From Anaerosoma tenue (lineage in GTDB: Bacteria > Actinomycetota > Coriobacteriia > Anaerosomatales > Anaerosomataceae): a DNA stretch of 32,000 nt. Under the pieces are notes generated by a model. It searched no databases. It saw only the letters and a program-made list of their open reading frames with translations, and was not told where the DNA came from. The stretch spans positions 46,018-78,017 of the forward strand of contig NZ_JALNTY010000002.1 in the NCBI RefSeq assembly GCF_023161965.1, given 5' to 3'. Position 1 is the first letter of the stretch. The number at the start of each line of letters is the position of its first letter. Shown here piece after piece: positions 1 through 32,000 of the stretch. The position numbers were made by a program, and so were the translations under genes.

Positions 1-1
1 C

Positions 2-2701
2 GCCTCCACCGACGCCGACGGCGACCCGGTCACCTATACCGTGTACCGCCTCCAGCAGCCGGTCACGGCCACGAACATCGGAAGCGCCACCGCAGTGGCG
101 TCCTCGGTCCCCGGAACGAGTGCCACAGTGAGCGCCCACGCCGACGAGATCGCGCAGTCGTACGTGTGGTTCTACGCCGTCAGGGCCAGCGACGGCACGA
201 ACCTGTCACTCGTGTCCAAGTCGATGGCGCCCAACCTCCACGGCTACCGCCTCAGTTCCGCCACCGTGAGCTGCACGCGCTGCCACGAGGTGCACGGTGC
301 ATATCCGGCCGACTGGGACTACACCTACGTCGACCTCTGCTACTCATGCCACGGCGCAACGTCTTCGGCGGATGCCGTGGGCGCCAAGAGCTCGCTCAAC
401 GTCCAGGCCGAGTTCGGCGACTACGACGGCCAAACGCAGCCCGCATCGGTGCACCGCAGCACGAAGATGGAGACCGACCGGACCGAGTGCGACGCGTGCC
501 ACAGCGCACATCGTTCGCCGTACTACTACGACAACTCCGGCAACTACGTGGCGGCCAGCAGCTACCGGAAGATGATCCGCGTGCAGACAGGCGAGGATGC
601 CGGCGGACCGCTCTACACCTACTACAGCCTCAACACCGACACGGCCGAGAACGCCGCGTTCTGCCTCGCATGTCACGGTGCGGACGCGACACCCATCGGC
701 TACGTCGGTGATGTCGACGACTACGCGGGTACCGGGGGCGACCACAACTCCGCCGGATATGACGCGGCAGCGCACGGCCCGTCGGTCGTCTACAGCAACG
801 ACCACGGGCGCACGAACGCAAGCGAGTACCCGCAGGTGCAGTGCCTTGCGTGCCACGCCAAGCACGCTTCGGCGGCAGACAAGCTCATCGCGTACCGCGG
901 CGACGACACGGCCACCAGCCCGAGCGGCACCTATGCCGAGGCCGAGCTCTGCTTCGCATGCCACAGCAGCAGTTCGAGCGAGAACAAGGTCGCAGCGAGT
1001 TACGCGGCACCGTTCTCCTGGAACGACCGCGACGTGGAGGCCGAGTTCGGCCGGGCGTCCACCCACCCAGTGAGCTCGTCGGCCACAGGCCGGTCGCTTA
1101 CGTGCGCGAGCTGCCACAACGTGCACAACGTGACCGAAGGCGGCACGGCCGCCTGGAACGTCGCTCGCGTGAGCACACCGTCGAACACGAAGGCGACGCC
1201 GGCCGACATGACCGCGTTCTGCCTCGGATGCCACACCACCACCCCGCCCTCGGCCACGATCGCAGCCGACACGCTCGTCCCGTACAGGATCGGCTTCAGC
1301 GACCAGAGCGCGGCGCCGTACTTCCCCGGGTGGGACAAGAGCGGTTTCGGCAGCCTCGGCGTTGGCGAGACCAACCACTACACGCCAGCGACGGGCGGCC
1401 AGCCGGCGCTCTGCAAGAACTGTCACGATCCGCACGGCTCGGACTATGAGCGGCTCGTAGCGTGGAGCGCCCCCACTGGCGCGGAGAAGGTCGGCGTATG
1501 GACGCCCAACAGTGGCACGCGTGAGAACGACTCGGCCACCGCGGCTGAGCTGAGCGCCGAGGAGAGCCTCTGCTACCAGTGCCATGGGAACGGCAGCGCC
1601 TATCCACAGGCACCCGGCGCGGCCGACGTGTATACGCCAGCGAACCCGGCGAGCGGCTCGAACAACACGCACGTCATGTCCGACTACTCGGGCCGTCACA
1701 GCGACACGGAGCTGGCGGCGGACCTCGGGGGAACGAACCGGCACAGCGAGTGCGTGGACTGCCACGACCCGCATGCAGCCAAGCGGGTGGGTGGGACCGC
1801 CACCCAGGATATGCTCGACACGAGCGCTCCCGGCAGTGCGATCTATGGCGCATGGGGCGTGGTACCCGATTACTCCGACCCCCTGCGGGACGGCACATCC
1901 AACCCCGGTACCTACAACTGGACGGCGCCCGCCACATACACCGATGTCCGTCTCACAGGTGCATCGACGGATATGGAAGCGCATCTGTGCTTGAAGTGCC
2001 ACAGCGGCAACACCACGCAACCGGCGGGACAGGGTGACACCGCTCGCGAGTTCAACCCCAGCAACTTCAGCGTGCACAACGTGCTCGGCCAGAGCGTAGG
2101 TGCGCAGGAGGCGTTCACGTACGTCGCCTCCGATGCGAACACCTACACCGACACATGGGAGTTCCCGAGCATCGGGGTCTTCCAGGCCTCCTACGATCAG
2201 AACACGATGCTCACGTGCACGAGCTGTCACACCAACGAGAGCGGCAACGCCAAGGGGCCGCACGGAAGCACGGTCCAGTGGCTGCTGGATCCCGCATACC
2301 CGACCGACTGGAAGACGTCATACCTCGTCGTGAGCAAGGACGACCCAGATGGGATGAACGGCACCCCCATCTGTCAGAAGTGCCACAATCTATACGGGGC
2401 CGGCGGTGTTGTCAGCAACTCTGCTCATGGGCGGGTCTCAAGACACGGCGGCTCCACCAACCCGTGCATCTCGTGTCACATCAAGGTGCCGCACGGATGG
2501 AAACGCCCACGACTTCTCGGCTACCAGAGTGACGACCCTGCGTACGCAGCGACCGAACTCAACGAGATCAGAGCGAACATCAGTCACACGAGAGATGCCA
2601 ACGGCAGTGTCGGGTGGGCGTCGGGCGACTGCAGCACCGACTATCTGGGCGCCTCGGGCTGTGGAGGTTCGACCCACAGCGATATCGCGGTCTCATGGTG
2701 A
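2..2701 (+). CDS. Multihaem c-type cytochrome, 5'-truncated by the window edge (15 CxxCH sites visible)
   Basis: The frame of ORF 41..2701 stays open back to nt 2 (ASTDADGDPVTYT...), so the gene begins upstream of the window. The translation has 15 CxxCH motifs (CTRCH, CYSCH, CDACH, CLACH x2, CFACH, CASCH, CLGCH, CKNCH, CYQCH, CVDCH, CLKCH, CTSCH, CQKCH, CISCH). The first 12 alternate CxxCHxxH with CxxCH(G/S/T). Stop TGA at 2699-2701. Confidence 0.9.
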   Translation, partial: ASTDADGDPVTYTVYRLQQPVTATNIGSATAVASSVPGTSATVSAHADEIAQSYVWFYAVRASDGTNLSLVSKSMAPNLHGYRLSSATVSCTRCHEVHGAYPADWDYTYVDLCYSCHGATSSADAVGAKSSLNVQAEFGDYDGQTQPASVHRSTKMETDRTECDACHSAHRSPYYYDNSGNYVAASSYRKMIRVQTGEDAGGPLYTYYSLNTDTAENAAFCLACHGADATPIGYVGDVDDYAGTGGDHNSAGYDAAAHGPSVVYSNDHGRTNASEYPQVQCLACHAKHASAADKLIAYRGDDTATSPSGTYAEAELCFACHSSSSSENKVAASYAAPFSWNDRDVEAEFGRASTHPVSSSATGRSLTCASCHNVHNVTEGGTAAWNVARVSTPSNTKATPADMTAFCLGCHTTTPPSATIAADTLVPYRIGFSDQSAAPYFPGWDKSGFGSLGVGETNHYTPATGGQPALCKNCHDPHGSDYERLVAWSAPTGAEKVGVWTPNSGTRENDSATAAELSAEESLCYQCHGNGSAYPQAPGAADVYTPANPASGSNNTHVMSDYSGRHSDTELAADLGGTNRHSECVDCHDPHAAKRVGGTATQDMLDTSAPGSAIYGAWGVVPDYSDPLRDGTSNPGTYNWTAPATYTDVRLTGASTDMEAHLCLKCHSGNTTQPAGQGDTAREFNPSNFSVHNVLGQSVGAQEAFTYVASDANTYTDTWEFPSIGVFQASYDQNTMLTCTSCHTNESGNAKGPHGSTVQWLLDPAYPTDWKTSYLVVSKDDPDGMNGTPICQKCHNLYGAGGVVSNSAHGRVSRHGGSTNPCISCHIKVPHGWKRPRLLGYQSDDPAYAATELNEIRANISHTRDANGSVGWASGDCSTDYLGASGCGGSTHSDIAVSW

Positions 2702-2854
2702 ATGCGCGGAGCCTCCCGGGGAACCAAGCGGGCACTCGTCGATGAGGCGCTGAACCGGGAGACCAGCTGACGTGTTGACGCTCTGACTCGGCAAGGTTTT
2801 CGCAAGATGTGGGTAAGGTTGTTACGCTACCATCGCTGCGACGGAAAGGATGCG

Positions 2855-4069
2855 ATGCGCGCTCGCTCGGCACGACGTATGGTACGCGGTGGGGTCATCC
2901 TCATCGCGGTTGCCGCACTCCTCGCATCCCCGGCCTTCGCGGCTCCCTCTGCCTCGACCACCACCACCCCGGCCCCCGACCCGCCCGCCGCACCATCAGT
3001 ACCGACCACTGGCAGCCCCATACCCGAGCCCACCGACCAGATGACCGCCGAGTTCCGCGCACGACTCGCGGCAAAGCAGGCCGAACTCGACGAGCTTGAG
3101 GCGCAGCTCGACGAACTCGACCGCGAGCTGGCCATCGCGGCTGAGGCGTACAACAAGGCGATGCTCGATCTCGAGGCCACCACTAAGCGGCTCGAGACCA
3201 CCAGGGCCGATCTTGCCAACGCCGAGCTCGCATACGAGCTGCAACAGGACACGCTCTCCGACCGCGCACGCGACATCTACCGCGGCGGCGAGCTGTCTAC
3301 TCTCGACGTGCTGCTCGGCTCCAAGTCGATCTCCGACTTCATGGCGCGCATCCGATTCCTCCGCGCGATGGGCGAGAACGACGCCTCGATAGTGGCGGCG
3401 CTCGCCGCCCAGCGCGACATGATCGCAGTGGCCCAGCACGCGGCCGAGGAGGACGAACTGCGCGCCCGCTCACTCGAGTTCGAGATGCAGGCCCGTCAGA
3501 TCGAGGTCATGCTGCGCATCCAGGAACGAGAGGCCCTGCTTGCCAGCACGCAGACCGAACTGCTCGAGCTGCTCGACGACCTGGCGGAAGTGCGCCAGAT
3601 GGCCGAGGCCGAGTTGTTGCGGGACGTGTTGTCCGGAGCGAACAAGGCCGGTATCGTCGTCGAGCCGGGGTCGCCGGTGGAGACCGCGCTCGCGTATCAC
3701 GGGGTGCCCTACCTCTGGGGCGGTGAATCCCCTCGTGGCTTCGACTGCTCCGGACTGCTCCTCTACGTGATGCGGCAGCATGGCGTGAACCTCCCGCACT
3801 ACTCCGGCTCGCAGTTCCAGCTTGGCGAGAAGGTAGCGCCGTCGGCGCTCCAGCCCGGCGACGCGGTCTTCTTCGGCTCGCCGGTCTACCACGTGGGTAT
3901 GTACGTGGGTGCGGGCTACTTCATCCACGCGCCCCGTACCGGCGATTTCGTCAAGCTCTCGCGGCTTGCCGATCGCAAAGACTACGCGGGCGCACGGCGG
4001 TATGATTGGGAGTACCGAACCTCGCCGGTCACCGGCGCGGTATCGGACCCGGCGGAGGCCGTCCGGTAG
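2855..4069 (+). CDS. Secreted NlpC/P60 (C40) peptidoglycan endopeptidase with a long N-terminal coiled coil
   Basis: ATG at 2855 is preceded by GGAAAGGA (2843-2850). Signal peptide MRARSARRMVRGGVILIAVAALLASPAFA. About 250 aa are heptad-like and Ala/Glu/Leu-rich. The C-terminus has the NlpC/P60 signature GVPYLWGGESPRGFDCSGLL ... YHVGMYVG ... IHAPRTG. The ORF-track start at 2807 looks like an upstream extension. Confidence 0.9.
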   Translation: MRARSARRMVRGGVILIAVAALLASPAFAAPSASTTTTPAPDPPAAPSVPTTGSPIPEPTDQMTAEFRARLAAKQAELDELEAQLDELDRELAIAAEAYNKAMLDLEATTKRLETTRADLANAELAYELQQDTLSDRARDIYRGGELSTLDVLLGSKSISDFMARIRFLRAMGENDASIVAALAAQRDMIAVAQHAAEEDELRARSLEFEMQARQIEVMLRIQEREALLASTQTELLELLDDLAEVRQMAEAELLRDVLSGANKAGIVVEPGSPVETALAYHGVPYLWGGESPRGFDCSGLLLYVMRQHGVNLPHYSGSQFQLGEKVAPSALQPGDAVFFGSPVYHVGMYVGAGYFIHAPRTGDFVKLSRLADRKDYAGARRYDWEYRTSPVTGAVSDPAEAVR

Positions 4070-4112
4070 CGTCCTCGCCGCTGTGCCGCTGACGACAGGG
4101 CTCGGAGGACGC

Positions 4113-5555
4113 ATGAAGGATCTGATCGCAACAGCCCTCGAAGCTGCCAACGCGGCCGGCGCCACGTATGCGGACGCTCGAGTGGTTGAGACGCGCCACG
4201 AACGACTCTCCGTGCGCACCGGCCGGGTGGACGGCGTCGAGTCGGGCGAATCGCTCGGCATCGGCATTCGGGCGATCGCGGACGGCGCCTGGGGATTCGC
4301 TGCGACCTCGGACCTTTCCACCAACGGCGTCACCTCAGCGGCACGCGAGGCCGTGGCGCTCGCGCAGGCGGCGGCCACGACTGCCCGGCGCCCGGTGGCC
4401 CTGGCGCCGGTGGACGCGTACACCGACACCTGGACCGGACCGTGCGTGACCGACCCCTTCACCGTGTCGCTCGACGACAAACTCGCGCTGCTGCTGTTGG
4501 CGGACGATGTCCTCCGCGCCGAGGCCGCAGTGCGTGTGACCAGCACGAGCATGAACTTCCTCGCGGTGCGTAAGGTATTCGGCTCCACTGAGGGGTCGCT
4601 GATCGAGCAATCCTACGTGGAGTCGCAGGCCGGGCTCACAGCGTTCGCGATCGGCGACGGAGAGATGCTCCCGCGCTCGTATCCCAACAACCTCGGCGGA
4701 CAGGCCGTGCAGGGTGGATGGGAGGCTATCCTGGCGCTCGACCTGCCGGGTCACGCCCCACGCGTAGCCGAGGAGGCGACCGCCCTCCTGAGCGCGGCCC
4801 CATGTCCGGCGCGGGAGACGACGCTGATCATCGACGCTTCACAGGTGGCGCTCCAGATCCACGAGTCGATCGGGCATCCCACGGAGCTCGACCGCATCCT
4901 CGGCGATGAGGCGGCCTTCGCGGGCACGTCGTGGGTGGGCATCCCCGATCTCGGCACGCTCCGCTACGGCTCGGAGCAGGTGACCGTGACCTCTGACGCC
5001 ACGATTCCCGGGTCGATAGGTTCGTTCGGGTACGACGACGAGGGCGTGCCAGCACAGCGGGATCACCTGATCACCAACGGGGTGCTCACCGGATTCCAGA
5101 CGTCGCGAGAGTCGGCTCTGGCGATCGACCGCACCTCGAACGGGTGCATGCGTGCCGACGGATGGCAGCGTCAACCGCTGATCCGGATGACCACCGTAAG
5201 CCTGGAGCCGGGCGAATGGGCGCTCGACGACCTGATCGCTGACACAGACGACGGCTTCTACTTCGAGACGAACAACTCCTGGTCGATCGATGACCGCCGC
5301 CTGAACTTCCAGTTCGGGTGCGAGATCGGCTGGGAGATCAAGAACGGCACACTCGGCCGTATGGTGAAGAACCCCAACTACACAGGGATCACCCCGGAGT
5401 TCTGGGGCTCGTGTGACGCGGTCTGCAACCGCGACCACTGGCAGGTGTGGGGGATCCCCAACTGCGGCAAAGGCGAGCCGATGCAGGTGGCGCATGTGGC
5501 GCACGGAGCGGCTCCCGCAAGATTCAGGAACGTCCGCGTGGGGGTGGCCCGATGA
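4113..5555 (+). CDS. tldD: TldD-family metalloprotease
   Basis: ATG at 4113 follows GGAGGA (4104-4109). N-terminus MKDLIATALEAANAAGATYADARV... The HExxxH zinc motif is present (IHESIGHPTELD). The ORF-track start at 3909 overlaps the upstream gene and is unlikely. Confidence 0.9.
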   Translation: MKDLIATALEAANAAGATYADARVVETRHERLSVRTGRVDGVESGESLGIGIRAIADGAWGFAATSDLSTNGVTSAAREAVALAQAAATTARRPVALAPVDAYTDTWTGPCVTDPFTVSLDDKLALLLLADDVLRAEAAVRVTSTSMNFLAVRKVFGSTEGSLIEQSYVESQAGLTAFAIGDGEMLPRSYPNNLGGQAVQGGWEAILALDLPGHAPRVAEEATALLSAAPCPARETTLIIDASQVALQIHESIGHPTELDRILGDEAAFAGTSWVGIPDLGTLRYGSEQVTVTSDATIPGSIGSFGYDDEGVPAQRDHLITNGVLTGFQTSRESALAIDRTSNGCMRADGWQRQPLIRMTTVSLEPGEWALDDLIADTDDGFYFETNNSWSIDDRRLNFQFGCEIGWEIKNGTLGRMVKNPNYTGITPEFWGSCDAVCNRDHWQVWGIPNCGKGEPMQVAHVAHGAAPARFRNVRVGVAR

Positions 5556-6892
5556 GACGCTCGCTCGAGGAGATACGCACCATCGCCAATCGCGCCGCGC
5601 ACATGACCCGGGCCGACAGCGCCGAGGCGGTGGTCATCTCGAGCATCTCGGCGCTCACGCGCTTCGCCGGCAACCGCATCCACCAGAACGTGACCGAGAC
5701 CGACTCGCAGCTGTCGATCCGTGCCGTTCTCGGGACACGCACCGGCGTGGCAAGCACCAACCGGCTGGACAACGAAGCGGTAGCGCGCTGCGCTTCGGCC
5801 GCCGTTGATGCCGCACGGCACGCCCCGAAGGACCCTGACTTCCCCGGGCTCCCCAAGCCCGCTCCGCTCTCGATCCCCTCCCGGAGCCTGTCGCTCCTCT
5901 CGATGTACGACGCCGCGGGACGCGCTCGCGCTGCCGCAGAGATCATCCAGCAGTCCGACGCGCGAGGGCTCGTGGCCGCAGGCACCGTTTCGGTCAACGA
6001 CTACGCGGTGGCCATAGCCAACACGCACGACGTTGACGCGTCGATGCAGACCGACGAGCTCCGGGCGACCGTTCTGGCCATGGGCGAGGGCGGAGCGAGC
6101 GGATGGGGGTCGTTCCTCGGCCGTGACGCAGGAACGTTCCTGCCGGCACAACTGGGGAGCAGCGCGGCAACGCTGGCCGAGCGCTCGGCGGGCGCCGGCG
6201 ACCTTGAGCCCGGCACGTACACCGTGGTGCTGGCACCGGAAGCGGTCGCCGACATCCTCGACTTCCTCGGCTATCTTGGTTTTGGCGCGAAGGCCTTTGC
6301 CGAGGGGAGCTCCTTCCTCGTCAACGCGCTGGGGACGCGCGTGGCAGACACGTGCGTGAGCATCTACGACGATGCCCTGTCGCCCGCAACGATCGGCATA
6401 TCGTTCGACTACGAGGGCCAACCGCGCCGCAGGACTCCGCTGATCGAGGGCGGTGTGGCGATCGGACCGGTGACCGACTCGTACTTCGCCGCCAAGCTCG
6501 ACCGGCCGGACACCGGGCATGCGCTTCCCGCGCCCAACCCGTACGGACCGCTTCCGCTGAACATCGAGATGCAGGCCGGAGACGCGACACTGGACGAGAT
6601 GATCGGCTCGGTGGAACGGGGCGTCTACGTAACGCGCTTCCACTACGTGAACGTCGAAGACCCGATGAAGGTCGTGCTCACCGGGATGACTCGCGATGGC
6701 ACGTTCCTCATAGAGAACGGACGCCTTTCGACCCCGGTCCGCAACCTGCGATTCACTCAGAGCGTGCTCTCCGCGCTCTCCGATGTCCGCGCCATCGGCT
6801 CGAAGCGGCAACTCTGTGGAGGCGAGGGTGGCGCTGCGCTCGCGCCGGCTCTGCTCATCGGCCACTGGGCGTTCACCGGACAGACCGGCTGA
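5552..6892 (+). CDS. pmbA: PmbA/TldE-family protein (TldD partner)
   Basis: ATG at 5552 overlaps the tldD stop (ATGA at 5552-5555). The protein is TldD/PmbA-like throughout but lacks HExxxH, as expected for PmbA. Confidence 0.88.
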   Translation: MRRSLEEIRTIANRAAHMTRADSAEAVVISSISALTRFAGNRIHQNVTETDSQLSIRAVLGTRTGVASTNRLDNEAVARCASAAVDAARHAPKDPDFPGLPKPAPLSIPSRSLSLLSMYDAAGRARAAAEIIQQSDARGLVAAGTVSVNDYAVAIANTHDVDASMQTDELRATVLAMGEGGASGWGSFLGRDAGTFLPAQLGSSAATLAERSAGAGDLEPGTYTVVLAPEAVADILDFLGYLGFGAKAFAEGSSFLVNALGTRVADTCVSIYDDALSPATIGISFDYEGQPRRRTPLIEGGVAIGPVTDSYFAAKLDRPDTGHALPAPNPYGPLPLNIEMQAGDATLDEMIGSVERGVYVTRFHYVNVEDPMKVVLTGMTRDGTFLIENGRLSTPVRNLRFTQSVLSALSDVRAIGSKRQLCGGEGGAALAPALLIGHWAFTGQTG

Positions 6893-6921
6893 AGCGGTCG
6901 CCATGCCCGTGCGAAACGCCG

Positions 6922-6959
6922 TCCGGCCCACAGCGGAGGGGCGCCGCTGTTGGGCCGGA
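6922..6959 (+). terminator. Hairpin downstream of pmbA (candidate terminator)
   Basis: tccggcccacagcgg / ccgctgt(t)gggccgga forms a 15-bp GC-rich stem with a 1-nt bulge and a 7-nt loop, 30 nt after the pmbA stop. There is no U-tract. Confidence 0.45.
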
Positions 6960-7106
6960 TCGGATGTCAGGTGCCTGGTTGTTGTCCTGACACCTCAGTA
7001 ATCGGCTTACGCGGGTCTTCGCTTTAGGGATGGCGGCCGGTGCCCGACGAGCGTGCAACGCTCCCGACGAGCGGCTCGAAACGCATCCCGAGCGGCACAC
7101 GGCTCG

Positions 7107-7748
7107 TCAGAGACCCTCGGCCGTCTCCTGCCGGGCGATCATGTCCTTCACCTTCATCAGGCGGGTCAGGTTGCTCCGCTCCGCCTCGTCGAGCTTCATG
7201 GTGATGCTGCGCACCGTCTCGTCTATGGACGGTATCAGCACGTATTCGAGCGCGTTCACACGTCGGCGGGTGCGCTCGATCTCCGCGGCCAGCAGTTCGA
7301 TTGCCTTCTCGCGTTCCGCGAGCTCGAGAAGCCGCGGCGCCACCTCGGCCAGCCGTGAAAGCCCTGCGTCGAGGACGGCCGGGGTGGTCGCCAGGGAATA
7401 CCCGCCAGGCTCGGGGAGATCGTCAAGAGTGAAGACGGGGACCGAGACGCTCATGAGGCTTCGCTCATCCACCGAGAGCAGGGGCCCTGGCTCGCCGGCC
7501 ATCAGCGCGGTCTCAAGCGAGCCCTGCCCCGCTTCCGCCCGTGCCATCGCGAACTGCGCATACGCCGCGAGAAGGTCGCGCTCCACCTCGGCGCGCAGCC
7601 GCCGGTTCGCGCCGATCCTGCCCTGGAACTCCTTCATGAGCTCGTCGAGCTTGTCCTTCAGGAGCTTGTGTCCCCGACGGGCCACCGCTCCTCTGCGTCG
7701 CAGCTTGAGGAGCTCCATGCGGTTCGGGTTGGCGCGGATCTGCGGCAT
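7107..7748 (-). CDS. atpD: V/A-type ATP synthase subunit D
   Basis: MPQIRANPNRMELLKLRRRGAVARRGHKLLKDKLDELMKEF... is the typical subunit D N-terminus. It is the last gene of the operon. Confidence 0.93.
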   Translation of the reverse strand: MPQIRANPNRMELLKLRRRGAVARRGHKLLKDKLDELMKEFQGRIGANRRLRAEVERDLLAAYAQFAMARAEAGQGSLETALMAGEPGPLLSVDERSLMSVSVPVFTLDDLPEPGGYSLATTPAVLDAGLSRLAEVAPRLLELAEREKAIELLAAEIERTRRRVNALEYVLIPSIDETVRSITMKLDEAERSNLTRLMKVKDMIARQETAEGL

Positions 7749-7750
7749 CG

Positions 7751-7954
7751 CTATCCCCTCGCCAACGACCAGATGATGAGGGCGGTCCCGGCAAGCAGGA
7801 GCACGATGTTGGCCCCGCGCAACACCTTGATCGCCCCCGGCACCGAGCCGGCGGTCCGCTTCGTCCAGCGCAGCATGTACACCTGGTATCCGATGAGCCC
7901 TGCCATCGCCACCAGGAGCGCTGCGGTGAGAACGCTGCCCGTCGTCACGCTCAC
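7751..7954 (-). CDS. Small two-TM membrane protein embedded between atpB and atpD
   Basis: 67 codons. The GTG start overlaps the atpB stop (GTGA, 7954-7951) and the stop lies 2 nt before the atpD ATG. There are two hydrophobic helices ([22 protein letters not shown] and [18 protein letters not shown]) separated by a basic loop. I recognise no family. Confidence 0.6.
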
Positions 7955-9366
7955 GCCTCGTCCGGCTCCTTCAGGTACCGCTCCACGTACTCGTCCTTGA
8001 TGCGCTTCAGCTCGCTCCTGGGCAACAGCGCCATGAGCTCCCAGCCGATCTCCAGCGTGCGCTCCACCGAGCGCTCTTCGTGGGCGTCCTGGCGGATGAA
8101 TCCGCCCTCGAAAGCGTCGGCGAACGCGACGAACGCCTTATCGGTGTCAGATAGAGCCGCATCGCCGAGTATGACCGCGAGCTCCTTGGCCTGCACTCCA
8201 CGCGCGTACGCGCCGAAGAGCTGGTTGGAGAGGTCCGCGTGGTCTTCTCGTGTCTTGCCCGGACCGATGCCTTTCTGCTTCAGGCGCGACAGGCTCGGCA
8301 ACACCGCGATCGGCGGGTAGATGTTCGATCGGTGAAGGTTCCGGTCGAGGATGATCTGCCCCTCGGTGATGTAGCCGGTGAGGTCCGGGATCGGGTGCGT
8401 CTTGTCGTCGTCGGGCATCGAGAGGATCGGCACCTGCGTGATCGACCCCTTCGCGCCCTGGATGCGACCCGCGCGCTCGTAGATGGTGGCCAGGTCGGTG
8501 TACAGGTAGCCCGGATAACCACGGCGCCCCGGCACCTCTTTGCGGGCTGCCGACACCTCGCGCAACGCCTCGCAGTAGTAGGTCATGTCGGTGAGGATGA
8601 CGAGCACGTGCATGTCGCACGTGTACGCGAGGTACTCGGCGCAGGTGAGCGCCATCCGCGGCGTGTTGATGCGCTCCACCGCCGGATCGTCGGCGAGGTT
8701 GAGGAAGAGCACGGCCCGCTCGATCGCAGCCGTGTTGCGGAACTCGGTCATGAAGAAGTCGGCGTCGGCGAACGTGATGCCCATGGCGGCGAAGACCACC
8801 GCGAACTCGCCTTCGAGCTTCTCCCCCACCTTCGTGGGATCGTCGCTCCGGTTGAGCACCGCCGCCTGTCGCGCGATCTGCGCCGCAAGCTCGTTGTGCG
8901 GCAGGCCGGCGCCCGAGAAGATCGGCAGCTTCTGGCCGCGCACCAGCGGGTTCAGCCCGTCGATCGCCGAGATACCCGTCTGGATGAAGTCGTCGGGGAA
9001 GTCGCGCGCTGTGGGATTGATCGGCTCGCCGTGCATCGGACGCCGCTCATCGGGGATGATCTCCGGGCCGCCGTCGCGCGGACGTCCCAGCCCGTCGAAC
9101 ACCCTCCCCAGCATGTCCCGGCTCACACCCAGCTCGAGCGCCCGACCGAGGAACCGCACCTTGGTCTGCGCGGGGTTCGCGCCGCTCGTGCCGGCGAACG
9201 CCTGCACGAGCGCCGTATCGCCATCAACCTCGAGCACGTTGCCGAGCGAACGGGTCCCGTTAGGGTACTCGAGCTCGACAAGCTCGTTGTAGGTGACGTC
9301 GATGACCCGCTCGACCAGCAGCAGCGGCCCCACGATGTCCCGTGTAGTGGTGTATTCGCGCGCCAT
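7951..9366 (-). CDS. atpB: V/A-type ATP synthase subunit B
   Basis: 471 aa. [19 protein letters not shown]..., ...[22 protein letters not shown]..., typical of the non-catalytic B subunit. The start abuts the atpA stop. Confidence 0.95.
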
Positions 9367-11271
9367 CTACGCACTCACCCCGCTTCCGGCCACCAACTGC
9401 GTCTCGATATCCGAGACGATCTCTTCGAATATGCCGAGGTCGTCCAGGGTCGCGTACTTGGCCCGGGCGATCTTCTCCCGCACCGGAGCGGCAAGGATGT
9501 CCTTGAGCGGCGCTCCCCCACGCTGGGCCGCCACCGCCGCCTCATGGAATCGCAGGATCACCCCGAGCAACAGGTCCTGCTCGGTGAGCGAGCTGAACTG
9601 GTCGTCGTCACGGAATGCGTTCTGCTGCAGGAAGTCCTCCCGGATGCTCTTGGCGGTCTCCATCAGGATCTGCTCCTCGGCCGACAGCGCCTCGAGACCC
9701 ACGAGCCGTACGATCTCGGCCAGGTCCGACTCCCGCTGAAGGATGGCCATACAGCGGTCGCGGCGGTCCCTGAACTCGTGCGAGACCTCCTTCTCCCAGT
9801 ACGGGCGGATGCTGTCGAGGTAGAGCGAGTAGCTGGTGAGCCAGTCGATCGCCGGGAAGTGCCGCTGGAACGCCAGCTGATCCTGCAGCGCCCAGTAGAC
9901 CTTCACCACACGAAGCGTGTTCTGCACGACCGGTTCCGACAAGTCCCCACCCGGAGGAGAGACGGACCCGACCACCGATACGGAGCCCGTGCGGGGAGCG
10001 GCAGGGCGGAGTGGCCCCTCCTTGCTGTCCTCGCGCACAGACCGCGCTGCGGAGGCTGCGTCGGGACCCTCCGCACCTGCCGCTCCCACGGTCGCCGCGG
10101 TGGAATCCGAGGACAGCGACGAGGGCCCCGACGGACGCGATCCGCCGAGGCACTGCACGGCCCCCGCACGCTCGTAGAACGCGGCGAGCTTCGTACCGAG
10201 GTACGCGGGGAAGCCCTCGTCTCCGGGCATCTCCTCGAGCCGTCCGGAGATCTCGCGCATCGCCTCGGCCCACCTGCTCGTCGAGTCGGCCTGCAGAACC
10301 ACCTCGTACCCCATGTCGCGGAAGTACTCGGCCATCGTGATGCCCGTGTACACGCTCGCCTCGCGAGCCGCCACCGGCATGTTCGAGGTGTTCGCCACCA
10401 GGACCGTGCGCTTCATCAGCGACTCGCCGGAATACGGGTCGGTGAGCTCCGGGAACTCCATGAGCACGTCGGTCATCTCGTTGCCGCGCTCGCCGCAGCC
10501 GATGAAGATGACCACCTGGGCGTTGCTCCACTTGGCCACCTGGTGCTGCGTGACCGTCTTGCCGGCGCCGAACGGACCGGGGATGCAGGCGACGCCACCC
10601 TTGATGAGCGGGAAGAACGTGTCGATCACACGCGTCCCCGTCACCAGCGGCTCACCCGACGTGATCTTCTTCCGATACGGACGCGGAACGCGGATCGGCC
10701 ACGTCTGCATCATCGTGATCTCATGCTCGGTGCCGTCGGTAGACCTGAGGCGCGCGACCGTCTGCTCCACCGTGAACTGCCCCGCGTGGATCTCGACTAT
10801 CTCGCCGGTCAGTGCCGGCGGCACCATGATGCGATGCTCGACGACCACGTTCTCCTGCACCGTGCCGATGATGTCGCCGCCGGAGACCACGGCGCCCGCC
10901 GTGGCGACCGGCACGAACTCCCAGCGCTTCTCACGGTCGAGCCCGGGGGCCGAGACGCCTCTGCCGAGGAACGCGCCTGACTTCGCGCGCAGCGCGTCGA
11001 GCGGCCGCTGGACGCCGTCGTACACGGCCTCGAGCATGCCGGGGCCGAGCTCCACCGACAACGGCGCGCCGGTCGAGACGACGGGCATGCCAGGGCCCAG
11101 GCCCTCGGTCTCCTCGTAAACCTGGATCGAAGCGCGGTCGCCCCGCATCTCGATGATCTCGCCCATGAGTCCTTGCTCACCCACGCGCACCAGGTCGTAC
11201 ATCCTGGCCGTTCCAAGACCCGTGGCCACCACCAGCGGTCCGGCTACTTTGCGAATCGTGCCCTGATCCAT
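9367..11271 (-). CDS. atpA: V/A-type ATP synthase catalytic subunit A (carries a ~50-aa insertion)
   Basis: Walker A GPFGAGKT. ...[10 protein letters not shown]..., ...[27 protein letters not shown]..., ...[21 protein letters not shown]... At 634 aa it is about 50 aa longer than usual. Confidence 0.95.
9991..10143 (-). other. Low-complexity Ser/Ala/Gly/Pro-rich insertion inside atpA (about aa 377-427)
   Basis: Between ...[11 protein letters not shown] and [15 protein letters not shown] lies [52 protein letters not shown]. As I recall them, Thermus and Enterococcus A subunits have only about 3-5 residues here. Confidence 0.7.
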
Positions 11272-11607
11272 CTAGCCTTCCTCTTCTCCTGACGACATCG
11301 AGGTGCCCAACGCACGCTCGATGGCCCGGTTCAACTTCCTGGCTCCCACGCCGCCCGACGTGCCGGCAGCCGGGATGACCGTCACCGCGGGGACCGGCTT
11401 GTCGGCGGAGTCGGCAACGAGGTCGTCGATCGCCTCGTACACGGGCTCTGTCACGAAGACCGATCCGTACCTTCCGCTCACGAGCTCCGGCCACCGCTCC
11501 CTCGCGTCCTCCGGCCGCTCCACCACCTCGACGGCGAACCCCAGCGGCCGAAAGCCGGCCACACTGGTCGCGTCGCCCACCACCGCGATCATCAGCCGCT
11601 CGCTCAT
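11272..11607 (-). CDS. atpF: V/A-type ATP synthase subunit F
   Basis: 111 aa. MSERLMIAVVGDATSVAGFRPLGF... The ATG overlaps the atpC stop (ATGA) and the stop abuts the atpA start. Confidence 0.88.
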   Translation of the reverse strand: MSERLMIAVVGDATSVAGFRPLGFAVEVVERPEDARERWPELVSGRYGSVFVTEPVYEAIDDLVADSADKPVPAVTVIPAAGTSGGVGARKLNRAIERALGTSMSSGEEEG

Positions 11608-12593
11608 AGCACGCCCCGCAGCCGCTCGCGCACCACGTCGCGCTCCAGACCCGACAGCCTCCCGACCACTACGATCCGCAGCGCCACTACCTCGGCCTCC
11701 CGCGCCAGAACGTACGCGAGCACGGGCTCCGGTCCGCTCGGCACCATACGCGCCGAGGCCATCCTGGCGGCATCGAGCGACGCCGCCGCGAGGTCGTAAC
11801 GCTCGAGATCGAGCAGGTCCGCAACGTCGAGCCCCGGCACCGCGCGAGTCCCTGCCACGGCCTCCGCAAGCTCCTCGGCATCCATACGCGAGACCTCGGA
11901 CGCCAGGCCTTCGATGCTGCGCGAACCGCCACCGATCATCGCCTTGGCAACCTCGGGTCCCGGCAGACGTTTGGCGTTGGCCCGCAGGAGCACCCTGGTG
12001 TTCGCCAGGTCGATCCGAAGCGTCATCAGATCGCGCAGGAACGCCACCCGCGACCGGCGGGCCTCGGCCGCGAGCGCTTCGTAGAGCGCGTGGTCCACGG
12101 CCGTCTCCACCTCAGACAACGCCGGCGGCTGCTCGGCATCGTCCCACGCGGTCAGCAGCGCGCACATCGCGCCGGGAAGCTGCTCTCCGGTGCCGAGGAA
12201 CGCCGCGGGCTCGATCGTGCCGAGCGCGCTCAGCCTGGGCGCCGGCAGTCCGAGCACGCGGGTCTTGAGCGCCGTGCGCAGGTTGCGGTAGTCGTACGGC
12301 AACCTGAAGAACCGCACGACCGCCTCGGGCAGACCCGCCTCCAACAGGAACTCGTCGTACAGGTCGCCGAGTGACGCGTCGAGCGCTCGCTCGACGTCCG
12401 TGGCGGTGGACGCCTGCTCGAGATACCGCCCGAACGCGGTCTCAGAGAGGATGCGGCGCTGCTCGGCGAAGTCGGGCGCGTCGATCAGCCGCTCGAAGAC
12501 CGACCGCGTCAGCAGCTTGGCCTGCAGGACGCGAACGCGCCCTACGGCGAAGCCGTACCGGATGTCATCGCGTATCGAGGCGAGTTGCGCCAC
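11604..12593 (-). CDS. atpC: V/A-type ATP synthase subunit C (d-type central stalk/socket subunit)
   Basis: GTG at 12593 lies 1 nt after the atpE stop (TAA at 12597-12595) and is preceded by GGAGGA. About 330 aa and helical, in the operon position between E and F. The ORF-track start at 12716 would overlap atpE. Confidence 0.82.
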   Translation of the reverse strand: MAQLASIRDDIRYGFAVGRVRVLQAKLLTRSVFERLIDAPDFAEQRRILSETAFGRYLEQASTATDVERALDASLGDLYDEFLLEAGLPEAVVRFFRLPYDYRNLRTALKTRVLGLPAPRLSALGTIEPAAFLGTGEQLPGAMCALLTAWDDAEQPPALSEVETAVDHALYEALAAEARRSRVAFLRDLMTLRIDLANTRVLLRANAKRLPGPEVAKAMIGGGSRSIEGLASEVSRMDAEELAEAVAGTRAVPGLDVADLLDLERYDLAAASLDAARMASARMVPSGPEPVLAYVLAREAEVVALRIVVVGRLSGLERDVVRERLRGVL

Positions 12594-12594
12594 G

Positions 12595-13179
12595 TTACCG
12601 GTCCTCCCCGGCGAACAGGGTGCGCACGGCCACGTGCAGCAGGTCGGCACGGTGCTCGGCGATGTACGACGCGGCGGAAACGTCCACCCGTACGCCGTCG
12701 CCCTCAACGCACACACCCCGCTCGATGTCTGGCGACGTGCCTTCCACTGTCACATCGATGCCAGCGTCCCGCAGCAGCGCGCCGAGCGTCCGGAGGCGCT
12801 GCTCGTCGGCGGCGCTCACGCGGATCCGCTGCCCGGGTACGGCGACCTCGGCCACCTCACGCGCGATGAGCGCGACGTACTCGTCGTCAGGGAGGTCCTC
12901 GAGTCTGTGTCCAGCCTCGGCGAGAGCCCTCTCGGCCAGGTCCTTCTTGGCGGCCAGAAGCGAGTCGCGGGCCGCAAGCCGCGCATTGGCGAGGAGGGTG
13001 TCGGCCTCTACCTTCGCCTGCGTCAGCGTGCGCTCCACGATCCTCTCGGCCTCGCGTTCCGCGTCGAGACGCGCTCGCTCTCGCACCGCGTCGGCACGCT
13101 CCCGCGCAGCCGAGATGATCGCGTCCGCCTCGGCGCGCGCATCGTCCTCTATGCGGGTGATGATGTCAGCGATCGCCAC
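12595..13179 (-). CDS. atpE: V/A-type ATP synthase subunit E (peripheral stalk)
   Basis: 194 aa with a GTG start. MAIADIITRIEDDARAEADAIISAARERA... has a charged coiled-coil N-terminus and a globular C-terminus. Confidence 0.88.
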   Translation of the reverse strand: MAIADIITRIEDDARAEADAIISAARERADAVRERARLDAEREAERIVERTLTQAKVEADTLLANARLAARDSLLAAKKDLAERALAEAGHRLEDLPDDEYVALIAREVAEVAVPGQRIRVSAADEQRLRTLGALLRDAGIDVTVEGTSPDIERGVCVEGDGVRVDVSAASYIAEHRADLLHVAVRTLFAGEDR

Positions 13180-13194
13180 CTGGGATCAGCCTCA

Positions 13195-13695
13195 CTATCC
13201 GCCGAAGGTCGCCTGCAGCGCGGTCATCATCAGCACTGTCACGATGAGAGCGAAGACCGCGTAGGTCTCGACCAGCGCCGGGAAGATCAGCGCCTTGCCC
13301 GAGTCCTCGCTCCTGCGCGCCACGATGCCAGCAGCCGCGGCGCCCGTCTTACCCTGATAGATGCCGGTGAACATGCCAAGGAACGCCACCGGCAGGCACG
13401 CCAGGAACACCGCGAAGCCCTGCGGCCCGGTCAGCGTCGACTCACCGCCGAGGATGTTGAAGAAGATCAGCACGAGCACCGCCGCGATGAACCCGTAGAT
13501 GCCCTGCGTGCTCGGCATCGCCGCGAGCGGCAAGAGCTTGCCGAACTTCTCGCCGTCCTCGGTCACGATGCCTGATACGGTGGCAGACGCGATGGTGATG
13601 CCGATCGCGGAGCCCACACCCCCGAGCACCGCCGCAACACCACCACCGAACAGCGCCCAGTTGATGCCCGAGATGCCCCAGAAGAGGTCGCTCAC
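13195..13695 (-). CDS. atpK: V/A-type ATP synthase proteolipid subunit K (duplicated, four-TM type)
   Basis: GTG at 13695 overlaps the atpI stop (GTGA). 166 aa, Gly/Ala-rich, four helices, with PSTQGIYGF, IYQGK and LVETYA motifs. The longer ORF 13195..14262 is an antisense-type extension into atpI. Confidence 0.9.
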   Translation of the reverse strand: MSDLFWGISGINWALFGGGVAAVLGGVGSAIGITIASATVSGIVTEDGEKFGKLLPLAAMPSTQGIYGFIAAVLVLIFFNILGGESTLTGPQGFAVFLACLPVAFLGMFTGIYQGKTGAAAAGIVARRSEDSGKALIFPALVETYAVFALIVTVLMMTALQATFGG

Positions 13696-15866
13696 GTTCC
13701 CGCTCCTTCCTGCCGCGCGCTGTCGGCATGCAATACCAGTGTCTTCGATCTGAAGGCGAACGGCGCATAGGCGCGGCCCCCGCCCTCGTAGAACTTGCCA
13801 AAGAACTCGACGAACTGCAGACGCGCAGGATGCACGAACGCGCTCAGCAGGTTGATCACCACGTTGAACACATGGCCCACCACGAAGATCAGCGCGGCGA
13901 AGACCATGATGACCACGCCGCCGACGATGGCCCCGCCGCCCTTGTCGAACATGCTGCCGGCACCGGCGCCCACGAGCCTGGCGAGCAGGTTGAACACCAT
14001 TCCCACGAGCGTTGCCGAAAGCGCGAGCGCAGCGAGCCGCGTGTAGCTCAGGATATCGCCGATCAGCGATGAGAGGCCGTACACGGCGTAGGCTCCGCCG
14101 AGCATGGCCGCCACCACCCGCCGGGTCGCCTTGGACACGACCATTCCTGCGACCGTGATCGCAAGCAGCATCCAGCCGAGGGGGGCGCTCCAACCCAACG
14201 CCAGCGAGAGCAGCCAGCCCACGAACACCGCAAGCCACGCGGCGCCCAGCCCCTTGTCCCACGCGGGCGCTTCCACCTCACGCAGCGCGACGTCGATCGC
14301 ACGGCTCTTGCCGAGCGCGGTGAGGCCCAGCCCCAGTACGATGGCCACCGTGGAGAGCGACGGCACGAGGACCGCCACCGCGATCGCGGCGAACAGCACC
14401 ACCGTTGACGCCTGATCGAAGACGGCCGACGCCCAGTCGCCTTTGCGCGCGAGATTCCAGGCCGAGATCAGCACGCCGAAGAGCACCTGCAGCACGCCGA
14501 GCGCGATGGAGAACACCAGGAAGGTGGGCAGCTCCTCCATCGGGTTGATGAGCCGGAGACTCTCGAGAAGCGGCGGCAGCTCGAGGTCCCATGCGAAGTA
14601 CGAGCCGAGCGCCACCCCGGCGAACATCGCACCCACCCCGCCCACGATGAAGAGGTCCATGAGCTTCTTAACGCCCGGAGCCACATCGAGCTTCTTCTTG
14701 ATGAGCCACGACGCCACGATCAGCATCAGCCCATAACCCACATCACCGATGCAGATACCGAAGAAGACCCAAAAGAACGGCGCCAGCAGCGGTGTGGGAT
14801 CCAGCTCGTCGTACCGCGGCCGGCCGTAGAGGTCGGTCAGCACCTCGAATGGACGCAAGAATCTCGGGTTCTCGAGCTCCACCGGCGGCGTGTCACCTGG
14901 GCCGGGGTCCTCGTAGCTCACGTCAAGCGTGTCAGCGAGCGGCTCAAGCGCCTCGTCCAGGACGCCCCGGCGCTTGGCGCTCACCCACCCGGTGATGACG
15001 AAGGCCCGCTCCGTCGTCCCGAAGTGTTCGCGGACGGTCACCGCTTCAAGGTCCGCGTCGATGGCCTCCACGAGCGCCACGGCATCGTCGTGGTACTGCT
15101 CGGAGAGGGTCTGCGCCTGCCCGTCGAGAACCGCGAGCCGCTCGTCTATCTCGGCTATGCGCTCGAGCGCGACCGCCCGTTCCTCTGCGGGGTAGTCGTG
15201 GAGCCCGGGGAACTTCACGTCGGCGAAGTCGGTGCCCGCAAGCACCGCGCGCACCTCGTCCACCACAGTACGATGCGCCATCACGACCCATGCCGTCTTC
15301 CCGCCCACCGAGGCGAGTTCCTCCACCGAGACGTGCGGCGTGATCTCGCGGAGCATCTCCCTGGTCGCACAGCCCTCAGGCGAGGGGATCACACCCGTGA
15401 ACAACGCCACATGCTCGGTGCCCACCCATCGGCCGATCTCGAGCCGGAGCGGCTCCCATGCAAGCAACTCGTGCGCAAGGGCCTGGAGGCGGCCCCGCTC
15501 GCGGCGCAGTTCCGCCATCGAGTCGGCGACCCCCTGGCACTGCTCGTAGACGTGCAGGAGCGTCGTGTCCACCTCAAGAGCGGCGAACTCATCCTCCGAG
15601 AGATGCAGCTTCTCGGATATGAACGAAGAGAACGGCTGGTCGCTCGTGTGATAGCGCCGCAGGAAGTCGCGGATGAAGACGGCGTCGGCGCGATACTCCT
15701 CGAGACGCCTCACCTCAGCGGGATCGGGCGAGGCGTACGCCGGCGCCGTACCCTCGGCCACCGTCTCGATATCGAGCGCTCCGGCGCGCCGCATGCGCTC
15801 GACAGCCTCGTCGAGCGCCGACGTGTGGCCGAGCACGGTGACGCGCAACATACGTGCGACAGCCAC
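13692..15866 (-). CDS. atpI: V/A-type ATP synthase subunit I (membrane a-subunit)
   Basis: A soluble N-terminal half is followed by a polytopic C-terminal half. The likely start is GTG at 15866 (VAVARMLRVTVLGH...), 4 nt after the upstream stop. ATG at 15851 is the alternative. The ORF-track start at 15980 overlaps the upstream gene. Confidence 0.88.
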   Translation of the reverse strand: MAVARMLRVTVLGHTSALDEAVERMRRAGALDIETVAEGTAPAYASPDPAEVRRLEEYRADAVFIRDFLRRYHTSDQPFSSFISEKLHLSEDEFAALEVDTTLLHVYEQCQGVADSMAELRRERGRLQALAHELLAWEPLRLEIGRWVGTEHVALFTGVIPSPEGCATREMLREITPHVSVEELASVGGKTAWVVMAHRTVVDEVRAVLAGTDFADVKFPGLHDYPAEERAVALERIAEIDERLAVLDGQAQTLSEQYHDDAVALVEAIDADLEAVTVREHFGTTERAFVITGWVSAKRRGVLDEALEPLADTLDVSYEDPGPGDTPPVELENPRFLRPFEVLTDLYGRPRYDELDPTPLLAPFFWVFFGICIGDVGYGLMLIVASWLIKKKLDVAPGVKKLMDLFIVGGVGAMFAGVALGSYFAWDLELPPLLESLRLINPMEELPTFLVFSIALGVLQVLFGVLISAWNLARKGDWASAVFDQASTVVLFAAIAVAVLVPSLSTVAIVLGLGLTALGKSRAIDVALREVEAPAWDKGLGAAWLAVFVGWLLSLALGWSAPLGWMLLAITVAGMVVSKATRRVVAAMLGGAYAVYGLSSLIGDILSYTRLAALALSATLVGMVFNLLARLVGAGAGSMFDKGGGAIVGGVVIMVFAALIFVVGHVFNVVINLLSAFVHPARLQFVEFFGKFYEGGGRAYAPFAFRSKTLVLHADSARQEGAGT

Positions 15867-15870
15867 GATA

Positions 15871-16176
15871 TCAGCCCGCCAGCTCGTCCAGGACGGCCGC
15901 CACCGCGACCGGAAGGCGACCCTCGGCCGCTCGGACGTACTCATCACGGGCCGCCGCAGCCTCCGCCTCATACCGCTCACGCTCGGCGTGCGCGTCCGTC
16001 AGGATGGCCGCAGCCTTCGCTTCCGCGTCCTGGCGGGCCGCCGCGATCGTCGACCGCCTGACGTGGTCGGCATCCGATGCGGCCGCGCGCTCAAGCGAGT
16101 TCGCGTGCTCGCGCGCTTCGGCGACGATGTCCCGGGCACGTTCCTCGACGCTCAGGATGCGTTCGAGCTTTTCCAT
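15871..16176 (-). CDS. Small coiled-coil V/A-ATPase stalk subunit (G/H-like, NtpF-like position)
   Basis: 101 aa. MEKLERILSVEERARDIVAEAREHA..., Ala/Glu/Arg-rich and helical. It is the first gene of the operon, directly upstream of atpI, as in ntp/atp V-type operons. Confidence 0.7.
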   Translation of the reverse strand: MEKLERILSVEERARDIVAEAREHANSLERAAASDADHVRRSTIAAARQDAEAKAAAILTDAHAERERYEAEAAAARDEYVRAAEGRLPVAVAAVLDELAG

Positions 16177-16326
16177 GGGAACCCCATCACCGCTTTCACG
16201 ATCGCGTCATCGCCGTCACACGGTCCGAAACGCGATGACAGCGTATGGATCGCTACAGTATAGTACGCGAAACACCCCTCAAGACCCTGCCGTTCGCCCC
16301 CATATTCGAACCGGATACGTCTGCAT

Positions 16327-17190
16327 ATGCCCTTTAGTGACAACCGCGACCCATACCGCCCGCCGGCGCGCTCGCGTCACACCCGCCGCACACGGCGGGG
16401 CCGGAGCGGCCGCAGGGTGCGCCCCCGCCGGTCGCCATATCCCGCCCTTACCGCGGTGGTTCTCATCGTCGGCCTCGCACTCATCCTCACGGCGACGCTC
16501 TGGAGGGGCGGCTCCGACGAGCCGGGCCCGATGACCGCGGCCGTTGCGTCAGTGGCGGCCGAGCCCGACCGCGACCCTACCCCTCGATTCGCCCGTGTCG
16601 GCGCCACGGAGATGCGCCTCCCCGTGGACCCCTCCGCCATGACAGCCCTGGCGTTCCACCAGGCATCCGGCGACTCGGCGCTTCCGATCACCTCGCTCGT
16701 CCCGGATGCCGACATGGAGCTGGCCGCCGAGCTCCAGGCGGTCCCGCCTGTGGAGGAGGCTGCGGACGTGCCGGACGACGTGCTGGGCGGCGTGTGTCTG
16801 CGGCTCTGGCGCTCGAACCGCACAGGCATGCCGGACACGGCGGCCGACATCGGAGCCGATGCCGGGACCGATGTGTACTCTCCTGTGACCGGCACCGTTG
16901 TAGAGGTGCGGCCCTACCTGCTCTACGACGCCTACGACGACTTCGAGATACACATCCGGCCGGACGGTCGTGATGACGTGGACGTCGTGCTCATCCATGT
17001 GGACGACGTGACCGTGCGCGCCGGTGACGCCGTGGTGGCCGGTGTCACGCGAATCGCGGCGGTCCGGTCGATGTCGGACAAGATCGAGATCCAGCTTGGC
17101 GGCTACACCGACAACGGCGGCGACCACGTGCATATACAGGTGAACGAGATCGGCGCCGCAGGCGAACTCGACGCGGCAGGTGAATCGTAG
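16327..17190 (+). CDS. Membrane-anchored protein with a LytM/M23-like C-terminal domain (non-canonical metal site)
   Basis: Arg-rich N-terminus (RSRHTRRTRRGRSGRRVRPRR), then a TM helix (ALTAVVLIVGLALILTATL). The C-terminus reads DIGADAGTDVYSPVTGTVVEV ... VLIHVDDVTVRAGDAVVAGVTRIAAV ... GDHVHIQV, resembling the M23 fold. HxH is retained, but the His of HxxxD is apparently replaced (DTAAD). There is no clear SD sequence. Confidence 0.6.
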   Translation: MPFSDNRDPYRPPARSRHTRRTRRGRSGRRVRPRRSPYPALTAVVLIVGLALILTATLWRGGSDEPGPMTAAVASVAAEPDRDPTPRFARVGATEMRLPVDPSAMTALAFHQASGDSALPITSLVPDADMELAAELQAVPPVEEAADVPDDVLGGVCLRLWRSNRTGMPDTAADIGADAGTDVYSPVTGTVVEVRPYLLYDAYDDFEIHIRPDGRDDVDVVLIHVDDVTVRAGDAVVAGVTRIAAVRSMSDKIEIQLGGYTDNGGDHVHIQVNEIGAAGELDAAGES

Positions 17191-17193
17191 CCG

Positions 17194-17412
17194 CTACTCT
17201 TCGCCCGAGCCTTCGTCCGCCCTGGCGATGAACCCTCGGAACCGCCGGTCGAAATCGTAGCGCTCCAGGCGCACCTTCCGGTCGCACCCCACGCAGCGAA
17301 GGCCGATGTCCATGCCGAGCTTCGTGATCTCCCACTCGTTGGCCCCGCACGGATGCGGCTTCTTGAGGCGCACCACGTCGCCGATGCGTATGGGCGTGAT
17401 AGGAACAGCCAT
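17194..17412 (-). CDS. DUF951-family small protein
   Basis: GDVVRLKKPHPCGANEWEITKLGMDIGLRCVGCDRKVRLERYDFDRRF matches the DUF951 pattern (KKPHPCG ... C.GC). ATG at 17412 has GGAG 5 nt upstream. GTG at 17418 is the alternative start. Confidence 0.8.
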   Translation of the reverse strand: MAVPITPIRIGDVVRLKKPHPCGANEWEITKLGMDIGLRCVGCDRKVRLERYDFDRRFRGFIARADEGSGEE

Positions 17413-17516
17413 GCTCACTCCGTGCTCGGTCGCGTCAGCAGGGCAGGGCGGGTAGAGTATACCGCGTGATACCCGTGGATCCGCCCGGCGTCGCGCCGGG
17501 TGGCTGGAGGAGCCCC

Positions 17517-17792
17517 ATGAAGACCAGAGCCGTGCTCTCCGTTCTCGGCGCCGACCGCGTCGGCATCGTCGCCACCATCGCCACCGCTCTCGCGGAACTC
17601 TCAGTCAACATCGAGGATATCCGCCAGACGATCCTCTCGGACGTGTTCTCGATGACGATGCTCGTCACCATCGACGAGGACATACACCCCTTCGAAGACA
17701 TCCAGGCGCGCCTTGCCGAGGTCGCCGAGGCAATCGGCATGCAGGTGACCCTCCAGCGCGAGGACGTCTTCCGCTTCATGCACCGCGTGTAG
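17517..17792 (+). CDS. ACT-domain protein (UPF0237-like)
   Basis: ATG at 17517 follows [44 protein letters not shown]... is a single ACT domain of 91 aa, immediately upstream of a UPF0210 gene, which is the usual pairing. Confidence 0.85.
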
Positions 17793-17838
17793 GCAGCCCA
17801 CACGTCCTGTCGATCGTCCGCCGCTCCTGGAGGTCCCC

Positions 17839-19206
17839 ATGCTCCACATCAGTCCCGAGGAGATCGCCGAGACCCTGCTCATGGTGCACCAGCAGCACCT
17901 CGACATCCGTACGGTCACGCTGGGAGTGTCGATCGACGACTGCGCCGCCGACTCAACGCAGGAGATCTCGGCGCGGCTCTACGAGAAGGTCACCCGGGCC
18001 GCTGAGCGTCTCGTGCCGGTGGCCGAGCAGATCGAGCGCGAATACGGGATACCGATCCGCAACAAGCGCATCTCGGTGAGCCCGGTCGCGGGCATAGCGG
18101 GCCGCTGCGCCGGCGAGGACCTCACGCCGATCGCCGAGGCGATGGACCGCGCCGCCGAGACCGCCGGCGTCGACTTCATCGGCGGCTTCTCGGCGCTCGT
18201 CCACAAGGGCGTCGGCGCGGCGGATGACGCGCTGATCCGGTCGATCCCCTCCGCCCTGGCGGCCACGCAACGCGTCTGCTCATCAGTGAACGTGGCCTCC
18301 ACGCGCGCGGGAATCAACATGGACGCCATCGCCCGCATGGCGCGCACCGTCAAGGAGACTGCGGCGCTCACGGCCGCCGATGACAGCATCGGCTGCGCCA
18401 AGCTCGTGGTGTTCGCCAACATGGTGGAGGACAACCCCTTCATGGCCGGCGCCATGCACGGGCCCGGAGAGGCAGACGCCGTGGTGAACGTAGGGATCTC
18501 GGGGCCGGGCGTGGTACGCGCGATCATCGCGGCGCTCCCCGATGAGGCCGACCTCACCGCTGTGGCCGAGGCCATCAAGGCCACCTCCTTCAAGATCACG
18601 CGGGCGGGCGAGCTGGTGGCCCGTGAAGCGGCCCGCCGCCTCGGTGTGGCTATGGGTATCGTCGACCTATCGCTCGCCCCCACCCCCGCCGAGGGCGACA
18701 GCGTCGCCGAGATCCTGGAGGCCATGGGCGTGGAGCGCTGCGGCGCACCGGGCACCACGACCGCGCTCGCGCTCCTCAACGACGCGGTCAAGAAGGGTGG
18801 CGCCATGGGCACCTCGTCGATCGGCGGGCTCTCCGGCGCGTTCATCCCCGTGTCCGAGGACGCCGGCATGGTGCGGGCCGTGGAGGACGGCGCGCTCAAC
18901 CTTGAGAAGCTCGAAGCGATGACAGCCGTGTGCTCGGTTGGCCTCGATATGATCGCGATACCCGGCGACACGCCTGCCGAGACGATCGCGGGCATCATGT
19001 CCGATGCCTGCGCCATCGGCGTCATCAACAACAAGACCACGGCAGCGCGGTTGATCCCGGCCGTGGGCAAGGCGGCCGGCGACCACGTGAGCTGGGGCGG
19101 CCTTCTCGGCGCTGCGCCGGTGATGGACGTATCCCGGTGGAGCAGCGCGAAGCTCATCAACCGAGGCGGCAGGATGCCCGCGCCGCTGGGCAGCCTGCGC
19201 AACTGA
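17839..19206 (+). CDS. UPF0210/DUF711-family protein
   Basis: 455 aa. [35 protein letters not shown]... ...[13 protein letters not shown]... GGAGG lies upstream of the ATG. Confidence 0.85.
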
Positions 19207-19225
19207 TGCGGGATGGTTCGCTCGT

Positions 19226-19254
19226 TTGCGAACGAACCTAATCTACGCTAATAT
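19226..19254 (+). promoter_or_regulatory. Candidate sigma70-type promoter for the large surface-protein gene
   Basis: TTGCGA (19226-19231), a 17-nt spacer, then TAATAT (19249-19254), in the only AT-rich patch of this intergenic region. This implies a ~100-nt leader. Confidence 0.45.
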
Positions 19255-19261
19255 TCTGAGC

Positions 19262-19275
19262 GTGACATCGGTCAC
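19262..19275. promoter_or_regulatory. Palindrome GTGAC-ATCG-GTCAC at the predicted transcription start
   Basis: Perfect 5+4+5 inverted repeat beginning 8 nt downstream of the candidate -10. Possible operator. Confidence 0.25.
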
Positions 19276-19363
19276 TTTATGCGTGTGATTGGCACTGCAC
19301 GGCGGGAACTGCGGCGTCGGACGCGACGCGGGCCCTAGGGCCAAACGGGGGAACGATATCAGC

Positions 19364-22042
19364 ATGCGACCGACTACCCGGCGTGACGCCGGGCGTCTCA
19401 TGGTCCCTGGTCCACGGTCGTGGACGCAGGTGCTTTCTCTCGCTCTCGCGCTCGCACTCCTCGTGCCAATCACCCCCTCCACGGCGCTCGTGCGCACACC
19501 CATCACCGTCGACGGAGCGTTCGCGGATTGGTCGCCTGTCTTCGACAGCGCCGCCAACTGCCGCTACGATCCGGCGGGCGACACCGGAGGGTCGAACAGC
19601 GACCTCACCGTGACGGCCGCAACATACGACGACAGCCGTGTGTACCTCTACGTGCGCCGGGCAGCCTCCGGCGGCGGCGCCGCCCCCGTGTACCGCATCT
19701 ACATCGACAGTGACGGTGACGGGTTCCTTGGAGCCGCCGACCACGTACTCGTGTTCGAGTTGAAGGGCGGCAACGCGCTCAAGTCGATCGGTCTGTACCA
19801 GTACTCTCCCTCGGACGGAGTGAACGGCGACCCGATCGCCTCACCACCCCCCGGCGGACTCGGATCGGCCGTCGCCGTGAACGGCGGAGCGCTTGAGGGG
19901 GTCGGCGAGACGGACGGCTCGCAGTTCGAGGGGTCGGTCACCTGGGCGGCGCTCGGGATCGCACCCGACACACCGGTCAACCTGCGGTTCGCGGCGATAC
20001 AGGGCAACGACTGGGACCACGCCGAGCCTATCTCGTTCGTGCGTGCGGGCGTCCACCTGTCGCCAGGCACCACGCTGGGCATGGCTGCAGGCATGGACGC
20101 GTTCTACCCGCACACCGTGACCAACACCGGTAACATCCCCCTTAGCCTCGCGCTGACAGCGGAATCGTCACGGGGCTGGTCCGCGATGGTGCGACTGGCC
20201 GGCGACACCACCCCGCTCACCACACTGGAGCTGCAACCGGGCGACAGCATCGACGTGGAGGCCGTGCTCGCCATACCGGGTGATACGCCCAACGGTACCC
20301 GCGATACGCTCACCGTGAGCGCCGAGAACCAGGGGGCGACCCCGGCCAGCGCCTCGGCCACGGATGAAGCGGTCGTGGGACCCCTTCTCGTCATCCCCGA
20401 CCGCAAGGTCTCGGGCGCTCCCGGCACGACCGTGACGTTCGCAAACACCGTGCAGAGCAACGTGGACACCACGATAACAGTGGAGTTGAGCGCGGTCTCC
20501 GATCACGGCTGGCCGATCTCGCTACGCTCCGGTGGTGCAGAGGTCACCGGTCCGCTCACCCTCGAGCCGCGCGCGTCGATGGACATCGAGGTCGTGCTCG
20601 AGGTGCCCGCGGGCGCGCAACTCGGCATCACGGACGTGACCAGGGTAGAAGCGATGGTGACAGGACAGCCGGAGGTGCGTGCGAACGCCTACGACACCGT
20701 CACGGTGCGTCCTGCCCTTGAGGTCGCTCCGCCGATGAGCCTGCCCGCCGGACCCGGGACATCGGTACTGTACCGCCACACGATCACCAACAGCACCGCT
20801 GAAGAGAGAACGCTGGCGCTGACTGCGTCCTCATCGCTCGGATGGCCGGCGCAGGTCTTCGCCGGGGACGCCGCCACCCCGCTTTCCGAGGTCACCCTGG
20901 CTCCGTACGGCGGTTCGACCGACGTGGTCGTGCGCGTGACGGTGCCTGCGGGAACACCTCCCCTCACTGGAGGCACGGCCACGACCGACCTCGCCACGCT
21001 CACCGCCCAGGACGCCCTCGGCTCAGCATCCGTGGCCGACACGACCATCGTGAGCAGGCTCGCCACGTTCGGCGTGGGGGGCTTCGGCACGGCACAGGAC
21101 ACCTTCACCCTTGGCGACCTCGTATACGCCCGGGGAATGGGCCTGCCCACCGGTCAGACCGTGACGTTCAGGTGGACCGATCCCTCCGGAGCGGTGATGG
21201 CCACCGAAGACGTGCGTTCCGACGGGACCGGTATCGCCCAGTCGCGGCACGACCTCTCACCCACCGACCTGCCAGGTACGTGGACCGTGACGCTCCTCAA
21301 CGGGACTACCGAGCTCGCCACGCACGACTTCTACGTGGGATACCGGGCGCGGATCGGCTCGCTTTCCGCCACAGGCGGCGAGGTGACGCAGTCTCCCGTC
21401 AACGTGGCATGCGCGCTCGACAACACGGGCGCCGTGGACCTCCCCGACACCACCGTCACCTACCTGCTGTGGTGGGACGCTGACGGGGACGGAGCCGCGA
21501 GCCCCGGCGACTCGTACGTGGGCGGAGACGGCACGTGGCTCGCCGTTGGCGAGGGCGACGGATACACGCATCAGACCGCCGGACTCTCGGTACCGGGAGG
21601 CACCACCGGAGCCACCGACACGTGGAGCGTGAGCAACGAGGACCTCAGGTTCGCGGGCACATACCGGCTGCGCGCTGTCTGGGAGGCGGCGGACGGTACG
21701 ATCGTCGACACGCGAGAGACGACGCACTTCGCCACGCCAGGCAAGCCCGAACTCAGCATGTCCGTGAGCACTCCCCTGGTCGACTTCGGCACGATCGAGC
21801 CGGGCGTGCAGTACACCCGCTCCGACGTGACCGTCAACGTATCCGCCTCGGTGCCCTTCCACCTCAGCGGCACTGCTGCGGGCGACACCGATCAGCTGGG
21901 CCTCACCCGCTCGCTCGACAATGTGCTCGGCGAGGCGATGGACTCGGGTTCGTTCACCGATACCATCGGCATCCTCGTCTCATGGATGGTCGACCCGGGG
22001 TATTACGAAGCGACCGTCACCTACACGATCGTGCCGAGGTGA
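19364..22042 (+). CDS. Large secreted multi-domain surface protein (N-terminal beta-sandwich, 3 NEW3/CARDB-like repeats, further Ig-like domains, C-terminal domain related to the downstream small proteins)
   Basis: ATG at 19364 follows GGGGGA. The N-terminus is signal-like (RSWTQVLSLALALALLVPITPSTALV). The ITVDGAFADW domain is followed by three ~110-aa repeats carrying TNTG/TNS ... GW ... PG motifs. The C-terminus is LVDFGTIEPG ... VTVNVSAS ... VSWMVDPGYYEATVTYTIVPR. There is no LPXTG motif and no TM anchor. Confidence 0.85.
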   Translation: MRPTTRRDAGRLMVPGPRSWTQVLSLALALALLVPITPSTALVRTPITVDGAFADWSPVFDSAANCRYDPAGDTGGSNSDLTVTAATYDDSRVYLYVRRAASGGGAAPVYRIYIDSDGDGFLGAADHVLVFELKGGNALKSIGLYQYSPSDGVNGDPIASPPPGGLGSAVAVNGGALEGVGETDGSQFEGSVTWAALGIAPDTPVNLRFAAIQGNDWDHAEPISFVRAGVHLSPGTTLGMAAGMDAFYPHTVTNTGNIPLSLALTAESSRGWSAMVRLAGDTTPLTTLELQPGDSIDVEAVLAIPGDTPNGTRDTLTVSAENQGATPASASATDEAVVGPLLVIPDRKVSGAPGTTVTFANTVQSNVDTTITVELSAVSDHGWPISLRSGGAEVTGPLTLEPRASMDIEVVLEVPAGAQLGITDVTRVEAMVTGQPEVRANAYDTVTVRPALEVAPPMSLPAGPGTSVLYRHTITNSTAEERTLALTASSSLGWPAQVFAGDAATPLSEVTLAPYGGSTDVVVRVTVPAGTPPLTGGTATTDLATLTAQDALGSASVADTTIVSRLATFGVGGFGTAQDTFTLGDLVYARGMGLPTGQTVTFRWTDPSGAVMATEDVRSDGTGIAQSRHDLSPTDLPGTWTVTLLNGTTELATHDFYVGYRARIGSLSATGGEVTQSPVNVACALDNTGAVDLPDTTVTYLLWWDADGDGAASPGDSYVGGDGTWLAVGEGDGYTHQTAGLSVPGGTTGATDTWSVSNEDLRFAGTYRLRAVWEAADGTIVDTRETTHFATPGKPELSMSVSTPLVDFGTIEPGVQYTRSDVTVNVSASVPFHLSGTAAGDTDQLGLTRSLDNVLGEAMDSGSFTDTIGILVSWMVDPGYYEATVTYTIVPR
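20054..21058 (+). repeat. Three tandem ~110-aa protein-domain repeats (NEW3/CARDB-like) within the large protein
   Basis: R1 FYPHTVTNTGNIPLSLALTAESSRGWSAMV..LELQPGDSIDVEAVLAIPGDTPNGT. R2 TVTFANTVQSNVDTTITVELSAVSDHGWPISL..LTLEPRASMDIEVVLEVPAGAQLG. R3 SVLYRHTITNSTAEERTLALTASSSLGWPAQV..VTLAPYGGSTDVVVRVTVPAGTPP. Confidence 0.7.
21737..22039 (+). other. C-terminal ~100-aa domain of the large protein, homologous to the three small secreted paralogs
   Basis: VDFGTIEPG / VTVNVSASVPFHLS / VSWMVDPGYYEATVTYTIV aligns by eye with VDLGTIDPE / VTVTGKSNKPATMG / VDYNVDPGAVSGTITYSLV of the small proteins, in the same order and at the extreme C-terminus. Confidence 0.6.
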
Positions 22043-22113
22043 GCCAGCGATGACGACCCAGACACCCGACACTCTCATGGGACCCGGAATCGTGAATTCT
22101 TTTCGTTTATGGG

Positions 22114-22142
22114 TTCACAAAGGGGGTGATTGCCCTCATACT
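22114..22142 (+). promoter_or_regulatory. Candidate sigma70-type promoter for small paralog 1
   Basis: TTCACA (22114-22119), a 17-nt spacer, then CATACT (22137-22142), inside an AT-enriched patch (22090-22150). About 100-nt leader. Confidence 0.4.
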
Positions 22143-22249
22143 GCTTAAGGATTTCCATGCACTGTCGACCCACTAGTCCTGTTGAGGGATACCGTCCGGT
22201 AGGGGCACTGGCGGGTATCAAGGAACGATATCGATCTGAGGAGTATCAC

Positions 22250-22651
22250 ATGAAGCGAACCATCATCATCTCGATCGCGGTAGTGGCGCTGGTCTTCGGC
22301 GCCGTAAGCTATGCCACGGCCGCCAGCGGTGACACGGCTGTTACCGCGACCGTGGGCACGCTGCTCGAGCTCACGGCACCCGGCGCCCAGGATCTTGGCA
22401 CGATCGACCCGGAGAACTCGGGCAGCGCCAACGTCACCGTCACCGGCAAGTCGAACAAGAGCGCTACGATGAGCGCGGCGGTTGCCAAGGGCAACTTCAC
22501 CACGCTGACCTCCACGCTCGAGACGGCCGTCTCCGGCCTCCGTGGTGGCAGCATCAGCGAAGCCGACACCATCACGGGCACCGTCGACTACAGCGTTGAC
22601 GCCGGCACCGCGCTGTCGGGCACCGTCACCTACTCACTCGTGCAGAACTAG
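22250..22651 (+). CDS. Small secreted beta-rich protein, paralog 1 (133 aa)
   Basis: GAGGAG RBS, then ATG at 22250. Signal peptide MKRTIIISIAVVALVFGAVSYATA. The mature part is Thr/Ser/Gly/Val-rich: TATVGTLLELTAPGAQDLGTIDPE..VTVTGKSNK..GLRGG..GTVTYSLVQN. The ORF-track start at 22130 is an extension. Confidence 0.88.
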   Translation: MKRTIIISIAVVALVFGAVSYATAASGDTAVTATVGTLLELTAPGAQDLGTIDPENSGSANVTVTGKSNKSATMSAAVAKGNFTTLTSTLETAVSGLRGGSISEADTITGTVDYSVDAGTALSGTVTYSLVQN

Positions 22652-22675
22652 CTTCCAAAGCTGCGTTCGTCACAG

Positions 22676-22716
22676 CGTACGAAGGCCCGGGCCATCACGG
22701 TCCGGGCCTTCGTACG
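22676..22716 (+). terminator. Perfect 15-bp hairpin after paralog 1
   Basis: cgtacgaaggcccgg (22676-22690) pairs with ccgggccttcgtacg (22702-22716), with an 11-nt loop, 25 nt after the stop. No U-tract. Confidence 0.6.
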
Positions 22717-23041
22717 TCATGGTGGGCGTCACCGGGGCAACACATCGCCAGCAGCCCCACCTACCGCTCAACCTGCCCACGGCCCGCCCGTCGCGACCAA
22801 TGAGCCTGTCGTCACATCCGGATGAAAAGCGCTCAAGCGCTGCGACATACGTGCCGATATGCCCTTCAGGTGGGGAGATAGCCATTCGGCTCAGTACCTT
22901 GATAGAGATGCCAATGAACCAATAGTACTAGTCCATCCGGAGATGGATGACCACGGCGAGTACGAGGACTGCAACCCCATGGACCTGAGAGATCCCCGTC
23001 CATCACGGGGCACAACGAATCACCGATCGGAGGAACATCCC

Positions 23042-23443
23042 ATGAAGAGAACCATCATCATCTCGATCGCGGTAGTGGCGCTGGTCTTCGGCGCTATCAG
23101 CTACGCGAGCGCAGTGACGGGCACAACGGCCGTGAGCGCGACCGTCGGCACCCTGCTCGAGATCACGGCACCCGGCCCTGTCGACCTGGGCGAGATCATG
23201 CCGGACACGCCGAAGAGCGCCAGCGTCACCGTCACCGGGAAGTCGAACAAGCTGGCCACGATGAGCGCATCGGTGGCGCCGGGCAACTTCACCACGCTGG
23301 CCTCCACGCTCCAGACGGCCGTCTCCGGTCTTCGCGGCGGCACCATCAGCCAGGCGGACACCATCACCGGCACCGTCGACTACACCGTTGACGCCGGCAC
23401 CGCTCTGTCGGGCACCGTCACCTACTCGCTCGTGCAGGACTAG
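23042..23443 (+). CDS. Small secreted beta-rich protein, paralog 2 (133 aa)
   Basis: GGAGGA RBS, then ATG at 23042. About 80% identical to paralog 1 by eye, with a 45-nt identical DNA run in the signal-peptide region (22258-22302 versus 23050-23094). Confidence 0.88.
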   Translation: MKRTIIISIAVVALVFGAISYASAVTGTTAVSATVGTLLEITAPGPVDLGEIMPDTPKSASVTVTGKSNKLATMSASVAPGNFTTLASTLQTAVSGLRGGTISQADTITGTVDYTVDAGTALSGTVTYSLVQD

Positions 23444-23472
23444 CCTCCCACCACACTATCTCTTGCTCCACC

Positions 23473-23511
23473 GCATAGGGGCCCGGGCGATCGCTGCCCG
23501 GGCCCCTATGC
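23473..23511 (+). terminator. Perfect 16-bp hairpin after paralog 2
   Basis: gcataggggcccgggc (23473-23488) pairs with gcccgggcccctatgc (23496-23511), with a 7-nt loop. Confidence 0.6.
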
Positions 23512-23824
23512 GCCCTTAGACACCCGACCAACAGCTCCTTGGCGCCGCTCGTCGGACACAGACGCGATACCGGCGCCGCCCATCGTGATGTTGAATGCAT
23601 CCGTCACATGTCCGCCCCTGACCTCTCAGTATGCAGTAGGCGACCGCCGATATACATGTTGTAAGGAACGCCCAGATATCGGGGGGAATCCGATCCCATG
23701 CGTTCCCCAACGGGGGGTGGTCTATGACCGTGTCTACGCAGGGGGCGCGACAAGTACAGTCGCGCCAAACGCCACACCATCGACTGTGGCGGCACACCAG
23801 ACACGACCACACGAAGGAGAATGC

Positions 23825-24220
23825 ATGAAGAGGACTCTGATCATCGGACTTTCAGTCGTCGCTCTCGTCTTCGGCGCCGTGAGCTACGCGGCGGCCGCCA
23901 GCGGCGACACGAGCGTCAGCGCCACCGTGGGCACCCTGCTGGAGATCACGGCACCCGGCCCGGTGGACCTTGGCACCATCGACCCGGAGACTCCCGGGAC
24001 CGCGACGGTGACGGTCACCGGCAAGTCCAACAAACCTGCAACGATGGGAGCCACGGTCAACACCGGCACCTTCACCACCCTGACATCGACGACCGCTGAT
24101 GCGGTGACCGGCCTCCGGGGCGGCAGCATCGCGGTGGGTTACACGATCGAGGGAGGCGTCGACTACAACGTCGACCCCGGCGCCGTTTCCGGCACGATCA
24201 CCTACTCGCTGGTTCAGTAG
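23825..24220 (+). CDS. Small secreted beta-rich protein, paralog 3 (131 aa, most diverged)
   Basis: GAAGGAGA RBS, then ATG at 23825. MKRTLIIGLSVVALVFGAVSYAAA signal peptide, with the same motif order (ATVGTLLEITAPGPVDLGTIDPE..VTVTGKSNK..GLRGG..GTITYSLVQ). Confidence 0.88.
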   Translation: MKRTLIIGLSVVALVFGAVSYAAAASGDTSVSATVGTLLEITAPGPVDLGTIDPETPGTATVTVTGKSNKPATMGATVNTGTFTTLTSTTADAVTGLRGGSIAVGYTIEGGVDYNVDPGAVSGTITYSLVQ

Positions 24221-24249
24221 CCGTAACAGACGAGAGCGACAGATACGAA

Positions 24250-24284
24250 GAGGACGCCCGGGCCATCGTGGTCCGGGCGTCCTC
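24250..24284. terminator. 12-bp hairpin between convergent genes (potentially bidirectional)
   Basis: gaggacgcccgg (24250-24261) pairs with ccgggcgtcctc (24273-24284). The loop gccatcgtggt is nearly the same as the loop of the hairpin after paralog 1 (gccatcacggt). Confidence 0.55.
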
Positions 24285-24314
24285 CTATCTCACCACAGGT
24301 CCTCGGGCCGGTCC

Positions 24315-25349
24315 TCAGGAGTCACCGGCGGACTCGCCCACCCTGGCCGGGCGACGCCCGCGCCCGCGTGCCCGCTTCCGCTCATCGGCACGCCTGGCAC
24401 TCCGCCAGCTCAGCCAGATCGCGATACCGCCGAGCGTGACGATAATCGCGATGACCAGCCACAGCGGCACGAACCAGACGGCCTTGTCGATCGTGATGAC
24501 GTCGGTGGCGCCGACTTCGGATCCTTCGCGCGGATAGCTCACCTCAAGACGCATGGTGTACCGGCCGAGGAGTTGCGTTGCCATCTCTACCGAACCGCTC
24601 TGCTCGAAGTTCGTCCCCGCGTACACGGTCGCGTCCTCGGTCACGACAGAGTCGACGACCTCTTGCAGGTCGCCGTCGAGCACGAGGATCCGGGCCTCGA
24701 TGTCCTTGTCGATGTTGCCGTCGTTACGCACCACGAACGTGTACGGCGCCAGCTTCGAGAGCACGAACGCCTTGGTCACGAACGGCCGGACCTCAAGCCG
24801 CTCCACCACCTCGCCGGCGACCCGCATGCTCACGCGAGCGCCAACGCGGCCGGTCACCTCCGTGGTGGCTCCCTCGGTCTCCGGATCCTCCCCGCCGAAC
24901 ATCTCGAAGAAGATGATCACCTGGTGGTCTCCCGGGGGCGCGTCTTCGGGAACCTCCACCTCGAACGCCACGGGCACCTGCTGGCCCGGCGTGAGTGATA
25001 CGTACGGGGTGTTGCCGCGGGTCCTGGTCTCGGCATCGATGTCCATCCGCACCCAGGTGGCCGGAGTGCCGGCGCCGGTGATGCCGGTGATATCCGGTGT
25101 CTGGTAGTCGATCGCGCCGTCTTCCGACACGAGCTGGTCGGCGGCGTAGATCAGCACGTCGATGTCCTCGTCACCATTGTTGGAGACGACCACCTCACCG
25201 CCGCCCGTCTGGCCCGGCGCCAGTGAGAGCTCGAAAGTGCCCGTGGAGAGACCGACCGTGCGCTCCGCATACGCGGAGAGCGGCGCGGAGACGAGAAGAG
25301 CGAGCACGATGGACGCAACGAGGCCCAGCTTCCCCCTGCGAGCCCGCAT
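24315..25349 (-). CDS. Type-I membrane surface protein with DUF916/DUF3324-like (WxL-interacting-protein-like) architecture
   Basis: Signal peptide (LGLVASIVLALLVSAPLSAYA), two beta-sandwich-like halves (FELSLAPGQTGGGEVVVSNNGDEDIDVLIYAAD..GAIDY.. and ..YTFVVRNDGNIDKDIEARILVLDG..), a C-terminal TM helix (VWFVPLWLVIAIIVTLGGIAIWLSW) and a basic tail. The ATG overlaps the stop of the response-regulator gene. Confidence 0.8.
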   Translation of the reverse strand: MRARRGKLGLVASIVLALLVSAPLSAYAERTVGLSTGTFELSLAPGQTGGGEVVVSNNGDEDIDVLIYAADQLVSEDGAIDYQTPDITGITGAGTPATWVRMDIDAETRTRGNTPYVSLTPGQQVPVAFEVEVPEDAPPGDHQVIIFFEMFGGEDPETEGATTEVTGRVGARVSMRVAGEVVERLEVRPFVTKAFVLSKLAPYTFVVRNDGNIDKDIEARILVLDGDLQEVVDSVVTEDATVYAGTNFEQSGSVEMATQLLGRYTMRLEVSYPREGSEVGATDVITIDKAVWFVPLWLVIAIIVTLGGIAIWLSWRSARRADERKRARGRGRRPARVGESAGDS

Positions 25350-26089
25350 CAGATCCCCACCGCTTCGCGGAACGACTTCACCTGGCGGCGGGCCACGGGC
25401 ACCTGCGTCTCGTCACGGTCTGACATCACCACGACGTACGCGCCCTCGGCCCGCAGGATCTCCTTCACCTTGTTCAGGTTGATCATGTAACTCCTGTGCA
25501 GACGGCGGAACGAGTCGCTCGACAGCCGCTCCTCGAGTTCCGAGAGCGTGAGATCCACGAGATACTGATTCTCGTACGTGTGCACATACGTGGACTTGTT
25601 CTTGGCCGAGATGTACACCACGTCGTCAAGGTCGAGGAGCACGGTGCGCCCGCCCTTGCGCACTGCGAGCTTCCTGAAGTCACCCTCGGCCTGCGATCCG
25701 GCGCCCACCCGCTGGCGCCCTCGCATCAGACTCTGGATGCGCGCGATGAGCTCCATCAGGTTGAACGGCTTGGTCACGTACTGTTGTACGCCCTGCTTGA
25801 AGGCGAGGATCCGCGCGAGGTCTTGGGTCTTGGCCGTCAGCATGATCACCGGGATGTCCGCCGTGAGGGGATCGTTCCTGATCTCCATCAGCGTCATCCA
25901 GCCGTCCACGCGCGGCATCATGATGTCGAGGAGCACCACGTCGGTGGGATGCTTATGCAGCATCTCGAGCGCTTCGGAGCCGTCAGAGGCCGAGACGACA
26001 CGCATACCCTCGTTCTCAAGGCCCATCTGGATCATGTCTAAGATGGCCTCGTCGTCATCGACGACGAGTACTCTGATCGGGTCCGACAC
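25349..26089 (-). CDS. Response regulator, REC plus LytTR DNA-binding domain (no kinase gene nearby)
   Basis: IRVLVVDDDEAILDM...VVLLDIMMPRVDG...MLTAK is the receiver domain. ...VYISAKNKSTYVHTYENQYLVDLTLSELEERL..FRRLHRSYMINLNKV is the LytTR domain. The likely start is GTG at 26089, preceded by GAGGAGG. GTG at 26119 is the alternative. Confidence 0.9.
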   Translation of the reverse strand: MSDPIRVLVVDDDEAILDMIQMGLENEGMRVVSASDGSEALEMLHKHPTDVVLLDIMMPRVDGWMTLMEIRNDPLTADIPVIMLTAKTQDLARILAFKQGVQQYVTKPFNLMELIARIQSLMRGRQRVGAGSQAEGDFRKLAVRKGGRTVLLDLDDVVYISAKNKSTYVHTYENQYLVDLTLSELEERLSSDSFRRLHRSYMINLNKVKEILRAEGAYVVVMSDRDETQVPVARRQVKSFREAVGI

Positions 26090-26120
26090 CGCCACCTCCT
26101 CGAGCTGGAGCGTGACCACA

Positions 26121-26136
26121 GGCAGGCGACCGCCTG
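26121..26136. promoter_or_regulatory. 16-bp palindrome GCAGGCG-AC-CGCCTGC in the leader of the response-regulator operon
   Basis: Perfect 7+2+7 inverted repeat between a TACAAT -10-like hexamer on the minus strand (26175-26170) and the regulator start codon. Confidence 0.25.
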
Positions 26137-26199
26137 CAGCTCCCGCCGGACGTCGTCATCCTCGGGTAGATTGTACCGCACATCCCCGATATCGGACTA

Positions 26200-27651
26200 T
26201 CAATCGCCCTGCTTGAGCCATTCGTCCATGGCACGAGCGGCGCGCTTGCCGGCCCCCATAGCGAGGATGACCGTCGCCGAGCCCGTGACGATGTCGCCAC
26301 CCGCATACACGCCGGGCTTCGATGTGGCGCCATCCTCATCGGCGAGGATGTAGCCCCGCTTCGAGAGTTCGAGATCGGGCGTGGTCTTGGGCAGCAGCGG
26401 GTTCGCCCGCGTGCCGAGCGCCATGACCACGGTGTCGCAGTCGATGGTGACATCGGCGCCCATCACGCACACCGGCGCTCGCCTGCCGCTCGCGTCGGGC
26501 TCGCCGAGCTCCATCGTGTTGGCCACGATGCCGGTGACCCAGCCGTCCTTGCCGAGGACCTCCACCGGCGAGCACAGCATCTTGAACTCGATGCCCTCCT
26601 CGCGCGCGTGGTGCACCTCTTCCTTGCGCGCCGGCATCTCCGCCTCGGTGCGGCGATAGACGAGGAAGACCTCCTCGGCGCCAAGGCGCTTGGCGGTGCG
26701 CGCGGCGTCCATCGCCACGTTGCCACCGCCCACCACGGCCACCTTGCGGCCGCGCCACACCGGTGTGTCGGCCGAGGGGAACTCGTATGCGCGCATCAGG
26801 TTCACACGCGTGAGGAACTCGTTGGCCGAGTAGACGCCGTTGAGGTTCTCGCCGGGGATGCCCAGGAACATCGGCAGACCGGCGCCGTTGCCGATGAAGA
26901 CGGCGCCGAAGCCTTCCTCGGTCATGAGTTCGTCGATGGTGTACGTTGCGCCGATCACCACGTCGCACCGGATCTCCACGCCCATCTCCTCGAGCAGCCC
27001 CACCTCGGCCTGGACGATGTGCTTGGGCAGGCGGAACTCCGGGATGCCGTAGGTGAGCACGCCGCCTGTTGCATGCAGGCTCTCGAAGACCGTGACCGCA
27101 TGACCGTAACGGCGCAGCTCGCCGGCGCACGCCAGGCCGGCGGGACCGGAACCCACCACCGCCACACGCTTGCCGCTGTCCGCGCCCACCACGGGTACGC
27201 AGCGGCCCTCCAGCTCGCATGCCAGGTCGAAGTCGCCGAGCCAGCGCTCGAGGCGGCCGATCGCCACGCTCTCGCCCTTCTTGGCGAGCACGCAGCGGGC
27301 CTCACACTGCTCCTCCTGCGGGCAGACACGGCCGCATACGGCCGGAAGGGCGTTCTTCTCCTTGAGCACGGCCACGGCCGCATGGTAGTCGCCGTCGATC
27401 ATCTCGCCGATGAACGACTTGATGTCGATGTTCACCGGACAGCCCTCGATGCAGGTGGGATTCCTGCACTGCAGGCAGCGGCTCGCCTCGGCCCGGGCCA
27501 TCTCCTCCGTGTAGCCGAGTGTCACTTCGTCGAAGTCACGCGCGCGCTCAGAGGCGTCCCGCTCGGGCATCGGGGTCCGCGGGATGCGGGCCGGGCGGTG
27601 CCGGGGCTTCTCGTCCGGCGCAGGGCCGCCGGTGCCGTCTACTGATGGCAT
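26200..27651 (-). CDS. nfnB: NfnB / GltD-family NADPH-dependent oxidoreductase (glutamate synthase small-chain-like, SudA-like)
   Basis: ATG at 27651 (MPSVDG...). Two Fe-S cluster motifs (CLQCRNPTCIEGCP, CGRVCPQEEQCEARC). Dinucleotide-binding VAVVGSGPAGLACAGEL and VAVVGGGNVAMD. The ORF-track start at 27954 lies inside nfnA. Confidence 0.88.
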   Translation of the reverse strand: MPSVDGTGGPAPDEKPRHRPARIPRTPMPERDASERARDFDEVTLGYTEEMARAEASRCLQCRNPTCIEGCPVNIDIKSFIGEMIDGDYHAAVAVLKEKNALPAVCGRVCPQEEQCEARCVLAKKGESVAIGRLERWLGDFDLACELEGRCVPVVGADSGKRVAVVGSGPAGLACAGELRRYGHAVTVFESLHATGGVLTYGIPEFRLPKHIVQAEVGLLEEMGVEIRCDVVIGATYTIDELMTEEGFGAVFIGNGAGLPMFLGIPGENLNGVYSANEFLTRVNLMRAYEFPSADTPVWRGRKVAVVGGGNVAMDAARTAKRLGAEEVFLVYRRTEAEMPARKEEVHHAREEGIEFKMLCSPVEVLGKDGWVTGIVANTMELGEPDASGRRAPVCVMGADVTIDCDTVVMALGTRANPLLPKTTPDLELSKRGYILADEDGATSKPGVYAGGDIVTGSATVILAMGAGKRAARAMDEWLKQGD

Positions 27652-28478
27652 GAGCACTCCCTCTGGTATTCCGCGTCCGCCAGACGCTCGTCGTCGTTGT
27701 AGACGCGCTGGCGGCTCATGAGCTCTTCGAAGTCCACCGCATGTCCGTCGAAGTCCGGACCGTCCACGCAGCCGAACTTCGTCTCCCCGCCCACGGTCAC
27801 ACGGCATGCGCCGCACATGCCCGTACCGTCGACCATGATCGGGTTCAGCGAGACCACGCAGGGGACATCGTGCTCCTTGGCGGTGGCCACGCAGAACTTC
27901 ATCATGATCGCCGGGCCGATAGCCATCGAATGGTCGATGGCGCCGCCCTCGCACAGCTCCTTGAGCGGGGCCGTCACAAGGTCCTTGCGCCCGGCGGAGC
28001 CGTCATCGGTGCAGATGATCAGCTCGTGCAGCGGGAGGGCCTTGAACTCGTCCTCCAGGATGACCAGGCCGGCGTTCCGCGCACCCACGATCACGGTGAC
28101 CTCGTTGCCCGCCTCGGCCATCGCGCGCGCCACCGGGTATGCGACAGCGGTTCCCACGCCGCCGCCCACCACGGCCACACGGCCGAGACCCTCCACGTGA
28201 GTGGGGATGCCGAGCGGGCCCACCACGTCGGCCAGGGAGTCGCCCACGCCCATATGCGAGAGCTTGTGAGTGGTCTTGCCCACGGTCATGAAGATGAACC
28301 GGATCCAGCCCTCGTCGGCGGACCAATCGGAGAACGTGAGCGGGATGCGCTCGCCATCCTCATCGATCCGGAGCATCAGGAACTGGCCTGCTTTGGCCTT
28401 GGCAGCGATCGCGGGCGCCTCGACGCCCATCTCGAACACGGCGTCGGACAGCTGGCGGGCGTGAACGATGGGGAACAT
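27639..28478 (-). CDS. nfnA: NfnA / SudB-like FAD and [2Fe-2S] ferredoxin-NADP reductase-type subunit
   Basis: ATG at 28478 follows GGGAGGA. MFPIVHARQLSDAVFEM... ...RIPLTF... ...VDGTGMCGACRV...CVDGP. It overlaps the nfnB start by 13 nt. Confidence 0.85.
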   Translation of the reverse strand: MFPIVHARQLSDAVFEMGVEAPAIAAKAKAGQFLMLRIDEDGERIPLTFSDWSADEGWIRFIFMTVGKTTHKLSHMGVGDSLADVVGPLGIPTHVEGLGRVAVVGGGVGTAVAYPVARAMAEAGNEVTVIVGARNAGLVILEDEFKALPLHELIICTDDGSAGRKDLVTAPLKELCEGGAIDHSMAIGPAIMMKFCVATAKEHDVPCVVSLNPIMVDGTGMCGACRVTVGGETKFGCVDGPDFDGHAVDFEELMSRQRVYNDDERLADAEYQRECSCHQ

Positions 28479-28556
28479 CGGTCCTCCCGGGGTTGGTACA
28501 CTTACAGGACGGCACGACAAGTGCCGACCAGTATACCCGTCCACGTGAGGCTGACA

Positions 28557-29603
28557 ATGCGACGTATCACGGCTGTTCTGCTACTTATCGGGCTGATAGC
28601 GCTTCCCGGGTGCGGCGAGGCCGGACCGGTCGAGGTGAGCCGTGAGGCGCTCGGCACGGTGGTCACCATCACGGCCTACGGAGACGACGATGCGGCGGTC
28701 CGGCAGGCCGTGGATGACGCGTTCGCCGTCATGGCCGAGGTCGTCGCCCCGCTCAACGCGTACGAGCCCGAGTCCGAGATCGCGGCGTTCAATCGCCAGC
28801 CCTACACGCTGCAACCACTCCCGCCGCGTTTCGTGGACGTGCTCGATGCGATCGACCGCCTCGATGTGGCCGACGCGTTCTCGCCCTTCCTGATGTCGGC
28901 ATCGGGCCTGTACGGTTTCGAGGGATCCCAGACCATCCCACCCCCAGACGACCTGGAGCTCGCTCTCTCGGCCGCTGACGGCTTCGTGCGCGCCGATACC
29001 CACAACGGCGTGTTCGCCCGTCTCAAGACGTCTGACGCCCGCCTGGAGCCCAGCGGCGTGCTGGCCCCGGGTCTTGATGCGAGCGGCGCGGCAAAGGGGC
29101 TCGCGCTCGACGCGGCCCGCGAGTCGCTCCGCGCCAGCGATGCGATCACCGCGGCGCTGATAAGCTCGGGCAGCAGCACGGTCACGCTCGGCACGAAGCC
29201 GAACGGTGAAGCCTGGCGTGTGGGCATCGAGGATCCGCGGGATCCGGAGAGCGTGATCGCGGTCTTCACCTTCGAGGGGGAAGGTGCGCTCTCCACCTCG
29301 GGCGACTACCAGCGCTACTTCGAGTCCGGCGGCATCCGCTACCACCACATCCTCGATCCGGCTACCGGAGAGCCGGCGAGGGGCGTCCGCTCGCTCACCG
29401 TGGCAGGCGCGTCGCTCACCGGGCTCGAGTCGGACATCCTCTCCACGGCGCTGTTCGTGCGCGGCGTGGACCGGGCGGCCGGATACGCTTCTGCCGAAGG
29501 CGTCGCGCTGCTGGCGGTGGACGACGAGGGGCGGACACATATCGTGCCCGCCCCTGAAGGATCCGGCCTGACGGTGGCGGAGGAGACTCCGGCTGCGCAG
29601 TGA
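28557..29603 (+). CDS. apbE: ApbE-family FAD:protein FMN transferase, predicted lipoprotein
   Basis: ATG at 28557. The signal ends in a lipobox-like LPGC (MRRITAVLLLIGLIALPGCG). ...LSTSGDYQRYFESGGIRYHHILDPATGEP... is the ApbE signature. The first ~270 codons of ORF 27741..29603 are an antisense artefact over nfnA. Confidence 0.88.
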   Translation: MRRITAVLLLIGLIALPGCGEAGPVEVSREALGTVVTITAYGDDDAAVRQAVDDAFAVMAEVVAPLNAYEPESEIAAFNRQPYTLQPLPPRFVDVLDAIDRLDVADAFSPFLMSASGLYGFEGSQTIPPPDDLELALSAADGFVRADTHNGVFARLKTSDARLEPSGVLAPGLDASGAAKGLALDAARESLRASDAITAALISSGSSTVTLGTKPNGEAWRVGIEDPRDPESVIAVFTFEGEGALSTSGDYQRYFESGGIRYHHILDPATGEPARGVRSLTVAGASLTGLESDILSTALFVRGVDRAAGYASAEGVALLAVDDEGRTHIVPAPEGSGLTVAEETPAAQ

Positions 29604-29663
29604 TCAGCACCGCTGTCACCGGCGCGCCGGCATCGGCCTCGACCGCGTGAGAAGCCCAGGTTC

Positions 29664-30047
29664 CTAGATGTAGTTCTTGATGAAGCCGTAGATCACCGGC
29701 ATCTCGTACTCCTGGCCCTGGAACGCCTTGATCGCGCCGATGATGGCGAAGACGAAGACGGCGATGGAGGCCACGAGCCAGATGATCTGGCCGAGTATCG
29801 GGATGACGTTGAGCACTGAGGCCGCGATCATCACCACGTAGAGCGCCAGCGCCTGGAAGGCGTGCACCCTCACGAACTTCTCGTCCTTGTACGGCTCGAT
29901 CAGGATCGCGATCAGCGCCACGATGCCCGTGAGGTACCCGATGCCGGCGAGTATCTTACCGGTATCGCTCGGGCCCTCGGTACCGGCGGGCGCCTGTGCG
30001 GGTGGTGCCGGTGGTGCGGGCGGTGGTGTCTGGAAATCATCACTCAT
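29664..30047 (-). CDS. DUF4870-like small membrane protein with a Pro-rich N-terminus
   Basis: ATG at 30047 follows GAAGGAG. MSDDFQTPPPAPPAPPAQAP... is followed by three hydrophobic helices (ILAGIGYLTGIVALIAILI, ALALYVVMIAASVLNVIPILG, IWLVASIAVFVFAIIGAI). Confidence 0.7.
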   Translation of the reverse strand: MSDDFQTPPPAPPAPPAQAPAGTEGPSDTGKILAGIGYLTGIVALIAILIEPYKDEKFVRVHAFQALALYVVMIAASVLNVIPILGQIIWLVASIAVFVFAIIGAIKAFQGQEYEMPVIYGFIKNYI

Positions 30048-30126
30048 GCGTACCAACTCCTTCTCGCGGGACGTGCACCCGAGTCCCCCTGCGGGTGCTT
30101 TGTTTGCTGTATACCCCACAGGACGT

Positions 30127-30156
30127 TTGCCGCACACCCTTACCACCTGCTAATAT
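30127..30156 (+). promoter_or_regulatory. Candidate sigma70-type promoter for the M23 peptidase gene
   Basis: TTGCCG (30127-30132), an 18-nt spacer, then TAATAT (30151-30156). About 60-nt leader. Confidence 0.4.
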
Positions 30157-30222
30157 CCGGGGGTAGCGCCTTCCGGCGGAAACCGAACCCGGCTGTGAAA
30201 AGCCGTCCGGAGGAAACACACC

Positions 30223-31458
30223 ATGCAACGTAGCCGCGCAGCAACCAGCGTTCTCGCGCTTGCGCTCATCCTTACCCTCATCGTCACACCGTTCGCGTTC
30301 GCCGTGACGGCTGACGACCTTCGCACGCACGAGAAGGCCGCGCAGGACGCACGCGATGCGGCCAAGGCGGCCGAGAGCCGCGCCGAGAAGCTCGCCGCCG
30401 AAGCGAAGGCGCTCGATGAGACGATCGCCGCCATCCAGGGCGACATCAACGCGCTCGCCGACGACATCGCAACCGCAACGGAGAGATCGAACCGCCTCAA
30501 GGCCGAGGTCGACGACCTCACCGCCCAGGTCAACGCGAAGCAGACGGAGATCGAGGCCACGCAAGCAGAGTACGAACGCCAGCAGGCGCTGCTCGGTGAG
30601 CGCATGGAAGCCTCGTACAAGAACGGCGACCTGATCTACTTCGAGCTTCTTCTCGACAGCCGCAGCATCGAGGACTTCATCTCTCGTACGAGTCTCGTAC
30701 AGAGGGTGATCGAGTCGAACAGCCAGCTCGCGAGCGATCTCAAAGACAGTCGCATCACCCTTGAGAAGATCAAGGCCGAGATCGAGCGTGACCTCGAGAC
30801 GGTCGACGCCAAGCGGGCCGAAGCGGAGGCCGAGGAGAAGCGGCTCAAGGATCTGCGGGCCCGTCACCAGTCGAAGCTTGATGCCCAGCGCTCGGCCCAG
30901 GACCAGAAAGAGGCGCTGGTAGCCGAGAACAAGGCGAACGCCGACCGCCTGCGCGCGCAGGCTGAGGCCGAAGAGGCCGAGTCGGCCCGCATCGCCCGGG
31001 AACTCTACGGCACCGGGTCGGGATACTTCGCGGGAGTGATGGCGTGGCCCGTCCCCGGCTTCGAGGACGAGCCTGAGGGCGGAGAGCGCTTCGGCTACCG
31101 CATCCACCCGATCCTCGGCTACAAGAAGCTCCACACGGGCATCGACATCGGCAGCCTGTGGGACATCGGCAAGAGCATCAACGGCGCCACCATCGTCGCC
31201 GCGGCGGACGGTACCGTCATCTACGCCGGATACCGCGGCGGATACGGCTACTGCACCATGATCGACCACGGCAACGGGGTGGTCACCCTCTACGCGCACC
31301 AGCAGACCGGCAGCATCTCGGTCAGCAAGGGCCAGAAGGTGGACCGGCGTGACCCGATCGGTAAGGTCGGGAGCACCGGGCTCTCCACAGGGCCCCACCT
31401 GCACTTCGAGGTGCGCATCAACGGTACGCCCGTCGACCCGATGACGTACCTCCGCTAG
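30223..31458 (+). CDS. Secreted M23 (LytM-type) peptidoglycan endopeptidase with a long N-terminal coiled coil
   Basis: Signal peptide (SVLALALILTLIVTPFAFA), about 250 aa of coiled coil, then canonical M23 motifs: HTGIDIG, ...TLYAHQ..., GSTGLSTGPHLHFEVRINGTPVDP. Confidence 0.92.
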   Translation: MQRSRAATSVLALALILTLIVTPFAFAVTADDLRTHEKAAQDARDAAKAAESRAEKLAAEAKALDETIAAIQGDINALADDIATATERSNRLKAEVDDLTAQVNAKQTEIEATQAEYERQQALLGERMEASYKNGDLIYFELLLDSRSIEDFISRTSLVQRVIESNSQLASDLKDSRITLEKIKAEIERDLETVDAKRAEAEAEEKRLKDLRARHQSKLDAQRSAQDQKEALVAENKANADRLRAQAEAEEAESARIARELYGTGSGYFAGVMAWPVPGFEDEPEGGERFGYRIHPILGYKKLHTGIDIGSLWDIGKSINGATIVAAADGTVIYAGYRGGYGYCTMIDHGNGVVTLYAHQQTGSISVSKGQKVDRRDPIGKVGSTGLSTGPHLHFEVRINGTPVDPMTYLR

Positions 31459-31464
31459 CAGCCG

Positions 31465-32000
31465 TCAGCCCGCGTTGTACTCCTGCATGGCGCTCTCGAC
31501 CCCGTGCTCGAGGATGTGCAGCACCGCCTGCGCGGCGTGCGGAACCATATCGGCAAGACGCTCGGCCACCTGAGGCCTCATCTCCTCCAGCACGTAGTCG
31601 GCAGGATCCTGGCGACCCGGCGGTCGCCCGATTCCCACCTTCACGCGCAGGAAATCACCCGTGCCGAGACAATCCACCAGCGACCGCAGCCCGTTGTGGC
31701 CACCGTGACCGCCACCGCGCTTCACGCGCAGGGTCTCCTCAGGCAGGTCGAGGTCATCGTGGATCACGATGATGTCGCCAACGGGCGTCTCGTAGTCGTC
31801 AGCGAGCTTCGCGACGGCCTTGCCCGAGAGGTTCATGTAGGTCCCGGGCTTCGCGATCAGGAGATCGTCGTCACCGAAGCGGACGAGGCCGACCTTGGCG
31901 CCGGCCTCGTCCCTCCAGTACGTCACGCGCAGATTCTCGGCGAGCAGATCAGCCACCATGAACCCGACGTTGTGACGCGTGTTCTCATACTTGGAACCCG
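31465..32000 (-). CDS. pth: Peptidyl-tRNA hydrolase (N-terminus beyond the window)
   Basis: ...GSKYENTRHNVGFMVADLLA...TYMNLSGKAV...VIHDDLDLP...LRVKRGGGHGGHNGLRS... The frame is open to nt 32000. Confidence 0.92.
   Translation of the reverse strand, partial: GSKYENTRHNVGFMVADLLAENLRVTYWRDEAGAKVGLVRFGDDDLLIAKPGTYMNLSGKAVAKLADDYETPVGDIIVIHDDLDLPEETLRVKRGGGHGGHNGLRSLVDCLGTGDFLRVKVGIGRPPGRQDPADYVLEEMRPQVAERLADMVPHAAQAVLHILEHGVESAMQEYNAG

Follow-up and report, generated by a model that had tools for sequence, protein, structure and literature searches.

The window analysed here, a stretch of 32,000 nucleotides from Anaerosoma tenue M08DHB, opens inside a gene for a multihaem cytochrome, whose frame (+2) is open across positions 2-2701. 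Upstream of the window edge, the gene extends by only 57 further codons, which supply the signal peptide and the start of an FN3 domain and contain no haem site. The start codon is the ATG at G000:C2:45848, which is preceded by GAGGGGG and yields an N-terminus common to the orthologues. The genes and features of the locus are as follows, with negative coordinates counted upstream of the window and residues numbered on the full-length protein.

-935 to -195 (G000:C2:45082-45822, equivalent to L003:19065-19805), + strand: partner gene, an open reading frame of 246 aa
G000:C2:45848-48718, + strand: complete cytochrome gene, 956 codons, starting 170 nt before window base 1 (window coordinate -170)
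1..2701, + strand: window part of the cytochrome gene, codons 58-956 (bases 2-2698) and the stop codon (2699-2701)
-170 to -72, + strand: Sec signal peptide, residues 1-33 (MSSAHHH...LALPATAFA↓AAP), without a lipobox cysteine
2..235, + strand: visible part of the FN3 domain (residues 58-135; full domain ~38-135), from AlphaFold, Foldseek and weak PDB profile matches
236..2179, + strand: six doubled-CXXCH units with haem sites 1-12 (residues 136-207, 208-325, 326-412, 413-515, 516-628 and 629-783), from motifs, Pfam and NCBIfam matches and conservation
CxxCHxxH sites of these units: residues 148, 220, 338, 425, 528 and 641
(L/F)CxxCH(G/S/T) sites of these units: residues 170, 278, 374, 464, 581 and 720
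(A)EF...S-x-H-(P/N/R) elements: F195..S206-x-H208, F406..S410-x-H412 and F741..H749
2180..2698, + strand: C-terminal three-haem module and conserved tail, with sites 13-15 at residues 796, 848 and 879
2807..4069, + strand: PcsB-type coiled-coil and NlpC/P60 wall hydrolase, from Pfam and synteny

The 15 CxxCH sites counted in the visible frame by an earlier, sequence-only reading are all present, compared with 0.05 on average and never more than 2 in 2000 shuffles of the same residues. That reading had spoken of at least 15 haems in a gene that continues upstream; the upstream extension is real, but because it adds no site, the total is exactly 15. Specifically, sites 1-12 fall directly on the sequence into the six proposed CxxCHxxH / (L/F)CxxCH pairs, and each of the six units comprises a CxxCHxxH site, an (L/F)CxxCH site separated from it by a loop of 17-75 residues, and one more conserved histidine, whereas sites 13-15 depart from this pattern. 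PF09699 (Paired_CXXCH_1) matches the protein over five stretches with 104.2 bits (cut-off 20.6), and TIGR01905 matches it over six stretches with 75.3 bits (cut-off 25.2). Both scores lie far above their cut-offs and bear out the assignment as a very large multihaem c-type cytochrome built of doubled-CXXCH units. The recurring (A)EF...S-x-H elements described earlier are likewise found, three in number and at least 90% conserved in 81 homologues, but the spacer of the first element is longer than had been written.

All 15 haem sites are invariant across 30 orthologues (43-91% identity), and every site is at least 99% conserved in the 81 homologues, whose identity reaches down to ~30%. In the 81-homologue alignment, 20 histidines outside the haem motifs are at least 95% conserved, no methionine is conserved, and a conserved lysine, tyrosine or cysteine distal-ligand pattern was not found. 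Fifteen of these histidines are needed as distal ligands, leaving five over. The 20 conserved histidines and the lack of any conserved methionine imply that all 15 haems would be low-spin bis-His centres serving as an electron-transfer relay rather than a catalytic site. Additionally, the C-terminal tail is conserved as W..C-x(3-10)-C-x(0-4)-H-x(6-8)-W(P)-COOH, with C-x10-C-x3-H in A. tenue.

The sequence-only reading hinged on an export signal and on the gene lying outside any reductase complex. The full-length cytochrome does carry a conserved Sec signal peptide, which forms its sole hydrophobic stretch (residues 14-42) and ends in a cleavage site, AxA↓A(T/V)P, conserved among those orthologues whose N-terminus is complete, and the neighbouring genes encode no reductase subunit. 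The cytochrome has no lipobox, LPXTG motif, SLH domain, CWB2 domain or membrane anchor. Genes for ResB (PF05140) and CcsA (PF01578) score above their cut-offs in several copies in the A. tenue genome. The presence of both an export signal and maturation genes is consistent with a haem-loaded c-type protein, haem loading being predicted.

The first residues in the window, previously read as the end of an Ig/FN3-like domain, belong to a real FN3 domain according to AlphaFold and Foldseek. In the first AlphaFold model, residues ~40-135 form seven strands with a pLDDT of 74-90. Foldseek matches this domain best to the chitinase A1 FN3 domain (1k85; E 3.6e-5, TM 0.75, rmsd 2.4 Å, 31% identity), and 21 of the 22 matches at E up to 0.001 are FN3-type domains. 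A profile search of the PDB gave weak matches to FN3 chains, and the Pfam fn3 models gave zero matches to the cytochrome at E up to 1. When AlphaFold was supplied with the 30 close orthologues alone, the haem core had a mean pLDDT of 42 and was unusable; with the 81-sequence alignment, which includes Bacillota homologues, the model reached a pLDDT of 87.1 and a pTM of 0.85, and the haem core is confident. The predicted fold is coil-rich. A Foldseek search with this model returned no multihaem-cytochrome chain and no relative among solved structures, a negative to be read with the weakness of Foldseek on coil-rich haem proteins, and a profile search of all PDB chains gave no match at E <0.01.

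Immediately upstream, the partner gene ends 25 nt before the start codon of the cytochrome. Its product has a membrane helix at the N-terminus, followed by ~85 residues of acidic, proline-rich linker and, at the C-terminus, a conserved ~130-residue domain. An alignment of four orthologues has 36 invariant positions. The partner has zero matches to Pfam and the PDB, and a profile search of PDB sequences returned nothing significant. The cytochrome-partner pair occurs in 34 of the 146 genomes of the order Anaerosomatales, including that of Parvivirga hydrogeniphila, which is an obligate reducer of Fe(III). Besides A. tenue, 33 genomes encode the partner (~240 residues); in 30 of them its gene immediately precedes the cytochrome orthologue in the same orientation, and across the 146 genomes it is never seen without the cytochrome. 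On the basis of this gene adjacency, we propose that the partner may tether the cytochrome at the envelope.

Downstream, the gap between the cytochrome and the hydrolase contains neither a promoter-like site on the + strand nor a terminator-like hairpin. The hydrolase keeps its place beside the cytochrome across the order, as do the TldD/PmbA and V/A-ATPase genes, and because the latter hold the same positions, its adjacency is explained by backbone synteny. We considered the hydrolase as a dedicated wall-opener for the cytochrome and rejected this, since it is present in 145 of the 146 genomes, compared with 34 for the pair. The hydrolase occurs with or without the cytochrome, and we judge it to be a housekeeping gene outside the cytochrome system. 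A connection to the ApbE gene, which had been thought to fit an extracytoplasmic redox theme, was also rejected. This gene, on the + strand with an NfnAB-like pair as neighbour, is 26 kb distant and has no detectable link to the cytochrome. On the other hand, the inference of a Gram-positive-type wall holds. A. tenue M08DHB is a cultured subsurface bacterium with a Gram-positive wall by electron microscopy (PMC9686372), and CWB2 wall-binding proteins are encoded next to the cytochrome locus.

A profile search of a 1.84-billion-protein library returned 1,593 cluster representatives of the family at E up to 1e-30, and a second, word-based homologue search with the alignment as query added next to nothing. 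The closest orthologue is 90% identical over its full length. The long forms in Anaerosomatales share with the A. tenue cytochrome the same order of 15 haem sites, the signal peptide and FN3 domain, the upstream membrane-anchored partner, and the same genomic slot before the genes for the PcsB-type hydrolase, TldD/PmbA and the V/A-ATPase. They differ from it in that haem sites 6 and 7 are separated by a large haem-free insert, ~520 residues long with a range of 190-1050; these two sites are 500-1050 residues apart in the long forms and 51 in the insert-less A. tenue cytochrome. Mapped on a FastTree phylogeny, the insert has switched between presence and absence no fewer than 8-10 times, and the Bacillota outgroup is without it.

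The 15-site core is a conserved module in Coriobacteriia and Bacillota, usually carried on Ig/FN3 stalks. In Bacillota and other Actinomycetota, exemplified by metagenome-assembled genomes labelled Thermincola ferriacetica, Carboxydocellales, Thermoanaerobacteraceae, Thermaerobacter and Candidatus Geothermocultor, the whole core aligns (profile ~3-780 of 792) at 26-33% identity, with similar order and spacing of sites. Distinct from the A. tenue protein, these homologues are 900-1900 residues long and carry the core C-terminally, after extended Ig-like or FN3 stalks. The Bacillota homologues have an N-terminal membrane segment followed by long stalks, made of seven Big_1 domains in the Thermincola ferriacetica assembly and of seven fn3 domains in another, a predicted layout that is typical of surface proteins. 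The one Thermincola locus compared lacks the partner gene and the hydrolase neighbourhood; what it encodes in their place is an Ig-rich protein and an NHL propeller. Literature searches found no experimental studies on these 15-haem homologues in Bacillota or other Actinomycetota. Carboxydocella CFE_2242 has been described as a '15-heme cytochrome of unknown function' (PMC6085454).

Comparison with known electron-transfer cytochromes reveals likeness at the level of motifs and domains. PF22113 domain II/IV of the Shewanella decahaem proteins MtrC, OmcA and MtrF matches the A. tenue protein with 61.3 bits (cut-off 30) over five stretches, a likeness at domain level only. The two have in common sites of bis-His type and a multihaem make-up in an extracellular or surface protein, the location in A. 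tenue being the presumed one. However, the A. tenue protein has 15 sites rather than 10, lacks the beta-barrel domains I/III and the lipoprotein anchor, and belongs to a monoderm host without a porin partner. With MtrA/DmsE and other PF09699/TIGR01905 proteins of Geobacter and Shewanella, it shares the same doubled-CXXCH motif unit. In such units, the haems are considered to pack closely in pairs along a chain, as in MtrA in the MtrCAB structure. Because its TIGR03508 (MtrA/DmsE) score is 56.4 bits, below the cut-off of 192.2, the A. tenue cytochrome falls outside the MtrA/DmsE family, from which it is further set apart by its 15 haems, much longer loops and FN3 domain and by the absence of a porin context.

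ImdcA, PdcA, CwcA, OcwA and OmhA make up the Gram-positive pathway cytochromes of Thermincola and Carboxydothermus (PMC7911101, PMC6703420, PMC7829351), and the job we propose for the A. tenue cytochrome would be the same as theirs, namely an electron relay from the membrane through thick peptidoglycan to the monoderm surface. Unlike this shared job, homology to them is undetectable, and haem number, fold and the dedicated membrane-anchored partner all differ. OcwA is absent both from the 10 weak PDB profile matches (E up to 10) and from the Foldseek matches. Homology to OmcS, OmcE and OmcZ is not significant, the best profile match being 7tfs ('Cytochrome c', 232 aa) at E 0.089, with no Foldseek match. 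Overall, neither PDB profiles nor Foldseek linked the protein, by sequence or by fold, to an electron-transfer cytochrome that has been characterised experimentally, and the analogy we suggest is drawn from motif-level families and architecture.

The physiology of the host bears on the acceptor. The A. tenue genome has been counted to encode 18 multihaem cytochromes, and many surface multihaem cytochromes in Anaerosomatales were already published in 2022 (PMC9686372). Reduction of ferrihydrite and AQDS was not observed in A. tenue, and respiratory quinones were undetected (PMC9686372); classical Fe(III) extracellular electron transfer is therefore inactive under the tested conditions. A. tenue grows by thiosulfate and sulfur reduction rather than iron reduction, whereas Parvivirga uses Fe(III) as acceptor and does not reduce sulfur compounds (PMC9686372). 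Pili-like appendages cover the cells of both cultured Anaerosomatales, in Parvivirga only with ferrihydrite (PMC9686372). Among the multihaem cytochromes of the A. tenue genome, at least six have an N-terminal membrane helix and are possible electron donors.

Taken together, these findings lead us to regard the cytochrome as a real, uncharacterised variant of the Gram-positive wall or surface electron-transfer cytochromes, with a putative function. From its features, their conservation, the gene pairing, the export signal and the maturation genes, we infer its location, tethering, direction of electron flow and acceptor. We favour, as the probable though by no means certain reading, that the 15-haem cytochrome and its partner form a tethered relay that would carry respiratory electrons through or onto the wall. 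In this mechanism, the 956-residue precursor would be exported by the Sec route and cut by signal peptidase, most likely after residue 33, and system II maturation of the ResB/CcsA type would load 15 covalent haems on the outer face of the membrane. At ~106 kDa, the mature protein would begin with its single FN3 domain and continue into a compact core, in which six doubled-CXXCH units and the three-haem end module together hold 15 haems. The product of the upstream gene, with its one helix, acidic proline-rich linker and outward-facing domain, would hold the cytochrome at the envelope. The relay would then draw electrons from membrane-anchored multihaem cytochromes and deliver them onto or through the Gram-positive wall to an acceptor outside the cell or on the wall side. 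Elemental sulfur or polysulfide may be this acceptor in A. tenue, and Fe(III) would take that place in its relative Parvivirga. Wall electron transfer has already been proposed for the lineage, and for this protein, too, passage across the thick wall is what we infer.

Since A. tenue respires thiosulfate and sulfur and not iron, the cytochrome could instead be a wall-side ('pseudo-periplasmic') redox enzyme, or a dedicated donor, for soluble sulfur compounds such as thiosulfate, polysulfide, tetrathionate or sulfite, with electrons ending at one haem or at a membrane-near partner reductase rather than being conducted outward. We consider this rather unlikely. Multihaem cytochromes related to surface reductases do act on sulfur compounds in other Gram-positives (PMC10376724), several orthologues bear a CxxCK-like or extra CxxCH motif in the C-terminal tail, and five conserved histidines exceed the 15 distal ligands. 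However, the A. tenue sequence, whose tail reads as given above, has no conserved catalytic-type site; the conserved histidines suffice for 15 bis-His haems, with no lysine, tyrosine or cysteine distal pattern; PDB profiles and Foldseek show no sequence or fold likeness to NrfA, Otr, MccA or OcwA-type enzymes; and the nearby genes encode no reductase subunit. Moreover, the pair is equally conserved in Parvivirga, a non-reducer of sulfur compounds, and the position of homologues at the tip of long Ig stalks suits a surface role. The failure of A. tenue to reduce Fe(III) or AQDS despite its ~18 multihaem cytochromes, for which defective clustering has been suggested as the reason (PMC9686372), could also mean that the gene is a silent or dispensable remnant of an iron-reducing ancestry without a role in the known metabolism of the strain, and the pair is indeed missing from many related genomes (present in 34/146). 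This is very unlikely: the frame is intact, the 15 sites and 20 further histidines are kept, the closest orthologue matches over its full length at 90% identity, and the partner gene is intact and adjacent, with no sign of decay.

A third reading takes the cytochrome as a filament (nanowire) subunit behind the pili-like appendages, in which neighbouring subunits would be joined by a conserved histidine of one, such as H949 of the C-terminal tail, coordinating a haem in the other. It would account for the appendages on both strains, which form in Parvivirga with ferrihydrite only (PMC9686372), for a secreted cytochrome without its own anchor, and for the surplus of conserved histidines together with the extreme C-terminal His...Trp tail, and the fold predicted by the model would be coil-rich like those of known nanowire cytochromes. 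This is nevertheless highly improbable, as significant likeness to OmcS, OmcE and OmcZ is missing (the 7tfs match and the empty Foldseek result given above), and big stalks or inserts in many homologues would be hard to fit into a filament. To our knowledge, a subunit of ~106 kDa would also be two to three times bigger than any known nanowire subunit (OmcS, OmcE, OmcZ).

Extending the tethered relay that we prefer, one may conceive of the 15-haem core and its partner as an unrecognised envelope device, widespread in single-membrane bacteria, in which the long acidic linker would thread the peptidoglycan and keep a self-contained haem wire within the wall or at its surface; taken furthest, the cytochrome would polymerise via the spare histidines and the His...Trp tail into the appendages of Anaerosomatales. 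This extension is quite improbable, but if true, its strongest form would give Gram-positive bacteria their first cytochrome nanowire, on a fold without a solved relative. For single-membrane bacteria, the route of respiratory electrons through a thick wall has been sketched in just two or three Firmicutes, whose proteins are all unrelated to this cytochrome, and the present family is large and unstudied, with a 15-haem core common to Actinomycetota and Bacillota and without a solved structural relative. Because A. tenue M08DHB (VKM B-3570 / JCM 39237) is a cultured type strain that carries the smallest, insert-free form, it offers a convenient entry for biochemistry and structure work. The intact protein in a strain that does not reduce iron could help to show roles beyond iron, possibly extracellular sulfur reduction. 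Relative to the 2022 paper, the conserved 15-site module, the confident model, the pairing with the partner, the housekeeping nature of the hydrolase and the lack of relation to ApbE are new. Additionally, the C-terminal three-haem module is also present in other large cytochromes of the order, and together with the preceding haems it is found in diderm phyla too.

In frame +2, window 2-2701 translates as an open stretch of 899 residues up to a stop codon, with 15 CxxCH motifs, 32 cysteines and 40 histidines, whereas 2,000 shuffles of the same residues give a mean of 0.05 CxxCH and a maximum of 2. An in-frame upstream walk places the start at an ATG at position 45848 of contig C2, preceded by GAGGGGG, giving a full-length protein (P0002) of 956 residues. 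The sequence-only reading had proposed at least 15 haems in a gene that continues upstream: the continuation is real (170 nt), but the count is exactly 15 because the full gene is now recovered. Recovering the upstream sequence, a check suggested there, also reveals an export signal, as residues 1-33 form a Sec signal peptide (MSSAHHH...LALPATAFA, cleaved before AAP) whose cleavage site, AxA followed by A(T/V)P, is kept in orthologues. Without haem, the mature protein has a mass of 97 kDa and a pI of 5.1, and the 956 residues contain no second hydrophobic stretch, lipobox, C-terminal sorting signal or CWB2 domain. Sites 1-12 form the six pairs described from sequence, each a CxxCHxxH followed 22-79 residues on by (L/F)CxxCH(G/S/T), and the (A)EF...SxH element noted with them occurs 3 times. 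A motif scan places the sites (full-length residues, plus strand) as follows.

Residues 148, 220, 338, 425, 528, 641, plus strand: CxxCHxxH sites
Residues 170, 278, 374, 464, 581, 720, plus strand: (L/F)CxxCH(G/S/T) sites
Residues 796, 848, 879, plus strand: haem sites 13-15, outside the pair pattern

The cytochrome scores above the cut-offs of Paired_CXXCH_1 (PF09699; 104 against 20.6 bits) and of TIGR01905, the paired-CXXCH model named in the earlier reading (75 against 25.2 bits). At the domain level it also matches the MtrC/MtrF pentahaem model PF22113 (61 against 30 bits), yet it fails the DmsE/MtrA family model TIGR03508 (56 bits, cut-off 192). None of the 15 sites varies among 30 orthologues (about 950 residues long, 43-91% identity), and the site number is nearly always 15 across about 80 homologues. 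In an 81-sequence alignment reaching down to about 30% identity, the motif cysteines and histidines are at least 99% conserved at all sites, and 20 non-motif histidines are at least 95% conserved.

Residues 137, 155, 208, 227, 305, 315, 345, 412, 432, 516, 535, 614, 623, 638, 648, 749, 811, 866, 888, 949: conserved non-motif histidines

Since no methionine is conserved in this alignment, each of the 15 haems can, judging from these residues, be bis-His ligated with five conserved histidines left over. The encoded protein is an exported 15-haem cytochrome of the c type that carries an FN3 domain and is both intact and strongly conserved; that the gene is a silent relic is improbable.

The C-terminus carries a further conserved pattern, W..C-x(3-10)-C-x(0-4)-H-x(6-8)-W(P)-COOH (window 2615-2698, residues 929-956), which persists in distant homologues, including a Geomonas protein ending ...EHSSGGTGGEAW. 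Among orthologues (P0021, P0038, P0015, P0017 and P0027 are listed for this tail), two have a sixteenth CxxCH and several have CxxCK. Possible readings of this element are a haem site that is decayed or variable, a loop closed by a disulfide that presents a distal histidine, or a recognition tail.

With 30 sequences, AlphaFold gives a mean pLDDT of 42 for the haem part and a confident β-sandwich at residues 40-135. Foldseek places this domain among FN3 domains (best match chitinase A1 FN3, 1k85; E 3.6e-5, TM 0.75, rmsd 2.4 Å), bearing out the Ig/FN3-like start of the window recognized previously. Given 81 sequences, AlphaFold models the core (residues 135-956) at a mean pLDDT of 87.1 and a pTM of 0.85, largely as coil, with a few hairpins and with short helices where the haem motifs lie. 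Searched with a profile of the 30 orthologues, solved structures give no match at E up to 0.01, the weak matches at E up to 10 being FN3 domains and chance cytochrome fragments, and a Foldseek search with the modelled core has no PDB hit below E 5. Foldseek struggles with coil-rich haem proteins, so this result means that no relative of the core is detectable and does not prove a novel fold.

Directly 5' of the cytochrome gene, ending 25 nt before its start, lies a 246-residue ORF. This partner consists of an N-terminal membrane helix, an acidic, proline-rich linker of about 85 residues and a C-terminal domain, some 130 residues long and conserved, that has no match in Pfam or PDB. Two arginines preceding the helix suggest an N-in, C-out topology. 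The partner occurs in 34 of the 146 genomes of the order, every one of which has a close cytochrome orthologue, and of the 33 genomes other than A. tenue, 30 have it directly 5' on the same strand, Parvivirga included. This membrane-anchored partner gene is strictly co-located with the cytochrome gene. The one invariant histidine of the outward-facing domain sits in a conserved S-x-H-T-I motif at residues 211-215 of the partner (whose gene is L003:19065-19805, L003 being the fetched upstream locus), and cross-ligation between it and the cytochrome's five spare histidines is conceivable.

The gene order, shared among five fetched loci (43-55% identity), is partner, cytochrome, a PcsB-type coiled-coil NlpC/P60 hydrolase, TldD and PmbA, with V/A-ATPase genes on the opposite strand. 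The hydrolase, found in 145 of 146 genomes, was rejected as part of the cytochrome system: it is a housekeeping gene, and its adjacency reflects a conserved chromosomal slot. Upstream of the partner are a tRNA-Met gene and two divergent wall proteins.

G000:C2:39292-41715 (L003:13275-15698), minus strand: CWB2 wall-binding β-helix protein
G000:C2:~41576-44185 (L003:15559-18168), plus strand: CWB2 wall-binding β-helix protein

Both combine a right-handed β-helix (DUF1565/NosD-like) with three CWB2 repeats, indicating that A. tenue, an actinomycetote, uses Clostridia-type CWB2 anchoring. ApbE, previously noted as fitting an extracytoplasmic redox theme though not adjacent, is unrelated, lying on the plus strand at about 28.5-29.6 kb of the window beside an NfnAB-like pair.

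Window 27741-29603, plus strand: long ORF with the ApbE domain at ORF residues 304-586
Window 26200-27954 and 27639-28544, minus strand: GltD/NfnB-like and DHODB-type Fe-S pair

The ApbE domain's position places the true start near 28.5 kb, and a minus-strand ORF overlapping it (window 28581-29540) is a false frame. The adjoining pair may be the sulfur-reductase subunits named in the genome paper (PMC9686372).

Electron microscopy shows a Gram-positive wall in A. tenue M08DHB; the strain bears pili-like appendages, grows with sulfur and thiosulfate, and reduces neither ferrihydrite nor AQDS, and neither cultured Anaerosomatales strain yielded detectable respiratory quinones (PMC9686372). The same paper reports roughly 18 multihaem cytochromes, and this gene is not in the clusters it discusses. 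By our count 19 ORFs have at least four CxxCH, six or more of the multihaem cytochromes have an N-terminal helix, and the genome holds several copies of System II maturation genes. We infer that the partner would tether the anchorless cytochrome, and that its haems would form a relay taking electrons from the cell's membrane-anchored multihaem cytochromes and moving them through or onto the wall. Such a role is in line with how electron transfer is generally modelled in Thermincola and Carboxydothermus (PMC7911101, PMC7829351), although the proteins are unrelated. As ferrihydrite and AQDS are not reduced, candidate acceptors are insoluble sulfur, polysulfide or another mineral. Alternatively, for an organism growing on sulfur and thiosulfate, the cytochrome might act as a wall-side reductase or donor for sulfur compounds, which we consider unlikely but worth weighing against the relay; that it is a filament subunit is, pili-like appendages notwithstanding, improbable. 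Evidence speaks against each of these two readings, as it does against the silent relic.

Many surface multihaem cytochromes in Anaerosomatales were already published in 2022. New here are the insert-free form of the 15-haem family in a cultured type strain, the tracing of its core into Bacillota on Ig stalks, the size of the family, a confident predicted model of the core without a detectable solved relative, and the rejection of both the hydrolase and ApbE as components of this system. The cytochrome has matches at E up to 1e-20 in 70 of the 146 species genomes of the order and 33 of the 43 of the same family; named homologue records are chiefly Coriobacteriia and Anaerosomatales MAGs. The full 15-site core aligns at 26-33% identity in Candidatus Geothermocultor and Bacillota MAGs (Thermincola ferriacetica, Carboxydocellales, Thermoanaerobacteraceae and Thermaerobacter), and Elusimicrobia, Nitrospirota, Ignavibacteria and Bacteroidota share only its last 5-8 haems. 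The Bacillota homologues (900-1900 residues) have a membrane segment, an Ig-like/FN3 stalk and then the core at the C-terminal end, which is the layout of surface proteins. In many Coriobacteriia forms, among them the 1414-residue homologue from Parvivirga hydrogeniphila, an obligate Fe(III) reducer, a haem-free stretch of about 520 residues is inserted between sites 6 and 7. A FastTree phylogeny built on the core implies at least 8-10 changes of the insert state; neither the Bacillota clade nor the deepest branches of Actinomycetota have the insert, and A. tenue falls in a clade mostly without it.

Two other A. tenue cytochromes, G000:C1:804210-807884 (minus strand, 17 sites) and G000:C2:108877-112368 (minus strand, 14 sites), resemble P0002 in the C-terminal part only (25-31% identity); the former has a similar ...GCSGG..H......W ending and adjoins ResB/CcsA maturation genes. 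In a core-profile search among 1.84 billion representatives, 1,593 match at E up to 1e-30, and some of these exceed 4,000 residues. In the 3,000-4,600-residue relatives P0142, P0145, P0183, P0207 and P0231 the profile matches 7-20 separate stretches; the doubled-CXXCH core has been multiplied there, and each protein may bind many tens of haems. Some Bacillota carry tandem 15-haem genes, as in a Thermoanaerobacteraceae MAG (L046:983-3715 and L046:3734-6583) and at the homologue loci L043 and L045; the L046 cores are nearly identical (tree branch lengths 0 and 0.011), pointing to gene conversion or a recent duplication.

Follow-up and report, generated by a model that had tools for sequence, protein, structure and literature searches.

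WxL/WxLIP clusters are regarded as a speciality of the Firmicutes and are linked to gut colonisation and virulence. A WxL cluster is composed of a small WxL protein (the domain only), a large WxL protein with the domain at its C terminus, and a WxLIP (PMC9772566, PMC10599100), and according to Hassan et al. 2023 it contains at least one WxLIP and at least two WxL proteins within four genes; the literature on WxL/Csc clusters includes Siezen 2006, Brinster 2007, Galloway-Pena 2015, and Hassan & Williamson 2022/2023. In published AlphaFold2 (AF2) models, a strand of the WxLIP completes the sandwich of the WxL domain (PMC9772566, PMC10599100), and PDB entry 9i25 bears the title 'WxLIP from E. faecium locus A bound to long WxL'. 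Among donor-strand pili, the Pam pili of CPR bacteria comprise the pilins PamA/B/E, the tip protein PamT, and the membrane-anchored PapD-like chaperones PamC/D (bioRxiv 10.64898/2026.03.03.709456). In the window analysed here (a 32-kb stretch of DNA from Anaerosoma tenue, whose wall is Gram-positive; PMC9686372), one large and three small secreted proteins share a module and are encoded beside a WxLIP homologue and a LytTR-type response regulator (Table 1). We judge the chances to be about even that this locus is a so far undescribed actinobacterial relative of the WxL surface-protein clusters known from lactic acid bacteria.

Table 1. Features of the locus, with their positions in the window and the basis of each assignment
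Feature	Position	Strand	Basis
Large secreted multi-domain protein	19364..22042	+	ORF, translation
C-terminal shared module of the large protein (~100 aa)	21737..22039	+	BLASTP, hhalign, HMM, AF2, Foldseek
Small secreted protein 1, 133 aa	22250..22651	+	ORF, translation
Small secreted protein 2, 133 aa	23042..23443	+	Tandem paralogue, 81% identical to protein 1
Small secreted protein 3, 131 aa	23825..24220	+	Tandem paralogue, 70–73% identical to proteins 1 and 2
WxLIP homologue, 344 aa	24315..25349	-	PF06030, hhalign; convergent to the small-protein genes
LytTR-type response regulator	25349..26119	-	Pfam Response_reg and LytTR

A module shared by the large and the small secreted proteins

The large protein (892 aa from the ATG at 19364, within an ORF at 19289–22042 that opens with a TTG at 19289) consists of an N-terminal signal-like segment, several Ig-like repeats, an MG2-like domain, and the C-terminal shared module, in this order. 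Pfam matches of the protein to MG2, Ig_VWA7, and FixG_C were all below the gathering score, and the resemblance of its Ig-like repeats to Ig_VWA7, FixG_C, and NPCBM_assoc is likewise sub-threshold. The module occupies the final 101 aa of the ORF (PGKPELSMSVSTPLVDFGTIEPGV...VTYTIVPR) and is followed directly by the stop codon at 22040–22042. Homologues of the large protein (n = 21) are all from Coriobacteriia or metagenomes. Small protein 1, with 100% identity to an Anaerosoma tenue protein, is made up of a 24-aa signal peptide and a 109-aa module (mature residues ~1–14, ASGDTAVTATVGT), the module being the entire mature small protein. The three small proteins of the window are acidic (pI ~4.1) and terminate in ...YSLVQ(N/D); inspection of their sequences revealed no Trp in any of them, and neither an LPXTG motif nor a TM tail at their ends.

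The first-pass annotation had proposed that the last ~100 aa of the large protein resemble the small proteins, and this proposal was borne out by BLASTP, hhalign, an HMM built from the small proteins only, and AF2 models. In BLASTP, the large-protein C terminus showed 33% identity to small protein 3 (85 aa; E, 2e-5) and 30% identity to small protein 1 (89 aa; E, 0.003). The HHalign comparison suggested at that stage, run with 21 large-protein C-termini against 62 mature small proteins, yielded a probability of 96.2% and an E-value of 2.4e-9, with an alignment over 91 of the ~109 columns that reaches the last residue of both. The small-protein-only HMM matched the C-terminal domain in all 20 large proteins reported (the window protein and 19 homologues) over HMM positions ~13–107, nearly the full length, with 2.5–17 bits; because it matched this domain while reaching at most 3.6 bits on the internal Ig-like repeats of the same proteins, the resemblance is domain-specific and not a general Ig-likeness. 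In the predicted structures, the comparison of which had also been suggested, the strands of the small protein (pLDDT, 85.9) and of the large-protein C terminus (pLDDT, 87.2; pTM, 0.71) follow one another in matching order and register. At the DNA level, a 37-nt piece coding for the C-terminal strand is a four-copy repeat that all four genes carry at their 3' end. A joint profile of large and small sequences retrieved 267 proteins at E ≤ 1e-3 from 1.84 billion representatives, many of which mix the hallmarks of the small group (SNK motif, terminal Q) with those of the large group (VDFG, VPW, PGxY). The domain that ends the large protein and the free small proteins are true homologues.

Throughout the module family, the module ends exactly at the protein C terminus in 190 of 214 members, with at most six residues after it in all, and the proteins fall into size classes of 135–170, 250–290, 410–550, and 760–1035 aa. 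Few members have a named source, and these are nearly all Coriobacteria. The N-terminal segment of the module is strongly conserved (V in 135, A in 150, and V in 125 of the 214 sequences) and has in the small proteins the strand pattern T-V-x-V-x-A-x-V. No Pfam or NCBIfam model was found to cover the module in the small proteins and 145 relatives, and a PDB sequence search with the module profile gave noise only (fibronectin; E, 0.2); a true WxL protein was likewise without a PDB chain match by phmmer. One relative bears the JGI name 'spore coat protein U-like', a label taken as no more than a lead; no scan listed a match of this relative to an SCPU (spore coat protein U) family. The Rfam scan of the window gave no matches. 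A distant member is located on an 'Elusimicrobia' MAG contig (L092), on which a WxLIP is absent within 9 kb on one side and the contig ends after 1.6 kb on the other.

The WxLIP homologue and the comparison with WxL clusters

The first-pass annotation had likened the locus to WxL clusters without mention of the convergent WxLIP gene, and it is this gene, the third defining component of a WxL cluster, that bore the analogy out. The encoded protein scores 31.3 bits for PF06030, above the gathering score of 27.3, and 58 of the 83 members of its family match PF06030 as well; PF11797 was unmatched in the window WxLIP in the Pfam search; its similarity to EfmWxLIP1 in the PDB has an E-value of 0.009. 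In hhalign comparison with Firmicutes WxLIPs (sets of 4 and 86 sequences), a probability of 98.4% and E-values of 4e-15 to 1e-14 were obtained over 219–230 columns spanning both domains, and a C-terminal TM helix with a basic tail is visible in the sequence. The locus hence encodes a full-length WxLIP (DUF916/PGBD, DUF3324/HBD, and C-terminal TM helix), and the 344-aa protein is, as judged from these profile comparisons, a genuine WxLIP (DUF916/DUF3324 and TM) homologue. The stop codon of the LytTR gene overlaps the WxLIP start codon (TGATG), and the two genes are translationally coupled; the LytTR response regulator is therefore probably the regulator of the locus.

This linkage is conserved. 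The LytTR–WxLIP pairing recurs in L001, L004, L090, L091, L093, and L094, and one or more module proteins, a WxLIP, and a LytTR protein are adjacent in six of six readable Coriobacteriia loci (the window, L001, L004/L005, L090, L093, and L094). The large-plus-small arrangement likewise recurs in relatives, with a larger partner (277, 412, or ~890 aa) whose N-terminal part varies or is missing; some loci have no large protein, and a small protein and a WxLIP are present in all Coriobacteriia loci examined. Because the genuine WxLIP, the module proteins, and LytTR recur together, the locus follows the logic of a WxL cluster.

Like the WxL/Csc clusters of Lactobacillales, Listeria, and Bacillus, the locus has domain-only small proteins, which are acidic as reported for small WxL proteins (PMC9772566), a large multi-Ig protein with the domain at its C terminus, a membrane-anchored WxLIP, homologous here over both domains, and an adjacent transcription regulator. 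The module also takes the position invariably held by WxL domains, at the C terminus, where it makes up all of the mature small protein and is the final domain of the large one. Unlike those clusters, more than 91% of whose WxL proteins are from Firmicutes, it belongs to an actinobacterium (Coriobacteriia), couples a LytTR response regulator to the WxLIP in place of a helix-turn-helix (HTH) protein, and shows at the locus no LPXTG protein, a common partner in WxL clusters. The shared domain is also shorter (~100 aa versus ~110–180 aa) and differs at the positions of the Trp-x-Leu motifs, where it has [A/Y/F/W]-x-[L/I/M] (column 51: A67/Y66/F55/W11, then x, then L/I/M) and Y-[T/S]-[V/L] (column 107: Y212/F2, then T/S, then V/L), a literal W-x-L being found only in some relatives and mini-proteins.

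The analogy stops short of the module being a WxL domain. The two Trp-x-Leu motifs on adjacent strands that characterise WxL domains are missing, and where a WxL cluster has at least two proteins with the PF13731 domain, this model matched none of the large and small proteins of the window at E ≤ 1 and none of 10 relatives at E ≤ 10; a scan of 145 relatives at E ≤ 0.01 gave 39 families, and PF13731 was absent from the 25 of these that were listed. For comparison, 192 true WxL proteins were collected from WxLIP loci of Firmicutes, 4 on plasmids and 80 genomic. The module scored 22.7–24.3 in hhalign against 185 bona fide WxL domains, 129 of them small and 56 large (P ~3e-3, or 2e-4 in global mode; collinear), and 18–22 against unrelated β-sandwich profiles. 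Column shuffles (n = 30) reached at most 13.3, and the positive control of small against large WxL domains gave a probability of 99.6%. The module thus beat the shuffles but not the unrelated β-sandwich controls, and since the latter score nearly as high, homology to WxL domains is not claimed. The long-WxL chain of 9i25 was not among the top 50 Foldseek hits.

Proposed docking on the WxLIP and alternative readings

From the analogy with the crystallised and modelled WxL systems, the module is most likely a strand-complementable handle held by the WxLIP. The account in which the locus is the Coriobacteriia (Anaerosomatales) counterpart of the Firmicutes WxL/Csc clusters, with the module docking on the WxLIP, has in our estimate an even chance of being right. 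The large secreted protein ends in the acidic β-sandwich module of ~100 aa of which the three small ones consist, and the WxLIP homologue is fixed in the cytoplasmic membrane through its C-terminal helix. After Sec export, the module would serve as a common docking handle that the WxLIP ectodomain may capture by means of a β-strand inserted into or alongside the sandwich, as modelled and since crystallised for the WxLIP–long WxL pair, and such capture would keep the module proteins at the wall. The Ig-like/MG2 array of the large protein could then face outward and act as a binding arm, the small proteins, made of the module only, might fill further WxLIP or wall sites, or bridge them, and the LytTR regulator, co-translated with the WxLIP, would govern expression. 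It is from gene linkage and analogy only that we infer physical binding between module and WxLIP, and we likewise infer strand complementation of the module and an adhesive role of the large protein. Against this account, the best structural matches of both models in Foldseek are donor-strand pilins, not wall-binding domains, and it is weakened by the module not being recognisably a WxL domain. Incorporation of the large protein into a polymer of the small proteins, as the first-pass annotation had suggested, did not gain preference, as the large and small proteins could equally dock separately on the WxLIP or the cell wall.

The alternative that survives best, which we consider possible yet clearly short of probable, is a Gram-positive donor-strand-exchange pilus with the small proteins as pilins, the large protein as tip adhesin, and the WxLIP as membrane-anchored chaperone and/or base anchor. 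The N-terminal strand (T-V-x-V-x-A-x-V) of one subunit would complete the sandwich of the next, the large-protein module, having no free N-terminal strand, would form the distal tip like FimH or PapG, the WxLIP with its two Ig-like domains and membrane helix would resemble PamC/PamD of the CPR Pam pilus, and the 'pili-like appendages' of Anaerosomatales would correspond to these fibres. For both models, the top PDB match in Foldseek was the PapGII pilin domain, 2wmp_B (E, 8e-3 and 2e-3; TM, 0.44–0.52), with further matches to FimG/F/A, PapA, CfaB, CsuA/B, Caf1, Saf, cannulae, and TasA. CPR_Pam_pilin_C was the most frequent NCBIfam match (13 of 145 members; best E, 1.2e-4), and PamT (3 of 145; best E, 0.003) and enterobacterial fimbrial subunits (6 of 145) were matched as well, all below the cut-off. 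Moreover, the conserved N-terminal segment is unpaired in the AF2 monomer of the small protein, and the matching residues of the large protein, which judging from the sequence appear to be part of the last strand of the preceding domain, are unstructured in the AF2 model of the isolated C-terminal fragment. The tandem triplicate of subunit genes, and the loci that dispense with the large protein while retaining small protein and WxLIP, also fit a pilus, for which usher-less donor-strand pili with TM-anchored PapD-like chaperones provide a precedent (bioRxiv 10.64898/2026.03.03.709456); both A. tenue and P. hydrogeniphila are covered with pili-like appendages lacking assigned genes (PMC9686372), and the locus is present in both. 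However, the fold and profile matches are all sub-threshold (no Foldseek E < 1e-3; TM about 0.5), generic Ig/MSP/PapD-like domains occur on the same match lists, and the WxLIP matches neither Pam nor PapD chaperone models. In addition, WxL systems, the sole characterised WxLIP partners, have no known polymerisation, and other pilus systems elsewhere in the genome are a possible source of the appendages.

The likeness to chaperone–usher pili (FimH, PapG; FimA/G/F, PapA, CsuA/B, Caf1) drawn in the first-pass annotation holds for the architecture, in which a large adhesin ends in a subunit-like domain without its own N-terminal donor strand next to free-subunit genes with a conserved N-terminal alternating-hydrophobic strand, and for a weak fold similarity (Foldseek E, 2e-3 to 0.1). 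It fails for the assembly machinery: those pili encode an usher and a PapD-family chaperone with the subunits, whereas a Pfam scan of the window ORFs found no usher, PapD-family chaperone, sortase, or SipW in the 32 kb, and the host is Gram-positive. The structural resemblance is marginal (E, 2e-3 or weaker; TM, ~0.5), and there is no significant sequence similarity. Pam pili are alike in their envelope without outer membrane or usher, in subunits ending in a truncated Ig-like C-terminal domain, in a locus-encoded protein of two Ig domains and a C-terminal TM helix, and in CPR_Pam_pilin_C being the NCBIfam model that the family most often, if weakly, matches. These matches are far below the curated cut-off of 55 bits (NF058581; best E, 1.2e-4; P0120, 13.7 bits), and neither CPR_Pam_pilin_C nor PamT was matched at it. 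The WxLIP shares the two Ig domains and C-terminal TM helix of the Pam chaperone but no sequence match to Pam chaperone models or similarity to PamC/D, Pam pilins carry an extra N-terminal nine-strand domain, and the present system is known from genes and predicted structures, not from filaments. Sortase pili, with LPXTG on the subunits and a pilus sortase gene, find no counterpart in the window, which has no sortase. The TasA/TapA fibres of Bacillus and the archaeal bundling pili and cannulae, chaperone-free donor-strand polymers, resemble the locus in their Sec-secreted small β-sandwich subunits and lack of an outer membrane, and rank low in the Foldseek list (8aur, 9h8b); the subunit here is much smaller, and no SipW-type signal peptidase, Peptidase_M73/camelysin signature, or TapA-like gene accompanies it, nor did Pfam and NCBIfam give matches to a Peptidase_M73/TasA domain.

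It is unlikely, in our view, that the module is a plain C-terminal wall-binding or structural Ig-like domain, spread by 3'-end duplication (in either direction) among independent proteins with no large–small or WxLIP interaction. The weak scores of the module against many β-sandwich families, the recent tandem duplication of the small genes (70–81% identity), and the first description of WxL domains as non-covalent wall anchors (PMC9772566) are consistent with such a domain, but the tight linkage to WxLIP and LytTR is kept even between loci with less than 40% identity among their module proteins and with large partners that differ wholly in the N-terminal part. The strictly C-terminal position across size classes from 135 to ~1000 aa also argues against it, as do the small and large lineages, which are old (~30% identical, each with its own hallmarks) and not products of recent local duplication. 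Finally, the reading of the large/small resemblance as chance or composition (T/V/S-rich β-strands) without homology, to which a pairwise identity of only ~30% and the abundance of T, V, S, and G in both might lend itself, is effectively refuted by hhalign (E, 2.4e-9) and by the small-only HMM, confined to the C-terminal domain in 20/20 reported large proteins, and is further opposed by the family members bridging the two groups and the identical predicted order and register of secondary structure.

Implications for WxLIP systems and for Anaerosomatales

In an order of deep-subsurface, iron- and sulfur-respiring actinobacteria, a genuine WxLIP homologue is paired here with a C-terminal module that differs from WxL, lacks annotation, and is much smaller; the WxLIP 'holder' is therefore separable from the WxL 'handle'. 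This suggests that the principle of a membrane-anchored two-Ig protein with strand-complementable C-terminal modules extends beyond either family. The locus is also a concrete candidate to encode the pili-like appendages that abound on Anaerosoma and Parvivirga and which in Parvivirga appear only on solid ferrihydrite, and is possibly the source of the unexplained pili of A. tenue. If so, it would represent a second type of usher-less donor-strand pilus in bacteria without outer membrane, after the CPR Pam pilus, and the WxLIP would have to be re-read as a chaperone. A still wider proposal, which we regard as doubtful, holds that the small proteins are the subunits of the pili-like appendages by which Anaerosomatales are defined, that these are assembled by donor-strand exchange in the absence of an usher, the large protein being the tip adhesin and the WxLIP a membrane-anchored chaperone and anchor, and that WxLIPs in general are the Gram-positive functional equivalent of PapD-type chaperones. 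Were it true, a single principle of strand complementation would underlie both WxL-type clusters and donor-strand pili.

A C-terminal module common to the large and small secreted proteins

The first-pass annotation had claimed that the large secreted protein ends in a domain resembling the three small proteins encoded next to it, and this was confirmed. The last 101 residues share 30–33% identity with the mature small proteins (E-values, 2e-5 and 3e-3), and HMM–HMM alignment of the large C-termini with the small proteins extends through the last residue (probability, 96.2%; E-value, 2.4e-9; 91 columns). When an HMM was derived from the small proteins only, all 20 large proteins that it reported were matched in the C-terminal domain, with their internal Ig-like repeats staying at the noise level; the match therefore goes beyond generic Ig-likeness. 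AlphaFold2 models of a small protein and the large C-terminus (pLDDT, 85.9 and 87.2, respectively) are alike in strand order and register, and have the same best PDB match. A joint profile of both groups retrieved 267 proteins among 1.84 billion representatives, in which many small proteins combine SNK and a terminal Q with VDFG, VPW, and PGxY and, as judged from these sequence hallmarks, bridge the two groups.

The module, for which Pfam and NCBIfam contain no model, is an acidic, all-β domain of ~100 residues, devoid of Cys and Trp in the copies of the window. Of 214 members, 190 have it as their very last segment, and it lies within 6 residues of the end in all, a position kept in proteins of ~135–170, 250–290, 410–550, and 760–1035 residues. 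In the 250–290-residue proteins, the N-terminal domain is DUF2808 (12 of the 145 family members, e.g., the protein of locus L094 and P0131, P0140, P0143, and P0144), and these proteins take the place of the large protein in loci of this type; their architecture, an N-terminal sandwich, a linker, and the C-terminal module, is reminiscent of Pam pilins. The most conserved features are Gly28, Pro32, Ser47–Asn48, an aromatic residue at 94 (Trp/Tyr), Tyr107 (212 of 214), and an N-terminal alternating V-x-V-x-A-x-V strand. The few members with a source name come from Coriobacteriia MAGs, A. tenue, and strain EMTCatB1, except for one Elusimicrobia-binned contig; homologues of the WxLIP encoded nearby extend this list to Actinomycetota MAGs and Parvivirga hydrogeniphila.

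Layout and conservation of the locus

Coordinates of features in the window and in loci of relatives
Locus	Feature	Position	Strand	Remark
Window	Multihaem cytochrome, 886 aa	41–2701	+
Window	V-type ATPase operon	7107–16176	−	Subunit I, 13692–15980
Window	Large secreted protein, 892 aa	19364–22042	+	ORF from 19289
Window	Small-gene triplication	22000–24220
Window	Sigma-70-like sites	22114; 22899
Window	Small secreted protein 1	22250–22651	+
Window	Small secreted protein 2	23042–23443	+
Window	Small secreted protein 3	23825–24220	+
Window	WxLIP homologue, 344 aa	24315–25349	−	Convergent to module genes
Window	TGATG overlap	25349	−
Window	LytTR response regulator	25349–26119	−	Convergent to module genes
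L001	WxLIP homologue	13768–14832	−
L001	Public gene call	13669–15057	+	Wrong strand
L004	Secreted mini-protein	10647–10952	+
L090	Secreted mini-protein	9131–9418	−
L094	DUF2808 + module protein	842–1675

The small proteins are tandem paralogues (131–133 residues; mutual identity, 70–81%), whose genes, triplicated in tandem, repeat every ~790 nt with spacers of ~380 nt between them, in a window of high GC content (~63–69% in 2-kb bins). Small protein 1 matches an A. tenue protein at 100% identity. Two sigma-70-like sites are located in the small-gene region, and all four module genes, including the large one, share a 37-nt motif that codes for the last strand. The stop codon of the LytTR regulator overlaps the start codon of the WxLIP homologue within TGATG, and the corresponding coordinates likewise overlap or nearly abut in L090, L091, and L094. 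The window has no gene for a histidine kinase, a sortase, or SipW, and no usher or PapD-family gene. The V-type ATPase operon directly upstream is syntenic in L001, L004, and L090. The c-type cytochrome has CXXCH motifs in pairs and domains like those of MtrC/MtrF; it fits the repertoire for extracellular electron transfer that has been reported for Anaerosomatales.

Module proteins in loci of relatives (aa)
Locus	Larger module protein	Small protein	Mini-protein
L001	890	136	none
L004/L005	none	137	101
L090	none	163	95
L093	412	170	none
L094	277 (DUF2808 + module)	164	none

One or more module proteins, a convergent WxLIP, and a LytTR regulator recur in every readable Coriobacteriia locus examined, usually flanked by a shared set of housekeeping genes, DUF711/ACT on one side and gltA-like/ApbE on the other. 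All these loci keep the small protein and WxLIP, with the larger partner varying or missing. Genes for secreted mini-proteins of 95–101 residues stand between the small-protein gene and WxLIP in loci without the large protein; their products contain a literal W-x-L after SN/AN (RSNAPWRLDV and ANTEWTLV), are weakly matched by the module HMM (L004 protein; E-value, 1e-3), and could be adaptor or terminator subunits. In the public annotation of EMTCatB1, the wrong-strand gene call over the WxLIP homologue hides the cluster.

The WxLIP homologue and the relation to WxL clusters

The 344-residue protein scores above the Pfam gathering score for WxLIP_PGBD (DUF916), a model matched by 58 of its 83 relatives, and its family profile weakly matches the solved EfmWxLIP1. 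Against Firmicutes WxLIPs, taken from true WxL clusters of Enterococcus and Listeria plasmids and 80 further WxLIP loci of Bacillota genomes, hhalign aligned 219–230 columns covering both Ig-like domains (probability, 98.4%; E-value, ~1e-14). Given this two-domain match, its signal peptide, and its C-terminal helix, the protein is a full WxLIP. Unlike Firmicutes WxLIPs, the WxLIP-like family of this protein has a near-invariant Arg triad, GRxGARIxxRV, at the two-domain hinge (residues 168–176 in the window protein). This triad could, speculatively, act as a clamp on the invariant C-terminus of the module, in analogy to Arg8/Lys112 in PapD.

A WxL cluster comprises a domain-only small WxL, a large WxL with the domain at its C-terminus, and a WxLIP, a strand of which is predicted to complete the WxL sandwich (PMC9772566, PMC10599100). 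E. faecium WxLIP has been crystallised both by itself and with long WxL (PDB 9i1y and 9i25, released on 2026-01-28), the latter entry being entitled "WxLIP from E. faecium locus A bound to long WxL". The interpretation in the first-pass annotation is supported in part: its analogy to such clusters holds in its logic, with a real WxLIP homologue present, but by no test applied could the module be recognised as a WxL domain. PF13731 matched neither the window proteins (E-value, ≤1) nor 10 relatives (≤10) and was absent from the 25 of 39 families listed for 145 members (≤0.01), and in place of Trp-x-Leu motifs the module has [A/Y/F/W]-x-[L/I/M] and Y-[T/S]-[V/L]. Alignment with 185 genuine WxL domains by hhalign was collinear (score, 22.7–24.3; P, ~3e-3, or 2e-4 in global mode; at most 13.3 in 30 column shuffles); since the module profile also reaches 22.3 with the WxLIP-like family and 19.6 with the N-terminal repeats of the large protein, this signal is unspecific. 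The module is classed as an analogue of WxL, or at most as its twilight-zone relative.

Possible donor-strand pilus or WxLIP-held surface complex

A more novel reading, possible though rather unlikely, is a donor-strand pilus, in which the large protein, as tip adhesin, would be incorporated into a polymer. Foldseek searches of the PDB with both module models gave no match below an E-value of 1e-3; donor-strand pilins dominate the top of both lists, with the PapGII pilin domain first, followed by FimG/F/A, PapA, CfaB, CsuA/B, Caf1, and Saf, and with cannulae and TasA lower. Among the 145 members searched against NCBIfam, the CPR Pam pilin C-terminal domain was matched most often (13 members; best E-value, 1.2e-4), and PamT and enterobacterial fimbrial subunit models were also matched, all sub-threshold. 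Pam pili are of the donor-strand type but lack an usher, and a C-terminal helix anchors their PapD-like chaperones in the membrane (bioRxiv 10.64898/2026.03.03.709456); these chaperones have the same architecture as WxLIP but no sequence match to it. In the monomer model, the conserved N-terminal strand of the small proteins has no pairing partner, and the module of the large protein lacks a free equivalent of it. Abundant pili-like appendages, with no genes assigned, were described for A. tenue and P. hydrogeniphila (PMC9686372). The best-supported mechanism, judged about as likely as not, is a surface complex held by WxLIP, for which the module would serve as a strand-complementable docking handle.
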